NCBI GenBank assembly: GCA_963703215.1
Contig: OY969800.1
Coordinates: 3,225,483 to 3,289,482 of the forward strand
Origin: an uncultured Bacteroidota bacterium
Lineage (GTDB): Bacteria > Bacteroidota > Ignavibacteria > Kryptoniales > JAKASW01
Reading direction: 5' to 3'
Length of the DNA stretch: 64,000 bases
In this document: one piece after another, positions 1 through 64,000 of the stretch
How the letters are laid out: every line of letters starts with the position of its first letter
How positions within the stretch are numbered: position 1 is the stretch's first letter
Notes under the pieces: generated by a model
Database searches by the model: none
Seen by the model: the letters and a program-made list of their open reading frames with translations, nothing else
What the model was told of the DNA's origin: nothing
Made by a program: the position numbers and the translations under genes

Positions 1-673
1 TCTCACTCAAAACCGGTCGGACACCTGTCGTCAAACTAGTCAGAGAGACAGCGACGATACGTCCATATTGAGTATTGGCCCCTGATTCTTCGGACACAGA
101 AACTGTACTCAGTCCTTTTCTGTCCTCAAAAGACAAAGTGGCACTGTACGACTGATATGGCCCACCAGTCGAGACGCTATCAACAACTTTGGCTGAATCA
201 GCATACCTGAAGACCGGTGCATATGGTGTCCAACTGCCTGTCAGACTGTCCAAGTAAGGAAAACACCAAAGAAGTGTTCTGCAGGTCAACGCATGTTGCC
301 CCAGCAGATTCTCAAACAGCGTATCATATCTTTCGTAAATAACTGCGTAGGGAGTGTCCAGAAGCACCCATTCATTGGTGATTGGGTTCAGCACCTGATC
401 CAAGTGCAAGAAATTGATTTTTTCATCGATAGTCCAAGCCACAAGCGTATCAGATAATTGTGTTGAATCCAATATTTGATACCCTACTGTGCCAGAGTCG
501 CTCGAATGCGATAAGGTAGGGTACGTGTACCCCCAGTTTAGGATCCGAACCGAATACTCAAATTGATTCCCCTTTGCCAGAGGAAAAACGTCTACAGTAT
601 CAACTTGGCCGGCAAGGGATGCAACCGGGATCAGCGCAAACAGCCAAAAAATACGCACACTCACTCGGGCCAT
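1..673 (-). CDS. hypothetical secreted protein, N-terminal ~224 aa (ORF runs off the left window edge)
   Basis: Absent from the ORF track because it has no stop inside the window. Manual reverse-strand translation from ATG 673-671 reads MARVSVRIFWLFALIPVASLAGQVDTVDVFPLAKGNQFEYSVRILNWGYTYP... with no stop down to base 1. Signal-peptide-like hydrophobic N-terminus. No family recognised. Confidence 0.5.
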   Translation of the reverse strand, partial: MARVSVRIFWLFALIPVASLAGQVDTVDVFPLAKGNQFEYSVRILNWGYTYPTLSHSSDSGTVGYQILDSTQLSDTLVAWTIDEKINFLHLDQVLNPITNEWVLLDTPYAVIYERYDTLFENLLGQHALTCRTLLWCFPYLDSLTGSWTPYAPVFRYADSAKVVDSVSTGGPYQSYSATLSFEDRKGLSTVSVSEESGANTQYGRIVAVSLTSLTTGVRPVLSE

Positions 674-763
674 GAACCTCTTCCTACTTCTTCCCAAAAA
701 GCAAAAGTGACTAACATTATAACTTCTCCTTTACCTGTAAGTGATATTCTCGAAGCCCTACCT

Positions 764-1849
764 TCATCTGCAAAGGATTCCCCCTATTCTTTCCGCCGCC
801 TTCCCATCCCACAAATCCGGCAACTTACTCTTTTTCCAATCTCCCGAGTAACAAATAGCGACGTGCTCTGTAACTTTATTCACAGATAAACCAGCTAAAA
901 CATTTGTACCACTTTCTATCGTGCACGGTTGTTCTGTGTTTTCCCTCATGGTAACACATGGCACACCGAGAAATGTAGTTTCAGCCTGGATGCCGCCTGA
1001 GTCAGTCAACACTATTCTTGCATCCATCATGAGATTCAAAAAATCCAAATATCCAACCGGATCTGTCAGCACAAGATTTTTCACCGCCGCAAATTGCGAT
1101 GAAAGTCCGAATTCTTCAATCCGCTTTTTCGTCCGGGGATGAATCGGGAAAATTATCTTGCCGTGATGCTGGATACCCTGGAAGATTTTCAGAATCGTCT
1201 CCAAACTATCACGATTGTCCACGTTGCTTGGTCGATGTAACGTCACAAGAGTGTACTCTTTTGGAGAGATGTTGAAAAGTTTCTTGATATTAGAAAGTTT
1301 AGCCTTCTCACGGTAAAAGACAAGCGAATCGACCATCACATCGCCCACAAGGAAAGCTTTCTTATCGCTAATGCCCTCGTTCCGTAGGTTAATCATGCCC
1401 GCTTCTTCGGTGACGAAGAGATAATCACTCAGCGCGTCGGTAACAATTCGATTTATCTCTTCTGGCATCGTCCTGTCGAAACTCCGAAGTCCCGCCTCTA
1501 CATGTGCCACTGGGATCAAAAGCTTCGAGGCGGTCAAGCTGCACGCCACTGTTGAATTCACATCGCCCACCACAATGACAAGATCAGGTTTCTCCTTGAC
1601 AACAACTTTCTCAAACTCCACCATTACTTTGGCTGTCTGTTCAGCCTGAGTTCCAGAACCGACACCGAGATAAACATCAGGCTTAGGAAGCTCAAGGTCT
1701 TCAAAAAATACCTTCGACATGTTTTCATCGTAATGCTGGCCGGTGTGGACAGTCAAATGACGGACATTATCCATTTCAGAAAAGACTCGATGAAGAGGAG
1801 CTACTTTCATGAAATTTGGTCGGGCCCCGACGACACTAATAAATTTCAT
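764..1849 (-). CDS. wecB: UDP-N-acetylglucosamine 2-epimerase (non-hydrolysing)
   Basis: 361 aa. N-terminus MKFISVVGARPNFMKVAPL...HTGQHYD and the later HVEAGLRS and HRPSNVD motifs are typical of the WecB/MnaA epimerase family. 4-nt overlap with rfbB upstream. Confidence 0.9.
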   Translation of the reverse strand: MKFISVVGARPNFMKVAPLHRVFSEMDNVRHLTVHTGQHYDENMSKVFFEDLELPKPDVYLGVGSGTQAEQTAKVMVEFEKVVVKEKPDLVIVVGDVNSTVACSLTASKLLIPVAHVEAGLRSFDRTMPEEINRIVTDALSDYLFVTEEAGMINLRNEGISDKKAFLVGDVMVDSLVFYREKAKLSNIKKLFNISPKEYTLVTLHRPSNVDNRDSLETILKIFQGIQHHGKIIFPIHPRTKKRIEEFGLSSQFAAVKNLVLTDPVGYLDFLNLMMDARIVLTDSGGIQAETTFLGVPCVTMRENTEQPCTIESGTNVLAGLSVNKVTEHVAICYSGDWKKSKLPDLWDGKAAERIGGILCR

Positions 1850-2871
1850 CTCTCTTCATATTGCAGTTTGTAATAGTTCTGATATTCTCCAGAGACAATC
1901 CTCTTCCACCAGCCTTCGTGATCGACGTACCACTTTATTGTTTCATCAATTCCCTGCTCGAATGACCTTCTCGTATTCCAGTGCAGCTCAATTTCGATTT
2001 TCGAAGAGTCCATGGCGTATCGACGGTCATGTCCGGGGCGATCCTTCACAAACTTCAAAAGTGACTCCGATTTGCCAAGCTTCTTTAGAATCAACTTCGC
2101 CATGTCAATGTTTCGAACTTCATTCCCTCCGCCAATATTATACACTTCGCCGACCACGCCGTTAAACAAGACGGCTTCTATGGCTTCGCAGTGATCTTCT
2201 GCGAAAATCCAGTCGCGTACGTTTTGTCCGTCCCCATAAACCGGGAGTTCTTTGTTCTGCAAAGCGTTAATTATCATCAGCGGAATGAATTTTTCCGGAA
2301 ATTGATAAGGCCCGTAATTATTCGAACACCTGGTTATCACCGTTGGAACGTTGAAAGTCTTAAGCCACGCACGCACCAACATGTCCGCGCTTGCTTTGCT
2401 TGCAGAGTAAGGACTGTTTGGAGAAATGTGAGTCGCTTCGGTAAATTTTCCGGAAGCACCTAAAGAGCCATAGACTTCATCGGTCGAAACCTGGAGGAAT
2501 TTCTCTACACCAAATTCTCGCGCTGCTTCAAGCAATGTCATGGTTCCTCTGACATTTGTGTCAATGAAAACTTGCGGGCCGAGAATGCTTCTGTCAACGT
2601 GTGACTCCGCTGCGAAATTAATGACCGCATCGAAGTGCCATTCGTGGAATAGCCTCTGAACAAACGCAGCATCGGAGATGTCCCCTCGATAGAAATGATA
2701 GCGTGGGTTCGTCTCCACGTCTTTCAGGCTTTCGAGATTGCCGGCATAAGTCAGCTTGTCGAGATTTATGAGATCGGTGCCTTCGTGTTTTTCAAGAAAC
2801 AATCTCACAAAGTTGCTCCCGATAAAGCCTGCACCACCAGTTACAAGCAAACTTTTGAGACTAAGAGACAT
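1846..2871 (-). CDS. rfbB: dTDP-glucose 4,6-dehydratase
   Basis: 341 aa. Rossmann motif TGGAGFIGSNF, catalytic YSASKASAD (YxxxK). Length and overall sequence are typical of RmlB/RfbB. Confidence 0.9.
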   Translation of the reverse strand: MSLSLKSLLVTGGAGFIGSNFVRLFLEKHEGTDLINLDKLTYAGNLESLKDVETNPRYHFYRGDISDAAFVQRLFHEWHFDAVINFAAESHVDRSILGPQVFIDTNVRGTMTLLEAAREFGVEKFLQVSTDEVYGSLGASGKFTEATHISPNSPYSASKASADMLVRAWLKTFNVPTVITRCSNNYGPYQFPEKFIPLMIINALQNKELPVYGDGQNVRDWIFAEDHCEAIEAVLFNGVVGEVYNIGGGNEVRNIDMAKLILKKLGKSESLLKFVKDRPGHDRRYAMDSSKIEIELHWNTRRSFEQGIDETIKWYVDHEGWWKRIVSGEYQNYYKLQYEER

Positions 2872-3046
2872 TATTAGATTCTATTGTTGACATTTTCGTG
2901 ATTGTAGTAATGAAAGATTTTATGGTTATCAACTTTTGATAAAAAAATATATCACCTGACGCGTGGAGTTTCAACATAAAATTTCAGAGCCAATCTTGGA
3001 AAAACCGGCTGGGAAGATTAAATTATATAAAATTCTGGAGAATTAA

Positions 3047-3238
3047 ATGGCGAAAATTTGTGAGGTCTGCGGTAAGAAACCAATTTATGGTCACAATGTG
3101 AGCCACGCTCATAATATCACAAATCGCAGATGGAATCCAAACCTACAGAGTGTTCGCGCCGTTGTCGATGGCAAAGTTAAGCGGATGAGAGTATGTGCTT
3201 CTTGCATCAAGCAAGGGCGAATCAGAAAAGCTGCATAA
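3047..3238 (+). CDS. rpmB: 50S ribosomal protein L28
   Basis: 63 aa. [34 protein letters not shown] is the conserved L28 core. GGAG Shine-Dalgarno about 9 nt upstream. Confidence 0.95.
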
Positions 3239-3418
3239 GGATCAGAGAAATTCATCTCACAAGGTGGAACTCTACCACCGCGGGCATTTCCTTCTTGAAG
3301 AATTTTACTTTCGAAGCGCCAGACCACTGATTGTCCGGGAGGCTTTCGCTTTCACGCTCGCTCAAGCCGGCATTAACATCTCTGAGCATCAGTCGACGCA
3401 TTTATCGGTCCCAACTTT

Positions 3419-4537
3419 CTAAGTACGTAATACCCTACCTGCCTTGGACTCGCCGGATTTTGTTATGTTATATGATTCAAGCCCCCAATACATTTCCTTT
3501 GCAATTACTCTGAACACGGTATACAACGGCATTGCCAACACCATCCCGATGATTCCCCCCAGCTCAGCTGCAATCAAAACTAACAGGACAATTGTCAGTG
3601 GATGCATTTCAGCACCGCGAGAATAAACCGTGGGCACGATTACCAAATCATCGAGGATTCTGATTCCAGCAAAAAGGAAGACTATTGGCAAAGCCATTTC
3701 AAAGCTTCCCGTTTGGAGGAACGATACTACAATCGCCGGCACCGCTCCAACAACGGGCCCAAGGTACGGAATGAGATTCGCGATTCCTGCAACAACCCCG
3801 ATAATTATCGCATACTTGACACCCATGATGAGTAAACCGACCATCGACAATATCCCGACGATTGCCGCCTCTGTGAACCAAGCCCGAATGTATTTTCCCA
3901 ATTGAACCCCAATTTTGTGAACGACATTAAGAGTCATCTCAAAATATCTGTTTGGGACAATCTCGATGAGCCGGCGAATCATGTCTTCCCCATCTTTCAG
4001 GAGAAAAAAAGAAACGAACGGCACAATAATTATCATCATTAACACAGAGCCTACGCTTGTCAAAATAGTGAACCATTTATCTGCGACTTGTACCATCATC
4101 TGGCTTATTTTTTCGGAAATATTGCCGAAATCAATAAATGAGATCTCCTTCTGCAATTGCGATTCGACTCCCTGCAGTTTTTGACCAAAATCCGGAGACT
4201 TTATCGCATCATAGAGGCTCACGACCTGTTTGATTAGTGGCGGCAGAAACACATATAATAACCCGCCCACGATTACGATAATTCCAACATAAATAATGAG
4301 AATGCCATAGACACGCCTTATCCCCCTTGTCTCCAGCATATCGACGAGTGGTGATAAGAGAAGCGTCACCAAGATCGACAGCAACAAAAGCGCAAATACA
4401 CCTCCAAGCTGTGAGAGCGACCACAATAGAAACATGAGGAATACCACCATCAGGAAAACCTTAAAACTATTCCTTCTAAAAATCGCCAGCATCGATTTCT
4501 CCGTTCTCCGAATTTTCTTCCTCGGAATTAATCCCAT
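3419..4537 (-). CDS. AI-2E family transporter (PerM/UPF0118-type permease)
   Basis: 372 aa, multi-TM. The C-terminal half (GIANLIPYLGPVVGAVPAIVVSF ... MHPLTIVLLVLIAAELGGIIGMVLAMPL) matches the conserved AI-2E signature region. Confidence 0.8.
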   Translation of the reverse strand: MGLIPRKKIRRTEKSMLAIFRRNSFKVFLMVVFLMFLLWSLSQLGGVFALLLLSILVTLLLSPLVDMLETRGIRRVYGILIIYVGIIVIVGGLLYVFLPPLIKQVVSLYDAIKSPDFGQKLQGVESQLQKEISFIDFGNISEKISQMMVQVADKWFTILTSVGSVLMMIIIVPFVSFFLLKDGEDMIRRLIEIVPNRYFEMTLNVVHKIGVQLGKYIRAWFTEAAIVGILSMVGLLIMGVKYAIIIGVVAGIANLIPYLGPVVGAVPAIVVSFLQTGSFEMALPIVFLFAGIRILDDLVIVPTVYSRGAEMHPLTIVLLVLIAAELGGIIGMVLAMPLYTVFRVIAKEMYWGLESYNITKSGESKAGRVLRT

Positions 4538-5171
4538 GTACCACCTTCTTGATTATCGCCCAATCAAAACCACGCCTCGCGAGAAACGCTATCAGTTTTT
4601 CCCGCCTTTTTGTTGTATCGAGCTTCCGTAATGAACGTTCTTTTGTTCTCGCTGCCTTCACGGCGAGTTCTAGTTGGGTTGCATCATCACTCAATGTCGC
4701 CACAGCCTCCAATGCGGTTTCCTTCGAGACGCCCTTTTCTTGAAGTTTACGCTCCAGCGCCTTTCTTCCGATCGGCTTTGAAGAAGTTTTTGATGCAACG
4801 AAAGCTTCGGCAAACCGGGAATCGTCTATTAATCCCAGTCCATCTAATTTGTCCACCACAAGATCAATCGCCCCCAAAACAAACTTCTTTTGGCGTAAGC
4901 GCTGGATGAGTTCCTGCTTCGTCCGCATCCGATAGTTCAGCAATCGAACCGCTGCCGCGTAAGTATCATGGTACGATTGTGAATTCCTAATCTTCACGCG
5001 AGTCTCGCCAGAAATTTCGTCGCCCCTGCGTAAGCCATAATCCACAAGAACCTCCTTACTCAGAAACATTTCCTCGTCCTCATTTTCACCAGAGGCAGAT
5101 CCGTCTTCCGCCCGGAAACGTATCTTGAATTTGCCACCGCGGCGAGCTTTTTCAATCGAAATAATTCTCAT
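4476..5171 (-). CDS. recX: recombination regulator RecX
   Basis: 231 aa. Helical repeats (LLNYRMRTKQELIQRLRQKKF..., ...REKLIAFLARRGFDWAIIKKV) typical of RecX. Lies immediately downstream of recA. Confidence 0.75.
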   Translation of the reverse strand: MRIISIEKARRGGKFKIRFRAEDGSASGENEDEEMFLSKEVLVDYGLRRGDEISGETRVKIRNSQSYHDTYAAAVRLLNYRMRTKQELIQRLRQKKFVLGAIDLVVDKLDGLGLIDDSRFAEAFVASKTSSKPIGRKALERKLQEKGVSKETALEAVATLSDDATQLELAVKAARTKERSLRKLDTTKRREKLIAFLARRGFDWAIIKKVVHGINSEEENSENGEIDAGDF

Positions 5172-5235
5172 GTCGGCTCATGGCTAATAGTTCATGGCTC
5201 ATAGTTTCTCACTATCAACTGTGTGCCGGAGCTAA

Positions 5236-6315
5236 TTACTTTTTGGTTTTCGCTTCAGACTTTTTTTCTTCTGCCTTCTCGGGCTTCTCCGTAGGTTTGC
5301 CGCTATTTCCATTCTTCGAACTCAACCCAAGTTTCGTTCTTACTTCAGTCTCCATATCCTTAAGCATGTTCGGATTGTCCTGGAAATATTTCTTAGCGGC
5401 ATCCCGTCCCTGTCCGAGTCTCTCGTTCTTGTACGAGAACCAGGTGCCGCTTTTCTGGACAATGGTCTGGTCGACGGCAACATCCAGCAAATCTCCGACC
5501 CTTGAAATCCCTTCATTATATTGTATGTCAAACTCGACTTCTTTAAAAGGAGGAGCGACTTTGTTTTTCACGACTTTCACTCTAACTCTGTTCCCGATTA
5601 TGTCCGCGCCTTCTTTGATATGATCGCGTTTCCTGATGTCGAGTCGAAGTGCTGCGTAGAACTTTAACGCGTTGCCTCCAGTTGTCGTCTCCGGATTTCC
5701 ATACACTATCCCTATTTTACTCCGAAGCTGATTCGTGAAAATTACTGAAGTATTGCTTTTGTTTATTGCAGCGGTAAGTTTTCTTAAAGCCTGCGACATC
5801 AACCGCGCTTGTGCACCCATTTGTGCGTCACCCATTTCGCCTTCGATCTCTGCTCGAGGCGTCAACGCCGCGACCGAATCGATCACAACAACGTCAATTG
5901 CTCCGCTTCTGACAAGAGTCTCAACAATATCAAGTGCCTGCTCTCCAAATTCTGGCTGCGACAACAATAGATTGTTCGTATCCACGCCGATTCGTTTCGC
6001 GTAGTTCATGTCAAGGGCGTGTTCAGCATCGATGAAAGCCGCAATGCCTCCCTGCCTTTGTGCCTCGGCGATTACACTCAAGCACAATGTGGTTTTGCCT
6101 GAAGATTCGGGCCCAAAAATTTCAGTAATTCTCCCCCGCGGGATGCCGCCAATACCAAGCGCCCAGTCAAGCGAAATCGATCCGGTAGAAATTGAATCGA
6201 TTTTTGCAATCGGTCCCTCCCCTAATTTCATTACAGCGCCTTTGCCATAATCGCGCTCGATCTGATTCAGTGCAATATCCAGCGCTTTCAGTCTTGCCTC
6301 TTTTTCCTCCACCAT
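5236..6315 (-). CDS. recA: recombinase RecA
   Basis: 359 aa. Walker [19 protein letters not shown], and the L1/L2 region GNALKFYA. Unmistakable RecA. Confidence 0.98.
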
Positions 6316-6344
6316 CTTAGAACTCCTTCCTGTTTAACAAATTT

Positions 6345-6926
6345 TCATTCCCTGATCAAAGGGATATCCCATAGAATTTTATACTCAGAACCTGACGATT
6401 TTAGCGTACTTTCAAACAACGCAATGCTTCGCGGGAAAAATCGCTCGATGGATAATTTACCGTCGCTCCATAATTTCTGCAAGTCTAAGTAATCGCTTCT
6501 GCCTCGCTTTCCTTCTCCATGAAATCGTGCAATCGTAATATGCGCTTTAAATACCCTCTTCTCCGGCACGATTCCGAATTCCGATGTGACAGATTGTATA
6601 GAACTTGCGATAGCGGCGAGTGTTCCATCATCCTGGCAATCGACCCAGATCCCCCGTCTGACTTTTTCATTTGGAAAATAAGTTACACCGCTGACTTCAA
6701 TGTTCGAAGCCTTAAGCGATGATCGTTCTATTTCATGGACTACTGATGAAAAAAGGTTCTTGACTTTTCCCGGATCGAAATCCCCGATGAATTGCAGTGT
6801 AATGTGGAGCTTGTTTTTGGCTTCGATCCGTGCATCGCTGCTCGATCCATGAAGTTCTTCTTGTATCTTTTCTATTTGTGTTTTTGTGCTCTCAGGTAAA
6901 GTCGCCCCAAAGAAAATCCGCATCAC
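6345..6926 (-). CDS. thpR: RNA 2',3'-cyclic phosphodiesterase (2'-5' RNA ligase family, ThpR/LigT)
   Basis: 193 aa with the two HxT/SxT 2H-phosphoesterase motifs (HITLQF and HITIARF). Confidence 0.8.
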   Translation of the reverse strand: MMRIFFGATLPESTKTQIEKIQEELHGSSSDARIEAKNKLHITLQFIGDFDPGKVKNLFSSVVHEIERSSLKASNIEVSGVTYFPNEKVRRGIWVDCQDDGTLAAIASSIQSVTSEFGIVPEKRVFKAHITIARFHGEGKRGRSDYLDLQKLWSDGKLSIERFFPRSIALFESTLKSSGSEYKILWDIPLIRE

Positions 6927-8170
6927 TCCAATCCTAATATCCGTTTTCTCACAATCTCCAACGCCGCTTGCGAAGTCCTTTCTTTGAATCTTATGCGTTC
7001 ATCAGGAAGCATGAATCTCCTAACGATCGTACCTGCGCGATCCGCGAGTCCAATAAAAACCAATCCTATAGGTTTGTCCGGGGTCGCCCCCGTCGGACCC
7101 GCGATACCGGTTACGGAAACTCCAATATCCGTTCCGGAAGTATTCCTAATCCCCTCAGCCATGGCACGGGCGACTTCTTCACTTACTGCTCCGAATTTGT
7201 GAATCAGTTCGTCATCAACATGGGGCAATTCGATCTTTGTTTCATTGCTGTAAGCAACGAGTCCTCGTTTAAAGTAATTTGAGCTGCCGGAAATGTTGGT
7301 GATCCTGTGAGAGATATAACCACCCGTACAGCTTTCCGCAACCGAAATTGAAAGGTTCCGCTCCCTCAATAGGTTTCCGACGATTTCTTCAAGCTCGACG
7401 TCTCCCTCCGAGTAAATGTACCTCCCCGCCTTAATTCGGATCTTTCTTTCTACTTCCGCGACAATAAGATCGGCTTCCTCCGTCGTGGGAGCTTTCACGG
7501 TGATACGCAGTCTCACACCAAATTGGCTGGGAAGAAATGCAAGCCTCGCTTTGTCACCTAAGATTTCTCCAACATCTCCAATGAGTTCATAAAGGCTCGA
7601 CTCTGCTATACCGGTCGTCTTCAGGACTCTGTGCTTGATTACCTGGCCGACAGCTTTCGCTTTCAATCGAGGTATGACATACTCGGTCATCAAGTTTTGC
7701 ATCTCGTGAGGGACACCGGGCATCACCACAAATATCTTGTCCACGTTTTCAAAGAGCATCCCTGGCGCCGTTCCCCAATGATTCATTAGTACTTCGCACC
7801 CTTCCGGAACAAGCGCCTGTTCTTCGTTCACCTTGCGCAACGGAATATTTCTCTTCGAAAGGCGATCGCGAACATTCTCCAGAACGGCATCGTCCATGAC
7901 TAGCCTGGCGTTAAAAAAGTCTGCAACGACTTTCTTCGTGATGTCATCGTGAGTCGGGCCAAGACCGCCCGTAACCAAAACGGCGTCGACCGTTCCATGA
8001 TACTTCTTGAACACATCCATTATTTCCCGGTATTCATCCCCCACAACCACGATGCGGACGACTTCTATGCCAACTTCCGATAGGCTCTGACCGATGAACG
8101 CCGCATTGGTATTCGTTACCTGGCCGATCAGGAGTTCATCGCCAATTGTAATTACGGCAGCGGTTCTCAC
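6923..8170 (-). CDS. cinA: CinA family protein (competence/damage-inducible; nicotinamide-nucleotide amidohydrolase PncC domain)
   Basis: N-terminal MoCF-binding domain (AAVITIGDELLIGQVTNTNAAF) and C-terminal CinA/PncC domain (SVAESCTGG). The track ORF extends to 8245. A GTG at 8170-8168 overlaps the pgpA stop as GTGA and gives the canonical N-terminus, so I prefer it as the start. Confidence 0.85.
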   Translation of the reverse strand: MRTAAVITIGDELLIGQVTNTNAAFIGQSLSEVGIEVVRIVVVGDEYREIMDVFKKYHGTVDAVLVTGGLGPTHDDITKKVVADFFNARLVMDDAVLENVRDRLSKRNIPLRKVNEEQALVPEGCEVLMNHWGTAPGMLFENVDKIFVVMPGVPHEMQNLMTEYVIPRLKAKAVGQVIKHRVLKTTGIAESSLYELIGDVGEILGDKARLAFLPSQFGVRLRITVKAPTTEEADLIVAEVERKIRIKAGRYIYSEGDVELEEIVGNLLRERNLSISVAESCTGGYISHRITNISGSSNYFKRGLVAYSNETKIELPHVDDELIHKFGAVSEEVARAMAEGIRNTSGTDIGVSVTGIAGPTGATPDKPIGLVFIGLADRAGTIVRRFMLPDERIRFKERTSQAALEIVRKRILGLE

Positions 8171-8664
8171 TTCAGAACATAGAGATAGATTTGCAATGCA
8201 ATATTTGTGAAAACCCCGCAGACAAAATCGTCGAGCATGATCCACAGCCCGCCGGTTTTCTTGTCGAAGTAATTGGCGGGAAATGGTTTAAAAATATCCA
8301 GCATCCTAAAAATCATGAACGCGATGGCAATCAGAAAGAGCCGCTTAGGAATGAAAACCAGCGAGACCCACATAGCGACGATCTCATCTATCACGACGCG
8401 AGAAGGATCGTGGCCGTATTCCTTTTCCATTTTCCCCGAAGAGTAAGTCCCCCACGCGAAGAACACAACAATAGCAGGAACAATTATGTATATCTTCTCG
8501 AAACCGGGGATAAAGTAGATCAGCAAGCCGATCAAGGAGCCAATCGTTCCCGGCGCAGCAGGCGATAACCCGCTTCCAAATCCGGTTGTGATTAATTTAT
8601 CAAGAAGAGTCGGCTTTTGTGGAGTGGACTCCTTGGGAATTTCACCCTGATTGTGCTCGTCCAC
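8167..8664 (-). CDS. pgpA: phosphatidylglycerophosphatase A
   Basis: 165 aa membrane protein. GFGSGLSPAAPGTIGSL and DDFVCG are PgpA-like. Adjacent to pgsA. Confidence 0.8.
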   Translation of the reverse strand: MDEHNQGEIPKESTPQKPTLLDKLITTGFGSGLSPAAPGTIGSLIGLLIYFIPGFEKIYIIVPAIVVFFAWGTYSSGKMEKEYGHDPSRVVIDEIVAMWVSLVFIPKRLFLIAIAFMIFRMLDIFKPFPANYFDKKTGGLWIMLDDFVCGVFTNIALQIYLYVLK

Positions 8665-8998
8665 TTACCGCTCGGAATGAAGAATGGATCAACTTGAAAT
8701 TTTCGATAACGTATTGCAGACCTGTGCCCAATGTTAGAATCGTTACAACCAGCATGGAATAAAATAAAACATCCTTATCGAGGACGACCCTGACGATGCT
8801 GGAGAGCCCAGGCGAGGTTTTCAAAACGACAGCAAGGAGAACAACGTAGATAAAGACCATCTGCGAAAACGTCTTCACTTTTGCCGTGAAGTTCGTGTGC
8901 AATGTCTGCCCGCGGAACTCGGCAAAGGAACGAAGAAGAGTTATGGAAATATCACGGATGACGATTGCCCAGACCATCCACCATGCTACGAGTCCCAT
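8642..8998 (-). CDS. pgsA: CDP-diacylglycerol--glycerol-3-phosphate 3-phosphatidyltransferase, C-terminal piece (frameshifted)
   Basis: This frame is open up to about 9028 and reads QTAFIAFAWMGLVAWWMVWAIVIRDISITLLR...KVKTFSQMV. That is the expected continuation of PgsA after DPLADK. Confidence 0.8.
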   Translation of the reverse strand: MGLVAWWMVWAIVIRDISITLLRSFAEFRGQTLHTNFTAKVKTFSQMVFIYVVLLAVVLKTSPGLSSIVRVVLDKDVLFYSMLVVTILTLGTGLQYVIENFKLIHSSFRAVSGRAQSG

Positions 8999-9245
8999 CC
9001 AGGCAAAAGCAATAAATGCAGTCTGAAGTCAACACTTTATCTGCGAGTGGATCAAGAAACACGCCCCATCTTGAGACTTTCCCCAATTTTCGAGCAATCC
9101 AACCATCATACCAATCGGTTAGCGCGGCAACGACAAAAACCATAACTGAAAATTGTTTCAGAAAAACTCTCTCACTGATAAACAAGAGAATAAATAGCGG
9201 CGTTAAAAGCATTCTGAGAATTGTTAACTGGTTTGGTAATGTCAT
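8952..9245 (-). CDS. pgsA: CDP-diacylglycerol--glycerol-3-phosphate 3-phosphatidyltransferase, N-terminal piece (frameshifted)
   Basis: MTLPNQLTILRMLLTPLF...ALTDWYDGWIARKLGKVSRWGVFLDPLADKV carries the CDP-alcohol phosphatidyltransferase motif D-x2-DG-x2-AR...DP-x-AD. The frame then degenerates. Confidence 0.85.
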   Translation of the reverse strand: MTLPNQLTILRMLLTPLFILLFISERVFLKQFSVMVFVVAALTDWYDGWIARKLGKVSRWGVFLDPLADKVLTSDCIYCFCLDGTRSMVDGLGNRHP

Positions 9246-9354
9246 CCTGTCACAATTTAAGCGTGGATCAAGTGGAGGTCAAGTTATTAAAGTCCTTCAA
9301 CAAAATTTAATAACTCAATTGAATTTAAGCCAATTACGAAATATTTTTAGATAG

Positions 9355-10043
9355 ATGACTGACAAATTCCTTTCCATTTCAAGAAAATCCTATTCGGATA
9401 TTGTAAAACTTAGACGCGAATTTCATCGATATCCTGAGCTCGCCTTCCAGGAAATCAATACCGCGAAAATCATTGCCAACGAACCTAAAGACCTTGATAT
9501 AATCGTAAGCTCGCTGGAAAATATCATAAGTCGAATGAGAAATCCTCTTGAGTCCTCTGCACTGACTATCGGTCCGATACATGGCGGCTCTGCGACAAAC
9601 GCGATTCCTGATGAAGCAAAACCAAGCGGATCCTTTCGCGCCATGAATGAGAAGTGGCGCAATGCAGGACTCAATTTGATAAGGCGAACCGCAGAAGCCA
9701 CGGCGAGAAGACTCGGCGGAAAATGCAAAGTGGAAATTAGCCGTGGATATCCAGCACTTGTGAACCGGGAAGAAGAAACTGAGCTCGCGATGAAATCCGC
9801 CGAGAAGATTTTCGGAAAGAAATCGGTCATGAATCTCGACACCGTAATGACTGCCGAAGACTCTGCTTTTTTCCTGCAGAAAGTCCCGGGACTTTCTGGT
9901 GGATAGGTGCAGGCAACAAGAAGACCGGAGCCACCACATCTATTCACAGTTCAAAGTTTAGGATCGATAAAAATGCGTTAATGTACGGCACGGCGATGCT
10001 CGCCTTTTTAACTCTGGAATATTTGAAAGCTCGTGGACAATAA
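9355..10043 (+). pseudogene. M20D-family amidohydrolase (N-acyl-amino acid amidohydrolase/hippurate hydrolase type), internally deleted and frameshifted
   Basis: The N-terminus LRREFHRYPELAFQE (conserved M20D start) jumps directly to the dimerisation/late part (LTIGPIHGGSATNAIPDEA). About 170 aa carrying the metal-binding core are missing. The ORF stops at VPGLSGG*. The expected C-terminus (FWWIGAGNKK...IHSSKFRIDKNALMYGTAMLA) continues in another frame to 10043. Confidence 0.7.
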
Positions 10044-12954
10044 GACTAAGCCTTCCAGGGAACAAGTACATGAGAAGTCCGCACATGCAGGAGAAGACTT
10101 CTCAAATCTTCTAAAAAAGATTTTTGAGTTGTCGATCACATCAGGCTCATCCGCTGACCCGGCCAAATTCATAGGTGAGCTTGAGGAAGCAGCTGGACAC
10201 TCCCCTGACCAGTTCATGACGGTCAACAATCTTGAACGATTTCTCACCGTAACTCCGAACTCCGCTTCAATCTTATCTGACCTTTCGCGGGACAAAAAAT
10301 TGCGCGATGATTTTCTAAAGATTATCTCAACGAGTCAATATCTTGCTGATATACTTGTCAGGCATCCCGCCTACTTCAGATATTTATTCTCGCCTCAAGG
10401 GATTGAATCTCCTCTTAATCCAGATTCACTTCTCCAGGAATTATTTCGCCAGGTTTCGATTTACCAAGACGAGACTAAGAAGAACGATTTCCTTCGAAGG
10501 ATTTACAAGCGGGAAATTCTCAGGATCGGCGCGCGCGACATCTGCGGACGTGATGGAATTGATGAGACAACAATCCAGATTTCCCAGCTTGCCGAATCGA
10601 TTTTGAAAGTATTCTTCGAGATCACAGCTTCCGAACTCTCTGAGCGAATCATTTCGGAAAAAGAAAGCGGCAGCCCGCCGCCGATAAGCTGTATCGCCCT
10701 CGGAAAATTCGGAGGCAACGAGCTTAACTACAGCTCCGACATAGATCTCTTCTTCCTTTTTTCCGAAAAAGAAAGCGACAACCCCGAAGCCGCATCGGAA
10801 TATGCCAGCCATTTTGTCAGCCGGCTTATCAAGCACCTGACTGCCGAGTCGGCAGAAGGACATTTGTACAGAGTCGATCTTCGGCTGAGACCGGATGGCT
10901 CGTCTGGTGCGGCGGCGCAGAGTCTCGATGGAGCACTCGCTTATTACGAGTCGCGCGGCGAGCTGTGGGAAAGACAAATGCTTATCAAAGCGCGGCATGT
11001 CGCGGGAGAGGAATCACTAAGTAATGCATTTCTCAGTAATGTCCGCGCGTTCGTTTATCCGCGAACATGGCTCGAGAACCCGTTAGATGAAATCCCGCGA
11101 ATGAAAATTCGCATCGAGACGAACAATCCGAACGACCTGAATGTCAAGCTGCGCCGCGGCGGAATCCGGGACATCGAATTCATCACGCAGGCACTCCAAC
11201 TTTTGAATGGCGGCGCTTGTCCAGAAATCCAGACGGGCAACACTCTTCAGGCAATCAAAGCGCTTGAGAAAAATAAGTTCGTCGACAAGCACGAAGCGGC
11301 TTTGATGTCGGATGCTTATAAATTCTTCCGACTCGTCGAACACAGGCTTCAGCTGCTGAAGAATCTCCAAACACACACTCTTCCATCCGATGGTGCGGAG
11401 TTCAGAATTCTATCCAAGCGATGCGGATACAAGAACGAGAGAAGATTCAGAAACGAATTGTTCAATTGGTTTGATGCAGTAGCAGGTTTATTCAGCAACG
11501 TTTTTCGCATCGACCAGCCCATCGAGCGTTCTGAAATCGAGCAGCTTCTTGACGGATCGATCAACGACGAGAAGACCCGGCAGGTTCTCGAAAATTACGG
11601 TTTGACCAAAATTGAAGAAGGCTATCGGAACGCCCGTCTTCTTTCTCGCGGAGTGACGCGTCCAGGGGATGTCGAATTCCCGGCAACGATCACCAAAGCC
11701 TTCCGAGAAATTGCACCTGATCTATTCGAGGATATCAAACATACGGTAGATCAGGACCTCACACTAAAAAATCTCGCCCGGCTCATCCCTGCGATTAAAA
11801 GCCTCGAAGTATTTTATAAATCGCTGGAAGACGAAAGATTCAGGAAATTAATATTGACGCTCTGCTCGAAGGCGACCCGGTTCGTCGATTACCTTACCGC
11901 CAAGGCACTCCTTCTCGATATGACGTTATCGTCGGATCGACTTTTTGACAAAGACGTTTATGTCTCCGACGCGCTGCCGCTTTTCATTCAAAAGGAATTC
12001 AACGAAATCAAATTGGGATTGCTCTTCCTACTCGAAGAGATTCCAATTTCAGAAATGCAATCGAAATGGACCAAAGCGGCAGAACATTTCTTTTTTGATG
12101 CCGTCGGAAAAGTTTTCGCGAAGAATCAGCCTGTCGTGGTCGCAGGAGGAAAATTCGGATCGGGTGAAATGTCGTTCATGTCCGATCTCGACGTGATTTT
12201 CCTGTTACCCGAGAGACTGAAATCGCAGAAGCCTAACATCGAGAAAAAGATTCCCGACATTCAGAAAAATCTTCTCGACCCCGATGGAAACCAGTTCCTG
12301 ACGATGGATGTCAAGCTTCGACCGGAGGGAAAGAGCGCGCCTCTCTTGATGACCGAGTCGGAATACGCGAGTTACCTTGAAAACCGCATCTCGGTCTGGG
12401 AGATCATGGCGATGACACGTTTCAGAGTCCTTTCTCCATCTCCTGAAGTTCAAAAGCTAATCTCTCAGACCCTTAGTCAGTTTAAGTTGAACCGCTCATC
12501 CGTGAATGAGATTTCGTCAATCTACAGCAAACTCGTCGAAAGCAAGAAGTATTTCGACGAGATAGACGTGAAGTCAAGCGATGGCGGAATCGTGGCGATT
12601 GAGTTCATCGTGCAGACTCTCACTCTCGCCCATCTTGAGAAACTAGCTGACAGCCTTCCCCGCACAATTCTCGAATTGATAGAAAAGCTCAAAGGACTCG
12701 GTGCTCTCACAGACGAAGATGCGAATCAGATTTCCGAAACTTACGATTTCTATCGAACGATCGAGTTCGCGAATTACACATCGCTCGGCAAGGCGACGCA
12801 TAAGATTCCGCACGACGAGCGCGAGCTTGCTTCACTCGCATTGCATCTCGATTTCAAGAACCCCGACGAATTTCTCGACAGCCTCAAGTCCCGAATGCGC
12901 CGCGCGAGCTCGTTCTTCAGAAAGGTCATCTCAACCCTCGCTTCGACAGAATAG
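10033..12954 (+). CDS. glnE: bifunctional glutamine synthetase adenylyltransferase/adenylyl-removing enzyme
   Basis: 973 aa. Two nucleotidyltransferase modules (GKFGGNELNYSSDIDLFFLF ... LYRVDLRLRPDG, and GKFGSGEMSFMSDLDVIFL ... MDVKLRPEG), characteristic of GlnE. Confidence 0.9.
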   Translation: MDNKTKPSREQVHEKSAHAGEDFSNLLKKIFELSITSGSSADPAKFIGELEEAAGHSPDQFMTVNNLERFLTVTPNSASILSDLSRDKKLRDDFLKIISTSQYLADILVRHPAYFRYLFSPQGIESPLNPDSLLQELFRQVSIYQDETKKNDFLRRIYKREILRIGARDICGRDGIDETTIQISQLAESILKVFFEITASELSERIISEKESGSPPPISCIALGKFGGNELNYSSDIDLFFLFSEKESDNPEAASEYASHFVSRLIKHLTAESAEGHLYRVDLRLRPDGSSGAAAQSLDGALAYYESRGELWERQMLIKARHVAGEESLSNAFLSNVRAFVYPRTWLENPLDEIPRMKIRIETNNPNDLNVKLRRGGIRDIEFITQALQLLNGGACPEIQTGNTLQAIKALEKNKFVDKHEAALMSDAYKFFRLVEHRLQLLKNLQTHTLPSDGAEFRILSKRCGYKNERRFRNELFNWFDAVAGLFSNVFRIDQPIERSEIEQLLDGSINDEKTRQVLENYGLTKIEEGYRNARLLSRGVTRPGDVEFPATITKAFREIAPDLFEDIKHTVDQDLTLKNLARLIPAIKSLEVFYKSLEDERFRKLILTLCSKATRFVDYLTAKALLLDMTLSSDRLFDKDVYVSDALPLFIQKEFNEIKLGLLFLLEEIPISEMQSKWTKAAEHFFFDAVGKVFAKNQPVVVAGGKFGSGEMSFMSDLDVIFLLPERLKSQKPNIEKKIPDIQKNLLDPDGNQFLTMDVKLRPEGKSAPLLMTESEYASYLENRISVWEIMAMTRFRVLSPSPEVQKLISQTLSQFKLNRSSVNEISSIYSKLVESKKYFDEIDVKSSDGGIVAIEFIVQTLTLAHLEKLADSLPRTILELIEKLKGLGALTDEDANQISETYDFYRTIEFANYTSLGKATHKIPHDERELASLALHLDFKNPDEFLDSLKSRMRRASSFFRKVISTLASTE

Positions 12955-13208
12955 ATCGATATTTGTTTTTAAACGCTTCGCTCCAAGTTTTTTTACCGCT
13001 ATTTTTACTCAATGCCGATCATAGTGTTTACGATGGAATGACGGGTTTTGTGAGAGGGGGAGAGTTTCAAGAATTGAAAATTCTCAATTTCGAATTATGA
13101 ATTTAACCACAGAAAAGGAACGGCGACTAACTATCAGCAATCGAACTGCTTGCCGTGCTTGATAAGCTAATTCCCTCACACCTCTGTGACTCCTGTGATT
13201 AAATCTAC

Positions 13209-13400
13209 TTATTTCTTCAGAAGATCGAGAAGCTTTTTATTTACAAAGAAGTGATACTTTCCCACAACGGCCTCGCCAAGGATCTTCGCGCCGGCTAAAG
13301 CCGCCAGGTAACGGCTTGCGGTCGTGTAGTGAATGTTCAGCGTTTTGCCGAGGCTCACCGGCGAAATGATGGGATAAGTGAAAAGCGCATCCTCTGAAAA
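13209..13400 (-). pseudogene. Fic/DOC-family protein, C-terminal winged-helix remnant
   Basis: Only the last ~60 aa (FTYPIISPVSLGKTLNIHYTTASRYLAALAGAKILGEAVVGKYHFFVNKKLLDLL) resemble the C-terminal DNA-binding-like domain of Fic proteins. No Fic motif-bearing core lies upstream. The rest of track ORF 13209-13553 looks non-coding. Confidence 0.4.
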
Positions 13401-13745
13401 CGCCACAATGTCATTCCGACCGAATGAGATCCGACAACGTCGGGGCGAGTAAGCGGAGGAATCCCACGCGGAATACTTGGAAATAGCATTCGAGAATTTC
13501 CATAGAAGATTCCTCGACTCTCCCGACAAGGCCGGGATCGCTCGGAATGACAATATGGAGGATTACTCAACCAACATTTCAAGAGCTTCACGGAAGATTC
13601 CTCTCCGCCGGAGCCGGGTCAATCTACGGCGCAGCAATAGCGGGTTAACTCACAAGATTGTCATGTTGCGGAGTTCGATGAAAGTTTCCCACGCTGCTTT
13701 TGGGCATCAACTCGTTCACGTCGGAGGCTCCCGCACAAAACTAAT

Positions 13746-13795
13746 GGGGTCGCCCGGACAAGGAGGATATGAAAGCTTTCTTTCCGGACAACCCC
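13746..13795 (-). terminator. stem-loop downstream of the repeat-protein gene (putative intrinsic terminator)
   Basis: A 12-bp stem pairs 13746-13757 (ggggtcgcccgg) with 13784-13795 (ccggacaacccc), allowing two G-U pairs on the minus-strand RNA. On the minus strand it sits 35 nt after the stop at 13830 and is followed by AUUAGUUUUGUG. Confidence 0.45.
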
Positions 13796-13829
13796 TATAA
13801 AAAGAGGCGATCGCTGTTGACACCAGCCA

Positions 13830-14528
13830 TCAGGCAGTCACGTTCACTATATTGCCAAGAGGAGATTGCTGGTTGGAGCTGTAGGGAGATGAATTGGACG
13901 GCATCAAGTCCTGCAAGAGCGACGCATAAGAGCTTTGTGCGGCTGACATATTATTGGACTGGAGCGCACTCTCAAGGCTTTGCAGGTCTGTGCTCGACTG
14001 GCTGTTTGCCGAGAATAGACTCGATGAACCGCTGTTGTTCTGAACGTCCTGCATTAACGCACTGAACGCCGACTGTGCAGAAGAAGCGCTGCCGGATTGG
14101 ATTGCACTGCCGAGTGAACTCAGGTCGCTCATTTGTTGTGCCATCGCACTGTTCGCCTGTCCTTTGTGGTGGTGGTGGTGGTGATGGACAGCACCTGAAC
14201 CAGATGAAGCGCTTGCCTGCTGGGTCGCCTGCATGTCCTGCTGGAAAGCTGCAAGCGCACTTTGTGCGGAGGAGGCATTTCCCGATTGAAGCGCGGCACC
14301 GATTGCCTGGAAATCGCTCAGGCTTGCACCCGACAGAGCGTTCTGCCCGCTGGTCGAGCTTTGAAGATTGTTCTGGATCGTGGTGTATGCGGATTCTGCC
14401 GCAGACACGTCGCCCGATTGAAGTGCCTGTTCCAGCTGCATGAATTGTTGTCCGATGCTGTTTTGGTTGGAGTTAGTTTGAGCGAGCTGGTAGGCATTTG
14501 TTGTGGAGGATATACTGCTAATATCCAT
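13830..14528 (-). CDS. Gln/Ser/Ala-rich tandem-repeat protein with His7 tract (unknown function)
   Basis: 232 aa. Four ~33-aa repeats built around ALQSG(D/N)xSxAQSA...QQD. HHHHHHH is encoded at 14166-14186. No signal peptide or TM segment visible. Confidence 0.7.
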   Translation of the reverse strand: MDISSISSTTNAYQLAQTNSNQNSIGQQFMQLEQALQSGDVSAAESAYTTIQNNLQSSTSGQNALSGASLSDFQAIGAALQSGNASSAQSALAAFQQDMQATQQASASSGSGAVHHHHHHHKGQANSAMAQQMSDLSSLGSAIQSGSASSAQSAFSALMQDVQNNSGSSSLFSANSQSSTDLQSLESALQSNNMSAAQSSYASLLQDLMPSNSSPYSSNQQSPLGNIVNVTA

Positions 14529-14611
14529 TGTTCTACGCCTTTCTAATATGTTAACTGACTATATATCGGAGTTCCCCAACACTTCTTTAGCCCGTGAACA
14601 CCTTCTCCGTT

Positions 14612-14998
14612 TTATTCCATTGAGTCAATCGTACCATGATATCCCAGCGAATTGGCTGCTGATGGGCTTACCGGAATCGCTCCATATTCATCCTGCCAGT
14701 AGATGCCCCTTATTTTGTTGTCCTTCAGTTTAAAATGGTTGATGAAATATGATGACGCCCCCTTTAATCCTTTAGCAATATTAGAAGGCGTAATTGAAGC
14801 ATTTGATTCTACCAAAACTTGAAAACGGGCACTTACTCCGGTGGCTTCGAGTATTTCAACTGCAAGTTCCTTTTCCTTCGAGCTAAACACCTTCACAATT
14901 TCTCTCTTGACTTCTTCGTCAATCATCTGAAGATGATTCTTTGTCGTCCACCCAAAATGCAAATAGGCTCTCGAATAGGTTCCATGTCGCCCTTCCAT
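14612..14998 (-). CDS. IS200/IS605-like Y1 transposase homolog (RAYT-like) with degenerate HUH motif; probably inactive or exapted
   Basis: 128 aa. YSRAYLHFGWTTKNH, LKGASSYFINH and WQDEYGAIPVSPS align by eye to the YSQILIHxVFSTKxR / LKxxSSxW / WQxGYGAFSVS blocks of Y1 transposase-like proteins. The position of DHVHLL reads ARFQVL. Confidence 0.5.
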   Translation of the reverse strand: MEGRHGTYSRAYLHFGWTTKNHLQMIDEEVKREIVKVFSSKEKELAVEILEATGVSARFQVLVESNASITPSNIAKGLKGASSYFINHFKLKDNKIRGIYWQDEYGAIPVSPSAANSLGYHGTIDSME

Positions 14999-15272
14999 GG
15001 TGTAATTCTTTCTTTGAATCGATCATGGAGAATCATCTCACTGAGCTCACCGTCCGTTAAAACAGACTGCTCCACAAGGCTCAAAATCTGCCGATGGCGG
15101 ATTCGTGCCTCGCAAGGCGTCGATTTTAATCGATGCCGATGGATGAGGCAATGAAGATTCTTTCAGCGACATTTAAAAAAATCGCTGCTGCTTTTATATT
15201 AACCGTACAACAAACGATCAGAGGAGTTTCCCGATTTCTATTCAGGAGAATAAAAGAGACATCGCTTTCGGC

Positions 15273-17186
15273 TTGCCGAAAGATTTCATCATCGCCATCG
15301 GAATTGCTTTCGTGTCTTTCGTGGTTTGTCTATCCACCATGTCCCGAAGCATGCCGTACATAGACGGCGGAGAGATTACGACAGTACTCTGGACACTCGG
15401 AATTGCTCACCCGACAGGTTATCCTCTCTTCACGCTTCTCGGACATGCGTTTGTTCTCATTCCATTCTTCCATGAAGTTGTGCTTCGCGCAAATCTATTC
15501 GCAGTTGTCTGCACTTCGCTCGCGAGCGGAATATTCTATTTCGTTTTCGTTGAGGCGCAGCGTGTTCTCTTATCCAGCGAAATAATTTCTGGAAACAAAA
15601 AGAGCAAACAGAAGTCGCCTAAGAAAAATAACAAAGAACCAAGCGGCGAGAAAGATTTCACTGCCAAATCAGTTGCCGCGGCTGCTGCTTTGTCATTGGT
15701 CTTTTCCAAGACTTTCTGGACTCAAAGCACAGTGGTTGAGTCTTATCCGCTGCAGCTCCTGCTGTTTGCAACGATACTCCTCACATGGCTCAAGTTTTAT
15801 TCGACCCCGACCAATCTCCTCGCTTTCCTTTCAGGCTTAACTCTCGGGCTGGGATTCACCAATCACATGACGACCGTGCTGACATTACCGGCACTCATTT
15901 ATCTTCTTGTATCCAGGTACAGGCAAAAGAAAGCCAAGCTGAGTTTCCTAGGGTTCATAATATTCGGCGGTTTCCTGGCGGGACTTTTATACATTTACCT
16001 TCCAATCAGGGCATCCCAGCATCCGCTCATGAATTGGGGAAACCCGCACGACCTTCAGAGATTTATCTGGCATGTTACGGCAAAACAATTCAGAACATGG
16101 ATGTTCAGCTCATTCGACGTGTTCCAGCATCAATTAGGCATCTTCTTCTCCGGGCTTTACACGGAGTTCAGGATCACGATTCTAATCGTCGTAATAGGAA
16201 TGATTGTTTCAGTATCTTCACATAGAAAATATTTCTGGCTGGCAGCAATTCTTCTCGTCAGCGATCTGCTTTATGCGGCGAACTACAGCATCCACAATAT
16301 CGACAGTTATTTCTTACTCGGATATATCTCACTTTCCCTGTTTTCAGTGATTGGCTTCCGCACTTTGGCAAATCGATTCTCGAACATGGTGCAAGGCAGA
16401 GTGGTGGTTGCCATCGTACTCTTTCTATTCCCGGCGATTTCGGCGTATTCCAATTTTAGCAGAGTAGATGCCGGCAAAGACTACTCCGTTGAGATGTACA
16501 CGCGAGACATCTTGACTAGCGTGCCGGAGAATTCACTCGTACTCTCATATCAGTGGGACGATTTTGTGGCGTCCTCACTGTACTACCAGAATGTTGACAG
16601 GCTCCGCACCGACGTTATAGTTATCGACAAAGAATTGATCAGAAGATCATGGTACGCCGCGCAGGTCCACGAGAGATTCTCCTCCCTCTTTCCGCAAAAC
16701 GATCGAGCTTACGATGCGTATCGAGAAAACCTGCGGCTCTTTGAAAATGACTTGCCTTATGATCCCGGTAGCATCGAGTCAAGCTACTCGAATTTCATCC
16801 GAGAAATAATAAGCGGAGCGATCCGAAATGACAGAGCAGCGTTTGTTGGACCGGAAATGGAAGATCAGTATCTGAGAGGCTTTATCAAGGTGCCGTTCGG
16901 TTTACTCTTCGAGCTTAGAACCGATACCGCATACGTCCCATGTGACATATCGGAGCTAAATGGATTCCATGCCGCGAAAGTCGTCGACACGGATTATTCG
17001 CACCAGATAATTAATTTCTATGAGAAAATGTTTCTGGCACGTGCGCAATACGAATACTCTCACAAGAGACTTGATCTCGCAGTCGAATGTTTGGACAAGT
17101 CACTCGAATTGGATCCTACTTCCCAAGTTGCGCAAGGAGCGAGGTTGAGGATATTGGAGGAGATAAAAGCAAGTGGCACTCATTGA
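15273..17186 (+). CDS. DUF2723 domain-containing membrane protein (glycosyltransferase-C-like, TPR-like C-terminus)
   Basis: 637 aa. YIDGGEITTVLWTLGIAHPTGYPLFTLLGHAF is the hallmark DUF2723 start. About 10 TM helices follow, then a soluble helical C-terminal domain. Confidence 0.75.
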   Translation: MPKDFIIAIGIAFVSFVVCLSTMSRSMPYIDGGEITTVLWTLGIAHPTGYPLFTLLGHAFVLIPFFHEVVLRANLFAVVCTSLASGIFYFVFVEAQRVLLSSEIISGNKKSKQKSPKKNNKEPSGEKDFTAKSVAAAAALSLVFSKTFWTQSTVVESYPLQLLLFATILLTWLKFYSTPTNLLAFLSGLTLGLGFTNHMTTVLTLPALIYLLVSRYRQKKAKLSFLGFIIFGGFLAGLLYIYLPIRASQHPLMNWGNPHDLQRFIWHVTAKQFRTWMFSSFDVFQHQLGIFFSGLYTEFRITILIVVIGMIVSVSSHRKYFWLAAILLVSDLLYAANYSIHNIDSYFLLGYISLSLFSVIGFRTLANRFSNMVQGRVVVAIVLFLFPAISAYSNFSRVDAGKDYSVEMYTRDILTSVPENSLVLSYQWDDFVASSLYYQNVDRLRTDVIVIDKELIRRSWYAAQVHERFSSLFPQNDRAYDAYRENLRLFENDLPYDPGSIESSYSNFIREIISGAIRNDRAAFVGPEMEDQYLRGFIKVPFGLLFELRTDTAYVPCDISELNGFHAAKVVDTDYSHQIINFYEKMFLARAQYEYSHKRLDLAVECLDKSLELDPTSQVAQGARLRILEEIKASGTH

Positions 17187-17226
17187 GAAGGATTGATTTG
17201 GTTTTAATGTCGAACTCAACCCCCGT

Positions 17227-17284
17227 CCCCTTCTCTTGGAAAGAGAATGGGAGCACAAAGTCCCTCTCTTTCTAAGAGAGGGAC
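17227..17284 (+). repeat. two tandem hairpins preceding the DUF559 gene
   Basis: Hairpin 1 (17227-17251) pairs ccccttctctt with aagagaatggg, with one mismatch. Hairpin 2 (17260-17284) is gtccctctc-tttctaa-gagagggac, a perfect 9-bp stem. Confidence 0.5.
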
Positions 17285-17297
17285 TTAGGGTGAGTTC

Positions 17298-17687
17298 GTG
17301 AGGAAAGCGATGACCTACTACAGTACTGTGATAGTTGCGAAGCGTGCTGCACGCGATCTTCGGAGGAAACAGACAAATGCCGAAGCTAAATTGTGGAATC
17401 TTCTGCGTAACCGTCAATTTTATGGAAAGAAGTTTCTGCGACAACATCCTATCTTTTTCGAATACGAGTCTAAGAAGAGATTTTTCATAGCAGACTTCTA
17501 TTGCCATGAAGAAAAACTGGTCGTTGAGATCGACGGGAAGATTCACGAATACCAAAAAGACTACGACAATCTAAGGACATACATAATAAATGCGTTCGGA
17601 ATTCGAGTTGCCAGGTTCAGGAATGAAGAAGTCGAAAATAACATTGAAACCGTGTCAGATGCATTAAGAAGATTAATTACAAAATGA
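17298..17687 (+). CDS. DUF559 (Vsr/PD-(D/E)xK-like endonuclease) domain protein
   Basis: 129 aa. ARDLRRKQTNAEAKLWNLLRNRQFYGKKFLRQHPI...FIADFYCHEEKLVVEIDG is the typical DUF559 core. The likely true start is ATG 17310. The stop overlaps the next gene's ATG (ATGA). Confidence 0.8.
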   Translation: MRKAMTYYSTVIVAKRAARDLRRKQTNAEAKLWNLLRNRQFYGKKFLRQHPIFFEYESKKRFFIADFYCHEEKLVVEIDGKIHEYQKDYDNLRTYIINAFGIRVARFRNEEVENNIETVSDALRRLITK

Positions 17688-18790
17688 CATTCATTCAGAC
17701 CCTGATACTCTTCGCGCTGCTTTATTTTTCCGAGCTTGCGTTCTTTGCCTACGCCGCACATCGTTCTCGCCTTGAAAGTAAGAGAAGAACGGAGCTTGGT
17801 CCGCTCCCGAAAGTGTCGATCGTAGTTGCCGCAAAGGATGAAGAAAACAATCTTCCACGCTGCTTAGAGTCGCTGGTTAACCTCGAATATCCGAAAGACA
17901 ATCTGGAAATAATAATTGTCAATGATCAATCAATGGATAAAACAGCCGATGTCATTGACAAGAAATCTAAGGAATTTGGATTCGTGCGGCGTTTAGATGC
18001 AAAGGAAAGCAGCGAGCTGCGCGGCAAGACGAATGCGCTTGCGCAGGGGATCGAAGACGCGACTGGAGATTTCGTCTTCATGACAGACGCCGATTGTGCG
18101 GTTCCCGCAACCTGGATCATGGAGACATTGAAATATTTCGAGCCGCAGACCGGAATCGTTGGAGGAGTCACGCTGATCTCGAAAACAAACCGACCGGTTT
18201 ACGGGATTCAAGCTCTGGATTGGGATATCCTGCTGACTATCGGTGCCGGCGTTGCGACAATAGGAAGACCTCTCGCATGTCTCGGGAACAATCTCGCGGT
18301 TCGCAAGAAAGCTTACGAGGACGTCGGAGGCTACAGAAAAATAAAGTTCAGCGTGACGGAAGACTTCGCGCTATTCAAGGCGATCGCCAACTCAGGCAAA
18401 TGGCGCTATCGTTTTCCAATGGAGAAGTCGACGCTCGTCGAGACTTTGCCGGTGGAATCGCTCAAACAAGTTTTCGCGCAAAGAAAAAGATGGGCGACGG
18501 GCGGTAAGGAAACCGGATTGTTTGGATATGTTACTCTCGCTCCGGGTTTCATTTTTCACTGGCTGATAATCCTCTCTCTGTTCGTTTCCCTTCCCGCATT
18601 CATTTCTTTTTTCCTTGTGAAGCTGGTCGTGGATTCATCCTTTGTTTATCCTTCTCTCAGATACTACGGAAAAATTGCTCACTTGAAATTCATACTTTAT
18701 TTTGAGATTTATTACTTATTGTATGTTGCGATTCTCCCATTCGCTGTTTATTTTGGAAAGAGAGTTATTTGGAAAGGACGAAAATACTAA
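17684..18790 (+). CDS. family 2 glycosyltransferase, membrane-integrated (processive type)
   Basis: 368 aa. VSIVVAAKDEENNL, DADC (DxD) and QRKRWATG (QxxRW) motifs, plus C-terminal TM helices. Confidence 0.8.
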   Translation: MTFIQTLILFALLYFSELAFFAYAAHRSRLESKRRTELGPLPKVSIVVAAKDEENNLPRCLESLVNLEYPKDNLEIIIVNDQSMDKTADVIDKKSKEFGFVRRLDAKESSELRGKTNALAQGIEDATGDFVFMTDADCAVPATWIMETLKYFEPQTGIVGGVTLISKTNRPVYGIQALDWDILLTIGAGVATIGRPLACLGNNLAVRKKAYEDVGGYRKIKFSVTEDFALFKAIANSGKWRYRFPMEKSTLVETLPVESLKQVFAQRKRWATGGKETGLFGYVTLAPGFIFHWLIILSLFVSLPAFISFFLVKLVVDSSFVYPSLRYYGKIAHLKFILYFEIYYLLYVAILPFAVYFGKRVIWKGRKY

Positions 18791-18831
18791 AGAATCGGTA
18801 CCGCATATAAAAAGTAAGGAAGACCAACTGA

Positions 18832-19863
18832 ATGTCTGAGTCATCGCTCGGAGGTCATGTAAGCGAGAAACAGATCGGGTACGCGGAACCGTTTTCAATC
18901 TCTTGGCGGGAGATGCGGGTGCCACTTCATGTAGTTCTATTTCTCATAACATTATTTACGACTACTCTTGCCGGGGTCGAGTGGATCGGGAAAGATCCGT
19001 TCGATCTTTTGAATTTCAAGCTGGGACTTGCTTACAGCCTCTCGTTGCTTCTCGTTCTGGGTTCACACGAGTTTGGGCATTTTTTTTTCGCCCTCAAACA
19101 CAAGGTTAAAGCTACACTTCCGTATTTCATACCGTCACCTTTCTTTTTCGCCATACCTTATTTCGGGACCTTCGGTGCAGTCATAAGAGTAAAAGATCGT
19201 GTACCCTCGCGTAAATCTATGTTCGACATCGGCGTATCTGGGCCTATTGCCGGCTTTATATTAAGTGTTGCGTTTCTAGTATTTGGCTTCACCCATCTTC
19301 CCTCTAAAGAATATTTACTCCAAATACATCCGAACTTTGATTTTGCAACTAACACAGTCCCAGCATCTGGAGGACAAGAACTCATTTTTGGAAAAACCAT
19401 TCTTTTCAAATTACTAGAGATGACATTTACAGACCCCCACCGTGAGTTTGTACCACCCATGGGAGAGATTTATCACTATCCCTTTTTATGTGTTGGCTGG
19501 TTTGGTTTGTTCATCACGGCTATGAATCTATTGCCCGTAGGACAGCTTGATGGCGGACATCTGATATACGCAATGTTTGGTTTCAGTCACAAAAAAATTG
19601 CGAGAGTGTTCTTCTTTGCAGTTCTTCTCATGGGATTAGTAAATCTTCTGCCTCTTGTTTTGAAGAATTCCTGGAGCGCGTTGAACCCTGATATGGGTTG
19701 GGGCTGGCTTTTCTGGTGTGCCATATTGTTTTTCGTCATAAAACTTGATCACCCGCCTGTTATGGATATGACTCCGTTAGATGCTATGCGCAAGGTCGTC
19801 GGCTGGCTCACCATTTTGATTTTTGTCGTGTCTTTTTCACCTGTCCCATTCATAACTAATTGA
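18832..19863 (+). CDS. site-2 protease family (M50) membrane metalloprotease
   Basis: 343 aa, polytopic. HEFGHFFFA (HExxH) and a later NLLPVGQLDGGH motif typical of M50. Confidence 0.8.
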   Translation: MSESSLGGHVSEKQIGYAEPFSISWREMRVPLHVVLFLITLFTTTLAGVEWIGKDPFDLLNFKLGLAYSLSLLLVLGSHEFGHFFFALKHKVKATLPYFIPSPFFFAIPYFGTFGAVIRVKDRVPSRKSMFDIGVSGPIAGFILSVAFLVFGFTHLPSKEYLLQIHPNFDFATNTVPASGGQELIFGKTILFKLLEMTFTDPHREFVPPMGEIYHYPFLCVGWFGLFITAMNLLPVGQLDGGHLIYAMFGFSHKKIARVFFFAVLLMGLVNLLPLVLKNSWSALNPDMGWGWLFWCAILFFVIKLDHPPVMDMTPLDAMRKVVGWLTILIFVVSFSPVPFITN

Positions 19864-19870
19864 GGTAATA

Positions 19871-20680
19871 TTGAAAAAAGTCGCCCTCATTGTTTTCGTC
19901 AGCGTAGCATTGTCGGCATGTCAAAAAGCAAGCAATATCGTCATCGACAGCTCTCAGCAGATAGTTAACGCTACGCATCTGACATTTGCCGGTAAAGACA
20001 GCATCAATATCGCCAGCTATATCAACTCACATCCGCCTGGACTAACGATAACCGATACTTTCCACGTGACACTGAATCCTGTCGGAGGCTTCTCTTACCT
20101 AGATGTGAAAGTGGAGAATGATTCAACCACAATTCTCACGGAGCAATCATTTTCAAACCTTCAGGGAGATTCGATCAGCGGCGTTCTTTCCTTTGCGCCG
20201 ACGAGCGTCTATGTGGGTGATCTCACCTACGAGTTCACACCATACGGCACCAATGGCACCGCCGGAAATTATATGGTACAGACGGTCCATCTTTATAACT
20301 CCGTAACGAATCCACCAGTGATAGACAGCGTAAGTGTTCCAGATTCAATACAAGTCGACCCGCTTTATACAGTGGTGGCTGATTTGTATGCAAAAGTGCA
20401 GGATCCTTACGGCTTGACTGATATTTCGAAAGTGTATTTCAACTCCACAAGACCAGATGGTACACCTGCGACCGGAAATCCATACTTGATGTACGATGAT
20501 GGCGGTGCAAGCGGAGCGGGTGGAGACGACGACGTAGTTGCACACGACGGAGTTTATACACTTGGAATCCAGCTGCCGCCGACCACTACACTTGGAACAT
20601 ATACATTCACATTCTATGCGGTTAATCGCAGCGGAGTTTCAAGCGCTCCAGTCTCCCACAACATTAGGGTATATAAATGA
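19871..20680 (+). CDS. hypothetical lipoprotein with Ig-like beta-rich domains
   Basis: 269 aa. Lipobox VALSAC. C-terminal DDGGASGAGGDDDVVAHDGVYT segment. 4-nt overlap with the next gene. Confidence 0.55.
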   Translation: MKKVALIVFVSVALSACQKASNIVIDSSQQIVNATHLTFAGKDSINIASYINSHPPGLTITDTFHVTLNPVGGFSYLDVKVENDSTTILTEQSFSNLQGDSISGVLSFAPTSVYVGDLTYEFTPYGTNGTAGNYMVQTVHLYNSVTNPPVIDSVSVPDSIQVDPLYTVVADLYAKVQDPYGLTDISKVYFNSTRPDGTPATGNPYLMYDDGGASGAGGDDDVVAHDGVYTLGIQLPPTTTLGTYTFTFYAVNRSGVSSAPVSHNIRVYK

Positions 20681-22215
20681 GATTATCTTTTATTTTAGTA
20701 GTCGTTCTTTTTCTTTCCAGCGCTGACGCACAATTCCTGAAGAGAACTTTCAAGCTCGGGGTCGATTCCACTTCTCAGCCGCAGCCTTCGAGCAACACGG
20801 TAAATCAAATACTGATTGCCAATGGAAAAGTATACTTCGCAACCAGCAATGGCATCAACGTGACTACAGACGGCGGCAATACATTCGAATCGAATTTCGG
20901 AAAGAACGGCCCAACTGGAATAGGAATAGAGGCAATTGCAGTGAAAGGAGACACGATCGTCACGACTGTCTCCTCGGACACGAGTGTCGGGACCAGCGGT
21001 CTTGTTGGGAAAGGCCTTTTTGTTTCGACCGATAATGGCGCCACATGGACACGGGAACTTCAAAGCATAGATAAAGAATCCGATTCATCAGTTACCTTTG
21101 GCAGAGACACACTTAAAGCAACTCCAGTCACTGTGGACGTTGACAACGTTTCCTATTCGGTCGTATTTCACAAAGGCTACATTTACACTGCGAACTTTGC
21201 GGGCGCACTAAGAAGAAGCAGCGACCTTGGAAAAACCTGGCAGAGAGTCGTCTTGCCTCCAGACTATCTCGATTATATTACGCAAGACAGCACCGATTAC
21301 ACTTTCCAATTGTCTCCGATTAACGGCGCCATAACCACTGAGAATAATTATAATCACCGAGTGTTCTCTTTGTATTCTGATGGTGACAGTGTCTTGTATG
21401 TTGGCACCGCAGATGGAATCAACAAATCGACCGACGACGGCTATTCTTGGTACAAGTTTGATCACGTCGGCAGTTCTGGAGGGATTTCCGGGAACTTTGT
21501 CGTCTCGTTGACCGGACAGAATTCAGGAAGTGTTCACAGGATTTGGGGCGCCACTGTAGTTGCCAACGATCCGACGGAATCTTCAGCGCTCAGTTATACC
21601 ATAGATGAAGGCAAAACATGGAACAATATCCTGGATGGCCATTTCTTCCACGGGATGGCGTTCCATGACAGCACTATCGTTTATGGTGTGTCGGACGATG
21701 GATTTTTTCGTACTCCGGACTTTGGCAGAACAAGCCAAGTGGTTACGAATATCTACGATCCAACTTCAAGACAATCGATATTATCCCCGGCGTTTTATGC
21801 CGCCGCGGCGAACGGCGATTCGATATGGGTCGCCTCCGGCGATGGATCTGCCGTCGGTATCGATAACGGTTCCGGCTTCGACCAGAGCAAGTGGCATGTT
21901 CTGAAGGCATACGCGAGCGTTACAGGCACTTCCACATATTTCTATCCTAACCCTTTTTCGCCCCGTCTCGACGTCGGAAAGATTCATCTTCATATCCAGA
22001 ATCCAGGAAGCCAAGTGACGATAAGAATTTATGATTTTTCTATGCACGTCGTCAGAACCGTTCTTCAAAACGCGACACGCGGCGTCGGCGACGTCGACGT
22101 GCAGTGGAGCGGCGCGAGCGACCGCGGCGGCCTTGTTGACAACGGAGTTTATCTCTATAGTGTCGTCGTAAATGGTGGAACCCCGGCATGGGGAAAAATT
22201 TTGGTGATAAGATGA
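20677..22215 (+). CDS. BNR/Asp-box repeat protein with C-terminal T9SS/FlgD-Ig-like sorting domain
   Basis: 512 aa. Signal peptide. Asp-box repeats STDNGATW, SSDLGKTW, STDDGYSW and IDEGKTW. The C-terminal ~80 aa (YFYPNPFSP...VYLYSVVVNG...GKILVIR) resembles a type A secretion sorting domain. Confidence 0.7.
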   Translation: MRLSFILVVVLFLSSADAQFLKRTFKLGVDSTSQPQPSSNTVNQILIANGKVYFATSNGINVTTDGGNTFESNFGKNGPTGIGIEAIAVKGDTIVTTVSSDTSVGTSGLVGKGLFVSTDNGATWTRELQSIDKESDSSVTFGRDTLKATPVTVDVDNVSYSVVFHKGYIYTANFAGALRRSSDLGKTWQRVVLPPDYLDYITQDSTDYTFQLSPINGAITTENNYNHRVFSLYSDGDSVLYVGTADGINKSTDDGYSWYKFDHVGSSGGISGNFVVSLTGQNSGSVHRIWGATVVANDPTESSALSYTIDEGKTWNNILDGHFFHGMAFHDSTIVYGVSDDGFFRTPDFGRTSQVVTNIYDPTSRQSILSPAFYAAAANGDSIWVASGDGSAVGIDNGSGFDQSKWHVLKAYASVTGTSTYFYPNPFSPRLDVGKIHLHIQNPGSQVTIRIYDFSMHVVRTVLQNATRGVGDVDVQWSGASDRGGLVDNGVYLYSVVVNGGTPAWGKILVIR

Positions 22216-23144
22216 AAACACTGATCTTTGTCCTGACACTAGCTTCTGTCTCATTCGCACAAAGCGATCCAGGAAGCTTTGCCCGAATCGGCATCAACGC
22301 AAAAGGAATGTCGATGAGTAATTCGATCTCCGCATTGTCTTCAGGGGATGTTTACACTTATTATAATCCTGCACTTTCTTCTTTCCAGAATGATGGAAAT
22401 ATCTCTGCATCAGTTGCACTCCTCTCATTAGACCGGCAACTCAATGTCATAACCTACACTACCGGACTCAAACCAAGCGCCGGTCTTTCGGTTGGAATCA
22501 TTAACGGGACCGTTTCCAGCATCGATGGCCGAGATGAAAACGGCACACACACGTCGGACCTTTCAACAGGCGAGTACCAGGCATACTTTAGTTTTTCGAA
22601 CCGGTTCTTCGAGAACTTCTCTATTGGATTGAGCCTCAAGCTATATTATTACGATCTCTATTCCGGCATTTCCTCCTCCTCCATTGGGTTTGATGTCGGA
22701 GCGCTGTACAAGGCGACAGATTTCCTTTCCGTCGGTTTCGTGGCGACGGATCTTGGGGAACAGTACCACTGGGATTCATCGAGTCTCTATGGAATCGACG
22801 GCTCTAATTTCATCAGTCCTTTCCCACACGTTTTCAAGATCGGAGCGGCATATAGCCTGCCGGTTCTGAACTCGGCAATCACAGTGGAATATGATATCGC
22901 CACTTCTCCTTCATTGAATGGACTGAGAGCTGGAGTGGAGATCCATCCTATCGATGTCATCGCAATCAGAGGCGGGTTCTCTGCCAGCAACCAGCTGAAC
23001 TTGGGGACAGAGGTTGAGCCGACATTCGGATTCGGTGCAAGGGTTTCCTTTCTGGGCGTCACGCCTGAGATTAATTATGCATATGTCGCTGAGCCACTTT
23101 CGCCCTACGGCATACAAACCATTTCAATAAATTTCGGACTCTGA
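22212..23144 (+). CDS. PorV/PorQ-family outer-membrane beta-barrel protein
   Basis: Signal peptide MKTLIFVLTLASVSFAQ. ARIGINAKGMSMSNSISAL...YYNPA and alternating beta-strand pattern, ending in an aromatic residue region. The track ORF begins at 22188; ATG 22212 gives the signal peptide. Confidence 0.6.
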   Translation: MKTLIFVLTLASVSFAQSDPGSFARIGINAKGMSMSNSISALSSGDVYTYYNPALSSFQNDGNISASVALLSLDRQLNVITYTTGLKPSAGLSVGIINGTVSSIDGRDENGTHTSDLSTGEYQAYFSFSNRFFENFSIGLSLKLYYYDLYSGISSSSIGFDVGALYKATDFLSVGFVATDLGEQYHWDSSSLYGIDGSNFISPFPHVFKIGAAYSLPVLNSAITVEYDIATSPSLNGLRAGVEIHPIDVIAIRGGFSASNQLNLGTEVEPTFGFGARVSFLGVTPEINYAYVAEPLSPYGIQTISINFGL

Positions 23145-23147
23145 AAA

Positions 23148-24104
23148 ATGAACCGCACTGCGCATGAAAAGAAAATGAAGATGGAACAATCTGCCATGAA
23201 AAAATCCTTTTTCATTATCCTGACCACGCTATTATGTCCGGTGCTCGCCTTCTCACAAAGCGGAGGAGCAGGATTCCAAATATTGGAAATAGGATATTCT
23301 GCACGCAATCTTGCGCTTGCGAACTCAAACGACGTGGTAACTAATGACCCCGTTGCCATCTTCACCAATCCTGCAGGATTGGCGGCAAATGAAAATGAAG
23401 CCGGCCTCGGACTCAATTTCATGCTGACTCACCGAACATATTTTGCAGGGACTACCGTTGACATGTTTGGGACACGGTTTGAAGGCGCCGGTCTTTCTTT
23501 CGGGACGAGCCTCCTTTATTCAAGCGTGCCCAATATCGAGGTGAGAACTACACCGAGCGATGATCCACAGTCCACTTTCGCCGCAAATGATTTCGCTTTT
23601 GCATTCGGAATTGCTCGGAGTTTTGACAAGCTTGATATTGGTATTTCGGCGATGTACCTGTACGAACAACTTTTCGTCTACGAATCCGATGGTTACGCTT
23701 TGAATTTAGGCGCGAGATATTCTCCCGTGGAAAATGTGGAGCTCGGTTTGTCGGCTGGCAATTTGGGCTCTTCATCAGCAATGATCTCGCAGAAGGTTAC
23801 TCTTCCCGCTTTCGTCCGGATCGGAGGGAGCTATGCAAAAACTCTCGACGATAATTTCTCCGTCACGGGTTACGTTGATGCCGCCTATTTCAAATCAGGA
23901 GGTATCACACCGGGAATCGGAGCCGAGTTTTCATTCCAAAATCTTATTAGATTTCGTGCTGGCTACTCGTCAGGAAATGAAATTACGGGTTATTCCTTCG
24001 GTGCGGGCATAAACTATAATTTCCTCAGATTCGACTACTCATATATCCCGTATAAACTAGATTTCGGCAACAGCCAGACCTTCACACTGTCGTTCATGTT
24101 CTAA
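23148..24104 (+). CDS. PorV/PorQ-family outer-membrane beta-barrel protein (paralog)
   Basis: 318 aa. GAGFQILEIGYSARNLALANSNDVVTNDPVAIFTNPAGLA matches the PorV/PorQ N-terminal signature. Ends ...TFTLSFMF. The likely start is ATG 23196 (MKKSFFIILTTLL). Confidence 0.7.
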   Translation: MNRTAHEKKMKMEQSAMKKSFFIILTTLLCPVLAFSQSGGAGFQILEIGYSARNLALANSNDVVTNDPVAIFTNPAGLAANENEAGLGLNFMLTHRTYFAGTTVDMFGTRFEGAGLSFGTSLLYSSVPNIEVRTTPSDDPQSTFAANDFAFAFGIARSFDKLDIGISAMYLYEQLFVYESDGYALNLGARYSPVENVELGLSAGNLGSSSAMISQKVTLPAFVRIGGSYAKTLDDNFSVTGYVDAAYFKSGGITPGIGAEFSFQNLIRFRAGYSSGNEITGYSFGAGINYNFLRFDYSYIPYKLDFGNSQTFTLSFMF

Positions 24105-24105
24105 A

Positions 24106-25230
24106 ATGTCGAGCGCCGAACGAGATCTTGATGTACTGATAGTCGTCAGCTCCGATCCACGATACGATTCCCGCAGCTCAAAATATTTAAACTGTCTTCT
24201 CGACGAAGGATTCAAAGTAAAAGTCGTTGGAATCTCTTCCGACGGAACCTCGGACGGCGGCAACTCTATGATCCGGGTTCCTATCAAGGAACGAGCAGGC
24301 AAGAAATTCTTCCTGGAGTTTTACCGAAGAATTATCCCGGAAGTGAGACGAGTCAAGGCAGAAATTGTAATCGCCGGTGACCTGTTCTCTTTGCTGCCGT
24401 CCATTCTCAACAAGCGTAAATATTCAAGTCAGGGTCTTAAGCCAAAATTAGTCTACGACTCAAAAGAATTATACAAGGAGTTGCCAAGTCTCAAGTCTAA
24501 ACGAAGCAGCTTCATGTTCTGGACTTTTGTGGAGAAAGCCTCGATAAAATATGTCGACCACGTACTGACGGTAAACAAATCGATCGCTGACATCCTCGCG
24601 GCAAAGTGGGTTCTTCCAACAACTGTTGTCATGAACGTTCCTGACGTAACGCAATCGCCTGCGAGCGGTACTAAGTCGCTCGACACGGTCACGTTGGTTT
24701 TCTCAGGAGGCATGCAGGGGGGACGCGGGCTTCATAACCTTGTGAAGTTGTTGACATTCCTCCCTGAGAAATACAAGTTGAAGTTCGTCGGAGATGGCGC
24801 ACTAAGACCAGAGCTTGAGCGACTTGCCGCCTCATTGAATCTATCGAATAGAATTCATTTTATCGGCCGAGTGAAAAATAGCGAGGTGATAGAAGAGCTT
24901 TCCAGGGGAACACTCGGAATCTATTTGATGGAGAATTCCGGACTCTGCCATTACCTTGCTTTGCCGAACAAACTTTTTCAATATATTTCTGCCGGACTTC
25001 CAGTGATCGTACCACAATTTCCGGAGATGGAACGAATCGTCAGAGAATTCGGAATTGGCGCAGCGATCGATCCGACAAACCTCGAAGCTGCAGCATTGTG
25101 TGTGATTGAGCTGACAAGCAATCAGCAAGAATTTTCGCGATTAGTCAACAACTGTGGCAAAGCCGCGAGAATTCTGAATTGGCAGGTTGAAAAAGAAAAG
25201 TTTCTAAAAGTTATAAGAAATTTAGTTTAG
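24106..25230 (+). CDS. glycosyltransferase family 4 (GT-B fold)
   Basis: 374 aa. C-terminal GT1/GT4 signature region (FVGDG...L..LA..L.L..RIHFIGRV..., LPNKLFQYISAGLPVIV). Confidence 0.7.
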   Translation: MSSAERDLDVLIVVSSDPRYDSRSSKYLNCLLDEGFKVKVVGISSDGTSDGGNSMIRVPIKERAGKKFFLEFYRRIIPEVRRVKAEIVIAGDLFSLLPSILNKRKYSSQGLKPKLVYDSKELYKELPSLKSKRSSFMFWTFVEKASIKYVDHVLTVNKSIADILAAKWVLPTTVVMNVPDVTQSPASGTKSLDTVTLVFSGGMQGGRGLHNLVKLLTFLPEKYKLKFVGDGALRPELERLAASLNLSNRIHFIGRVKNSEVIEELSRGTLGIYLMENSGLCHYLALPNKLFQYISAGLPVIVPQFPEMERIVREFGIGAAIDPTNLEAAALCVIELTSNQQEFSRLVNNCGKAARILNWQVEKEKFLKVIRNLV

Positions 25231-26586
25231 AAGTCCGTACTTCTTTCTTTTTTCCCAAAGCGTTTTTCTTGTAACGCCAAGCTGTTGAGCGGTGGCTTCG
25301 AGGTTGAAGTTGTTCCACTCCAGAACTTTCTTCAGATATTCACCTTCGATCTGGTCGAATGTCAGCCCCTTTGGCAAATGAAGACCGTCGGCCTGACCGG
25401 CGACTTGCGTTCCGATACTCGTCAAAGCAATCTCATCTCCGTCGATGTATTCCTTTTCGGCAAATATCATGGCTCGCTCGACAACATTCCGCAGTTCGCG
25501 GACGTTTCCAGGCCAGTCGTGAGAAAGAAGTTTGCGCTCCGCGGAATTCGTAAAACCCTTTACGTGCTTTTTGAACTTCAGGTTGAAATCATCAATAAAC
25601 TTGCGCGCGATCAAAATCGCATCCTTATCGCGGTCGCGAAGCGGAGGCACAGCGAGGGACACGACATTTATTCGGTAAAATAAATCGCTCCTGAATTTGC
25701 CGGTAGCAACGTCGTTCTCGAGATTTGAATTTGTTGCAGACACCACGCGCAAGTCAACGGGAATTTCCTCAAGGCCCCCTACCCTTCTGATCCTTCTGTT
25801 CTCAATGAACGACAGAAACTTTGACTGAAGTCCGAGGTCCATGCTCGTGATTTCATCGAGCAAGACTGTCCCGCCGCTCGCCACTTCGAGCAATCCTTTC
25901 TTGGACGTCTTTGCATCCGTGAAAGCTCCCTTTTCATAGCCAAACAGTTCCGCTTCGAGCAAATTGGACGGAAGCGACGCGCAATTAATTTCCAAGTATC
26001 TCTTCTCGGAAATCGGGCTCATATAATGGATCACACGCGCGACAAGATTTTTTCCAACTCCACTCTCACCGCGCATCAGAATCACCGCTTCAGTCACGCC
26101 GGACACACGCTTGATGAAGTCACGGAGTGTTTTCATCGGCTCACTATCGCCTATGAGATTATCGTAAGAGTATCGAGATTTGAATCCAGACTTTATCTCC
26201 GCTACTTCGGTCCGAAGCCTGCCGACTTCCACTGCCCGCCCGATAGCAAGCTTCAGCTCGTCAAAATTTATTGGCTTCGTAAGATACTCAAATGCCCCGG
26301 CCTTCATGGCCCGAACCGCAGTATCAACCGCTGCCTTAGCGGTAACCAGTATCACCGGCATAAGCCGCGACAATCCTCGGAGCTTATCGATAAGTTCGAT
26401 CCCATCGATCTCCGGCATCATCACGTCGCTGATCACGAGATCGGGGTATTCCATTTTTATGGCGTCAACAAGAGCCGTCGGGTGAACAAAATACTTTACG
26501 TTGATCTGCTCGTTCCGCAAACCGTACTTGACTAGCTTGATGATGTTTTCGTCATCGTCAAGAAAATATACTAGAGGAGCAACCAT
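25222..26586 (-). CDS. sigma-54-dependent response regulator (NtrC/AtoC family)
   Basis: 454 aa. REC domain (DLVISDVMMPEIDG), AAA+ domain with GESGVGKNLVAR and the ELFGYEKGAFTDA loop, and a C-terminal Fis-type HTH (ATAQQLGVTRKTLWEK). Confidence 0.9.
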   Translation of the reverse strand: MVAPLVYFLDDDENIIKLVKYGLRNEQINVKYFVHPTALVDAIKMEYPDLVISDVMMPEIDGIELIDKLRGLSRLMPVILVTAKAAVDTAVRAMKAGAFEYLTKPINFDELKLAIGRAVEVGRLRTEVAEIKSGFKSRYSYDNLIGDSEPMKTLRDFIKRVSGVTEAVILMRGESGVGKNLVARVIHYMSPISEKRYLEINCASLPSNLLEAELFGYEKGAFTDAKTSKKGLLEVASGGTVLLDEITSMDLGLQSKFLSFIENRRIRRVGGLEEIPVDLRVVSATNSNLENDVATGKFRSDLFYRINVVSLAVPPLRDRDKDAILIARKFIDDFNLKFKKHVKGFTNSAERKLLSHDWPGNVRELRNVVERAMIFAEKEYIDGDEIALTSIGTQVAGQADGLHLPKGLTFDQIEGEYLKKVLEWNNFNLEATAQQLGVTRKTLWEKRKKYGLLN

Positions 26587-26723
26587 GATCGTTAAATATA
26601 GCCTACATCAAATAAATGAACAAATAATTAAACCGGACACAACATTAATATTCAGGAATCAGAGCTCACCACCGCAACTCGTGAACAAGCCTCCTCCGAT
26701 CCAAATTTGAGTTCCGATTGCGC

Positions 26724-27830
26724 TCATGCGGTTTGAGTTTTGGATCTTGAGCTTTCCTTCACTCCCAAGCATTCCCGAAGCGACTCGACGAAATATTCGC
26801 TCTCTTCTTTCGAGCCCACATTCACGCGAAGGTATCTCTCAAGCAGCGGATAGGATGAAACATCGCGTATAAGAACACTCTGACGTTCCAGCAAATCTTC
26901 AAACACTTTCTGCGCGGGAAGTGGAGTAGAAAATAAAAAGAAATTGGAATCAGATTCAACCACTTCGACTCCCTCAATCATCCGCACCGCCTCAACCATC
27001 TCGGTTTTTTGCTTCTTCAACAACGATGCGCGCTCGTCGAAAATGTGAGTATTCTCAAGAAGCTTCAGCGCGGTGAATTCAGATAGTGGATTCACAGTAA
27101 ACGGAATTTTCGCTTTCAGTATTTGAAACGCCGTTTCGGGATCCGCAACCAAATATCCAATCCTGAGTCCTGCAAGACTGAAGGCTTTTGAAAATGTTCT
27201 CAGGACAACCAGATTCTTATGAGTCTTCGTAAGGCTTACGACGCTTTCATCATCCGAAAACTCGATATACGCTTCATCAACAAGAACGATGGCATTCGTT
27301 GACTGAAGAATCTCGACGATGAAATCCCGCGTTGCCGACTTACCAGTTGGATTGTTTGGTGAGCTTAGTATGATCAGCCCGCGGTCCATGCGACGAGCAT
27401 GCTCCAAGATCCTTTTCTCATCAAAAGTCAGGTCGGACTTCGCGTAGACCTCAGAAATTTTGCCCTCAAGTATTCTCGCGACCTTTTCGAACAAATAAAA
27501 AGTCGGTTGAGGAATCAAGACATCGGTACCTGCGTTAACGATCGACATCTCTACCGTGTAGATCAACTCATTCGAGCCATTGGCAACGATGAATGAATTC
27601 TCAGGAAGATCGTACAATGAAGCAAATTTCCTTGGCAATGCCGTAGAGAACACTTCCGGATACCTGTTCCACTTTATCCTAAAAAACTCTTCGATGATTT
27701 CTTTTTTTAACTCTGCGGGAATATCGTATGGGCTTTCGTTCTGGTTCAACTTAATTTTCGCCGGATGACCAGAGACATTGTATGGTGCCAATTCGAGAAC
27801 GGTTTTCTTGAAATTAGATTTTGCGTCCAA
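26724..27830 (-). CDS. hisC: histidinol-phosphate aminotransferase
   Basis: 368 aa class-II aminotransferase. NPTGK, and the PLP lysine context RTFSKAFSLAGLRIGY. Overlaps hisD upstream. Confidence 0.85.
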   Translation of the reverse strand: MDAKSNFKKTVLELAPYNVSGHPAKIKLNQNESPYDIPAELKKEIIEEFFRIKWNRYPEVFSTALPRKFASLYDLPENSFIVANGSNELIYTVEMSIVNAGTDVLIPQPTFYLFEKVARILEGKISEVYAKSDLTFDEKRILEHARRMDRGLIILSSPNNPTGKSATRDFIVEILQSTNAIVLVDEAYIEFSDDESVVSLTKTHKNLVVLRTFSKAFSLAGLRIGYLVADPETAFQILKAKIPFTVNPLSEFTALKLLENTHIFDERASLLKKQKTEMVEAVRMIEGVEVVESDSNFFLFSTPLPAQKVFEDLLERQSVLIRDVSSYPLLERYLRVNVGSKEESEYFVESLRECLGVKESSRSKTQTA

Positions 27831-29130
27831 CTTTGTCCCTTACTTTTATTGAGAGTGCATGAGCTGTCAATCCCTCGTTTTCGGCAAAGACTTTTATCTT
27901 CGCCGAGTCCCGCTCAAAAGCATTTTTCGAATACTGAATTACGCTGGAACGCTTCACAAATGATTCAACACTCAGGACCGATGAAAATCTTGCAGTCCCT
28001 CCCGTCGGAAGGACATGGCTCGGCCCGGCAAAATAGTCCCCCACCGGCTCGGGCGAATACTGCCCGAGAAATACCGCTCCGGCATTCCTGATCTTGTCCA
28101 AAATTTCCCACTCGTTATCGGCGATAATTTCAAGATGCTCAGGAGCGATCTCGTTCACTAATGAAATCGCATCAGAGATATTTTCAACGACAAAGGCGGC
28201 ACCGTTTCGTTTTATCGATCCCGTTGCGATTTCTTTTCGCGTCAAATCGGCGACGAAATCAATTAGCTTCTTTTGTACTTTCTTCGCGAGACTTCTGTCG
28301 GTAGTCACCAGAACTGCCGCCGCATTTTTGTCGTGCTCAGCCTGGGCAAGCAAATCGGCTGCAACGCATCCAGGATCTGCGGACGAGTCTGCAAGGACTA
28401 CCACTTCGCTCGGTCCTGCGATCATGTCGATGTCGACTTCCCCGAAGACAATCTTCTTGGCTGCCGCCACGTAAATGTTTCCGGGCCCGACGATCTTATC
28501 AACTTTTTTTATTGACTCTGTGCCATACGCAGCGGCAGCAATTGCCTGAGCGCCGCCAACTGAATAGATGTTTTCAATCCCGAGAATGCCGCACGTCGCA
28601 AGGACAAGACGATTGATTGAACCGTCCTTGTCAGGCGGAGTGAGCACACAGATTTCATTTACACCAGCGACCTGTGCTGGTACGGCATTCATTATCACAG
28701 TCGAAGGATATGCGGCAGTTCCACCCGGCACGTACAACGCAACTCTTTCAAGTGGTATGGCCCTTTGTCCGAGAATGCTTCCGTCACTCTTCTCTTCCGT
28801 CCAGGAACTCTGCTTTTGTTTCTCGTGGAAAGTCCTCACGTTGGAAACCGCTTCTCGGATTATCGACAGTATCTCTTCGCTGACCTTAGCCTTTGCTTTC
28901 TCGATTTCTTCTTTCGGAACTCTTACTGACTTCAATTCGACGCCGTCGAACCTCTGCGTGAACCTAATCAAAGCAGCGTCCCCCCCTGACCGAACGGTGG
29001 AAATAATCTCACTTACTTTGGATATCAACTCTTCATCAAGAACCAGATTCCTGGTTTTAATTCTCAGCAGCTTCTTGGAAAATTCTTTCGTGCCCGGAAA
29101 TAGAATTGGGAGTAAATCTGAATTCTTCAT
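27814..29130 (-). CDS. hisD: histidinol dehydrogenase
   Basis: 438 aa. YVPGGTAAYPSTVIM, AGPSEVVVLAD and QAEHD motifs of HisD. Confidence 0.95.
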   Translation of the reverse strand: MKNSDLLPILFPGTKEFSKKLLRIKTRNLVLDEELISKVSEIISTVRSGGDAALIRFTQRFDGVELKSVRVPKEEIEKAKAKVSEEILSIIREAVSNVRTFHEKQKQSSWTEEKSDGSILGQRAIPLERVALYVPGGTAAYPSTVIMNAVPAQVAGVNEICVLTPPDKDGSINRLVLATCGILGIENIYSVGGAQAIAAAAYGTESIKKVDKIVGPGNIYVAAAKKIVFGEVDIDMIAGPSEVVVLADSSADPGCVAADLLAQAEHDKNAAAVLVTTDRSLAKKVQKKLIDFVADLTRKEIATGSIKRNGAAFVVENISDAISLVNEIAPEHLEIIADNEWEILDKIRNAGAVFLGQYSPEPVGDYFAGPSHVLPTGGTARFSSVLSVESFVKRSSVIQYSKNAFERDSAKIKVFAENEGLTAHALSIKVRDKVGRKI

Positions 29131-29188
29131 CTTGAATAATTTATGTCAGACAGCGGGACTTTCCAATCCTTATTTCCAGAAAGAGTTC

Positions 29189-29650
29189 TTATTTCACCGA
29201 AATCTTGATCACCGCTTTCTTTATCAATACTTCGTGAGTAATATGGAGCCCAGGCTTGTGAGCTTCGTCGGGGAAAAACAAACAGAAGTGATTTTTAGGA
29301 GCGAAGATCCTAGTGTGCTCCTGTCCACCCTTCTCATAAAATATTACGTCCTTCTCATCGCTGTATGGATCTCGAGGCAAAAGAAAAGACGATGGTGAAT
29401 AGTCCATGAATTCTTGTCCACTCAAGACGATTTGGAGATCGATATACTTTTTATGTGACTCCCACTTCTTCTCGGATTCGCTCTTCGTCAGATATTCCTG
29501 GATGAGAATAAATGCCGACTCTCCGACAATCGGATATTGTTCTGTCTGCAGAGAAGAAAGATCCGTTGCGTTGAGATAATCGAGTATCTCCTTTGAGTGA
29601 GGAATAACTGCCTGATATTTGTTCATGTTTTTCAATGCATCTGCGATCAT
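29189..29650 (-). CDS. YhcH/YjgK/YiaL family protein (DUF386)
   Basis: 153 aa. WESHKKYIDLQIVLSGQE and FFPDEAHKPG resemble the cupin-like YhcH family. Confidence 0.7.
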   Translation of the reverse strand: MIADALKNMNKYQAVIPHSKEILDYLNATDLSSLQTEQYPIVGESAFILIQEYLTKSESEKKWESHKKYIDLQIVLSGQEFMDYSPSSFLLPRDPYSDEKDVIFYEKGGQEHTRIFAPKNHFCLFFPDEAHKPGLHITHEVLIKKAVIKISVK

Positions 29651-29867
29651 TGAAGAGGCTCCTTCGTTCTAGAAACATAGACGGCTACAATCTCTTAGAA
29701 TATAGTTGGCATTGACTTGAATTGTCAACGAAACAGCTTGCCAGACGCCGTTGATAAGAACCATTGCCTTCTCCCCCAATATATCAAATGCCTCAAAACG
29801 AGCCTGAGATTAAACAAGTAACGCATAGTCAATTGTGGTTGTCGGGTCGGACTGAAATTGTTCCACT

Positions 29868-30686
29868 ATGGTTATTACCCGACATCTTATTGAAGGAACG
29901 CCAAGACTAATGATATCGTTTATAAGAGCATTCAAAGCAGAGGAACGACTGAACATAAGATCGAAAATATTTGTTGTAATCTTCTTCCTATCCGGAAGAA
30001 CCATTGCCGGTCCGCCATTTCGGACTGATGACCCGATTCCCGTGCCATATTCTCACGGAGAGCTTTACTTGTTTTCGACAGGAACCATAGATGACTCCGG
30101 TACTTCAGGAATCGGCCCCGCTGTCGAATTCAACTATGGTATTTTACACGACACTCAGTTTCATTTGGTGCTCCCTCTCGCCTTCAACGCACCGAAAGGG
30201 GCATCTCCGAAGTTCGGATATGGCGATACCGAATTGGGGGTAAAGTTCAGATTTATCGACCAAGGCGATATCTATCCTGATGTCGCGACATTTCCGTTAA
30301 TGGAAATCCCAACAGGAAGCGCGTCAAGGGGACTCGGCAACGGCAAAGCCCAGCTCTATCTTCCATTGTGGTTGCAAAAAGACATTGGCAACTGGACAAT
30401 GTATGGCGGCGCGGGTTACTGGATTAATCCCGGGGTTGGAAACAGAAACTGGGATTTCTCCGGCGTTCTCGTCCAATACAATTTCTCTGATGCTTTCTTC
30501 CTCGGGATGGAACTGTTCCATCAAACAGCATCTTCAGTAAATGTCTCTGGGAACACTGGATTGCACATCGGCGGAGGGATCCCGATTATTAAGAATACAC
30601 AAATTCTGTGGTCTTGCGATGCCGGGAATGGGATTACCGCATACAAACATTTTTCATATTACGCTGGACTCTACCATACGTTCTGA
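29868..30686 (+). CDS. outer-membrane transporter, 'MetA-pathway of phenol degradation'-like beta-barrel
   Basis: GPPFRTDDPIPV just after a signal-like segment, and a beta-barrel pattern ending ...YAGLYHTF. The true start is possibly ATG 29910. Confidence 0.6.
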   Translation: MVITRHLIEGTPRLMISFIRAFKAEERLNIRSKIFVVIFFLSGRTIAGPPFRTDDPIPVPYSHGELYLFSTGTIDDSGTSGIGPAVEFNYGILHDTQFHLVLPLAFNAPKGASPKFGYGDTELGVKFRFIDQGDIYPDVATFPLMEIPTGSASRGLGNGKAQLYLPLWLQKDIGNWTMYGGAGYWINPGVGNRNWDFSGVLVQYNFSDAFFLGMELFHQTASSVNVSGNTGLHIGGGIPIIKNTQILWSCDAGNGITAYKHFSYYAGLYHTF

Positions 30687-30697
30687 ATTTAGGTTCG

Positions 30698-30735
30698 TTA
30701 CGGTTTGAAACGTTTGCAACGTTGTCGTAATTTTT
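30698..30735 (+). terminator. putative intrinsic terminator
   Basis: Compound hairpin: ttacg (30698-30702) pairs with cgtaa (30726-30730), and an inner AACGTT-tgc-AACGTT (30709-30723) also pairs. Followed by TTTTT (30731-30735), 12 nt after the stop at 30686. Confidence 0.35.
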
Positions 30736-30751
30736 ACTAGGAGAAAATTTC

Positions 30752-31900
30752 ATGAAGATTGGAATCACCTGTTACCCAACATATGGCGGGAGCGGAGTTG
30801 TAGCGACCGAACTTGGTAAGGCTCTCGCTGCGAGAGGTCACCAGATCCATTTCATAAGCTATTCGCTTCCTGCTCGGCTTGACAATTTCATCGGCAATGT
30901 TTTTTTTCATGAAGTCGAAATGTCGCAGTATCCATTATTTGACTTCCCTCTCTACACCGATTCCCTAGCAAGTAAAATGGTGGACGTTGCAAAGTATCAC
31001 GACCTGGACATTCTTCACGTTCATTACGCGATTCCACACGCGACAAGCGCCTTCATAGCAAAACAAATACTCGCACCGACAAAAGACATTAAAATAATCA
31101 CCACGCTCCACGGAACAGACGTCACACTTGTCGGACTGGAGCCGAGTTTCCTTCCTCTTGTGAAATTTTCAATTGAGCAGAGCGACTACGTTACTTCCGT
31201 CTCGAGGTTTCTCCAAATGAAGACCAACACAATGTACAACATCGACAAGGAGATCCATGTTATCCATAATTTTGTCGACACCGAAAGATTCCAGCGAAAA
31301 AAGGATTGCGAGTTTAAATCCCGGATTGCCTCCGAGGGAGAAAAAGTACTCGTTCACATTTCTAATTTCAGACCAGTAAAACGGGTTCCAGATGTGATCA
31401 GGATTTTCGACATCGTCAGGAAGGCAATACCAAGCAAGATGATTCTTGTCGGCGATGGGCCGGACAGATCGGAGTCGGAGAGACTTGCACGTGAACTGGG
31501 AATTTTCGAAGACGTAAAATTCCTTGGAAAGCAGACCCTTCTACCGGAAATTTTATCAGCTTCGGACTTGATGCTTATGCCGAGCCAATCGGAGAGTTTC
31601 GGACTCTCCGCGTTGGAAGCGATGTCTTGCAGTGTACCAGTCGTCTCATCAAGCACAGGAGGCCTGCCGGAATTAGTAGTGCACGGCGAGACCGGCTACA
31701 TTGCTGAGCTCGGCGACGTTCAGAGGATGGCGAAGTACGCGATTGAGTTGTTGACTGACGAAAGAAAATGGGAGTTATTCAGTCATAATTCAAGGAAACG
31801 CTCGGTCGACAAATTCGACGTAAACTCGATTGTACCACTTTACGAAAAGTTGTACGAAGAAGCTCTAAATGAAATAAGAACACCAGCAAGTGTGAAGTAG
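30752..31900 (+). CDS. bshA: N-acetyl-alpha-D-glucosaminyl L-malate synthase (bacillithiol biosynthesis)
   Basis: 382 aa. MKIGITCYPTYGGSGVVATELGKALAARGHQIHFISYS is the characteristic BshA N-terminus. GT4 C-terminal E-x7-E region. Confidence 0.85.
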   Translation: MKIGITCYPTYGGSGVVATELGKALAARGHQIHFISYSLPARLDNFIGNVFFHEVEMSQYPLFDFPLYTDSLASKMVDVAKYHDLDILHVHYAIPHATSAFIAKQILAPTKDIKIITTLHGTDVTLVGLEPSFLPLVKFSIEQSDYVTSVSRFLQMKTNTMYNIDKEIHVIHNFVDTERFQRKKDCEFKSRIASEGEKVLVHISNFRPVKRVPDVIRIFDIVRKAIPSKMILVGDGPDRSESERLARELGIFEDVKFLGKQTLLPEILSASDLMLMPSQSESFGLSALEAMSCSVPVVSSSTGGLPELVVHGETGYIAELGDVQRMAKYAIELLTDERKWELFSHNSRKRSVDKFDVNSIVPLYEKLYEEALNEIRTPASVK

Positions 31901-31950
31901 CTTGCTTTTCTCACCAAAATCCCGTTAAACCCCTTCAAGCACCTTACATC

Positions 31951-32748
31951 TCAGAAACTTATCTGGTAAAATAACCGCAGCATGTCGGTCGCCTCCCGCG
32001 CTCCGAGCATTCGGTTGTTTTGCGTAACATTTCTCGAAGCTTCTGCCATTACACTACCCCAGATGGGATACATAAGGCTGAATCCTGTACTGGCGATGTC
32101 ATACATTATTGGTGTCTGAACCTTCAACGTCCCATCCCAAAACTTCGTGGTAATCTGTACGTTGGGATCTGCAATGCTCGACGTGGAGTTATATTGCAGT
32201 CCAACACTCTGGATAAAATTAAATTGTTTGCCTAAAAGATTTGTCAGGTATCCCGATAGGTATGACGATCCAACACTTCCTAATGCTCCCTCACCATATT
32301 GTGACCATAAATTGTTAGCGGCATTCTGTTTATCAGCAGCAGTTAACTCATCCGCGAATCGCCCGGTCAAGATAAAGGAGATCGCATTTGTCTGCTGATC
32401 ATTGGGATACGGAACATTATCTTGTGTCATCGATATATCAATGCTTGGCTGGTTGAAAGTCCCGGTAATCTTGAGCTGTACCACTACGTTCTGCGGCTTC
32501 CCCGAGTTTGAAGTATCCGAATGTTGACCTTGATAGATGCCAGTTATATCAAGGACCGGGTTTAAAGGGTCACCTGAGAATCTCATCTTTCCGGTTGCAT
32601 TAAATTGCTTCCCATAAAAGTTATAAGTGGATCCTGTCTGAATATTGACGTCTCCAGTTAATTCCATGGTGCCAGAAAGATTTGACAGGTGCAGCTTGCC
32701 TCCCAAAATTGCATCGAGTTCCTCGTTCGTAGTGGGGTTGAATATCAT
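31951..32748 (-). CDS. tamB: translocation and assembly module protein TamB, C-terminal DUF490 piece (separated from the body by a frameshift)
   Basis: 265 aa. ...LTGDVNIQTGSTYNFYGKQFNATGKMRFSGDPLNPVLDITGIYQG... is the conserved TamB C-terminal (DUF490) pattern. This reading frame is open upstream to 32820. Confidence 0.75.
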   Translation of the reverse strand: MIFNPTTNEELDAILGGKLHLSNLSGTMELTGDVNIQTGSTYNFYGKQFNATGKMRFSGDPLNPVLDITGIYQGQHSDTSNSGKPQNVVVQLKITGTFNQPSIDISMTQDNVPYPNDQQTNAISFILTGRFADELTAADKQNAANNLWSQYGEGALGSVGSSYLSGYLTNLLGKQFNFIQSVGLQYNSTSSIADPNVQITTKFWDGTLKVQTPIMYDIASTGFSLMYPIWGSVMAEASRNVTQNNRMLGAREATDMLRLFYQISF

Positions 32749-32800
32749 TCTGAAATTGACGTTGTCTTTTGTATCAACGCTTAAATCGTATCTTAAGCTG

Positions 32801-35800
32801 TCAACAAAACTTCCGGAACGTCATTTCCTTTTCCGCTTCTTCGGCTTTTTGCGGAGCCTTCGAAACGTACTCCAATGAGGACATGTCTGTGGGGAAACGA
32901 TACATTACATCCTCAACCCGAGTGGTCTGTTGGGTTTGCAACGGAAGTAAAGTTAGATTGGTACTCTGAATAACTCCAGAACCTTCAAGAAGCGGTCTAG
33001 ACAAACTTCCCTTCAATTTAAGCCCTTGCAACCCCGAACCTACTATGGCAACTCCATAAACATCTTGCTGGTTTTTTCTTGAGGGCGAATTCAAAACCAA
33101 CAATGTGCCGTCCAAGTCAATGTCAAATGACGCGATACTATTGTTCCGAATCTCAAGAGATCCGTGTGCCATCATAGTCGTGTTAGTCTGTCCGACATTA
33201 TTCACTATTGAGACCGGATCAAGAATAAGCTTATCACCTTCTCCAATGATAGTTCCAGTAAATGGATACGTAATCCCGTTTGCGGCAAGGTTGACAATTC
33301 TTCCGTCAGAAACTCTTAACTCACCATTGAACTCAGGTAACGAATACCTACCTGAAACATTCATATCACCCGAAGCTGTGCCTTCTAATTCTCCAACACC
33401 CGGCAAGAACGGTGTTAGAAAAGAGATGTTCAAAGAATCTGCATTAATTCTTAATTGCATAGCTCTTGAGGAACTATCCGATAGTGGTACAGTACCATCA
33501 ATGCGTAATGCATACTGGGACGAATCGGTCTGCTTAGATAACTGCGAGGACAACTCAAGATAATCATCGTGTATCTTAACGGTACCCGTCACCAGCTTCG
33601 ACTTAGCTCCATTATAGTTAATGTCTTTACCGCTAAAATCAATCGAAACGTCGACACCTTTCGGCGCGTCTGTTAGCGACGCTTCTCCATTAATCTTTCC
33701 ATCGACCCTAAGGGAAACTGTATCCAGTCGACCTATTCTTTGCAACGACGCAAGCTCAACATTACTAAACTCAAACTGAAGGTTTGGACCTTTTTCCAGT
33801 GAATATTGCCCTTTCACCAAAACCTTCGAATTGGTTTTGGTCGCGTCTCCGTCGAACCCTGCGGAAAAAACAATTGGCATGAAGGTAAAAGTTTCAGGTT
33901 TGTACCCAATGTGTACGACTTCGCTGCTGGCGAGTGAGACTCCGTAGAATTTTCCGACGAGAGTATTTGCAGTCAGAGCAAATGAATCTTGTTTCACTTC
34001 CCCTGAGGCGTCAATGTAAAATTCCGCCAAGGAATCGACCTGGCACAGGGCTGTAATGGATAAAGAATCGTCTTGGGAATTACTCCCACGCGAATAGCCG
34101 ACCCGCAAGATTTTCGAGCTAAGATGGGTCTTATTTATGTCGAGTCCATGAAAGTTTGCGTCCATGGACCACTTTCCGTGGTCCCACAACGAGAGATCGT
34201 TATCGGCGCTCAGATTGAAATGAACAGTTATCTGCGATCCGGAAACTTGTAATGAATCCTCGGAATAACCGATGGTGTCGGCATCAACCGATCCATCGAG
34301 TGAAATTCCTTTTCCATCAGAAAGGACATCAAGGTGAGCTTCGGGATTTCCCTTCAATTGAGACAACCCCAAAATCTTACCTATGAACCGCCCGTCCTTG
34401 ACCTTTGCGCTCAACGATGCATTCAGCCCGGTCATGTCGAGCGAATGGCCTTGTCGCTGGTTATGTCTTCCCGTGATCTTGTTGCTGAAACTGTCGGCTA
34501 TTGCAGAAAATAATTCTGACAATTGAGAAGGAAGTTTATCGGCAACATAATTTCCTTCGATACTAGCATCCACTATAGGCGAGCTCAGGCGTATGGTCTT
34601 ATCAGCGCTTCTTGTGTTTGCAACCAAATTAAAAGCCGAGTTGTTAACGGGAACTCCGCCAAGAGTGGAATGATCCAGTAAGACTAGGAATTTGCCGTCC
34701 AGGGAATCGACGTTTAACCCCTTTCCTGATAACGAGATCTTGCCGGTAGAAATCCCACTCAGAGATGAATCGCTGACAAATGAAGACAAATCAAATTCGC
34801 TGAAGGATAGATCAGAAGAATAGATTTGTGAGCTTGCATCGAGCATCGCTGATCCACTAATGTTTCCTTTCGACGTTAAGAAACGTAAATCGAAATTGAT
34901 GCTGTCGGATGAAGAAGAAATATTTATCCTTCCAGATCGGACTGAAGCCTGCTGGAAAGTCGATGAATCCATTTGAAGAGAAATTGTCCCCTCAGGCAAG
35001 GATGCGGTCGAGTTTTTGAGTGTGAAATCCGCTTCTCCTGTCAGCGTTGAGGTCAGATTTTTACTGTTTAGGATTTCTTCGAGATGGAGGTTGCGGAAGT
35101 TCAATCTGCCGGCAAACGACCCACGATGCGAACTCATCACCGAGTTAACTTCGGTTCCCCCGCTCTTTAGTCCCACATTGACATTCAGATTGCTTGGCGT
35201 GCCATCTACAACCGCATTCAAGATGAAAGGTTTGAACTGACTGAGATTCGGTACTCCAGCTTTGTTTAACATAGCAGAAAGCTCAAAAGGGTCGATGATG
35301 GATCCGTGAGTCTCCGCCTTCATCGCCATTTCGGAACCAGTTAGGTCAAAGAGCGTCGCTGAAAGATGGACAAACGAACTGTCTGTTTTGACGGACAATT
35401 GCTTCACATACAAGGTATCAAGGTTCCCGCTAGCAAAGCAATTCAAACCTATTCTCGAACCAGTATCTATCGGAAGATTTAGAAATTTCTTTACTTGGTA
35501 AATGTCTGCATCTTTGACATCAAGACTCGCAGTGATTTGCTTCTTACGGAAGGTTGTCAGCTCGATTGGATCAAGTAGGTTTTGTCCCGTCAATGTGAGG
35601 TCCCCTTTGAGCTTACCCAATTCTGAAACAAGATCAAGACCAGAAACTTCAGCTCCAACTTTCGATGTAAAGAAGTCGAATTTCAAGGAATTGACTTTCA
35701 CTCCTATCGGATCGACAGTGAGTGAGATATTCTTGATGCTCGAAGAAAGATTGTCTTCAGAAATATTTCCAGACGCTGACAGGTCGATGTCTTTCAATCT

Positions 35801-36337
35801 GAAGTCCGATGAGTTAAAGCGACGCAGCGAATCAAATGACGCGAAAGAGGAAGCATCAGTAGAATCGCATAAAGAAAACTCCCCGCCATGGATCTTCAGG
35901 TTTTTCAAGATGATGAACCAATCAGATTTTCCGCCAGGCTTAGAGGGACCCTTTCCGATGTGGTCGACATTTAAGGTTCCATCCCTATACCGGATAAGAT
36001 AGAACCGAGGGTTGACGAGTCTGCATTGGAGAACCTCAACGGTCTTGGCAATTATCGAAAGCGGGAGATGCGAAACTTCTATCGTATCTACCAGAGCGAT
36101 GGGTTTACCGTCATACATCAAAGCCGCGCCGTCTATTCTAAATGAGCCAAGGATGCTCCCATGGATTTTTCCCATATATAGCTGCGCATTGATTTGCTCG
36201 TCCACGATACTTGTAAGGATACTCCTCACTTCATCGTTGAAGAAACGAGTATAGGATAAAGCAAATATCAAGAGAGGGAAAAAAATCAGGATAGTGAATA
36301 ATGGAAGAAATATTCGTTTGCGCATGGCTCTCGCCAC
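32801..36337 (-). CDS. tamB: translocation and assembly module protein TamB, N-terminal/body piece
   Basis: 1178 aa. N-terminal membrane anchor (IFLPLFTILIFFPLLIFAL) followed by a long Ser/Gly/Asp-rich beta-rich region typical of TamB/AsmA-like proteins. Confidence 0.75.
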   Translation of the reverse strand: MARAMRKRIFLPLFTILIFFPLLIFALSYTRFFNDEVRSILTSIVDEQINAQLYMGKIHGSILGSFRIDGAALMYDGKPIALVDTIEVSHLPLSIIAKTVEVLQCRLVNPRFYLIRYRDGTLNVDHIGKGPSKPGGKSDWFIILKNLKIHGGEFSLCDSTDASSFASFDSLRRFNSSDFRLKDIDLSASGNISEDNLSSSIKNISLTVDPIGVKVNSLKFDFFTSKVGAEVSGLDLVSELGKLKGDLTLTGQNLLDPIELTTFRKKQITASLDVKDADIYQVKKFLNLPIDTGSRIGLNCFASGNLDTLYVKQLSVKTDSSFVHLSATLFDLTGSEMAMKAETHGSIIDPFELSAMLNKAGVPNLSQFKPFILNAVVDGTPSNLNVNVGLKSGGTEVNSVMSSHRGSFAGRLNFRNLHLEEILNSKNLTSTLTGEADFTLKNSTASLPEGTISLQMDSSTFQQASVRSGRINISSSSDSINFDLRFLTSKGNISGSAMLDASSQIYSSDLSFSEFDLSSFVSDSSLSGISTGKISLSGKGLNVDSLDGKFLVLLDHSTLGGVPVNNSAFNLVANTRSADKTIRLSSPIVDASIEGNYVADKLPSQLSELFSAIADSFSNKITGRHNQRQGHSLDMTGLNASLSAKVKDGRFIGKILGLSQLKGNPEAHLDVLSDGKGISLDGSVDADTIGYSEDSLQVSGSQITVHFNLSADNDLSLWDHGKWSMDANFHGLDINKTHLSSKILRVGYSRGSNSQDDSLSITALCQVDSLAEFYIDASGEVKQDSFALTANTLVGKFYGVSLASSEVVHIGYKPETFTFMPIVFSAGFDGDATKTNSKVLVKGQYSLEKGPNLQFEFSNVELASLQRIGRLDTVSLRVDGKINGEASLTDAPKGVDVSIDFSGKDINYNGAKSKLVTGTVKIHDDYLELSSQLSKQTDSSQYALRIDGTVPLSDSSSRAMQLRINADSLNISFLTPFLPGVGELEGTASGDMNVSGRYSLPEFNGELRVSDGRIVNLAANGITYPFTGTIIGEGDKLILDPVSIVNNVGQTNTTMMAHGSLEIRNNSIASFDIDLDGTLLVLNSPSRKNQQDVYGVAIVGSGLQGLKLKGSLSRPLLEGSGVIQSTNLTLLPLQTQQTTRVEDVMYRFPTDMSSLEYVSKAPQKAEEAEKEMTFRKFC

Positions 36338-36816
36338 TATTGCATTACTTCGAGTATCTTTTTTATGATATTTGTGGTCGACTTGCCATCCAAATATTCT
36401 ATCGTGACTACCTTGCCGCCACGAGCCTCCACAATATCACGACCGATTACGTCCTCAATCTTCCAATCCGCTCCCTTCGCCAAAAAATCTGGCTGAAGTA
36501 GCTTTATGGTCTCATAAGGAGTGTCCTCATCGAAGATACAAACGTAGTCGACACTTTTTAAACTTGAGATCACGCTGGCTCTGTCCGATTGTGGGACTAT
36601 CGGTCTCTTTTTTCCTTTGATTCTTCGCGCGCTGGAATCCGAATTTATTCCGACCACCAAAATGTCACCTAGCTCTTTGGCTCTGTTTAAATAATCGACA
36701 TGACCTTTATGGAGTATGTCAAAAACTCCATTCGTGAACACAATCTTCTTTCCGTCGGCCTGATGCTTCCTGAGTATGGCCGAAAGTTCATCGCGAGAGA
36801 AGACATTCGCCATCAA
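36337..36816 (-). CDS. hldC: D-glycero-beta-D-manno-heptose 1-phosphate adenylyltransferase (RfaE domain II as a separate protein)
   Basis: 159 aa cytidylyltransferase fold. FTNGVFDILHKGHVDYL (HxGH). Overlaps the kinase gene upstream. Confidence 0.85.
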   Translation of the reverse strand: MMANVFSRDELSAILRKHQADGKKIVFTNGVFDILHKGHVDYLNRAKELGDILVVGINSDSSARRIKGKKRPIVPQSDRASVISSLKSVDYVCIFDEDTPYETIKLLQPDFLAKGADWKIEDVIGRDIVEARGGKVVTIEYLDGKSTTNIIKKILEVMQ

Positions 36817-37841
36817 AATTCTCCAGTTGGGACACTTTCCGAAATGGACTTTTTGTCGCTGGCTACCTCAGTGAATAATTTTTCCTTATCTACTGGAGCA
36901 ATCCCTACTTCACCGCAGACAATTCCACCAGCATGATTTGCTATCGCTGCCGCCTCCGTGATCGTCGCTCCTGCGACAAGAGCAACCGTAAATGTGGAGA
37001 TCACTGTATCACCCGCTCCGGATACATCTGCTACCTTTCGCGCCTTCGTCGGGAAATGCGCGCAATCTCCGTCCTTAGAGAGAAGAGTCATTCCTTTTTC
37101 TCCGCGAGTCAAGAGTATATTCTCGCAATCCAGCACTCTTAGCAATTCCTTTGACACAACGAGCGCTTCCTCGTCAGATCCAACAGGTAATCTAAGCGCG
37201 TTTTCCGCTTCTTTCCGGTTGGGTTTGAAAACGGTGACATGCTTGTATTCAAGAAAATTATTTTGCTTAGGATCCACACTGACCACTTTGTGGTTCTTCC
37301 TCGCAAAAGTTATCACCTCGGAGAGCAATTCTTTTGTCACCATTCCCTTGTTGTAGTCTTCAAGGATAATTGCGTCTATCTCGCTTTTCATGGAATTCAA
37401 TATCTGCATGACGTGGGCCAGAATATCTCCACCTATATCTTTTCTCACTTCATGGTCCATTCTAACTACATGCTGGCTGTGGGCAATAACACGCGTCTTG
37501 ACGGTAGTCGGCCTATCCGCAACTTTTACGATTCCTTCCTTCGTCAACGACATCTCATCAAGGATGCGAATGATCCTTTCGCCCGGTTCATCATCGCCGA
37601 CAATCCCGAACAAAATCGGCACTGCTCCAAGTGACCTGATATTATTTGCTACATTCGCCGCTCCGCCAAGACGGGCAGATTCGCTTTCAACTTCCAACAC
37701 AGGGACCGGTGCCTCAGGCGATATTCTCGAGACGGTTCCCCAGATATACTTATCCAACATCAGGTCGCCCAGGACAACAATCCTTTTACCATTGAAACTT
37801 TCGAAAAGCGCCTTAAGCCTCTGAATCTCGAAACCTCTCAA
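36813..37841 (-). CDS. hldA: D-glycero-beta-D-manno-heptose-7-phosphate kinase (RfaE domain I as a separate protein)
   Basis: 342 aa PfkB-family kinase. VLGDLMLDKYIWGTVSRISPEAPVPVLEV...LGGAANVANN is the HldE N-domain signature. DVSGAGDT near the C-terminus. Confidence 0.85.
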   Translation of the reverse strand: MRGFEIQRLKALFESFNGKRIVVLGDLMLDKYIWGTVSRISPEAPVPVLEVESESARLGGAANVANNIRSLGAVPILFGIVGDDEPGERIIRILDEMSLTKEGIVKVADRPTTVKTRVIAHSQHVVRMDHEVRKDIGGDILAHVMQILNSMKSEIDAIILEDYNKGMVTKELLSEVITFARKNHKVVSVDPKQNNFLEYKHVTVFKPNRKEAENALRLPVGSDEEALVVSKELLRVLDCENILLTRGEKGMTLLSKDGDCAHFPTKARKVADVSGAGDTVISTFTVALVAGATITEAAAIANHAGGIVCGEVGIAPVDKEKLFTEVASDKKSISESVPTGEF

Positions 37842-38011
37842 TCTAATTCTCCGCTTTGTTCCTTTTTCACTAATTTAAACCCCGCAGACATGAAGATCAA
37901 TTTATGGCCCGAAATATTTCTATGATGGCTTGCGCCCCGTACCGCCTTGCGATTAAAAAAATTTAATTTTCTTCCGCGATGATTGGCAGTATATCCACCA
38001 CCATTTATGAC

Positions 38012-41000
38012 TCAATCGGGTTCGGTTAAGACGTCATAAATGGTCTTCAGAAGTTTTTCCCCAGTAAATGGCTTACTGATGAACGCATCTATCTGCTCTG
38101 CAAAGGTTCCAGAGATTTCCTCCTGCAAACCGCTCGTCGCGATTATCTTGACATCTGTCTCCATGCGCTTGAGTGCCGATATTGCGGACTTCCCATCCAA
38201 GACTGGCATCATGTTGTCAATTAAGATGACTCTTACGTCGTCCATGTTCTTGACGAATACTGCTATCGCTTCGGCACCGTCGCCTGCAAGTACCACCTGG
38301 TACCGATATGCTTCTAGCGTGGCTCGTGCGATTTCCCTTATCGAGGATTCGTCATCGACAACCAATATCATCTCGCCATGGCCGAGATACTGATCTAGAT
38401 CTGTCTCCACAGGAGAAATGGTCTCCTCCAGTTCAGTCGCCGGCAGATAAATTTTGAAGGAAGAACCCTTATTTATTTCGCTGTAGACATTCATAAAACC
38501 GCCGTGAGCTTTTATGATCGCCAACGCCGTCGACAAACCAAGTCCCGTTCCTTTTCCGACTTCCTTGGTTGTAAAGAAGGGTTCAAAAATCTTGTCCAGC
38601 AATCCGGGCGGTATTCCTGTGCCAGTATCACTCACCGTGATCGTCACATATTTCCCGGGTTTGGCGTCGATATTCATCTTAGCAAGATCTTCGTCAAGCT
38701 CTATGTTCTCTGTGCTTACGGACAACACTCCGCCTTCGGGCATCGAGTCACGCGCGTTCACGCATAGGTTCAGGAGAACCTGATGCAACTGGGTTGCATC
38801 TCCCAGCACTGTCCACAGATCTTTCGGCGTATTGTGATCGATTCTGATAGATCTTGGGAAAGTCTCATTGGCAATATTCAAAACCTCTCTTATGACATGA
38901 CGAGGCTGAAGGACAACGCGCTCGCCACGCGCCCCTTTACCAAACATCAGCACCTGTCTGACCATGTCCGCACCTCGTTTCGCGCTTGATTCTATCGCCT
39001 GCAGAATCTTCGCACTTTGATCATCATCCAAGCGGCGTTTCAATGCTCTAACTGACATCATAATCGGAGACAAAACATTATTGAGGTCATGTGCTATTCC
39101 GCCGGCAAGAGTTCCTATGCTTTCTAATCTCTGTGCACGCATAAACTGCAACTCAAGATTTTTCCTTTGAGTTATGTCTGTACAAATCCTCATTATCGTT
39201 TTGGAGTTGCCCTCTTTGTCAGTAAGCAATTTCCATCTGCAATCAAGAATCAGCTCCTTCCCTTCGCGATCCGACACGGTCATTTCGCCAGCCCATTCAC
39301 CGTCAATCATGGTACGGTTACGCGCCTCAACATCATTTGCTGAAATCTTATCATTCGTAATCGATTTCAATTTCTTGCCAATAACTTCATCGCTTTTCCA
39401 GCCGAAAATTTTTGTCGCTCCTTCGTTCCAGTAAGTAATAATTCCTTCGACTGTCTCCAGAGTGATTGCATCCTGGGACTTATTGAGGAGGGTGGCCTGT
39501 TCTCGAATTTTTTCATCCGATTGTTTGCGCTCTATCGCTGTCGCGATCTGCCCGGAAAAGAGCGACAACAGGTTCTTCTCTGAATCACCAAATCTCGTCG
39601 TCTTGGAAAAATTCTGAATGCCTAGAACTCCTATCGTACCTGAAGCAGTTTTTAGTGGAACACCGAGCCAGTCGATTGGCATCTTGCGCTTTCCTCCTTC
39701 GTTATCAACGATCTCCTTCACATTACTTTCATTCACTGTCAGGATGGAAGGGCTTCCGCTTAAGGCAACTTGCTCGTTAAACGCATCCAGTCCTGGTTGT
39801 TTTTCTGCGTTGATAAACGCTTCATTTTCATAGTATGGATAAATGAGACCGCTGCTTGCATTGTCACGCAAGGCAATATAGAAGTTCTGCGTAGGAATCA
39901 ACTGGCCAATGACTTCATGTATCGCTTTACAGAACTCGTTCAAATTTTCAGTCACCCGAGTAATTTCCGCAAGTCTATAGAGAGCCGCCTGCAGCATCTC
40001 CGATCGGCGTCGCTCTGTCACATCTCTTCCAACTCCGACGAACCCCACTATCTGTCCGGTTTCAACGACGACCGTCAAAGATAAATTCATGGGAACGGTC
40101 TTGCCACTTTTGGAAACAAAGTCAATATCAACGACAGCTTCATCTTCCTTGCCTTCCATGGCTTTCTCCCGGTAGGTGCGGATGATCTCACCTTGCTCAG
40201 TGAGTTCGACGAGGTTTTTCCCGATAAGCTCATTTTCTTGATAATCTAGAACTGATAATGCACCGCCGCGAACAAACTGGATGTTAAGCTCATCATCGGT
40301 ACGGAAAAGGACATCGCTCATAAATGTGAGTGCAGATTTCATCGCATCGTACAAAGTATTGACAAGGACTTTATGGCGGAAAACAAAATAAAGAGCTATA
40401 ACCAGCGACAATAGTGAAGTAAAAATATATAGCTCCATGTTCTTCGGGAAGAAGGCATTGAAAATCGATTCAGTGAATGGTCCCGGCAGAAAAAAAAGCA
40501 AGAACGCAAAACCCGCAACAAGGAGATTTGACTTCATCCCCTTATCGTTAAATCCCTTCAAGAAAGTAAATAGTATTGCTATGCCGATGCTGAACACGAC
40601 CGACATCCATGTGACCAGGAAGACATATCCTATCGGTGTCATACCCATGCCCGGGACAATTGGCTTCGGAAGTAAGCCGACCAACTCCAAAGTGTAGCTG
40701 AAGATTCCCGCAAAATAGATGAGTATCACAGTGACCGGAGACTGCAGGAGCTCTTCGCGGCGTACCATGATTATCATAAAATGAAGAAAGAAAAACGGAA
40801 ACAGCGCAAAAAGGAAAGCTCCCAATGCGCTTATGATTGCATTCCCGGTTCGTTCTGCCACGACAGTAGCTAAGAAACCACTTCCCATAAAGGCAACCAA
40901 GCAGCTCACAAGAAAGAGATAGAATTTTACGATTAGGCTTTTGGTGGCTTTGAAGTAAATTATGATTGCCAGAGTCAGGTTGGTTGCGGCATAAGCAATC

Positions 41001-41020
41001 GAAACGTATTTGTACAACAT
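38012..41020 (-). CDS. hybrid sensor histidine kinase/response regulator (7-TM N-terminus, PAS-GAF-PAS, HisKA-HATPase, REC)
   Basis: 1002 aa. About 7 N-terminal TM helices. H-box GGIAHDLNNVLSPI. N/G boxes (NLCVNARDSM, DTGTGIP, GTGLGLS). C-terminal receiver (ILVVDDE...LIDNMMPVLDG). Confidence 0.9.
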   Translation of the reverse strand: MLYKYVSIAYAATNLTLAIIIYFKATKSLIVKFYLFLVSCLVAFMGSGFLATVVAERTGNAIISALGAFLFALFPFFFLHFMIIMVRREELLQSPVTVILIYFAGIFSYTLELVGLLPKPIVPGMGMTPIGYVFLVTWMSVVFSIGIAILFTFLKGFNDKGMKSNLLVAGFAFLLFFLPGPFTESIFNAFFPKNMELYIFTSLLSLVIALYFVFRHKVLVNTLYDAMKSALTFMSDVLFRTDDELNIQFVRGGALSVLDYQENELIGKNLVELTEQGEIIRTYREKAMEGKEDEAVVDIDFVSKSGKTVPMNLSLTVVVETGQIVGFVGVGRDVTERRRSEMLQAALYRLAEITRVTENLNEFCKAIHEVIGQLIPTQNFYIALRDNASSGLIYPYYENEAFINAEKQPGLDAFNEQVALSGSPSILTVNESNVKEIVDNEGGKRKMPIDWLGVPLKTASGTIGVLGIQNFSKTTRFGDSEKNLLSLFSGQIATAIERKQSDEKIREQATLLNKSQDAITLETVEGIITYWNEGATKIFGWKSDEVIGKKLKSITNDKISANDVEARNRTMIDGEWAGEMTVSDREGKELILDCRWKLLTDKEGNSKTIMRICTDITQRKNLELQFMRAQRLESIGTLAGGIAHDLNNVLSPIMMSVRALKRRLDDDQSAKILQAIESSAKRGADMVRQVLMFGKGARGERVVLQPRHVIREVLNIANETFPRSIRIDHNTPKDLWTVLGDATQLHQVLLNLCVNARDSMPEGGVLSVSTENIELDEDLAKMNIDAKPGKYVTITVSDTGTGIPPGLLDKIFEPFFTTKEVGKGTGLGLSTALAIIKAHGGFMNVYSEINKGSSFKIYLPATELEETISPVETDLDQYLGHGEMILVVDDESSIREIARATLEAYRYQVVLAGDGAEAIAVFVKNMDDVRVILIDNMMPVLDGKSAISALKRMETDVKIIATSGLQEEISGTFAEQIDAFISKPFTGEKLLKTIYDVLTEPD

Positions 41021-41383
41021 CTTACTGCCTCCTCGAACTAATATTCAAGTTTATCGCTCCGCAATCTCCAATCAGTGTTCGATAAAATTACTTCTGACAT
41101 TGACGCCTCTTTCTTCGCATCTCTTGCTGCTCTCTCTTTGAATAATCCTGAGAATTTGATCATCTCCAAGCGGAGAAATTTAAAGGCAACTGCATCGTAG
41201 CTCAACGGTAAATCATATATAAGTTATCATTAAACGGTGAAAAATACTACTCACCGCGGGCAAACTGGAATGACATTTCCTGAAGATATGTATCAAACTT
41301 AGCATAAACCCGCTCCCGGCTAATCGACAACTTTTAGAATTTTGACTTTGTAATGTGAACTTCGGGAAATTATCTTACGAATC

Positions 41384-41965
41384 ATGGACAGTTTCAACCT
41401 ATTAGAGCTTAAGGGAAGACGGATCATCCTCCATCCAGTGCGAATGGAAGACGCCAATGAGTTATTCAGAATCATTAACGAATCTCGCGAGCATCTTGCA
41501 AAGTGGCTCCCCTGGGTAGACTTCGTTCGGAGCGTTGACGACGAAAGGCACATCGTGGAACAATGGCTTTACGAGATGCAGATGAGAACTGCCGTGCATT
41601 TTTGCATAAACATCGACGATGGAATTGCCGGACTGGCCAGCACACATCAAATAGACTGGATGAACCAGAAAACAGGCATCGGGTATTGGGTAAGAAGAGA
41701 CATGGCGAACAAGAGCATAGCCTCAGAGGCTACGGCGGTGTTAATGAAATATCTATTCGAGAAGCTGAAGATTCACCGTATATATATTCAGGCAGCAACG
41801 GGAAATGCAGCAAGCAATCGGGTAATTCAGAAGCTTGGTTATAAGCTTGAAGGAGTTCTGAGAGACAACGAGCGCATTGGAGACCAATTCGTCGACCACA
41901 ATATCTATGGAATGACGAACGAGGACTTCATGAAAATCGTACCAAATCTTTTGCAATATTTTTGA
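41384..41965 (+). CDS. GNAT family N-acetyltransferase (RimJ/RimL-like)
   Basis: 193 aa. GIGYWVRRDMANKSIASEA...IHRIYIQAATGNAASNRVIQKLGYKLEGVLR is typical of the RimJ/RimL subgroup. Confidence 0.8.
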   Translation: MDSFNLLELKGRRIILHPVRMEDANELFRIINESREHLAKWLPWVDFVRSVDDERHIVEQWLYEMQMRTAVHFCINIDDGIAGLASTHQIDWMNQKTGIGYWVRRDMANKSIASEATAVLMKYLFEKLKIHRIYIQAATGNAASNRVIQKLGYKLEGVLRDNERIGDQFVDHNIYGMTNEDFMKIVPNLLQYF

Positions 41966-42090
41966 TTAATATGGAAAATGACACCATGGAGCAGAAAAGG
42001 ACATGACAATTGCTACGGATGAAAATTTGCTGAAAATGTTTTCTCTCTCAGCTGAATTTAATTCTCTAACGATGTTCTCGGGGAATTCTT

Positions 42091-42702
42091 ATGACTGAAT
42101 TACTTATCGATCACGTTGTTAATTGGATTGGAATCTCTGGTTACGCAGGGCTTGTCGTTCTCATGGCGTTGGAAAGCATGGTGGCACCATTGCCGAGCGA
42201 AGCGGTTATGCCATTTGCGGGCTTTCTCATATTCGAAGGCAGGTTTTCTTTCCACGAAGTTATTATCTTCAGCACCATGGGAAGCATCATCGGATCGGTT
42301 ATATCATACTACGCCGGACTCTACGGCGGGAGACCATTTGTGAACGGTTTCGGAAAGTATTTGCTTTTGGACACGCGGGATTTAGAATTCACCGAAAGAT
42401 TTTTCGGCAAGTATGGTGACAAGACGATTTTCTTCAGCAGATTCATTCCGGTTGTCAGACATTTGATCTCTATTCCTGCCGGCATAGGCGAAATGAAACT
42501 AGGTAAGTTTATAATCTACACGGCAATCGGTGCTGGACTCTGGAACTCATTGCTAGCATATGCAGGTTTCCGGTTAAAAAGTCAGTGGGAATCGATAAGA
42601 CATTATACTCAAACGATGGATATCGTGGTCGTCATGCTTTTGATTCTCGGCTTAGGTTATTTTGTTTATCGACATCTCAAACGGTCGAGGATGGAGAAAT
42701 AA
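42091..42702 (+). CDS. DedA family membrane protein
   Basis: 203 aa. LESMVAPLPSEAVMPFAG and FFSRFIPVVRHLISIPAG are DedA/SNARE-associated signatures. Confidence 0.85.
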   Translation: MTELLIDHVVNWIGISGYAGLVVLMALESMVAPLPSEAVMPFAGFLIFEGRFSFHEVIIFSTMGSIIGSVISYYAGLYGGRPFVNGFGKYLLLDTRDLEFTERFFGKYGDKTIFFSRFIPVVRHLISIPAGIGEMKLGKFIIYTAIGAGLWNSLLAYAGFRLKSQWESIRHYTQTMDIVVVMLLILGLGYFVYRHLKRSRMEK

Positions 42703-42705
42703 CTC

Positions 42706-43419
42706 ATGACGGATGAATCGACTTCCCTGACGAGGGCTTTGTCAAAGCTAGGATTTTCTTCGAGGTCAAGGGCAGCTCTCTACATTAAAAGCGGACACGT
42801 TTCCTTGAATGGAAAGATGGTCGACAATCCATCGGTGCGCGTACATCCGGACAAAGACGTAATTGAAATTGACGGCAAGCGACTGACCAAGCCGACAACT
42901 GTGGTCATAATGCTCCACAAACCTCGCGGCTTCGTCGCCACATCAAGCGACGAGCTGTTGAGGAAAACTGTCTTTGATTTGCTTCCGAAAGATCAACACC
43001 TATTTGCTGTTGGGAGACTCGATTTAGATACTACCGGACTTCTCCTCTTTACAAATGATGGTACACTTCAGGACAAAATAATTTCACCCGATAATGGGGT
43101 CGCGAAAACATATCTCGTCACCGTTAGAGGTAAAATAACCGGAGATCAGACCAGGAAGCTTCTGAAGGGAGTGGAAATTAAAGATGGCATTATCTGCAAA
43201 GCTGACGAGTGCGAAATCATCCGGACTGAGCCAACCACGACCCATTTGAAGGTCAAGATCCATGAAGGAAAAAATAGAGAGATCAGGCGTATGTTTGAAG
43301 GAATCGGGAAGAAAGTTTTATCGTTGCACCGAACTTCGATCGGCAAATTGGAATTAGATATTCCCGAAGGCAGCTGGCGAAAATTGTCCGACGATGAAAT
43401 AAAGCTGATATTCAACTAA
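42706..43419 (+). CDS. pseudouridine synthase, RsuA/RluB family, with S4 domain
   Basis: 237 aa. S4-like N-terminus (LSKLGFSSRSRAALYIKSGHVSLNG) and catalytic motif GRLDLDTTGLLLFTNDG. Confidence 0.85.
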   Translation: MTDESTSLTRALSKLGFSSRSRAALYIKSGHVSLNGKMVDNPSVRVHPDKDVIEIDGKRLTKPTTVVIMLHKPRGFVATSSDELLRKTVFDLLPKDQHLFAVGRLDLDTTGLLLFTNDGTLQDKIISPDNGVAKTYLVTVRGKITGDQTRKLLKGVEIKDGIICKADECEIIRTEPTTTHLKVKIHEGKNREIRRMFEGIGKKVLSLHRTSIGKLELDIPEGSWRKLSDDEIKLIFN

Positions 43420-43901
43420 TGCCAAAAATAAATTTCAAAATCGTCGAAGTAGTAGTTTTTAGACTGAGAGAGAGCCCGGAGTTCCTTGTACTAAAACGGT
43501 CTAAGGACGAAACAATTTATCCCCGACTGTGGCAAATTATCAGCGGCGGAATCGAACGCAGCGAGAAAGCGTACCAAGCCGCGCTGCGCGAAGTTAAAGA
43601 GGAGATCGGGATCAAGCCGAAACATTTTTATAATACGCCGCTCACAAACACTTTCTATTTTTACACAAGTGATTCGGTGAACGTCAGTCCAGTCTTTGCA
43701 GCTGAAGTGGACGCTGACACAGAAATAAAATTATCAGGCGAACACAAAGAATTTCGGTGGCTTGAGAAAGATGATGCAATTGCTCTCCTCGTGTGGCCCG
43801 GACAAAAAGATGCAATCAGGATTGTAAATGACTATATCTTGAACGACAATCCTTCCCGGAAGTTCATGGAGATAAAAACCAAGTTATCTTCTGGACAGTG
43901 A
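43419..43901 (+). CDS. NUDIX hydrolase
   Basis: 160 aa. Complete Nudix box GGIERSEKAYQAALREVKEEIGI (Gx5Ex7REx2EExG). Start overlaps the preceding stop (TAATG). Confidence 0.85.
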   Translation: MPKINFKIVEVVVFRLRESPEFLVLKRSKDETIYPRLWQIISGGIERSEKAYQAALREVKEEIGIKPKHFYNTPLTNTFYFYTSDSVNVSPVFAAEVDADTEIKLSGEHKEFRWLEKDDAIALLVWPGQKDAIRIVNDYILNDNPSRKFMEIKTKLSSGQ

Positions 43902-43910
43902 AAAATTGTC

Positions 43911-44807
43911 GTGATGAGGAATCTGAGGATTGAAATGAGAGACAAAAAATCCGAAAGCGACCGGTTCAAACAGGCTCGCCAGATTGAAATGCTGTCGCTC
44001 GTCGAGAAGAATGCAAATTCCTATTCCGTCGCCGATCTATGTGACATCTTCCATGTTGAAGTAGCAACCGTACATCGCGACCTCCGGGATCTTCGCGAAG
44101 CAGGACACGACATCCACAGCGCCAAGAACAAGCTCATCCTACTCAAGAATCTAACCGAGAAAGATTACCGATTTCTCCTCTCCAATTATCTCACGTCGGC
44201 AAGCGGGATAATAAGTTTCCCGAAGAATATTTCTTTGACGGTTAAACAGCTCAAGGGAAAAACTCTCGAGGTATTTACAGGGCTGGTTGGTGCTATAGGA
44301 GCAAGAGAGAAAATCGAAATCGATTACATGAGGCATCAGGATTCTCGGCTGCACAAATATGTCCTGGAACCCTACGACATTATTCCCGGCAACCGTGACT
44401 GGCGACTCATCGCCGTCTCTGATGGAATTTTCAAACAGTTCATCATCGGAGCCGTAAAAGAAATCAAACGGACTGGCACCTCCTTCAAACGTACGACTGA
44501 ATATTCGGCAGACGAATACTACTCGGGAAGCTTCGGTTTCTTCAGCGGGAAGAATGTGTTCGAAGTAGTTCTCGAATTTAAGAAGAATGTAGGCGACGTT
44601 GTTTCCAACAGGACATGGAGCGAAGACCAGGAAGTCACTCGCGACGATGACGGGACAGTCACGTTGAAGATGAAAGTAAATTCGATAGAAGAAGTCGGGA
44701 GCTGGGTGTTATCATGGGGCGGCGAAGTGAGAATAGTTGAACCCGTCCAGCTGAAAGAATACGTGATAGAAAAAGCAAGAGGGATTCTGAAGAGCAACCG
44801 GCGATAA
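43911..44807 (+). CDS. WYL domain-containing transcriptional regulator (HTH-WYL-WCX architecture)
   Basis: 298 aa. N-terminal wHTH (YSVADLCDIFHVEVATVHRDLRDLREAGHDI). Central WYL-type domain (IEIDYMRH...YVLEPYDIIPGNRDWRLIAV...FIIGAVKEIK). C-terminal extension (SWVLSWGGEVRIVEPVQLKEYV). Confidence 0.8.
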   Translation: MMRNLRIEMRDKKSESDRFKQARQIEMLSLVEKNANSYSVADLCDIFHVEVATVHRDLRDLREAGHDIHSAKNKLILLKNLTEKDYRFLLSNYLTSASGIISFPKNISLTVKQLKGKTLEVFTGLVGAIGAREKIEIDYMRHQDSRLHKYVLEPYDIIPGNRDWRLIAVSDGIFKQFIIGAVKEIKRTGTSFKRTTEYSADEYYSGSFGFFSGKNVFEVVLEFKKNVGDVVSNRTWSEDQEVTRDDDGTVTLKMKVNSIEEVGSWVLSWGGEVRIVEPVQLKEYVIEKARGILKSNRR

Positions 44808-44837
44808 AGTGTCCACAAGAAATTGCACGGTGTCAAT

Positions 44838-44907
44838 CCTGCGAAAGCGGGAATTCATAATCTCTCAGAATCCGCCGCACTGGATTCCCGATGCCGCCTT
44901 GCGGCAT
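44838..44907. repeat. GC-rich hairpins (REP-like) downstream of the WYL gene
   Basis: cctgc-gaaa-gcggg (44838-44851) and atgccgc-ctt-gcggcat (44891-44907), each flanked by GGAATTC/GGATTCCCGA-type sequence. Confidence 0.35.
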
Positions 44908-44980
44908 GCCGCATACTTGTATACAAATAATTGAGCGGCGTAGGAACATTCGGGAATAACATTGTTCTCATTTCGCATGG

Positions 44981-44992
44981 CACCAATTGGTG
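44981..44992. promoter_or_regulatory. perfect 12-bp palindrome CACCAATTGGTG (candidate operator)
   Basis: Perfect dyad about 140 nt upstream of the ATG at 45134, in the intergenic region after the WYL regulator. A second 8-bp palindrome, TGTATACA, lies at 44918-44925. Confidence 0.25.
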
Positions 44993-45133
44993 ATCCGGAA
45001 CCTTGGCGTGTCTCCACAGTCTTAAAATTAAGAAGATAACACCTCAGTCAGGGAAAGAAATATTATCACTCAATGATACGATTTCCCCACCTATCATGCC
45101 TTATATATCCTGCGCAAAAAGGAGAACATACAA

Positions 45134-45526
45134 ATGGCAGGATATTACGGAATCATTCAAAGCGTCGTCAAACGAGGGTATGACGCATTCCAGTTAACCT
45201 TCAGAGTAAACCAGGTCCAAGACACACACGAAGTAAATTCCACAGTCCAGGATAAATTCCACGGCGAAACGTATGTTTACCGGGTGGACGTGGCTGTCGA
45301 AAAAGATCGGCTCATCCTTTTCCCCGACCGTGAATTGGCCCAATGCTTGACGCTGTATCGCAATTCATCCGATAGATCGTCGGACACAGACTGGAAGAAG
45401 TGGCACGATGTTGGCCAGGCAGCCGACCGCCTGTGCCGTCATGTGAGCTCCCTCCTGTTCGAAAAGGACAACCATGCCAGCAAAGCTTTCCCGTCTCAAA
45501 TGGATTTTCATTTCAAGATGAATTGA
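45134..45526 (+). CDS. hypothetical small protein (paralog 1 of a tandem pair)
   Basis: 130 aa. GGAG RBS (aaaaggagaacatacaaATG). The N-terminus YYGIIQSVVKRGYDAFQLTFR and later LAQCLTLYRN / DWKKW align with the next ORF. Confidence 0.7.
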   Translation: MAGYYGIIQSVVKRGYDAFQLTFRVNQVQDTHEVNSTVQDKFHGETYVYRVDVAVEKDRLILFPDRELAQCLTLYRNSSDRSSDTDWKKWHDVGQAADRLCRHVSSLLFEKDNHASKAFPSQMDFHFKMN

Positions 45527-45538
45527 AGGAGTAACAAA

Positions 45539-45892
45539 ATGGAAAACTATCAGGGTATCGTTCAGAATATCGTTATGATTGGAGATGGCGAGTACCGCGT
45601 CACATTCCGCGCGTATAATGGACACGATCTCGAAACCCGCTTCTGGGAAAATGAAGATGTGCCATTCACACTTTATTCGATGATCGCCCGACGAGAAGAG
45701 AACGACTACTCTCTAATCGCGGAAGGGACGCTCAGTGATTGCATCAATGTCCTCCGCGAAAACGAATCGGTCGAAACAGTCGGTACGGATGAGATTGACA
45801 AATGGAAGATCGGAGCTTTGGCAACCAATATCGCTTCTTCGCTCGCAGACAGCGGCATGTTCACTCCGTGCGAAGTTGACGAGGAAGCCTGA
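45539..45892 (+). CDS. hypothetical small protein (paralog 2 of a tandem pair)
   Basis: 117 aa. GGAG RBS (gaaggagtaacaaaATG). NYQGIVQNIVMIGDGEYRVTFR, LSDCINVLREN and DKWK align with paralog 1. Confidence 0.7.
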   Translation: MENYQGIVQNIVMIGDGEYRVTFRAYNGHDLETRFWENEDVPFTLYSMIARREENDYSLIAEGTLSDCINVLRENESVETVGTDEIDKWKIGALATNIASSLADSGMFTPCEVDEEA

Positions 45893-45904
45893 TGTTTCGC
45901 TGCG

Positions 45905-45994
45905 GGAATCCACGATTTGAAGCTCCTGGATAAGCACGGCATCGTCCGCTAGATTACTTTCAAGCGTCGGAACGATTTCTTCAAGTGCAGCCAT
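45905..45994 (-). pseudogene. truncated duplicate of the small ORF at 48133-48303
   Basis: MAALEEIVPTLESNLADDAVLIQEL matches (R)EEIVPMLESILADEAVFMSKL of the ORF upstream of the J-like gene. About three quarters of ~64 nt are identical by manual alignment. The rest of track ORF 45713-45994 is antisense to the paralog-2 gene. Confidence 0.5.
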
Positions 45995-46083
45995 GATTTA
46001 TACTTCTCCATGGTTTGTGAATAAACTTGTCACCGCTTGGATGTACCGTCACGAATTACCTCCTGACTGCCAGACTGTTGATC

Positions 46084-46128
46084 GTCGGGAAGGAACTCCC
46101 GACACCCCGCCACCGCTCGGGGTCGGGA
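46084..46128. repeat. REP-like hairpin cluster (GTCGGGA-N6-TCCCGAC, ACCCCG-N8-CGGGGT, then CGGGA)
   Basis: Two adjacent perfect hairpins. The trailing CGGGGTCGGGA can instead pair with TCCCGACACCCCG, so mutually exclusive folds are possible. Confidence 0.45.
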
Positions 46129-46548
46129 CGAAAGTGCCATTTCCAGATACCTAAAATACCAACGGTCGGCACCGAAGATCTTTATGGTAATTATTACTTA
46201 CTGAACTGGGTATTGTTCATCATAAGTTCTTATCCTGAAACGATCTCTGCTGAAAACACTGGAAATTCAAATGAGCCGACTTGGCATACATATTGAGCTT
46301 ATTCGTGAATGTGAAAACAATACCAATTCATTCTCAAGAACCTGAGCTTCCAAAAGCTTGGGCAAATTATTTGTCGAATGATGGGTATACCGTGCTCACC
46401 TCCTCTGATGTGCTAGAGTCAGCTGGGATTCCTCCGACGCAATTAGAGCTGCTTGTAGCCGCGGATTCGTTCGTGAGCCGGGATTACCGATTTCTTTCAG
46501 CAAATTAAAAGGAGTGGTTAACACTCCGCAAACTACGGGAGGCAACAA

Positions 46549-47121
46549 GTGAGGCGTCTATTCTACAAGCTGATGGGATTTTTCGTTATTGTCTTTTTAA
46601 TTGTAGCGGTTTCTGTTGATACGTTAAATGCCCTCGAATCCAGTGTGACTCCGCTTCAAGCGATTTTCATGATCAAGCAGCTCATTCCTCAGGTGCAAAC
46701 GATCGGACTCATGTGGAACCTAAGCTTAGCAAATACAAGCGACCTTTTGCCAAAAATAGAAAGGGCAGCTGTCTCGACCGGTGTGAAAGTGGTGATCGAG
46801 GACGTTGAAGGAATAAGTGACGTCCCGCAGAAATTCAGGGATCTCAAAGATAACCGGCATGTCCAGGTGCTGTGGATCATCGATGAAAGCTCCCCTTTTA
46901 ATGCTCCTGTCGTAAAAGATTATCTGGTAAAGACCGCGATCGTAGACGGGATTGCGCTATTCGCCCCTAATTCCGATTGGGTTTCAGCGGGTGCTTGCAC
47001 TTCGCTGTCTACCGACGGTAATACGTTGAGGCTATGCGTCAATAGAAAAACTATCGCTGCCCTCGGGCTAAATGTACCAGACAAGTATTTGCTGCACACA
47101 GACTTCCTCGCAGCAAAGTGA
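46549..47121 (+). CDS. membrane-anchored periplasmic-binding-protein-like protein (resembles one lobe of ABC_sub_bind/PF04392-type proteins)
   Basis: 190 aa. GTG start with GGAGG RBS. N-terminal TM/signal anchor. IKQLIPQVQTIGLMWN...AVSTGVKVVIEDV...VQVLWIIDES...ALFAPNSDWVSAGA resembles the second repeat of that binding-protein family. Assignment is tentative. Confidence 0.4.
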   Translation: MRRLFYKLMGFFVIVFLIVAVSVDTLNALESSVTPLQAIFMIKQLIPQVQTIGLMWNLSLANTSDLLPKIERAAVSTGVKVVIEDVEGISDVPQKFRDLKDNRHVQVLWIIDESSPFNAPVVKDYLVKTAIVDGIALFAPNSDWVSAGACTSLSTDGNTLRLCVNRKTIAALGLNVPDKYLLHTDFLAAK

Positions 47122-47466
47122 CGGAAAAACTTGAGTCATCGGAACGGGGGCAACGTAGCGTTGCCCCTGCTTTATCATCATTATTTGTTTTCGCTTCGTT
47201 GATGATGATTATACGGTGGAAATGATTTGGCATCACGACAAATTCATCCATTTCGACGTTCGGGTATTTGTTCGGAATCTCATCCAAACATTCTTTGACG
47301 ATCTCCCCGAATTGATTCATCTTCATTTCAGAATCGATAACATCACCGAATTGTAAGGGCGATTCATGAATCGCCTCTAACTGCGCACACACACGGTAAT
47401 AAAACATCCACAAGGACAGGAATAATCATACCCCTTTAACCGAATCGAACGACGGCATGTCCGCCA
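47051..47466 (-). pseudogene. REP-associated tyrosine transposase (RAYT/IS200-like) remnant
   Basis: HUH motif retained (EFVVMPNHFHRIIII). The canonical N-terminus RRSIRLKGYDYSCPCGCFITVCVRS* lies in a different frame (47453 downward) and ends in a stop. The ATG at 47466 is in a third frame. The C-terminal half with the catalytic Tyr is missing, and the remnant abuts or overlaps the 46549-47121 gene. Confidence 0.65.
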
Positions 47467-47542
47467 TGGTTCACCTTTTGACGGATGGCTCTTGTAAGGA
47501 TCGTATATCAATATGGTCTCGGGCAATTAGAAAAACTGATAG

Positions 47543-48136
47543 TCATGTGTCATCGCTCGATTGACGGAACAATGAGATAAAAGCCATTATGGAAAAACCC
47601 GCGAAGGAAAGACCGACGCAGGAGGAAACTGCGACTGCAAACCAAAATCTCCATGGGTCATTCCTCATCGAGACGACTCCCCCGAAACGAGGATGCTTTG
47701 AAATTTCCCACGTCGCTCCCGTTAATAATCCCCTCGCCGCCGCGTACAGCCCCAGGAGACCTAGTGCAAGAAAAAACAGTCCGCTGATTATCGCGATTAT
47801 CTGACCTACTGGGGCAAAGTGTTCAGAGGTGTCAATTCCTTGTTTTGCAGCTTCTTCCCGATCTCTATTTACCTCCTTATGGTATTCGGTCACTTCCTGT
47901 TGATGTTCTGAAGCTTCTTTCCTACTTAGTTCATCATTGAGAAGATTGTCGTAGAGTCCCCGCGATGTCTCATTGCCAAGAATGGAATATGCCTTCTCAA
48001 CCGCGGAAATGCTTTCGCCTGTCATCGAACCGTTTGGCTGCTCAGACTTTAGCCACGCAATTTTATTTTCGTATGCCAGGCGGATTTGTTCGTCCGTCGC
48101 GCCGGGTGAAATTCCAAGTAGTTCGTAATACGTCAT
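47543..48136 (-). CDS. J-domain-like membrane protein lacking the HPD motif
   Basis: 197 aa. TYYELLGISPGATDEQIRLAYENKIAWL...VEKAYSILGNETSRGLYD follows the DnaJ J-domain pattern, but the HPD position reads SEQPNG. Two C-terminal TM helices. Confidence 0.7.
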   Translation of the reverse strand: MTYYELLGISPGATDEQIRLAYENKIAWLKSEQPNGSMTGESISAVEKAYSILGNETSRGLYDNLLNDELSRKEASEHQQEVTEYHKEVNRDREEAAKQGIDTSEHFAPVGQIIAIISGLFFLALGLLGLYAAARGLLTGATWEISKHPRFGGVVSMRNDPWRFWFAVAVSSCVGLSFAGFSIMAFISLFRQSSDDT

Positions 48137-48303
48137 TGGCTCTTTTTACTTAGCTCAGAAGCCTGTCGCGATAACATGGTCTGAAGAGTCGGAATAATCT
48201 CCTTCTCAAGTTCCGTCACCTCGTCGGCGGTCTTGCTGCGCGGTTCGATACCACGAAGCTTCGACATAAACACCGCCTCATCCGCAAGTATGCTTTCGAG
48301 CAT
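48133..48303 (-). CDS. small hypothetical protein translationally coupled to the J-like gene
   Basis: Below the track's length cut-off. Manual translation gives MLESILADEAVFMSKLRGIEPRSKTADEVTELEKEIIPTLQTMLSRQASELSKKSQ* (56 aa). Its TGA overlaps the downstream ATG (ATGA at 48133-48136). An in-frame upstream extension, MEEQ-TAA-SAPIREEIVP, reaches 48348. Confidence 0.5.
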   Translation of the reverse strand: MLESILADEAVFMSKLRGIEPRSKTADEVTELEKEIIPTLQTMLSRQASELSKKSQ

Positions 48304-48388
48304 CGGTACGATTTCTTCGCGTATAGGGGCAGATTATTGCTCTTCCATAACCCCGAGAGTGCAGTGATGGATTCAAGGCATGGTCGTT

Positions 48389-49207
48389 TTAAGTATTCAA
48401 TGTGTCTTGAGAATGTAGAGATCTTTTTTTCTGTCCAAAAGACAGATGAAGACCTATGAAGATGATCAAGGGCATATAATAAAATGCCATTTGTGAAAGA
48501 TCAGGACGCAAAGAATTCAAGAGTTTCTTTTGCCTTGTATTCTGACCCTTATTCTTCAAGTAAGCATTCAATTTGGAATAGTCGATGTAGTACAAAGTTG
48601 AATCGGATAGACTCATTTTTGATAGCTGTATGATTGTCGTGTCAAGGGCCCCCTTTACGTGGTCTTGACGATCACCTTGGTAAACCATGTGAACGTCAAA
48701 AAGGTAGAAACCGGCAAATAGAGTTACCGCAATGAGCAACATGTTTGGTTTGTCTTTGACTCTACCGGGTCGCAGAATAGTCGCAAGCAAGACCGCCATC
48801 ACTCCTACAAATGACAAACGAGCTTGCATTCTTTCACTTTCCCGAGCGCTTTGCCATTGAGCGTGGGTGGATTCATGTTGTAGAATTACCTCCGATAATA
48901 AAGATATTCTTACGCCCCTTTCTGACCGTAGAACAAACTGGGTACTATCGGGGGTCAAAAGCGAAACAATGGGCCATTCATCATTACGTGGCCAAAAGAA
49001 ACCTGCTACGCACTGTCCGATAAGGAACAGCGAGAGGAATGAAAGTATTGCGTCCACCTTATGCTGCTGGACGGTCTTCCAACAGCGGTAATGTTTTCGC
49101 TTGATCACTCGCCAAACTTTCAGTGTGATTCCATCTTTGGTTTTCCCTAATATTGTCAATCCCACATTTTTTTTCAAGAGAAAATCTAACCTGTCTCTAC
49201 CATACAA
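48389..49207 (-). CDS. hypothetical membrane protein (about 4 TM)
   Basis: 272 aa with hydrophobic helices (AILSFLSLFLIGQCVAGFF, LSFVGVMAVLLATIL, MLLIAVTLFAGFYLF, FYYMPLIIFIGLHL). No family recognised. Confidence 0.55.
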   Translation of the reverse strand: MYGRDRLDFLLKKNVGLTILGKTKDGITLKVWRVIKRKHYRCWKTVQQHKVDAILSFLSLFLIGQCVAGFFWPRNDEWPIVSLLTPDSTQFVLRSERGVRISLLSEVILQHESTHAQWQSARESERMQARLSFVGVMAVLLATILRPGRVKDKPNMLLIAVTLFAGFYLFDVHMVYQGDRQDHVKGALDTTIIQLSKMSLSDSTLYYIDYSKLNAYLKNKGQNTRQKKLLNSLRPDLSQMAFYYMPLIIFIGLHLSFGQKKRSLHSQDTLNT

Positions 49208-49277
49208 TCAACCTTTCCGTGCCCACTCAGCCTCCTTTATCGTGAGACTCATAAGACGAGCTAATTGGAAGGCGGCA

Positions 49278-50504
49278 TTAATTAATATCAGTGGGAGCGC
49301 CTAGTTCTTTAAGTGCATTGCGGTAATAAACTCCACCTTCACCACCTGAGTGAATATGGGCCCGGATAAATTGAATGATATTTGTACGAACCTTGTCGGC
49401 TTCGGGAAAGTCCCCATCGGTCCAAAATCGTTTTGACCGGTCGAAGTAGCCCAGGCGCGCAAGGAAATCGGCACCGAAACTTTCGCATGTTTCTCGTGAG
49501 TCATCGCTGTCCTGAAGTTTAAATGACCCGTCCGGCTGCAGTGATTCGCTCAGGCACCAGTGGAGCATCTTCCGAATTTCGACTCGCATGGCTTCCTGTT
49601 CATCCGATGAAGCTTTGCTCCATCCCATACTGAATAACTGAATGACATCCATGTTGTTATGATTCAAGTAGCTGCTTCCTTCAAGCCAGCCGAGAGGATA
49701 CTTTTTGTTTTTAATCGCCAGCGTGGTCGCAATGATCTTCTGCCAATCCGGTACGTTTCCGTGGAGATAACTGACAATGTGAAAGGTGATACTCAGGTCA
49801 CCGGTCTTTTTAATCGTCGTATCGTTTGGGATGCGATACCAGGCGCCCCAGTAACCGGTTTCCGGATTGCGCGCAGTGTTGAGCAGCCAATCCAGCATCG
49901 CTGCTTTCAGTCGCGGATCATAAGCATAACTCTTCGGTTGATTGCCCAGGATCAGCCGCATCAGATCGGAAATTGTCTCGTTCAATTCCCGCCGATGATC
50001 TACGCCCTCAGTCTTCAGGTCTGAGATCAGCAAATGATTGAGATGCCCGGTCAATTTCTCGGGCGAATTGATCCGATCCAGAAAATGCACCGGATATTTT
50101 GGAACCCTGCCTTGACGGGCGAGCTCCGTTACCTGGTCATAAGAAGCATCTAACTTGAAGAACCATTCCGTGTACCACTTTCCCCAGCTGCCGTCGATTT
50201 CGGATTGCTCATCCGCCGCCTGTGCACTGGCGGTATCCTGCATTGCTTCTTCCAAAGCCTTTACGCGTTCTCCCATGCGTTGATAGTCATGGGTCGAACC
50301 ACAAATCCATTCGGTTTCATAAAGGACCTGATGCGCAGGCCGGTAGGCTTTTCCCTGTAGTTCGAGCGCAAAGAGCCGTCTCTTCATCCGGATAAGTCTG
50401 CCTTCATAATAAGCCCATCGGATTGTGTTCCACTTCAGCACAACAAGACCCGCCAAAAGCAGGACAACGATTGCAGCCCCAAACGGTTTCTTATTGATTG
50501 TCAC
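49278..50504 (-). CDS. hypothetical N-terminally membrane-anchored protein
   Basis: 408 aa. One N-terminal TM (FGAAIVVLLLAGLVVL). The large helical soluble domain has motifs reminiscent of alpha/alpha-toroid repeats (NPETGYWGAWY, LQPDGSFK). No confident family. Confidence 0.55.
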   Translation of the reverse strand: MTINKKPFGAAIVVLLLAGLVVLKWNTIRWAYYEGRLIRMKRRLFALELQGKAYRPAHQVLYETEWICGSTHDYQRMGERVKALEEAMQDTASAQAADEQSEIDGSWGKWYTEWFFKLDASYDQVTELARQGRVPKYPVHFLDRINSPEKLTGHLNHLLISDLKTEGVDHRRELNETISDLMRLILGNQPKSYAYDPRLKAAMLDWLLNTARNPETGYWGAWYRIPNDTTIKKTGDLSITFHIVSYLHGNVPDWQKIIATTLAIKNKKYPLGWLEGSSYLNHNNMDVIQLFSMGWSKASSDEQEAMRVEIRKMLHWCLSESLQPDGSFKLQDSDDSRETCESFGADFLARLGYFDRSKRFWTDGDFPEADKVRTNIIQFIRAHIHSGGEGGVYYRNALKELGAPTDIN

Positions 50505-50754
50505 TTTATACTGTTCCCATCGGGATGCCGCCTAACTTTCAATTCGTTTCCGCATGACAACTGCTCTCCAGTATAGTATGACGTCCGCTATGCCATGATC
50601 TTTTCCCGCACCATTCATCTCACCAAAAATCTAATTTGTATCAACCATTTAGTCAAGCTGCGCGTCCCGGCTTTTGACGCCAAGGCCATGGCATAAGTCA
50701 AGAGGTAAAAATAAAAAACCCTTTCCTACTGCCTCTGGAGAGAGAGCAAGTTTG

Positions 50755-51591
50755 TCACTTTGGTAATATCCCAATTCTGACGAGGAAATATGTAATGAGC
50801 GCTCCGACAAAGATTTTGAAAACATCGCCAGTGACATCTCCGGGAATGTCGTAAAACCTCCCTTTGATTTTATCCCACACAGTTTTGTTAAATCCAGAAT
50901 CTCTGTCTATGTCGAATTTATAAACATACTTCAAATTATAGGCAACGCTTCCCTTTTCTTCTTTGTTGCCAATCCATTTGCGAGACAAGACTTCCATCGT
51001 CTCGTTTAGATATTCCTCTCCGAATATCGTTTTAATTTGTTCCTTATGTCCGTCACAAATATATCCGGTCATGATATCGATACGGTCATCCATCTTCCTA
51101 CGGTCGAAATCGCCAAAGCACCCAATTGTCTCTTCATGGGAATTAATTTCGATGGAATCTGCCATTTCATTACCTGGTGTACGAGATGCCGTTTTTGAAG
51201 AATAGATGAGGCAGCAATAAATGCTATGCGCCAGGTACTCAAACAACGAAGGTGGTGAAAAAGCCTTTTCCCAATCGACCGTCGTAATGATGCCTATGTT
51301 TTCTTCTTCACCTTCCATATCAAAAAAGTAACCCTCAGGTAAACTCTGTGTTATAATTCCGATGACTAGATCGGCAACCACCTTCTTGCTTTGCACAAAA
51401 CTCCTTAGCCTTTTGGCGGGACTGCCAGACACAAAAGAGGCACTGCCGTTTTTCAAATCTGGAAAGAAGAACTCATAAGTTTTCTGCGCATTGTTCAACG
51501 ATAGAATGAAATATCTGAATGCATCTTCGCTGAAATTTGGGGTCTGAACAAAAATCAATGCAACCTTAAGACGCGGCATAGAATAACACAT
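50755..51591 (-). CDS. hypothetical protein with C-terminal TM anchor, closely following the patatin-like gene
   Basis: 278 aa. Starts 46 nt after the patatin stop. Alternating beta-strand-like segments (KVALIFV, LVIGIIT, IGIITTV), a Cys/His-rich segment (SHEETIGCFGDFDRRKMDDRIDIMTGYICDGH), and a C-terminal helix FKIFVGALITYFLVRIGIL. Confidence 0.6.
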   Translation of the reverse strand: MCYSMPRLKVALIFVQTPNFSEDAFRYFILSLNNAQKTYEFFFPDLKNGSASFVSGSPAKRLRSFVQSKKVVADLVIGIITQSLPEGYFFDMEGEEENIGIITTVDWEKAFSPPSLFEYLAHSIYCCLIYSSKTASRTPGNEMADSIEINSHEETIGCFGDFDRRKMDDRIDIMTGYICDGHKEQIKTIFGEEYLNETMEVLSRKWIGNKEEKGSVAYNLKYVYKFDIDRDSGFNKTVWDKIKGRFYDIPGDVTGDVFKIFVGALITYFLVRIGILPK

Positions 51592-51637
51592 CCTCCTCTT
51601 GTTTTGTCAATTCACTACCCAATTGTACTTCTCATCG

Positions 51638-52588
51638 TTACCACTTACTATTTATCCAACTCGCCCACTTCTCAATAGTACCATGATCAATATTAGCGGG
51701 AAGAGATAAAAGTTCAGGAATCTTGGAGGCATCGTCCATCCCGATGTTCTCTGTCATCTCCGTTTGCATCCGCTGGTATTTGTCTCCTGTCAGGATATTT
51801 TTGCACTGATAATCCGCTATCCCAACAGGGCCGTCCATGATCATTGAAAGGAGCCTCGTGTTCCAGCCGAGTATTCCCCACCTCACTCTCTTTCTTCTGA
51901 CAAATACCGGATTCTCTCCCGTGCCAATCGATATAAGGCGAACACTTTCGATGTCTCTCTGAGACTTGTTCCTCGGATCGAGGACCTGGGCAAGCGCACA
52001 CATGCTCGGATTGTTAGCGCAGACCCCACCGTCGACAAAGCCTTCGACAGATGGCAGATAGGTCGGCGCCGCACTGGTGTAAAGTCCGACATTGCGAAGC
52101 AGGTCTTTGTCTTGATCGTTCCCCTCAAAGTTATGGAATATCTTCGGTGCCCAGCGGTTTCGCTTGTTCTCTTTTATATCCAGGTCAAACGAAACGACAA
52201 CAACTTTTTTCTTCAACTCATCCAGCCGCGTTTCACCAAACATATTCTCCAGGTGACCCTCAAGTGCAGTATTTCTGTATCCAGCATGTATGAATTTGAA
52301 GACTGAAGAAATATAGTACAGGCTCGATCTGTTAAAGATGCCCGCTCCGAAGTTCTTGTAGAAATCTATTATCTGATCCAGGCTCTTTCCGGACGCCAGC
52401 GAGAGCGCGATCAGTCCGCCTGTGGATGTGCCAGCATAGACATCCGCTTCATGGATCCAGGCTTCGCTACCAAGCTCAGCCGATACTTTCTTCAAGACCC
52501 CGAGGCTGATCAATCCTTTCAGTCCGCCTCCGTCGAATGAGAGGACGCGGTAATGATTCTGGTCGTTCATGAGTTCACTAACCTCCAT
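51638..52588 (-). CDS. patatin-like phospholipase
   Basis: 316 aa. Oxyanion-hole motif FDGGGLKG, nucleophile elbow GTSTG (GxSxG), and catalytic Asp in FVDGGVCANNP (DGG). All canonical patatin motifs are intact. Confidence 0.85.
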   Translation of the reverse strand: MEVSELMNDQNHYRVLSFDGGGLKGLISLGVLKKVSAELGSEAWIHEADVYAGTSTGGLIALSLASGKSLDQIIDFYKNFGAGIFNRSSLYYISSVFKFIHAGYRNTALEGHLENMFGETRLDELKKKVVVVSFDLDIKENKRNRWAPKIFHNFEGNDQDKDLLRNVGLYTSAAPTYLPSVEGFVDGGVCANNPSMCALAQVLDPRNKSQRDIESVRLISIGTGENPVFVRRKRVRWGILGWNTRLLSMIMDGPVGIADYQCKNILTGDKYQRMQTEMTENIGMDDASKIPELLSLPANIDHGTIEKWASWINSKW

Positions 52589-52779
52589 TTAACAATGTAT
52601 AGTGGATTCGTGTTGCAAACGAGACGGCGGCGGTTGGTAACACAGTAAAGAGTGTAGTCAGTCACAAAAATGTACTCCTATTACAGAACGATATGCCTGA
52701 CGTTCTGCATGTTGATACAAAGCCGTTATGATATTACGCGAATGCAATCGGGGGAGAATTCTATTCGCATTCATACGAC

Positions 52780-53832
52780 TTATGGGTTATCCGCCCATGT
52801 ATAATAGATGAACTCACTGTAAGGATCCCCAGCGACTTCCTCAACGATGTTGCGTACTGCCACCGCATCAGTGTTGAGTTGGGATGCCAATAATTTCACA
52901 ATAGCTTCTGCCTTTTCCTTCTCTCCCTCATCTGTTCCCGACAATGAATCCGATAGGTTGATAATCTCGAAGGCGCTACGAAGGCCGACTTTTCGCCATT
53001 TATCCTGATCCCGTTCAGTATAGATCCACAGCAACGCCTGGCTGACACAATCGACTATATAACTATATCCGAGGTTCGTGCGGATGGTAAGTTTTATAGG
53101 GTCGTAATAGGCCAATTGAGAAACAGTTGTAATTCCTTCCTCTCCAAAGCGTTCGGCCTTGCGTGCATCAACGCCGTGCAGGGACTGAAGCTCACTCTCC
53201 ACGTTCTCAGAGCCTTCTCCCAGACCTAACTTTTGTCGTCCCAACTTCCTCATTAGGGAAAAAAGACTGTCAGTCGGAAATGCGCCAAGCAAAAATGCGA
53301 CAGCAGGACCGATATTTTCCGCAGCAAATTGTGATATGGCGTATCCCAATGGAACTGCAACAACAAACCTGAAACATGCCCAGTATAAATCACCCGGCGA
53401 GAGATCAGCATACCACCATCTGGTAATCTGGTCATTTAGGACCCACATGTAAGCTCCAAAAACCGCAAATACTCCCACAATTTTGGATGGCGGATTCAAA
53501 ATTGCGCTGTCATTGGACTGCACCCAGAGGAGACACTGAAACAACAGAAATGCAGCAACTAATAAGAACAGGACAATAGGGAGGATGAAGCGCTTTCTTC
53601 CATATTGGGTATCATAATATTTTTCAAATCGCCGCACCTGATCCTGCTCGTCTCTTTCATATCTCGGATGAAATTGTTTGAAGTATGTCTTGATCGCATT
53701 TTGTTGATCACTGTAAATACCACTTAGAATTTCGAAGCGACGCTCCCTCCAGCCTCCCACAAGAAACGAAAGACTTGGGGCAAGCAAGAGAACTGTCGCA
53801 AGTACTGTTCCTATCAAATATAGATCGTTCAT
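52780..53832 (-). CDS. hypothetical polytopic membrane protein with C-terminal helix-hairpin-helix-like (DUF4332-like) region
   Basis: 350 aa. About 5-6 TM helices in the N-terminal 200 aa. The C-terminal LQSLHGVDARKAERFGEEGITTVSQLAYYDPIKL resembles HhH/DUF4332 motifs. Tentative. Confidence 0.5.
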   Translation of the reverse strand: MNDLYLIGTVLATVLLLAPSLSFLVGGWRERRFEILSGIYSDQQNAIKTYFKQFHPRYERDEQDQVRRFEKYYDTQYGRKRFILPIVLFLLVAAFLLFQCLLWVQSNDSAILNPPSKIVGVFAVFGAYMWVLNDQITRWWYADLSPGDLYWACFRFVVAVPLGYAISQFAAENIGPAVAFLLGAFPTDSLFSLMRKLGRQKLGLGEGSENVESELQSLHGVDARKAERFGEEGITTVSQLAYYDPIKLTIRTNLGYSYIVDCVSQALLWIYTERDQDKWRKVGLRSAFEIINLSDSLSGTDEGEKEKAEAIVKLLASQLNTDAVAVRNIVEEVAGDPYSEFIYYTWADNP

Positions 53833-53991
53833 CTCATGTCTCTTTTCTTTCTAACTTAGGTAACTCTTTTTTTCTAGCATAGCGGCCATCTTCCTCCCAT
53901 CGGATGCGCTTCGTTAATGGTGTGGTAGCGGTTGGTGGCGTAGTATAGAATTTAAAGGGTCAAGAAACGATTCCTCCATAATCAAATGCAG

Positions 53992-54023
53992 GCAGCTGTC
54001 GGGAATTCTGGCCCGACAACTGC
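53992..54023 (-). terminator. strong hairpin after the 54065-54391 ORF (terminator or REP-like element)
   Basis: gcagctgtcggg (53992-54003) pairs with cccgacaactgc (54012-54023): a 12-bp stem with one mismatch and an 8-nt loop. It lies about 40 nt downstream of the stop at 54065 on the minus strand. It shares the GTCGGG..CCCGAC core with the 46084 hairpin. Confidence 0.4.
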
Positions 54024-54064
54024 TAAGCTACATTATCATTACTAATCCAAATGATTGCTCACGT

Positions 54065-54391
54065 TTATAACAAAGCGAACCCAACTTTGCCATTCACTAA
54101 ATTCGCGACCGCGGCAAGAACGGCGTTAACAGCATTCTGGGCCGCCATTAAGGACATGCCTTGGGCAGAAGTTAATACAGCAGTAGCAGCGACTTTTTGT
54201 TGGTTCAACAAAAGGGCGGCTTCGTCTTTACTAATGTCACCACTCGCGACTCCCGACGCAATCATTGCGAGTGTAGACGCTAGCTTTTCACCTTCCGTTT
54301 TTAGATAGTTAACCACAACTTGAGGTTGACCGCTGAGAGCATTTCCTGCAGCGTTCAATATTCCGCTCTTTAAATCATCGATAAATGCCAT
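54065..54391 (-). CDS. small Ala-rich hypothetical protein
   Basis: 108 aa, predicted helical, Ala/Gly/Val-rich (…AATAVLTSAQGMSLMAAQNAVNAVLAAVANLV…). 21-nt gap after the preceding lipoprotein gene. Confidence 0.5.
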   Translation of the reverse strand: MAFIDDLKSGILNAAGNALSGQPQVVVNYLKTEGEKLASTLAMIASGVASGDISKDEAALLLNQQKVAATAVLTSAQGMSLMAAQNAVNAVLAAVANLVNGKVGFALL

Positions 54392-54412
54392 GGTTCACAC
54401 TCCTTTCAAGGA

Positions 54413-54928
54413 TTATTGATTATAAGTTTTTCCAGATTTTTCGTAAAGCTCCAATGCCAAAGCAGCAGAAATGGTTTGGTCTATGTTACTACGGCACACC
54501 TCCAAAGCAAGCTTCGAGGGGCCAAGATTCTTGTTACGGTCATTTAGAGAATGAAGATCCAATAGGCTAGTCTTTGGCTGCGTAGAATCACCGCTACCCA
54601 AGATCGATAGACGGATTTGATGGATAAGCTTCACTATTATTTCATTGTTTGGCATTGCTCCCGCTCGAAACTCCAGCTGACTTATTTCCCGGTTCAATTC
54701 GTTGTATGTCTGTTGGTGTTTTGCAAGCGCAGCGTCAGCGGTCCCTGACGTTTGTAAAAGCGTGTCAATGAAACTTAACGCGTATTGATGAAGCAACGTC
54801 AGGTTTGTGTCTGTGACCTCGTCATATGGCGAAATCCATGTTATGGTGCAACTCTGCAATGAGGCTGCGATGAACATAACAGCAAATCCAACGTACAAAT
54901 AATTGAATCTCAAGTTTTTCACTTTCAT
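54413..54928 (-). CDS. hypothetical lipoprotein
   Basis: 171 aa. Signal peptide plus lipobox (FIAASLQSC). The remainder is helical. No family recognised. Confidence 0.55.
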   Translation of the reverse strand: MKVKNLRFNYLYVGFAVMFIAASLQSCTITWISPYDEVTDTNLTLLHQYALSFIDTLLQTSGTADAALAKHQQTYNELNREISQLEFRAGAMPNNEIIVKLIHQIRLSILGSGDSTQPKTSLLDLHSLNDRNKNLGPSKLALEVCRSNIDQTISAALALELYEKSGKTYNQ

Positions 54929-55002
54929 GGTTTCTCCTTTTCTTTTTGCCTACTCTTTTCTGGATTTTCGGCTTCCTCCGTTCACTTAGAATTACATCCT
55001 CT

Positions 55003-55959
55003 TTATGTTTCCTTGCCAGGCTTCGGTCCAGTCCCTCTCAACTGTACCAGCTTGCTTAGCAGATCAAACCAGAATGGCGCACCCAGAGAGACAGCTAGCG
55101 CCGTGACCAGCCAGCCCAGAACATTCAACGGCCAATGCCTTGAGTCCATGTGATTCGCCGTCGCGCTGGAGCTCCATCCAAGGCCGAGGAGGTGATTCGA
55201 TTGGCTAATGTCGTTCTTGTAAAGATTCGTGGCGTAAACTACAAGAGAATCCTGTGTTGAGGCAGATACGGCCTTTGAAGAATCTGTCTTTACCAATGTC
55301 TGCGGGTGGCTCTGCAAGTAACTAGATGCCATCTGGGCAAGCTCCTGCCTTGCGGCTTTGTCTTGCATAAGATGGCTTGCAATGGAGAAAGTGCTCGCAT
55401 TAAATGCGACAGCGACAGCAGCACCTATGACTAGCGAGATCCACTGAGCCTGCCTCTTGTACCAGCCCGACGCGCGATCCATCATGTCGTTAAACCACTG
55501 CTCGATCAGCGCACGAAACTTCACCACATCGTTGTTCGCCTCCTCGAGGAATGACTGAAGCAAACGAGATGTTTCGCTCTGTGAGTTGGAATCGAGAGCC
55601 TGAATACCGGACAATATCGCCTGCGGAGTAAGCATCCCGGCAGCATTGGCGGCAGTCTTAATGCTTTCGGCGAGAGCCTTGGAAAAATCCTGGGGAGAGA
55701 TGTATGATGGCGTCCTGCTGCCATCCTCGCTCATATACCTGATTATCGGATGCTCAAAGAATGACGCGAACAATTTGTCTGATAACGGCGAGTTCGGATC
55801 ATCATCTGTGAGCATTCGTCTGATCGCCTGCTCCAGCATCTTTCCCCTCAACCCCAGGAACGATGCAATTATTTCATTGACGATCGTTGTGAACAGGCTG
55901 TAAAGACAGTAGACAAACACCAGCCCGATTGCGATATCAAGAATTGTTGAGCCAAACAT
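55003..55959 (-). CDS. hypothetical membrane protein (N-terminal TM, central soluble helical region, C-terminal TM pair)
   Basis: 318 aa. MFGSTILDIAIGLVFVYCLYSLFTTIVNEIIASFLGLRGKML... and the C-terminal LGAPFWFDLLSKLVQLRGTGPKP look like a widespread uncharacterised membrane-protein architecture. No name known to me. Confidence 0.55.
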   Translation of the reverse strand: MFGSTILDIAIGLVFVYCLYSLFTTIVNEIIASFLGLRGKMLEQAIRRMLTDDDPNSPLSDKLFASFFEHPIIRYMSEDGSRTPSYISPQDFSKALAESIKTAANAAGMLTPQAILSGIQALDSNSQSETSRLLQSFLEEANNDVVKFRALIEQWFNDMMDRASGWYKRQAQWISLVIGAAVAVAFNASTFSIASHLMQDKAARQELAQMASSYLQSHPQTLVKTDSSKAVSASTQDSLVVYATNLYKNDISQSNHLLGLGWSSSATANHMDSRHWPLNVLGWLVTALAVSLGAPFWFDLLSKLVQLRGTGPKPGKET

Positions 55960-56357
55960 GATCTCCTCCTCCTATAGATTTGGTTTAAGCTATTTACAAA
56001 ATGACTTCATCTTCGATTACTTACCGTGGTCACAAGTATGCACGGCTCAAAAACCGAGCCTGTCCTTGCCGTCCTTATCTATTTCCATAACAAAGAATGC
56101 CGCACATCAAACACACGCAATGAATACGTAAGCTCTTATCTTAGTCCGCCAAATACAGAGTTTCGATATTATTTAATAGTCTTTTTGTCAATGAATCAGG
56201 AGGAAAAGGTTAAATCCTCCTATTACCCTTCTTTGTTAATCGCTCTCCATCCGTTCCGCAGGAGACCTTATACCCATTTCAGATGGAATGAGAAAAATAT
56301 ACACGGCGCCTTATTTAATGTCAAGAAGATAATGGGAAAAGAGCCGAGTTACTTTAA

Positions 56358-57170
56358 CTAATTCTTCTTCCGAGAAGGCACCGATGGAGGTGTTGTACCT
56401 TGTTCTATCTTCTTACTCTTCTCCCACAGCTCGTTCATCTGATCCAGTGTCGCATCGTGGAGCGAAATATCTTTCCCCGCTAACTCGCTTTCGACAAAAA
56501 GAAACCTATTCTGGAATTTCTCCGTTGCGCAGCGCAGCGCACTTTCAGGATGGACGCCGATATGCCTTGCATAATTCACGAGCGAAAAAAGGAGATCGCC
56601 GAACTCTTCTTCAATCTTATCATGGTCGCTGTTCTTCACTTCTACTCTAAGCTCTTCGACTTCTTCAGCGACTTTCGGCAGTACTTCCTCGGCACTCCCC
56701 CAATCGAATCCGACTTTTGCAGCCCTGTCCTGGATTTTAAACGCGCGAGCAAGTGCGGGAAACGCTGTCGGGATTCCATCGAAGATCGATTCTCGACCGG
56801 CGTCAGTTTTGATTTTCTCCCAATTTATCTTCACCTGCTCGGGTGTATCAGCATCGACATTCCCGAAAACATGCGGATGACGGACGATCATCTTCTTTGT
56901 CTCATCTTTCACAACCTCCGCAAGCGTAAACCTTCCCTCGTCTTCTGCTATCTGCGCATGGAGCAAAACATTCAGAAGAATATCTCCAAGCTCGCTTTTT
57001 ACTTCTGCCCAGTTCCCCTGATCTATCGCCTCGGCAAGCTCGTACACTTCTTCAATCGTGTAATGCCGGATGGAACGGTTAGTTTGTATCTTGTCCCATG
57101 GACATTCTTTCCGCAGCCTTCTAACGACATCTACGAATTCCTGCAAAGCATCTTCTTCTATTTTTGTCAT
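56358..57170 (-). CDS. mazG: nucleoside triphosphate pyrophosphohydrolase MazG (tandem MazG domains)
   Basis: 270 aa. CPWDKIQTNRSIRHYTIEEVYELAEAI, and ELGDILLNVL / EFGDLLFSLVNYA (ExxE-type motifs) in two repeats. Confidence 0.9.
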   Translation of the reverse strand: MTKIEEDALQEFVDVVRRLRKECPWDKIQTNRSIRHYTIEEVYELAEAIDQGNWAEVKSELGDILLNVLLHAQIAEDEGRFTLAEVVKDETKKMIVRHPHVFGNVDADTPEQVKINWEKIKTDAGRESIFDGIPTAFPALARAFKIQDRAAKVGFDWGSAEEVLPKVAEEVEELRVEVKNSDHDKIEEEFGDLLFSLVNYARHIGVHPESALRCATEKFQNRFLFVESELAGKDISLHDATLDQMNELWEKSKKIEQGTTPPSVPSRKKN

Positions 57171-58228
57171 TGCATTGCTCTTTTCTCTGTTCGCAAAACT
57201 AGTTTTACAGCGTCAAACACTTCTTCCGGTGTTATTGCTTTCATACAGCGCAAATAATCTTCACCCTTCATTTCACAAAAATCCCGATGGCAGCATGGAA
57301 CATCTTTATGCAGCGCAACGTGACCGAGATTCTTCTCGTATGGAAACCAGATGTCAGGCTCGCCAGGTCCGAAGATTCCAATTGTCGGAGTGCCAACCGC
57401 AGCGGAGATGTGCATCGGAGCAGCGTCGTTTGAGACATAAACATTACACTGTGAAATAATCGCCGCAAGCTTTCTCAATTCCTGCGGCTCGACACGAATG
57501 AACTTGGCCTTGATCGCTGAGGAGAACTTTTCAAGATACGATAAATCCTTCGGCCCATATGTCACCAAGACTTGTCCCTCCGACTTGTCGACAACCATGT
57601 CTCCAAGTTGAGCAAAAAATTCCGGCAGCCACACTTTCGCCGGCCAGGTCGCACCGATGTGCATGCCAACCATCGGTTTCGCGTGGTCAACTCTCAGAAA
57701 CGATAGAAATCTTTTTGCATCATCAATCTCTTCGTTCGTCAGAAATATTTTAGGCGAACGAGAAGTTTCATTTATTCCAAGCGGCGCAAGATATCTCAGA
57801 TGAAAGTCGATAGAAGTCATTCGTTCATCTATTGTGATTGGATGAGTAAACAATCTTCGGCGCCAGCCAAAACTCCCTCCGATTCTCATCTTTGCACCCG
57901 ACAGAAACACGACAATCGCGCTCCTCGGATTTCCGAATAGATCTATTGCAACATCATATTTCTTCTTCCGAAGAATAGATGCAATTCGAATCTGCTCTCG
58001 CATCTCGTTCGCCAAAAAGTCGTACGGGATTATCTCGTTCAGGCTCGGATTGTTCTGAAGAAGAGAGACTCCCTTCTTATCGCCCAAATAATCCATTACC
58101 GCATCCGGGAATTTTTCCCGAAGAGCTTGAACCACGGGAATTGTAAGAACGATGTCGCCAATAAACCTAAGGCGGCTCACAAGAATCTTCAATAGGGGGT
58201 CCGCCATTGATTGACGTAATAATCCCAA
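57167..58228 (-). CDS. glycosyltransferase family 9 (LPS heptosyltransferase)
   Basis: 353 aa. ILVSRLRFIGDIVLTIPV, and C-terminal YVSNDAAPMHISAAVGTPTIGIFGP typical of RfaC/RfaF-type enzymes. Heptose-activation genes lie at 36.3-37.8 kb. Confidence 0.85.
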   Translation of the reverse strand: MGLLRQSMADPLLKILVSRLRFIGDIVLTIPVVQALREKFPDAVMDYLGDKKGVSLLQNNPSLNEIIPYDFLANEMREQIRIASILRKKKYDVAIDLFGNPRSAIVVFLSGAKMRIGGSFGWRRRLFTHPITIDERMTSIDFHLRYLAPLGINETSRSPKIFLTNEEIDDAKRFLSFLRVDHAKPMVGMHIGATWPAKVWLPEFFAQLGDMVVDKSEGQVLVTYGPKDLSYLEKFSSAIKAKFIRVEPQELRKLAAIISQCNVYVSNDAAPMHISAAVGTPTIGIFGPGEPDIWFPYEKNLGHVALHKDVPCCHRDFCEMKGEDYLRCMKAITPEEVFDAVKLVLRTEKRAMQ

Positions 58229-59700
58229 AGGTCGGCATTTGAATTGACCTGTTGTACCCTGTAGAATCTGTCCTCGATATTCAAGGTCTCATTTGCGAGT
58301 CTAAAGTCGATGGCCATCGATGCTTGGGTTGATGATTGATAGTAAGTCCACTTTTCATCCCACTCCCCTTCGCAATCGACGTTGTCGGGCGAACCGCAAA
58401 CGATGTAATACATACCCATCGGGGTTCTCCAGCCTTCGAGGCAGCTGGTAAAAAACTGATTGGCCTGACTTACTCTCTGATAATACTGTGCCATCTTAGC
58501 GAGTCCGCCATGTTCTTTCCAGAATCCGATGAGGTTCGCTTTTATCGATGAATCCGTTCGCCCGGCGACTATGTTTTTGACTTCGTTGATCGCCGCAATA
58601 TAGTTCAGAGAACTTACCATGGCTCCCAGGTTATTTGAAACATCGGGGAAATCTTTATTGTGCACCTGAAATTGTAAAGTCGATACCGAAGAATTAACGG
58701 AATCGTCCTTCACTTCAACCGTGAGGAGATAATTTCCCGGCGGTGGTTTCGGTATATTCCCGAACACAAACGAAATCCCTTCCTTGAAGCCTGATGCCAT
58801 GGAATGTTTATAAACCAAAATCGTGTCGATGTCATTTTCGCACGGATTGTACGCCAGCGGCTGGTACACATTCATCTGGTCACTGAATGTATGCATGTTC
58901 GTCTCTTTGCTCTGGATCTTATAAACATCGAAAGAGAGGGAGTCGTCCGAAGACCTTTTGGATGATAAGACGGTGAAAAATCTTAAAGTGTCCGGGAGAA
59001 GGCCAGCATTAGACAAAATAAAAGGAGTAATTCTTCTTGTCCCTCCGCTTGTGTCATATCTCGCAAGGAACATGATTCCGCTAAGAACAAGTGGCTTGCT
59101 GAATATCTCGGGAATACTAATCGTGTATGCTCTAACCGACTTTGCTCTGCTCTCGTCGTCGGTGATGCTGATTTGAAGAGTATGTTCCCCTCCACTAACC
59201 GGGAAGGAGACTAGAAATGCGTCATACGAATTCTGTTCGGATGTAGGGTAGCTATCCCGAACAATCTTGCGGTCCATCTCCCTTGAAAGGGGAATTTGTC
59301 CGGATAGGTGCAGTGAGCAAGTATAAGCTGCCACAAACGAAGTGCCTTCCCTGTCGAATCTTAACTTTGCTTCCCTTACACTTACATACACATCCAATCG
59401 TTGGCCGGAAGAATCAGGGGACCAGATTAATTGAGCATCAAAATCAGGCAGTGCCCCTCTTATGTTAACATAATCATAATAGCACTGATATAATGGCGTC
59501 GATTCAGTCTGATTGCTCGAGCTGCATCCAAAAAGGAAAAATCCAACCGCCATGACAGCAAACACTCGCAAAGTTGCGTTTCCAAAGCCGCGATCTTCTT
59601 TGCGCACCATAGCGGTCTCTCCGGTAAGACTTGATCTCGCGCGATCCTCGCTCATGCTTTTAAAAGTCGTCGCTCTCGACACGTTCAATATCGGCACCAA
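58189..59700 (-). CDS. GWxTD domain-containing protein
   Basis: 503 aa. EGWRTPMGMYYIVCGSPDNV contains the GWxTD signature. N-terminal signal/lipoprotein-like region (FLFGCSS). Confidence 0.75.
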   Translation of the reverse strand: MVPILNVSRATTFKSMSEDRARSSLTGETAMVRKEDRGFGNATLRVFAVMAVGFFLFGCSSSNQTESTPLYQCYYDYVNIRGALPDFDAQLIWSPDSSGQRLDVYVSVREAKLRFDREGTSFVAAYTCSLHLSGQIPLSREMDRKIVRDSYPTSEQNSYDAFLVSFPVSGGEHTLQISITDDESRAKSVRAYTISIPEIFSKPLVLSGIMFLARYDTSGGTRRITPFILSNAGLLPDTLRFFTVLSSKRSSDDSLSFDVYKIQSKETNMHTFSDQMNVYQPLAYNPCENDIDTILVYKHSMASGFKEGISFVFGNIPKPPPGNYLLTVEVKDDSVNSSVSTLQFQVHNKDFPDVSNNLGAMVSSLNYIAAINEVKNIVAGRTDSSIKANLIGFWKEHGGLAKMAQYYQRVSQANQFFTSCLEGWRTPMGMYYIVCGSPDNVDCEGEWDEKWTYYQSSTQASMAIDFRLANETLNIEDRFYRVQQVNSNADLWDYYVNQWRTPY

Positions 59701-60922
59701 GTCCTTTCAGTTTCTTCTCGATATGCTCATAACCCCTATCGACATGGTAAACACGGAGAACTTCAGTGGTTCCTTCTGCCACCAATCCCGCAAGAAGCAA
59801 AGATGCGCTCGCACGCAGGTCTGTCGACATAACCTTTGCTCCCTTTAGTGACTTAACGCCTTTCACGACGGCAACGTTCTCCTTGACCTCGATGTCCGCG
59901 CCGAGCCTCACAAGCTCCGGTACATGCTTGAAGCGGTCGAAATAAATTGTTTCCGTTATGATTGAAGATCCATTTGCGCATGCCATCATGGCGATCCATT
60001 GGGCCTGAAGATCGGTCGGAAATCCGGGGTATGGTGCCGTTGATACATCGACAGGATTGATCCGGCCTCGTCCCTCTATCGCGATCGAATCCGCCGAGAC
60101 GTTTACCTTCGCACCAGCTTGTTCAAGCTTGGAAATTACCGACGAAAGATGATCTGCTCGAGAATTCTTGAGAATCACACTTCCTCCCGCCATCGCACCG
60201 GCGATCAAGAATGTGCTTGCCTCAATGCGATCGGGGATATTCGTGAAGTCGGTGGGATGGAGGTCCTCGACACCTTCAACGGTGACCGTGGGCGTTCCAA
60301 TTCCTTCGATGTGCGCACCCATCTTAACTAGAAATTCACCGAGTGCCACGACTTCCGGCTCGAGAGCCGCATTTCCAATGACAGTAGTTCCTTTTGCCAA
60401 TGTCGCCGCCATCATCACGTTGACAGTTGCCCCCACGCTTGGCAAATCAAAATCTATTCGGGCACCGGTCAACCTCTTTGCTTTTGCAACCACATAGCCG
60501 GAGTCGAGTTCGATTTCTGCACCGAGCTTCTCCATCCCCTCGATATGCAGATTCACCGGGCGCGGTCCCCACGCGCAGCCTCCTGGCAATGAGACTTTCG
60601 CGTAACCGTATCTGCTCAAGAGCGGCCCCAGCACATAAAACGACGCCCGCATCTTTTTCACAAGCTCATACGGTGCTTCAAAAGTGTTGACTCCAGTTGT
60701 GTCTAGAGTCTGCAGCTTACCATCCAACGTCGTCTTCACGCCGAGCTCATTCATAAGCTGGGACATGGTCGCAACATCTTTAAGATCTGGAGTGTTATAT
60801 ATTTTGAATACGCCCTTCGCAAGAAGCGATGCCGGCATGAGTGCCAGTGAAGCATTTTTTGCCCCGCTGATCTCCACTTTGCCGGAGAGTTTCTTACCGC
60901 CTTTAATCATGAATTTATACAT
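59660..60922 (-). CDS. murA: UDP-N-acetylglucosamine 1-carboxyvinyltransferase
   Basis: 420 aa. ISGAKNASLALMPASLLA, the active-site loop LPGGCAWGPRPVNLH, and overall MurA pattern. Confidence 0.95.
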   Translation of the reverse strand: MYKFMIKGGKKLSGKVEISGAKNASLALMPASLLAKGVFKIYNTPDLKDVATMSQLMNELGVKTTLDGKLQTLDTTGVNTFEAPYELVKKMRASFYVLGPLLSRYGYAKVSLPGGCAWGPRPVNLHIEGMEKLGAEIELDSGYVVAKAKRLTGARIDFDLPSVGATVNVMMAATLAKGTTVIGNAALEPEVVALGEFLVKMGAHIEGIGTPTVTVEGVEDLHPTDFTNIPDRIEASTFLIAGAMAGGSVILKNSRADHLSSVISKLEQAGAKVNVSADSIAIEGRGRINPVDVSTAPYPGFPTDLQAQWIAMMACANGSSIITETIYFDRFKHVPELVRLGADIEVKENVAVVKGVKSLKGAKVMSTDLRASASLLLAGLVAEGTTEVLRVYHVDRGYEHIEKKLKGLGADIERVESDDF

Positions 60923-60983
60923 ACTTCGCTACGCTGTGGGTTTTGGGATTCTGGACGCCTAATTCAACTGTGGACTTTAAAAA

Positions 60984-61862
60984 TTATGTCAATCCTTCCT
61001 TAATGTACCGACTGGTTGCGATCATTGTCGAAAAGAGCCCGAGCAACGACGCTATCCCGACGATCGCGCCGAAAAATTCGAGAGGCGGCGATGAGTAAAT
61101 CACAATGTTCTCCTGGATTAGGAGCATGATGGCTTTTATCAAACCATAGATTATTCCGGCGGCAAGAAGTCCTCCAGTAAATCCCTGAATCACTCCACCG
61201 AGGAGAAATGGCAGCCTCACAAAACCCCTCGAAGCGCCAACCAGCTTCATCGCCTCAATGATCCTCTTTTTATGAGAAATTGCAAGACGCATGGAATTGT
61301 AAACCAGGAAAATCGAGAGCAGCACTAGCGCCCCGCCGAAACCACTCAACACTTCGTAAAACAACTTCACTCTCTTATCAATCAACGTCAGCAGGATTTT
61401 CCTGTATGTAACCGATTCGACTCCCTCCATCTTTTCTAACTTTCCGGCTATTACTCCAACGTCATGTGAATTTTTGTTTTCGTCTCGGATGTAGATTTTG
61501 AACGACGCTGGCAGCGGATTAAATTCCAAAACGGAGTCGATGTCCTCCCCGAAATCTCTTCTAAAAATTTCCGCAGCATTATCTTTGCTCACAAACTGAA
61601 CGCTTCTGATTCCTCTCGTCGCCATCAATTGCCTTTTCAATCCTTGCACATCGTCGGCGGAAAGCGAATCGGACAAGAAGGCTTCGATCTCGACTTTTCC
61701 CCTTATGTAATCAAGAAACTTCTCTGCCTGTTTCGAACTCAGGTAGAAACTTCCGAGGAGAGTGAATGCTAGTGTTACCATAAGGATGGAAAAAAACGCA
61801 CTCAGCTTCGCGCGACCGAGACCGCTGAATGCCTCCCTCAAAAGGAACCAGAATCTGCTCAA
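60984..61862 (-). CDS. ftsX: cell division permease-like protein FtsX
   Basis: 292 aa. N-terminal TM, periplasmic domain, and three C-terminal TMs with MKLVGASRGFVRLPFLLGG typical of FtsX. Confidence 0.8.
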   Translation of the reverse strand: MSRFWFLLREAFSGLGRAKLSAFFSILMVTLAFTLLGSFYLSSKQAEKFLDYIRGKVEIEAFLSDSLSADDVQGLKRQLMATRGIRSVQFVSKDNAAEIFRRDFGEDIDSVLEFNPLPASFKIYIRDENKNSHDVGVIAGKLEKMEGVESVTYRKILLTLIDKRVKLFYEVLSGFGGALVLLSIFLVYNSMRLAISHKKRIIEAMKLVGASRGFVRLPFLLGGVIQGFTGGLLAAGIIYGLIKAIMLLIQENIVIYSSPPLEFFGAIVGIASLLGLFSTMIATSRYIKEGLT

Positions 61863-62692
61863 GGGATCGTTCTCCCTGATTTAAAACTTCCAACCACCTT
61901 CACGTGAGGACAGAGTTCACGAAGATGATTGATCGCATTCGATTCTTTTTCTTCCGAAACGCTTCCTCTAAACTCAATGAAGAATTCATAGTCCCATGGT
62001 TTCCGAACGACAGGGATAGAATCAATCGACAGAATATCTATATCGCGTATCGCAAACACGCTCAGGATCCGATGCAGCTCGCCTGGACGATTCCTGAGAC
62101 CGAATACGACACAGGTCTTGTCGGCATCCGGATGGACGAGGTACTTCTTCGAAATGATCATGAATCTCGTGAAATTGCGTCCGTCGCTTTCAAGATGTCT
62201 CTTAAGAACCACGAGTCCGTAATCTTCTGCCGCTGCTTCGCTGGCTATGGCAGCGATTGTCGGATCGTTATTTTCAGAAACAAACTTGGCGGCGCCAGCT
62301 GTATCATAATACTCGACACGACTCAACTTTCTCTCCCTGATGAACTTTCTGCATTGGAGCAAAGCCTGAGGGTGAGAATAAACCTTTTTGATTGTCGAGA
62401 GATTTGCTCCACGTTTTGCGAGAAGAGAATGAGAAATTCGGAGCCTTATTTCACCAGTGCCATAAACAGCCTCTTCATCAAGGAGGTTAAAGACTTCTCT
62501 TATTCCCCCACCGAGAGTGTTCTCCACCGGCACTATTCCATTATCGACTTTTTCCTTAGCAACTGCATGGATCGCATCACCGAAAGTATTGAATGGAATT
62601 AGTTCAAGATCTTTTCGCTCAAAAAAATGTTTCGCCGCAATCTCGCTGTATGCGCCCTTTTCTCCCTGGAAAGCAACTCGATATTTTTTCAT
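61859..62692 (-). CDS. pheA: prephenate dehydratase
   Basis: 277 aa. PDT domain (VAFQGEKGAYSE...VPVENTLGG...) with a C-terminal ACT domain (TRFMIIS..., ESRP-like region). Confidence 0.9.
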   Translation of the reverse strand: MKKYRVAFQGEKGAYSEIAAKHFFERKDLELIPFNTFGDAIHAVAKEKVDNGIVPVENTLGGGIREVFNLLDEEAVYGTGEIRLRISHSLLAKRGANLSTIKKVYSHPQALLQCRKFIRERKLSRVEYYDTAGAAKFVSENNDPTIAAIASEAAAEDYGLVVLKRHLESDGRNFTRFMIISKKYLVHPDADKTCVVFGLRNRPGELHRILSVFAIRDIDILSIDSIPVVRKPWDYEFFIEFRGSVSEEKESNAINHLRELCPHVKVVGSFKSGRTIP

Positions 62693-62706
62693 CAGCTATT
62701 CGTTTC

Positions 62707-63207
62707 CTAAAAATTTGATTCGTCTCGCCACATTGAAATCTTCCATGGATCTGAAGCAGACGCTCTATCCAATACAAAGTAAGCTTTGCCGGCAACGTCT
62801 TCAATATCGGCCGGGTTGAACGCCACAGTCAAGGTAAATCCCCGCGTGACTACCGAATGAATGTCTGTGGAGTCCACGGAGTATGAATTATCCCAAACCA
62901 GAGTCAGCCCGTTTACAAGCTGGAACATCAGACTCGTCGAACTCATTTCCACATCTCTTCCCCAGGCAACATCCTGAGAATTATCATAATCGCGATAGAC
63001 AAAAGTGAAGCCAGGTCCGATGAGCTGGGAATAAACGCTGGTGTCTCTGAATGTGTATGCATAAATAAAATTTTGAAAAAGACCATCGATGCTCTTTTGA
63101 TCCGCAAGAAAACCGGTGGGGGCGATCTGAGTGGTTGCCAGCTTTGGTGCGAATGGATTAACGCAGCTAAGAAATAAAAACGCGAACAATAGCGACATAC
63201 ATCTCAT
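62707..63207 (-). CDS. hypothetical lipoprotein
   Basis: 166 aa. Lipobox FLFLSC. C-terminal ...GKAYFVLDRASASDPWKISMWRDES parallels the end of the neighbouring lipoprotein gene (paralog). Confidence 0.55.
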   Translation of the reverse strand: MRCMSLLFAFLFLSCVNPFAPKLATTQIAPTGFLADQKSIDGLFQNFIYAYTFRDTSVYSQLIGPGFTFVYRDYDNSQDVAWGRDVEMSSTSLMFQLVNGLTLVWDNSYSVDSTDIHSVVTRGFTLTVAFNPADIEDVAGKAYFVLDRASASDPWKISMWRDESNF

Positions 63208-63422
63208 TGGCTAAACTTCGCTTTTAGAATACTCCATGTTGTTAAGCTGTCCGCAATCTTTAGATCAATCCATCTATAAATGGACCAATTCTGATTACGA
63301 TCAATTCCCAGGAAAAACTGCAATGTCCCTTCCACCTGCTGAGGACTGCCGCTCGTATTGTTCGGCCAGAGAAGCGAGTAGTCGAGCTGTGTACTTGACC
63401 GAATCGCTGCTAAGAGAAACAT
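63204..63422 (-). CDS. hypothetical lipoprotein, C-terminal piece (frameshifted)
   Basis: [11 protein letters not shown]...[23 protein letters not shown] mirrors the C-terminus of the 62707-63207 paralog. It overlaps the upstream piece in a different frame. Confidence 0.5.
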   Translation of the reverse strand: MFLLAAIRSSTQLDYSLLWPNNTSGSPQQVEGTLQFFLGIDRNQNWSIYRWIDLKIADSLTTWSILKAKFSQ

Positions 63423-63870
63423 AATTTTCTGACGAGAGTGTCAACGCCGGACTCGAAGTCGCCGGGGAGCGTACGATGAGGTTGTTAAAATAAGTCCGCT
63501 CAGAATAATTTTTATCCCAATTGACGAATATTTGTTGGTATTGGACATAGACATCGGACGGCGGCACGAATGAAAAATTCCTTCCGCCAAAGCCTGTGTC
63601 TGACAGACAAGACAGATAGTTCTCTACGCTCTTTTCCGCAATTGCGTTTTTCAAATTTTGTATCACAATATCAGGCGAAGTGGGCGGGACGTAATTTGAC
63701 TGTCCCTGCTGGGGCGGTTGAGGCGTCCGTGTTTGAAAAATATTGCATCCATAAACGAAGATAACAAGGAAAATGCTTAATGTTAAGAACTGACATTTTG
63801 ATTTTGCGAAAGCACGCTTTGTTAATTTAAGAATTGAGAATTTAAAATTTAAGATTTCTTTCTTATCCAA
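63301..63870 (-). CDS. hypothetical lipoprotein, N-terminal piece (frameshifted)
   Basis: 189 aa. Lipobox VIFVYGC. After ...SSDSVKYTA the frame yields non-homologous sequence, while the paralog-like continuation lies in the 63204-63422 frame. Confidence 0.5.
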
Positions 63871-64000
63871 CAGCTATTCGTCCTTCGAGTGCCCTCACGA
63901 GCGTCGCTTCATCGGCAAATTCAAGATCGCCGCCGACCGGTACTCCTCGCGCGATCCGGGTCGTTTTGACTCCGAGCGGTTTTAACAAACTAGCAAGGTA
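63863..64000 (-). CDS. recR: recombination protein RecR, C-terminal end (partial, runs off the right window edge)
   Basis: Manual reverse translation gives ...[45 protein letters not shown]. This is the conserved RecR Toprim/C-terminal sequence. Confidence 0.85.

What the first reader, a model, noticed from the sequence alone, without database searches (positions are those of the whole stretch)
44808..56357. An ~11.5-kb island of uncharacterised, membrane-centred genes between a WYL regulator and mazG: candidate undescribed conflict or defence locus
Seen in sequence: housekeeping runs flank this stretch (pseudouridine synthase, NUDIX and WYL on the + strand; mazG, GT9, GWxTD and murA on the - strand). 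Inside it, I cannot place any of the ~14 ORFs in a known pathway. The contents are: (i) a patatin-like phospholipase with all catalytic motifs intact; (ii) at least eight ORFs with TM helices or lipoprotein signals (55003-55959, 54413-54928, 52780-53832, 50755-51591, 49278-50504, 48389-49207, 47543-48136, 46549-47121); (iii) a J-like domain protein without HPD; (iv) two tandem paralogous small soluble proteins; (v) rearrangement scars, namely a decayed RAYT, a truncated duplicate of a small ORF, and REP-like hairpins. Established knowledge: WYL regulators such as BrxR and CapW sit at the edges of anti-phage systems, and patatin-like lipases are membrane-destroying effectors in CBASS and other abortive-infection systems. 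Inference: this may be a membrane-acting defence or conflict system whose sensor is not one of the known modules, since no cyclase, STAND/AAA ATPase, nuclease, RT or TIR is visible. Alternatively it could be an envelope-remodelling or stress locus.
Basis: partly seen in the sequence, partly recalled or inferred. Interest (0 to 1): 0.8.

Follow-up and report, generated by a model that had tools for sequence, protein, structure and literature searches.

The report
Mosaic accessory island with orphan lipase
This is a real 12.5-kb insertion found only in this genome, carrying a WYL regulator, a CBASS-like membrane-degrading lipase with no signalling partner and about ten unknown membrane proteins; it looks like a patchwork of independent mobile genes, not one new defence machine.

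Summary
The island is real. In all 10 related species-level genomes mazG lies directly next to NUDIX. GC content is flat. There is no integrase, tRNA or flanking repeat, only a frameshifted, truncated RAYT and one REP-like hairpin.

A truncated duplicate ORF was not found.

The patatin's nearest characterised relatives are CBASS CapV lipases. However, no cyclase exists in the island or the 64-kb window. It scores below the NCBIfam CBASS-lipase cut-off, its cGAMP-contact residues are only partly kept, and its clade is found alone.

Each gene belongs to its own widespread, unannotated family found without the others.

One lead survives. The TM318 family (more than 3,600 members, no Pfam domain, no structural relative) sits beside hydrolases in most of the 11 contexts examined: patatin in 3, peptidoglycan hydrolase in 4, serine protease in 3.

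Verdict: a mosaic, defence-island-like accessory region, not a demonstrated single system.

The parts
43902..56357 (.). Full extent of the strain-specific insertion between the NUDIX stop codon and the mazG stop codon
   Evidence: In 10 of 10 related genomes mazG and NUDIX are adjacent and convergent, 20-240 bp apart. Junction alignment.
43911..44807 (+). wHTH-WYL-WCX transcriptional regulator (BrxR/CapW-type architecture); part of the island
   Evidence: Pfam HTH_11 1e-6, WYL 2.3e-7, WCX 1.4e-15. PADLOC WYL 5.4e-25. Absent from all relatives.
45134..45526 (+). s130, small soluble protein of unknown function; tandem paralogue of s117
   Evidence: No family hit. 23% identical to s117, E about 7e-4.
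45539..45892 (+). s117, small soluble protein of unknown function; tandem paralogue of s130
   Evidence: As for s130.
46040..46130 (.). REP-like hairpin element (GTCGGGA-N6-TCCCGAC), single copy in the window
   Evidence: Sequence. Unique in 64 kb. About 75% identical to the sequence directly downstream of the 84%-identical patatin in L056.
46549..47121 (+). SBP190: membrane-anchored half of an ABC substrate-binding fold; either truncated or a single-lobe protein
   Evidence: Pfam ABC_sub_bind 2.6e-7, matching only profile positions 119-233 of 293. N-terminal TM segment.
47156..47505 (-). RAYT (REP-associated tyrosine transposase) pseudogene: frameshifted and 3'-truncated
   Evidence: tblastn with the intact L056 RAYT finds two frames, 59-70% identical, with the C-terminal ~94 residues absent. 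NCBIfam REP_Tyr_transpos gives 19 bits, a partial match. The 11-bp-stem hairpin 47145-47169 lies at the truncation point.
47543..48136 (-). J-like domain without HPD, followed by two TM helices (sub-threshold PspC-TM-like)
   Evidence: Pfam DnaJ 3.2e-8; LiaI-LiaF-TM_PspC 23 bits against a cut-off of 27. TM segments at 113-131 and 172-190; 'KSEQPNG' in place of HPD.
48389..49207 (-). TM272, membrane protein with 3 TM segments, unknown function (start codon uncertain)
   Evidence: Hydropathy. No family hits.
49278..50504 (-). p408, N-terminally anchored protein with a ~380-aa soluble domain of unknown function
   Evidence: One N-terminal TM segment. No Pfam, PADLOC, NCBIfam, PHROGs, PDB or plasmid hits.
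50755..51579 (-). f274: member of a conserved unannotated family (alpha/beta domain, putative Zn site H148/C154/C175, C-terminal TM anchor); a solitary gene elsewhere
   Evidence: 159 homologues, no Pfam. Invariant residues in alignment A1. AF2 model pLDDT 81. Weak metzincin-like fold match, TM-score 0.3-0.5. Solitary in 5 of 5 foreign contexts.
51638..52570 (-). CapV-like patatin phospholipase (310 aa) with an intact catalytic dyad and no partner cyclase
   Evidence: Pfam Patatin 2.6e-27. PADLOC CBASS effector 1.4e-60. NCBIfam CBASS_lipase 173.5 bits against a cut-off of 200. PDB CapV E 2e-33.
52780..53832 (-). TM350: member of a large unannotated membrane family, with a sub-threshold helix-hairpin-helix hint in the C-terminal part
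   Evidence: 1,804 representatives at E<1e-3 and 305 at E<1e-30. HHH_5 E 0.095 and DNA_pol_lambd_f E 0.025 at residues 213-258. Conserved on 103 Ralstonia megaplasmids.
53992..54023 (.). 12-bp-stem hairpin in the 232-bp gap between s108 and TM350; a possible boundary between transcription units
   Evidence: the repeat finder, 92% complementary arms.
54065..54391 (-). s108, small helical protein of unknown function
   Evidence: No family hits.
54413..54928 (-). lipo171, predicted lipoprotein (signal peptide plus LQSC lipobox), unknown function
   Evidence: Sequence and hydropathy. No family hits.
54947..54981 (-). Rfam DUF805b RNA motif (candidate cis-regulatory element) in the 74-bp gap between TM318 and lipo171
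   Evidence: RF02914, 50.5 bits against a gathering score of 35.6, E 4e-12, full length. The only Rfam hit in the window.
55003..55959 (-). TM318: member of a very large unannotated membrane family with 3 TM helices, repeatedly found next to hydrolase genes in other genomes
   Evidence: More than 3,646 homologues, almost all listed without a Pfam domain. AF2 model pLDDT 74, no PDB fold match. Gene contexts.

Best explanation
The locus is a genuine genome-specific accessory island of about 12.45 kb, inserted at the convergent NUDIX|mazG intergenic site. It is best read as a mosaic of at least five independently mobile units, not one multi-gene machine. The probable units, judged from gene spacing and from who travels with whom, are: [WYL regulator + s130/s117]; debris [half-SBP, RAYT pseudogene, REP-like hairpin]; [J-like/TM protein]; [p408-TM272]; [patatin-f274]; [TM350]; and [TM318 - DUF805b RNA motif - lipo171 - s108].

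The one gene with an inferable biochemistry is the patatin, a Ser-Asp phospholipase A of the CapV type. Inferred: like CapV, it is kept inactive and, when triggered, hydrolyses inner-membrane phospholipids. That would make it a self-contained toxic or abortive-infection-type effector. Its trigger is not a neighbouring CD-NTase; it could be a trans-acting or unknown ligand, or membrane perturbation.

The WYL protein most likely represses its own small operon and perhaps other island genes until a DNA-damage or ssDNA signal appears (inferred from CapW and BrxR). The remaining membrane proteins are cargo of unknown function that belong to widespread unannotated families.

Shown: the insertion, the gene content, the intact catalytic motifs, the absence of a cyclase, and the lack of co-conservation. 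Inferred: a defence or conflict role, and the mode of regulation.
For: Insertion polymorphism: 10 of 10 relatives lack the whole block. Decay and mobility marks: a frameshifted, truncated RAYT and a REP-like element shared with L056. Independence of the parts: f274 is solitary in 5 of 5 contexts, often among IS, TA, RM and integrase genes. Patatin homologues at 48-86% identity each have different neighbours. 80 patatin loci hold no other island protein except a TM318-like gene in L056/57. TM350-like genes stand alone in Ralstonia, Burkholderia and Paraburkholderia. lipo171 and s108 do not accompany TM318 homologues. Gene spacing: gaps of 190-250 bp separate the proposed units, against 21-74 bp within them, and a hairpin lies at 53992-54023. 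Patatin biochemistry: catalytic K18/S49/D180 align with AbCapV R21/S58/D192 (PMC12480259). No cyclase: Pfam, PADLOC and NCBIfam on every island ORF and PADLOC on 41 other window ORFs. The WYL protein has the wHTH-WYL-WCX architecture, a family known to co-localise with defence islands (PMC9122601) and to sense ssDNA (PMC11662680).
Against: No experiment supports a defence role. PADLOC calls no complete system. More distant members of the same patatin clade lie beside housekeeping genes (YjeF/Nnr, AFOR, GH113, PNP), and TM350-like genes are conserved on Ralstonia megaplasmids. Both facts fit physiological, non-defence roles. All genes except the RAYT are intact, and ten of them share one strand with short gaps, so co-transcription and functional coupling inside this particular island cannot be excluded. 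TM318-family genes lie near patatins in 3 of 11 contexts, which argues against complete independence of TM318 and the patatin. Context sampling was small, at 5-11 independent loci per family.
Confidence: 0.55

Rival explanations
1. The minus-strand block, roughly TM318 to f274 or to the J-TM protein, would be one integrated, undescribed membrane-acting defence system. Membrane proteins would sense phage-induced envelope or membrane perturbation and release the patatin to destroy the membrane (abortive infection), with the WYL protein as regulator.
For: All genes are intact and co-oriented. The island is accessory. The patatin is CapV-like. A WYL regulator is present. A TM318-like gene lies two genes upstream of the 84%-identical patatin in L056, and another lies 11 bp from a patatin-like gene on Rhizobium plasmid pRspNXC14a.
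Against: No two island genes are co-conserved elsewhere apart from the loose, family-level link between TM318 and patatins. f274, TM350 and the patatin each occur alone in other genomes. Intergenic gaps of 190-250 bp and a hairpin split the block. The WYL gene is on the opposite strand, converging on the block, not leading it.
Confidence: 0.12
2. The TM318 family is the membrane component of a hydrolase-handling module that releases, secretes or activates degradative enzymes at the envelope, loosely like holin/endolysin-type (type 10) secretion. The window would carry one such module, with the patatin as the handled enzyme. On this reading the locus serves envelope remodelling or antagonism, not phage defence.
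For: TM318 homologues are co-oriented with and adjacent to N-acetylmuramoyl-L-alanine amidases (Hymenobacter, Caballeronia, L056), a cell-wall hydrolase (R. phaseoli), S8 or trypsin-like proteases (L142, Hymenobacter, L056), patatin-like lipases (NXC14, L056), a metallophosphoesterase and haloperoxidases. The TM318-like + amidase pair has amidases 60% identical across two phyla, so it moves as a unit. The L142 643-aa and L056 844-aa partners have signal peptides.
Against: In the window TM318 is followed by a lipoprotein and a small helical protein, not a hydrolase. The patatin is four genes away, has no signal peptide, and belongs to a different patatin subfamily from the NXC14 enzyme. TM318 is far larger than a holin. 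It has no fold relative and is almost absent from phage genomes, with 2 hits in 2.9 million viral contigs. The association is based on only 11 contexts.
Confidence: 0.15
3. The patatin is still a nucleotide-signal-activated CBASS-type effector, but its signal generator is encoded elsewhere in the genome or is one of the unannotated island proteins acting as a non-canonical synthase. The diadenylate cyclase of CBASS-DAC would be the precedent.
For: The nearest characterised relatives are cGAMP- and cUMP-AMP-activated lipases. AbCapV K149 is matched by the clade-invariant K143. Non-canonical cyclases can drive patatin effectors (PMC13069673). Only 64 kb of a 3.6-Mb contig was inspected.
Against: The NCBIfam CBASS-lipase score is below its cut-off. 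AbCapV F147 and E207 are replaced by R137 and Q195, the R279 region cannot be aligned, and a clade-specific W-A-P-K insertion sits in the binding loop. In 86 loci of relatives no cyclase cluster emerged among the recurring neighbours. No island protein matches any PADLOC or Pfam cyclase.
Confidence: 0.1

Closest known systems
Type I CBASS (CD-NTase + CapV patatin phospholipase effector)
   Same: The patatin is a single-domain lipase of about 310 aa. Its best matches among solved structures and defence models are CapV-type effectors, and it has the same oxyanion loop and Ser-Asp dyad.
   Different: There is no CD-NTase or any other cyclase in the island or the window. The score is below the NCBIfam equivalog cut-off. 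Only 1 of the 4 alignable essential cGAMP contacts of AbCapV is clearly retained. The clade is usually stand-alone and is often found beside housekeeping genes.
wHTH-WYL-WCX regulators of defence islands (BrxR, CapW)
   Same: Identical three-domain architecture, located inside a variable island (PMC9122601, PMC11662680).
   Different: It is not next to any recognised defence system. It is followed by two unknown small paralogues and converges on the rest of the island instead of leading it. Ligand and regulon are untested.
Defence islands and flexible-genome hotspots between conserved core genes
   Same: Presence/absence polymorphism at a fixed site between conserved convergent genes, with transposase debris. 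Homologues of the cargo genes occur among TA, RM, IS and MGE genes elsewhere.
   Different: No complete known defence system is present. There is no compositional deviation, integrase or att-like repeat.
REP/RAYT elements
   Same: The RAYT fragment keeps the HUH motif (HFH) and is 59-70% identical to an intact RAYT in L056. A REP-like hairpin lies nearby.
   Different: The RAYT is frameshifted and lacks its C-terminal third. The hairpin element is single-copy in 64 kb.
Holin/endolysin-type (type 10) secretion modules
   Same: In other genomes TM318 homologues are paired with peptidoglycan amidases and large secreted hydrolases.
   Different: TM318 is a 318-aa protein with 3 TM helices and large soluble loops, unlike a holin. 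It is virtually absent from phages. The window copy has no adjacent peptidoglycan hydrolase.

Membership tests
CBASS (type I) | A CD-NTase (cGAS/DncV-like) cyclase encoded next to the effector | tested here: not met
   No cyclase hit in Pfam, PADLOC or NCBIfam for any island ORF, nor in 41 other window ORFs. None beside close or distant homologues.
CBASS (type I) | Patatin effector with the catalytic Ser-Asp dyad and oxyanion loop | tested here: met
   GGGLKG, GTSTG (S49) and DGG (D180) align with AbCapV R21, S58 and D192 (PMC12480259).
CBASS (type I) | Score at or above the NCBIfam CBASS_lipase equivalog cut-off | tested here: not met
   173.5 bits against a cut-off of 200.
CBASS (type I) | Conservation of the cyclic-dinucleotide contact residues (AbCapV F147, K149, D159, E207, R279) | tested here: inconclusive
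   K149 matches the invariant K143. F147 aligns to R137 and E207 to Q195. D159 falls in an ambiguous Q/D loop. R279 lies beyond the alignable region. A clade-specific W-A-P-K insertion is present.
wHTH-WYL-WCX regulators (BrxR/CapW type) | N-terminal wHTH, central WYL and C-terminal WCX domains | tested here: met
   Pfam HTH_11, WYL and WCX all score above their cut-offs.
wHTH-WYL-WCX regulators (BrxR/CapW type) | Encoded next to, and regulating, a recognised defence system | tested here: not met
   The only PADLOC hits in the island are the WYL protein itself and the orphan patatin. No complete system is present. Regulation itself cannot be tested here.
J-domain co-chaperones (DnaJ/Hsp40) | HPD tripeptide needed to stimulate the Hsp70 ATPase | tested here: not met
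   The J-domain is recognised (34 bits), but the sequence reads KSEQPNG at that position.
RAYT (REP-associated tyrosine transposase) | An intact ORF with the HUH motif and the C-terminal catalytic Tyr region | tested here: not met
   HUH (HFH) is present, but the gene is frameshifted and lacks the last ~94 residues compared with the L056 RAYT.
Genomic island | Presence/absence polymorphism at a conserved site in related genomes | tested here: met
   Absent from 10 of 10 relatives with conserved flanks.
Genomic island | Atypical composition, or an integrase, tRNA or direct repeats at the borders | tested here: not met
   GC is flat. No tRNA. No flanking repeats. No integrase among the ORFs.
Metzincin metalloproteases (considered for f274) | HExxHxxGxxH zinc-binding motif in the active-site helix | tested here: not met
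   The helix reads F-E114-Y-L-x-(H), and the His is not conserved. The fold match is weak: TM-score 0.3-0.5, E about 1e-3.
Holin/endolysin-type secretion (considered for TM318) | A small holin-like membrane protein next to a peptidoglycan hydrolase, typically of phage origin | tested here: not met
   A peptidoglycan hydrolase is adjacent in 4 of 11 homologue contexts but not in the window. TM318 is 318 aa with 3 TM helices. Only 2 hits in 2.9 million viral contigs.
Rfam DUF805b RNA (RF02914) | Score above the gathering threshold | tested here: met
   50.5 bits against 35.6, full length.
Rfam DUF805b RNA (RF02914) | Located upstream of a DUF805-family gene, as the family name implies | tested here: not met
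   The downstream genes lipo171 and s108 have no Pfam DUF805 match, even at E<=1.

The most novel reading that the evidence does not exclude
The TM318 family (more than 3,600 members, no Pfam domain, no structural relative) would be the conserved membrane component of an undescribed, horizontally mobile class of two- to four-gene modules. Their variable partner is a degradative enzyme: a patatin lipase, a peptidoglycan amidase, or an S8 or trypsin-like protease. The window's TM318-to-patatin stretch would be one instance, namely a cyclase-independent, membrane-triggered phospholipase system for phage defence or antagonism, with a DUF805b RNA element as internal regulator.
Probability: 0.18. 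Interest if true: 0.75.

Novelty: new variant of a known kind. Interest (0 to 1): 0.5.

Why it matters
If the patatin is a functional stand-alone effector, it would show how the most common CBASS effector fold can work without a cyclase, through another ligand or through membrane stress. That question is open for the thousands of orphan CapV-like lipases. The analysis also brings out three large protein families that have no annotation (TM318, TM350, f274). TM318 is the most useful of them: its repeated placement next to lipases, peptidoglycan amidases and proteases, and its movement between phyla together with an amidase, give a concrete hypothesis that can be tested. As a whole, though, the island is an ordinary product of flexible-genome turnover, not a demonstrated new system.

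Tried and rejected
(1) A compositional island was rejected because GC is flat.

(2) Integration at a tRNA, or att-like repeats: none found.

(3) Canonical CBASS was rejected because no cyclase is present anywhere in the window.

(4) Patatin + f274 as a conserved pair was rejected: 5 of 5 foreign f274 contexts lack a patatin, and none of the 86 patatin loci has f274.

(5) Patatin + TM350 as a pair found no support. A metagenome scan with TM350 found nothing, no TM350 lies beside any patatin relative, and TM350-like genes are solitary in Burkholderiaceae. The DUF6765 neighbour seen in Ralstonia does not recur.

(6) TM318 + lipo171 + s108 as a conserved trio was rejected: close TM318 homologues have other partners.

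(7) A phage origin for the cargo was rejected: no PHROGs hits, f274 is absent from viral contigs, and TM318 is almost absent.

(8) f274 as a metalloprotease is not supported: there is no HExxH, the fold match is weak, and neither the PDB sequence search nor BFVD gives a hit.

(9) A fold assignment for TM318 failed: there is no PDB match.

(10) p408 remains unplaced. Pfam, PADLOC, NCBIfam, PHROGs, PDB and plasmid searches all came back empty.

(11) A truncated duplicate of a small ORF was not found.

(12) The sigma-70 promoter and terminator scan was uninformative, with counts at or below the shuffle expectation, and the consensus may not suit this lineage.

(13) The 'trypsin-like' reading of the C-terminal half of the L056 687-aa protein rests only on GDSGS and CFHVL motifs. 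Pfam did not recognise it.

(14) The DUF805b motif was not found in 15 related loci, and no published text describing it was available.

Full report
1. WHAT IS IN THE SEQUENCE

ORF listing and family scans confirm the flanks. VTT (42091-42702), a pseudouridine synthase (42706-43419) and NUDIX (43419-43901) lie on the + strand. MazG (56358-57170), GT9, GWxTD and murA lie on the - strand.

Between them lie 13 intact ORFs and one pseudogene. Only four have recognisable domains:
- a wHTH-WYL-WCX regulator (43911-44807);
- a half ABC substrate-binding fold (46549-47121);
- a J-domain/TM protein (47543-48136);
- a patatin (51638-52570).

Nothing else matches Pfam, NCBIfam, PADLOC or PHROGs, even at relaxed thresholds. 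The J-domain lacks HPD. The two small + strand proteins are weak paralogues. GC content is flat. There is no tRNA and no flanking repeat.

2. IS IT AN ISLAND?

Yes, and this result is decisive. A genome-collection scan with MazG returned 10 related species-level genomes, all uncultured Bacteroidota-type MAGs with MazG 77-84% identical. I ran tblastn with 26 window proteins against these loci. In all ten the order is o277-o292-murA-GWxTD-GT9-MazG, followed directly (20-240 bp, convergent) by NUDIX-PsiU-VTT. Not one of the 14 island proteins is present, and that includes WYL.

The insertion therefore spans 43,902-56,357, about 12.45 kb. WYL belongs to it: the gene starts 9 bp after the NUDIX stop. 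Independent assemblies reproduce parts of the arrangement. A 3.4-kb Logan contig carries TM350-patatin-f274 at 100% identity. A patatin fragment and a TM318 fragment are each listed on a 14,051-bp ENA contig, probably the same one.

Scars are present. The RAYT gene is a pseudogene, split over two frames (47505-47386 and 47404-47156) and lacking its last ~94 residues. An 11-bp-stem hairpin sits at the truncation point. A REP-like hairpin element lies at about 46040-46130. It occurs once in the window but is about 75% identical to the sequence directly downstream of the 84%-identical patatin in locus L056, which also carries the intact RAYT. A truncated duplicate of a small ORF could not be found.

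3. THE PATATIN

It scores 203 bits on a PADLOC CBASS phospholipase-effector model and 173.5 bits on NCBIfam CBASS_lipase, below the 200-bit cut-off. Its best matches among solved structures are CapV lipases (E 2e-33 to 2e-29), ahead of plant patatin at 3e-22, but only residues 2-235 align.

I used the published AbCapV residues (PMC12480259) and the alignment.
- Catalytic K18, S49 and D180 correspond to AbCapV R21, S58 and D192.
- Of the essential cGAMP contacts, K149 is matched by the invariant K143.
- F147 aligns to R137 and E207 to Q195.
- D159 falls in an ambiguous loop, and R279 lies outside the alignable region.
- The clade has its own invariant W-A-P-K insertion in that loop.

So catalysis is intact, and the ligand site is not clearly that of CapV.

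No cyclase exists in the island or among 41 other ORFs of the window. Close homologues (86-58% identical) lie in three quite different neighbourhoods with no cyclase. Among 80 metagenomic loci of relatives, the recurring neighbours are housekeeping genes: YjeF/Nnr, aldehyde:ferredoxin oxidoreductase, GH113, PNP and YtxH. This is a largely stand-alone, CapV-like clade.

4. DO THE ISLAND GENES BELONG TOGETHER?

f274 (50755-51579) belongs to a well-conserved family of about 159 members with no Pfam domain. Its invariant residues are W103, PP109-110, E114, H148, C154, D157, C175, R200 and W202, and it has a C-terminal TM anchor. In five foreign contexts it stands alone, without a patatin. Several of those contexts contain transposases, TA genes, AAA_15/21, MmeI, SocA_Panacea or an integrase. 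Its AF2 model (pLDDT 81) resembles metzincin folds only weakly (TM-score 0.3-0.5), and it lacks HExxH.

TM350 (52780-53832) is a large family, with 1,804 representatives at E<1e-3. It is never found beside patatin relatives. It is conserved on 103 Ralstonia megaplasmids and is solitary in Burkholderia and Paraburkholderia.

lipo171, s108, p408, TM272 and the J-TM protein do not recur in any fetched locus.

Gene spacing agrees with this. Gaps are 21-74 bp within the groups TM318-lipo171-s108, patatin-f274 and p408-TM272, but 190-250 bp between the groups. A 12-bp hairpin lies in the gap between s108 and TM350.

The island is therefore best described as a mosaic of separate units.

5. THE EXCEPTION: TM318

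This 3-TM protein belongs to a very large family: more than 3,646 hits, with no Pfam domain recorded for nearly all of those listed. Its model is all-helical (pLDDT 74) and has no PDB fold relative (best E 0.3).

Its neighbours vary but are strikingly often degradative enzymes:

| Context | Neighbours of the TM318-like gene |
|---|---|
| L142 (67% identical) | followed by an S8 peptidase and a 643-aa protein |
| L056 | preceded by an Amidase_2; fused to a domain with GDSGS/CFHVL motifs (not recognised by Pfam); followed by an 844-aa homologue of the 643-aa protein, then the 84%-identical patatin |
| Rhizobium pRspNXC14a | a 701-aa patatin-like protein lies 11 bp upstream |
| Hymenobacter plasmid | followed by an amidase, an S8 peptidase and a 565-aa protein |
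| Caballeronia plasmid | followed by an amidase and a peptidoglycan-binding protein |
| R. phaseoli plasmid | between a cell-wall hydrolase and a metallophosphoesterase |
| Three alphaproteobacterial plasmids | preceded by a vanadium haloperoxidase |
| L144, Vitreoscilla, Nostoc | no recognisable hydrolase beside it |

The Hymenobacter and Caballeronia amidases are 60% identical, so the pair has crossed phyla as a unit. On two MGE-type viral contigs the gene lies among ParB-methylases or next to a VapE-type primase.

Across 11 independent contexts, patatin appears in 3, a peptidoglycan hydrolase in 4 and a serine protease in 3. This is a lead, not a statistic. In the window itself the immediate partners are a lipoprotein and a small helical protein, and the patatin is four genes away.

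6. HOW IT MOST LIKELY WORKS

Best reading (0.55): this is an accessory mosaic at a recombination-prone convergent site.

The patatin is a self-contained Ser-Asp phospholipase. By analogy with CapV it would be held inactive and become membrane-destructive once triggered. The trigger is unknown, and it is not a neighbouring cyclase.

WYL is a wHTH-WYL-WCX repressor. Members of this family co-localise with defence islands (PMC9122601) and sense ssDNA (PMC11662680). It probably controls its own small operon.

A defence or conflict role for at least one unit is plausible. The supporting points are the island's variability, the WYL regulator, the CapV-like fold, and the MGE/TA/RM company that homologues keep. 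None of this is proof. The housekeeping contexts of distant patatins and the conservation of TM350 in Ralstonia argue for caution.

Rival readings: one integrated membrane-sensing system (0.12), a TM318-centred hydrolase-handling or secretion module (0.15), and a trans-signalled CBASS-type effector (0.10).

7. COMPARISON AND NOVELTY

The locus is not a CBASS system, because the cyclase feature was tested and not met. It is not a functional RAYT element, and its J-domain protein is not a canonical co-chaperone. It is a new variant of a known kind: a defence-island-like accessory region with an orphan CapV-like lipase. It also brings three large unannotated families into view.

The most novel reading still open is that TM318 plus a variable hydrolase forms an undescribed mobile system (probability about 0.18).

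8. NOTICED IN PASSING

A near-consensus Rfam DUF805b RNA motif (50.5 bits, E 4e-12) lies in the 74-bp gap between TM318 and lipo171. It is the only Rfam hit in the window. It is absent from 15 related loci, and the gene downstream of it is not a DUF805 gene.

Noticed in passing
window 54947-54981 (- strand): A near-consensus, full-length match to the Rfam DUF805b RNA motif (RF02914; 50.5 bits against a gathering score of 35.6; E 4e-12). It lies in the 74-bp gap between TM318 and the lipoprotein gene and is the only Rfam hit in the 64-kb window. The downstream genes are not Pfam DUF805 proteins, and the motif is absent from 15 related loci.
   Followed up: partly
L016, L020, L021, L034 (between the VTT and o193 homologues); corresponds to window about 41965-42091: A second variable spot. 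In four of the ten relatives, 4-8 kb of extra DNA separates VTT from the o193 homologue. These genes are adjacent in the window and in the other relatives where both lie within the fetched locus.
   Followed up: no
L160 6001-8005 (Hymenobacter plasmid) and L165 5001-7101 (Caballeronia plasmid): A TM318-like gene followed by an N-acetylmuramoyl-L-alanine amidase occurs in a Bacteroidota plasmid and a Betaproteobacteria plasmid. The amidases are 60% identical, so the two-gene unit has been transferred between phyla.
   Followed up: partly
L142 10080-12011 and L056 7446-9980: An unannotated partner family of 643 and 844 aa, with a signal peptide and a conserved C-terminal ~200 aa (52% identical). 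In two loci it follows a TM318-like gene plus a serine-protease gene or domain.
   Followed up: partly
window 50755-51579; alignment A1: The f274 family is a conserved solitary gene with no Pfam domain. It has invariant H148, C154, D157 and C175 (a possible Zn site), an invariant E114 and a C-terminal TM anchor. It often lies among IS, TA, RM and integrase genes, and may be a single-gene conflict factor in its own right.
   Followed up: partly
window 46040-46130 and L056 10944-11030: A REP-like hairpin element is shared (about 75% identity) between the window and the sequence immediately downstream of the 84%-identical patatin in L056. L056 also encodes the intact RAYT related to the window's pseudogene.
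   Followed up: partly
L162 5896-7176 (Ralstonia solanacearum megaplasmid) and 102 further Ralstonia records: A TM350-like gene is conserved across Ralstonia megaplasmids, where a DUF6765 gene follows it. That neighbour does not recur in Burkholderia or Paraburkholderia.
   Followed up: partly
window, one of the 41 ORFs outside the island listed (exact ORF not identified): One ORF matches the PADLOC RtcR/PspF-type CARF-AAA-HTH models strongly (2.8e-89). It is probably a generic sigma-54 enhancer-binding protein, not a defence gene.
   Followed up: no

Follow-up and report, generated by a model that had tools for sequence, protein, structure and literature searches.

The locus considered here raises the question whether a gene for a patatin-like phospholipase and the gene following it, which encodes a membrane-anchored protein with a Cys/His cluster (hereafter the partner), form a dedicated two-component system. 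The window, meaning the whole stretch of 64,000 nucleotides that was analyzed (contig OY969800.1 of an uncultured Bacteroidota bacterium), had been predicted to carry the two genes as a self-contained cassette, with the partner regulating, tethering or neutralizing the lipase. Both ORFs, that of the lipase and its 278-aa neighbor, were identified as real and reside on the minus strand, and the features on which the following argument draws are:

51638..52588 (-), patatin-like phospholipase of the CapV-like branch, stand-alone, 316 aa; PF01734, PADLOC, NCBIfam and PDB matches
52514..52537 (-), FDGGGLKG, Gly-rich oxyanion-hole motif, aa 18-25; aligned with CBASS patatin
52418..52432 (-), GTSTG nucleophile elbow with Ser55, aa 53-57; from the CBASS patatin alignment
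52025..52033 (-), DGG catalytic Asp motif with Asp186, aa 186-188; aligned with AbCapV D192
51592..51637 (-), 46-nt spacer from the patatin stop to the partner's first ATG, with the Shine-Dalgarno-like GAGGAGG; no terminator called
50755..51591 (-), partner ORF, 278 aa (probable start 51579, 274 aa); tail-anchored, with a degenerate archaemetzincin-like fold as the predicted globular part
51199..51579 (-), alpha/beta domain at the N-terminus, aa 1-127 counted on the 274-aa form; elements ordered as in metzincins, with the PPSLFEYL helix last
51046..51141 (-), putative zinc module H148-x5-C154-x20-C175-x2-H178, string SHEETIGCFGDFDRRKMDDRIDIMTGYICDGH; from family conservation and AmzA spacing
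50764..50814 (-), single C-terminal TM anchor IFVGALITYFLVRIGIL, with just 2 residues after it; from hydropathy, present in 106/108 members
50707..50721 (-), U-run GGGTTTTTTATTTTT, a possible weak terminator about 35 nt past the partner stop
55003..55959, o318-type TM protein heading a 9-kb block

The arrangement of the two genes is operon-like. The GAGGAGG sequence stands immediately before the partner's first ATG, and a terminator scan called none in the spacer between the two genes; based on spacing, shared strand and the lack of a called terminator, lipase and partner are plausibly co-transcribed. The originally described gap of 46 nt is correct for the first ATG (51591) but extends to 58 nt for the start at 51579, which is the likely one since homologues begin at M5 (MxRxKV...). 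The U-run and the gaps bordering the gene pair were likewise found as described, with 250 nt to the next ORF and 191 nt upstream of the patatin gene, and the same scan called no canonical hairpin terminator at GGGTTTTTTATTTTT. Low-depth DNA runs contained no structural variants, yet being fragments of the same strain they are uninformative on presence or absence. On a larger scale, both genes lie within a block of unannotated genes for membrane proteins that spans 9 kb; 8 of its 10 genes encode TM proteins, and it is headed by the TM protein o318 and flanked by housekeeping genes.

The identity of the first gene product was readily established. Pfam Patatin (PF01734) matches the lipase with 2.6e-27 and 96.7 bits, the cut-off being 27.7, and the features that define patatins (oxyanion Gly motif, GxSxG and DG[GA]) are all present at the expected positions. 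The three motifs which had been reported as intact (FDGGGLKG, GTSTG and DGG) were located in the 316-aa ORF, and, judged by them, the lipase, a stand-alone patatin of the CapV-like branch, is catalytically intact. Its strongest family matches come from CBASS: the PADLOC model for the CBASS 'Effector Phospholipase' (PDLC00758) matches aa 10-294 with 1.4e-60, and the best PDB matches are the CBASS patatins 9wn1, 9kh6 and 9kh7 (4.7e-23) next to CapV (8zr9, 2.5e-16). With CapV, the CBASS effector lipase that cGAMP activates (8zr9, 9kh7; NF041079), the lipase of the window shares the single-domain patatin architecture of about 310-360 aa lacking a separate sensor domain as well as the catalytic Ser and Asp motifs, including the residue aligned with D192, the catalytic base of AbCapV (PMC12480259). 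CapV-type lipases work at the membrane and require an activating event (PMC12480259). By analogy, the lipase of the window would cleave membrane phospholipids via Ser55 and Asp186 and would probably be kept inactive until triggered.

This likeness suggests a reading in which the lipase is a CBASS effector, orphaned or remote, that still answers a cyclic oligonucleotide produced by a cyclase elsewhere in the genome, with the partner being irrelevant. The family matches speak for it, as do some of the residues that contact the cyclic dinucleotide cGAMP in AbCapV (PMC12480259): K149 and D159 are conserved in the lipase, i.e. two of the four essential residues that can be aligned, and E207 aligns with Gln. 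However, F147 aligns with Arg beside an indel and R279 cannot be aligned, and the score for NCBIfam CBASS_lipase (NF041079), 173.5 bits, falls below the curated equivalog cut-off of 200. Neither the nine surrounding ORFs nor the wider flanks of the window yielded a model match to a CD-NTase or cyclase, hence the lipase differs from CapV also in the lack of an adjacent CD-NTase. It also counts against this reading that no Pfam match to a CD-NTase was found near the patatin homologues of 84, 70, 58, 51 and 44% identity, which instead reside amid transporters, a GST and similar genes. As these relatives are without nearby cyclases, the clade looks cyclase-independent, and as a whole it sits outside CBASS operons, unlike CBASS CapV. 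A remote CBASS effector is consequently considered very unlikely.

The partner, in turn, belongs to an unannotated family. Searched as single sequence and as profile against Pfam, PADLOC, NCBIfam and the PDB, it gave no credible match; relatives were absent from the viral contigs scanned, and Foldseek against BFVD returned no significant match. None of its 159 homologues carries an annotation. The family comprises no fewer than 759 clusters at the 50% identity level and is distributed sporadically over Bacteroidota, Chloroflexia, a Nitrososphaerales archaeon and, in the present case, a host that the names of homologues of neighboring genes suggest to be Ignavibacteria/Kryptobacter-like. The alternating strands noticed earlier (KVALIFV, LVIGIIT and IGIITTV) correspond to predicted beta-strands (E4-10, E71-76 and E95-99), and the single C-terminal TM helix is borne out by hydropathy. 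Two fusions within the family, one carrying an OmpA-like domain after the TM helix (P0386) and one an N-terminal GNAT (P0366), point to a cytoplasmic N-terminal domain, hence the partner is probably a cytoplasmic protein anchored to the membrane on its inner face.

The C-x20-C-x2-H cluster (51141..51046) was confirmed, and its ligand positions are conserved throughout the family. Among 108 members, H148 is retained in 97, C154 in 106 and C175 in 103, while position 178 is Cys or His in 94, with Cys in most; together with E114 and D157, the residues H148, C154 and C175 are near-invariant. At the sequence level, this conservation of ligands is far beyond chance expectation, and as four ligand positions are conserved the partner, as had been proposed, very probably binds zinc, presumably at a structural site.

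A fold for the globular part was suggested by structure comparison using two AlphaFold models (AF2 model with pLDDT 88.6 and pTM 0.83). Foldseek retrieved metzincins with both, with archaemetzincin AmzA (2x7m) as top match (TMt 0.51, prob 0.97, E 0.016, which is weak), followed by adamalysins, ADAMs, TACE and karilysin (E 0.02-0.4); the metzincin assignment is thus one based on Foldseek E values of 0.006-0.1 with no profile-level sequence match, Peptidase_M54 included. The partner and the archaemetzincins (M54; AmzA 2x7m, 3zvs) possess the same order of elements, i.e. strand, helix, strands, long helix and zinc module, and have an Arg at +4 in common. In particular, the second, Cys-rich zinc module that comes after the active-site helix, a criterion for M54, has its counterpart in the partner with His instead of Cys as first ligand, and its spacing (H-x5-C-x20-C-x2-C/H) is nearly identical to the H-x5-C-x18-C-x2-C of 2x7m, 3zvs and 3lmc. 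The original prediction of an archaemetzincin-like scaffold devoid of HExxH is therefore weakly supported by the top Foldseek match and by the spacing of the zinc module.

The catalytic elements, in contrast, differ. Where archaemetzincins have HExxHxxGxxH, this motif is absent from the partner, whose helix reads PPSLFEYLAHSIY and keeps only the Glu, within PPSxFEYxL; E114 is carried by 107/108 members, and F/L113, E114 and L117 are the helix positions found family-wide. HExxH occurs in just one of the 108 members, elsewhere in the protein than in this helix. A Met-turn (C-x-M; C-V-M in AmzA) is absent as well, its place being taken by C154-x-x-D157 (D in 107/108), and compared to archaemetzincins the partner has a longer spacer between helix and zinc module and adds a helical C-terminal extension and the TM anchor. 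The globular part may therefore be described as a degenerate archaemetzincin-like domain, which would have kept the zinc module and the Glu of the active-site helix but lost both HExxH histidines and the Met-turn. As a consequence of these losses a canonical metalloprotease is most likely not what the partner is, and protease activity appears to have been lost; we infer a zinc-stabilized binding or sensing module, i.e. a pseudo-protease, or perhaps a hydrolase of a non-canonical kind. A precedent for a metzincin fold retained as binding module after the loss of catalysis is ADAM22, whose metalloprotease-like domains are among the top Foldseek matches of the partner; ADAM22 is, however, a eukaryotic, extracellular, multi-domain receptor, so that the likeness is one of fold only. 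Two other candidate identities for the partner were rejected. For a minimal nucleotide cyclase of the CD-NTase or DAC type neither motifs nor model matches were found, and the architecture described in the PanDA preprint differs from that of the partner, which also counts against this idea. A TIR or nucleoside-deoxyribosyltransferase-like Rossmann fold gave only fragmentary, non-significant Foldseek matches, and the order of beta-hairpin and helix fits metzincins better.

With both proteins described, the question of whether they belong together was addressed via their linkage in other genomes. Searches by tblastn and with a patatin HMM derived from 120 homologous sequences identified a patatin gene in none of 72 partner loci, many of which are short contigs, with at least 1 kb available upstream in 33, downstream in 34 and on at least one side in 46. 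The closest relatives of the partner (53-55% identity; L001, L007, L008 and L009) have other neighbors and no patatin. Conversely, a partner gene was found near the patatin homologues in none of the five lineages mentioned above, whose neighbors all differ from each other. All-against-all clustering of the ORFs from the 72 loci yielded no neighbor family that recurs beyond near-identical lineages, and literature searches turned up neither a system of patatin and zinc/TM partner nor archaemetzincin-like defense genes. As patatin linkage is not conserved in other genomes, which had been named beforehand as a refuting outcome, the cassette reading fails, and the proposal that the partner regulates, tethers or neutralizes the lipase is not supported. 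Lipase and partner are thus probably two independent accessory genes that became adjacent, rather than a dedicated two-component system, and the partner gene would move independently.

Against this, the tight spacing on the same strand (46-58 nt), the Shine-Dalgarno-like sequence and the lack of a called terminator would allow for a functional link limited to this lineage, in which the tail-anchored partner would recruit, gate or sense for the lipase at the membrane and so replace the missing cyclase signal. Such a pair would suit a lipase with no cyclase nearby, and the membrane anchor of the partner would suit a class of enzymes that act at the membrane and need activation (PMC12480259). True sensor-effector pairs, however, normally co-vary across genomes, which these two genes do not in the 72 partner loci and the five patatin lineages, and among the neighbors of the partner are plainly unrelated genes, e.g. 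for a TPR protein and for a subunit of acetyl-CoA carboxylase; a lineage-limited pair is hence regarded as unlikely. The same point separates the locus from lipase toxin/immunity pairs such as Tle-Tli of T6SS, which it resembles in that a phospholipase gene is immediately followed by a small gene for a membrane-associated protein: the immunity genes of such pairs accompany their toxins from genome to genome, which the partner does not do with the lipase. The partner, moreover, faces the cytoplasm and is without signal peptide.

A wider context is hinted at by the separate recurrence of patatin and partner downstream of o318-type proteins. In L003, L017 and L059 a homologue of o318 lies 3-4 kb upstream of the partner, and in L073/74 one lies at this distance upstream of the patatin, in each case in the same orientation; in L079-L082 such homologues head variable runs of unannotated genes. 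Considering also the abundance of TM proteins in the block, both genes might be cargo of an envelope-associated system headed by o318, with patatin, pseudo-metzincin and S8/trypsin-like protease plus a protein of ~650-850 aa as swappable modules. Yet each association comes from just one extra lineage, and some adjacency is expected by chance given the size of the o318 family (>3600 proteins). Moreover, genes downstream of o318 homologues show no similarity to o171, o108 and up350 of the window, almost nothing follows o318 in L082, and the DUF805b RNA motif, considered as a marker of o318 cassettes, was not found in seven other loci. We would accordingly grant the cargo reading a small chance.

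The preferred reading of two independent genes leaves the partner to be judged by its own surroundings. Of 45 non-redundant loci, about 7-8 have restriction-modification (R-M) or defense genes within 4 kb of it, i.e. about a fifth as a raw count (L001, L002, L009, L022, L031, L035 and L041, and weakly L047); such neighbors include DrmA/DrmB (DISARM), Type II, III and IV R-M, Dcm with Vsr, a PD-T4-5/AbiD-like gene and MORC-like ATPases. The family is thus sometimes found in R-M/defense islands, its neighbors varying widely and including housekeeping genes. A bolder proposal is that its members are unrecognized tail-anchored pseudo-archaemetzincins of prokaryotic immunity, each a zinc-stabilized, protease-derived sensor at the inner membrane that would work alone in most genomes and be coupled here to a cyclase-less CapV-type lipase; this we consider a long shot. 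If true, abortive infection by way of a lipase would be reached here without a nucleotide signal.

The patatin system that had been proposed is not upheld, so the pair is not worth pursuing as such. What the locus does bring to light is, on the side of the lipase, a large CapV-like clade outside CBASS operons, which raises the question of what keeps a lipase of the filament-activated, suicide type under control when its cyclase is missing. The interesting part is the partner family, sizeable and uncharacterized, which appears to have kept the zinc module of archaemetzincins and one Glu, while the protease motif was lost and a membrane tail-anchor acquired, and which recurs in R-M/defense islands. 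The family is a candidate both for a Pfam entry and for a phage-challenge screen.

Both genes of the locus are encoded on the reverse strand, and their ORFs, the patatin motifs, the 46-nt spacing, the gaps of 250 nt downstream of the partner and about 190 nt (191 nt) upstream of the patatin, and the U-run were all found in the sequence as the original prediction had described them, and the same holds in the partner for the segments resembling strands, the Cys/His string and one TM helix at the C-terminus.

52588..51638, reverse strand: patatin-like phospholipase, 316 aa (Pfam PF01734, 2.6e-27), with FDGGGLKG at aa 18-25, GTSTG at aa 53-57 and DGG at aa 186-188
51591..50755, reverse strand: partner ORF, 278 aa, first ATG 46 nt past the patatin stop
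50721..50707, reverse strand: U-run after the partner

Every partner homologue starts at a position aligning with Met5 of the 278-aa ORF, hence the true start is likely located at 51579, which would yield a protein of 274 aa and a gap of 58 nt to the patatin; residue numbers refer to this form. GAGGAGG stands ahead of the ORF, and at the U-run no hairpin terminator was called by a consensus scan. The DNA runs contribute shallow, fragmentary soil metagenome sequence, all from the same strain.

The two genes had been regarded as a self-contained cassette. Loci holding partner relatives were taken from species-representative genomes (6) and metagenomes (66), and neither tblastn with the window patatin nor an HMM based on an alignment of 120 homologues of it detected a patatin in these 72 loci, the window itself being the sole match. 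The partner ORF was recovered in 67 loci, with at least 1 kb upstream in 33, downstream in 34 and on at least one side in 46. Among the closest relatives (53-55% identity) the upstream gene differs, being DrmB in L001 and an acetyl-CoA carboxylase carboxyltransferase in L007, and all-against-all ORF clustering revealed no neighbour family common to the partner loci beyond near-identical lineages. Likewise, no partner homologue was found near the patatin relatives examined, which share 84, 70, 58, 51 and 44% identity with the window patatin (L073-L078, L083, L084). As these partner loci are free of the patatin and these patatin relatives are free of the partner, the pairing is not conserved in either direction, an outcome that the original prediction had itself named as refuting it, and the claimed two-gene system is not supported.

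Neither as single sequence nor as family profile did the partner match any entry in Pfam, PADLOC, NCBIfam or the PDB sequences, and no description of the family or of the patatin-partner pairing was found in the searchable literature. A word-indexed search yielded 159 homologues, each unnamed or annotated as 'hypothetical protein', and an exhaustive profile search 759 clusters at 50% identity. Genomes with relatives belong to Bacteroidetes/Bacteroidales, Chloroflexia and one Nitrososphaerales archaeon; in viral contigs none were found. Within an alignment of 108 sequences, N29 is invariant (108/108) and E114 and D157 are nearly so (107/108 each), further conserved positions being Q32, W103, P109, P110, S111, G153, W202, G204 and G229. 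The zinc-module positions H148, C154 and C175 are kept in 97, 106 and 103 sequences, respectively, while position 178 is Cys in 71 and His in 23. A hydrophobic C-terminal anchor is present in 106 of the 108 members. One family member (P0386, 508 aa) carries, after its TM anchor, an OmpA/MotB-like peptidoglycan-binding region (by eye) and extra hydrophobic segments, and another (P0366) possesses a GNAT domain fused at the N-terminus. As these rare fusions fix the topology and a signal peptide is absent from the partner, we infer that its globular domain is cytoplasmic (N-in). In a divergent clade, a same-strand GNAT acetyltransferase gene lies directly downstream after 70-110 nt in two loci (L050, 2229-2738; L054, 1375-1791); together with the GNAT fusion of P0366, this may reflect a functional link in that clade.

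AlphaFold2 models of the partner were obtained from 34 sequences (pLDDT 81.5) and from 108 sequences (pLDDT 88.6, pTM 0.83), and in both the elements run strand-helix-strand-helix-strand-strand-strand-long helix, after which come a Cys/His segment with little structure, a helical bundle and, last, the TM helix. When the models were compared with the PDB by Foldseek, almost all matches were metzincins, whereby the pLDDT 88.6 model first matched the archaemetzincin AmzA (2x7m; E 0.016, prob 0.97, target-normalised TM 0.51), then ADAM22, snake-venom metalloproteinases, karilysin and TACE. None of these matches attained E ≤ 0.001, and the metzincin assignment, though consistent, is weak. As an independent check, archaemetzincin sequence was taken from the PDB. 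The M. kandleri AmzA sequence reads HELGHTFGLGHCPDRNCVM-(16 residues)-FCRRC, with the spacing third catalytic His-x5-Cys, Cys-x18-Cys and Cys-x2-Cys, as compared to H148-x5-C154, C154-x20-C175 and C175-x2-H178 in the partner, most relatives of which have Cys at 178; both possess Arg at +4 after the His. Judged from these residues, the putative zinc module is close to that of AmzA in position and spacing. In contrast, the helix at the position of the AmzA catalytic motif reads PPSLFEYLAHSIY, within the family its Glu alone is conserved, the two His positions being F/L and L/I/V, and the AmzA Met-turn C-x-M is replaced by C-x-x-D. Because catalytic motif and Met-turn are unmatched, the partner fails the defining tests of an M54 peptidase, although its scaffold still resembles one. 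The resemblance to archaemetzincin-like scaffolds lacking HExxH, originally noted by eye, is borne out, if weakly, with AmzA as the top match. The partner is best read as a degenerate, protease-derived, zinc-stabilised module, although it may instead be a non-canonical hydrolase using E114 and D157. The family is new as a variant of a known fold, namely an archaemetzincin-like scaffold with no protease motif and an added tail anchor.

Neighbours of the partner family are heterogeneous, yet restriction-modification and defence genes recur near its members:

L001: DISARM DrmA (1.4e-191) and DrmB (1.6e-63), directly upstream of the partner relative
L002: PD-T4-5/AbiD-like gene; also a large protein in which GLPGAGKS resembles a Walker A motif (by eye)
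L009: Type IV restriction enzyme
L022: Type II REase and methylase
L031: Dcm and Vsr upstream, with 9 nt between their end and the partner relative
L035: Type III methylase and restriction enzyme
L041: methylase

Such neighbours, together with the MORC-like ATPases described below, occur in about 7-8 of 45 non-redundant partner loci and in about a third of the long-flank loci, raw counts that are no more than suggestive of residency in defence islands. Housekeeping genes (ArgRS, deoxyhypusine synthase, FeoB, ACC) adjoin partner relatives, too. In three unrelated loci a HATPase_c_3 (MORC-like) ATPase gene of 530-660 aa directly adjoins the partner homologue (L047, 6292-7881; L009, 1635-3608; L022, 9042-10676), restriction enzymes being encoded as well in two of the three.

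Among profiles, the patatin is matched most strongly by effector phospholipases of CBASS (PADLOC PDLC00758, 1.4e-60, aa 10-294), and the best solved structures are the CBASS patatins 9wn1, 9kh6 and 9kh7 (4.7e-23) and CapV 8zr9 (2.5e-16); its score of 173.5 bits lies below the NCBIfam equivalog cut-off of 200. A cyclase gene was found neither in the nine neighbouring ORFs nor in the wider flanks. As its relatives at 84-44% identity likewise lack a nearby CD-NTase Pfam match as well as the partner, and as their neighbours all differ (ABC transporters, GST, a two-component system, unknown ORFs), the patatin is assigned on sequence grounds to a large clade of stand-alone CapV-like lipases (2931 matches at E ≤ 1e-10) and is a newly found member of a known lipase kind. 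According to a cryo-EM study (PMC12480259), CapV lacks a sensor domain of its own and becomes active when cGAMP drives it to form filaments; the ligand is contacted by F147, K149, D159, E207 and R279, all of them essential. In a phmmer alignment with AbCapV, K149 and D159 are conserved, E207 stands opposite Gln, F147 opposite Arg beside an indel, and R279 lies beyond the alignable region.

Both genes reside within ten same-strand genes (about 47.5-56 kb, reverse strand), eight of which encode TM segments; only two of the ten products, the patatin and a DnaJ-TM protein, can be placed firmly in Pfam. The block is flanked by genes for MazG, a heptosyltransferase, a GWxTD protein and an EPSP-synthase-fold enzyme on one side, and for a hybrid histidine kinase, GNAT, DedA, a pseudouridine synthase and a WYL regulator on the other; with housekeeping genes on both flanks it has the appearance of an envelope-protein island that was inserted here. 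Further features in and beside it are:

55003..55959, reverse strand: o318, the block head, 318 aa with three TM and the C-terminal motif LGAPFWFDLL
54947-54981, reverse strand: Rfam DUF805b cis-regulatory RNA motif RF02914 (50.5 bits, gathering score 35.6), between the o318 stop and the gene start of a putative lipoprotein of 171 aa; in 7 other loci the sequence downstream of the o318 homologue gave no match to it
52780-53832, reverse strand: 350-aa protein upstream of the patatin, with TM helices at its N-terminus; at aa 213-258 a weak helix-hairpin-helix signal stays below threshold (Pfam E 0.025-0.095), and patatin relatives showed no adjoining homologue
47543..48136, reverse strand: last gene of the block, DnaJ-domain protein with a PspC-like TM region
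47051-47413, reverse strand: 120-aa ORF, no Pfam match
44800-46550: about 1.7 kb following the WYL regulator, in which ORFs are short, at most 130 aa, and neither Rfam families nor tRNAs were matched
43911-44807, forward strand: HTH-WYL-WCX regulator, a type that often adjoins defence loci

Inside the 120-aa ORF (47223-47260), contigs assembled from three soil metagenome runs have two break positions in common, with identical loose-end sequences; these shared breaks suggest a repeat copy or variable junction.

The o318 family comprises more than 3600 unannotated proteins, with named relatives in Ignavibacteria, Kryptobacter, Chitinispirillaceae and Bacteroidota, names that also give a hint of the window's host. 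Its homologues stand upstream of the partner in L003, L017 and L059 (same-strand order o318-like, S8 peptidase, 663-aa protein, partner) and of the patatin in L073/74 (o318-like::trypsin-like fusion, 844-aa protein, patatin after a 20-nt gap), which would favour both genes being cargo of an o318-headed system; however, each association is seen in one extra lineage only, and this explanation is judged distinctly unlikely, the arrangement serving as a lead towards a modular locus of larger size that would be associated with the envelope. An S8 peptidase and a signal-peptide protein of about 650 aa recur in L003, L017, L059 and L079, the 844-aa protein being a relative of the latter, and other o318 homologues (L079-L082 among them) head varied short runs of unannotated genes. 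A sensor/tether-effector pair confined to this lineage is considered unlikely. That the patatin is a remote CBASS effector is the most doubtful alternative.

Most likely, and with fair probability, the locus unites two accessory genes that are independent of each other and came to lie together in a variable island of membrane-protein genes, whereby the patatin would be a CapV-type, autonomously regulated enzyme and the partner a tail-anchored pseudo-archaemetzincin with a binding or sensing role at the membrane. What stays of interest is the partner family, along with the clade of CapV-like lipases that have no cyclase.
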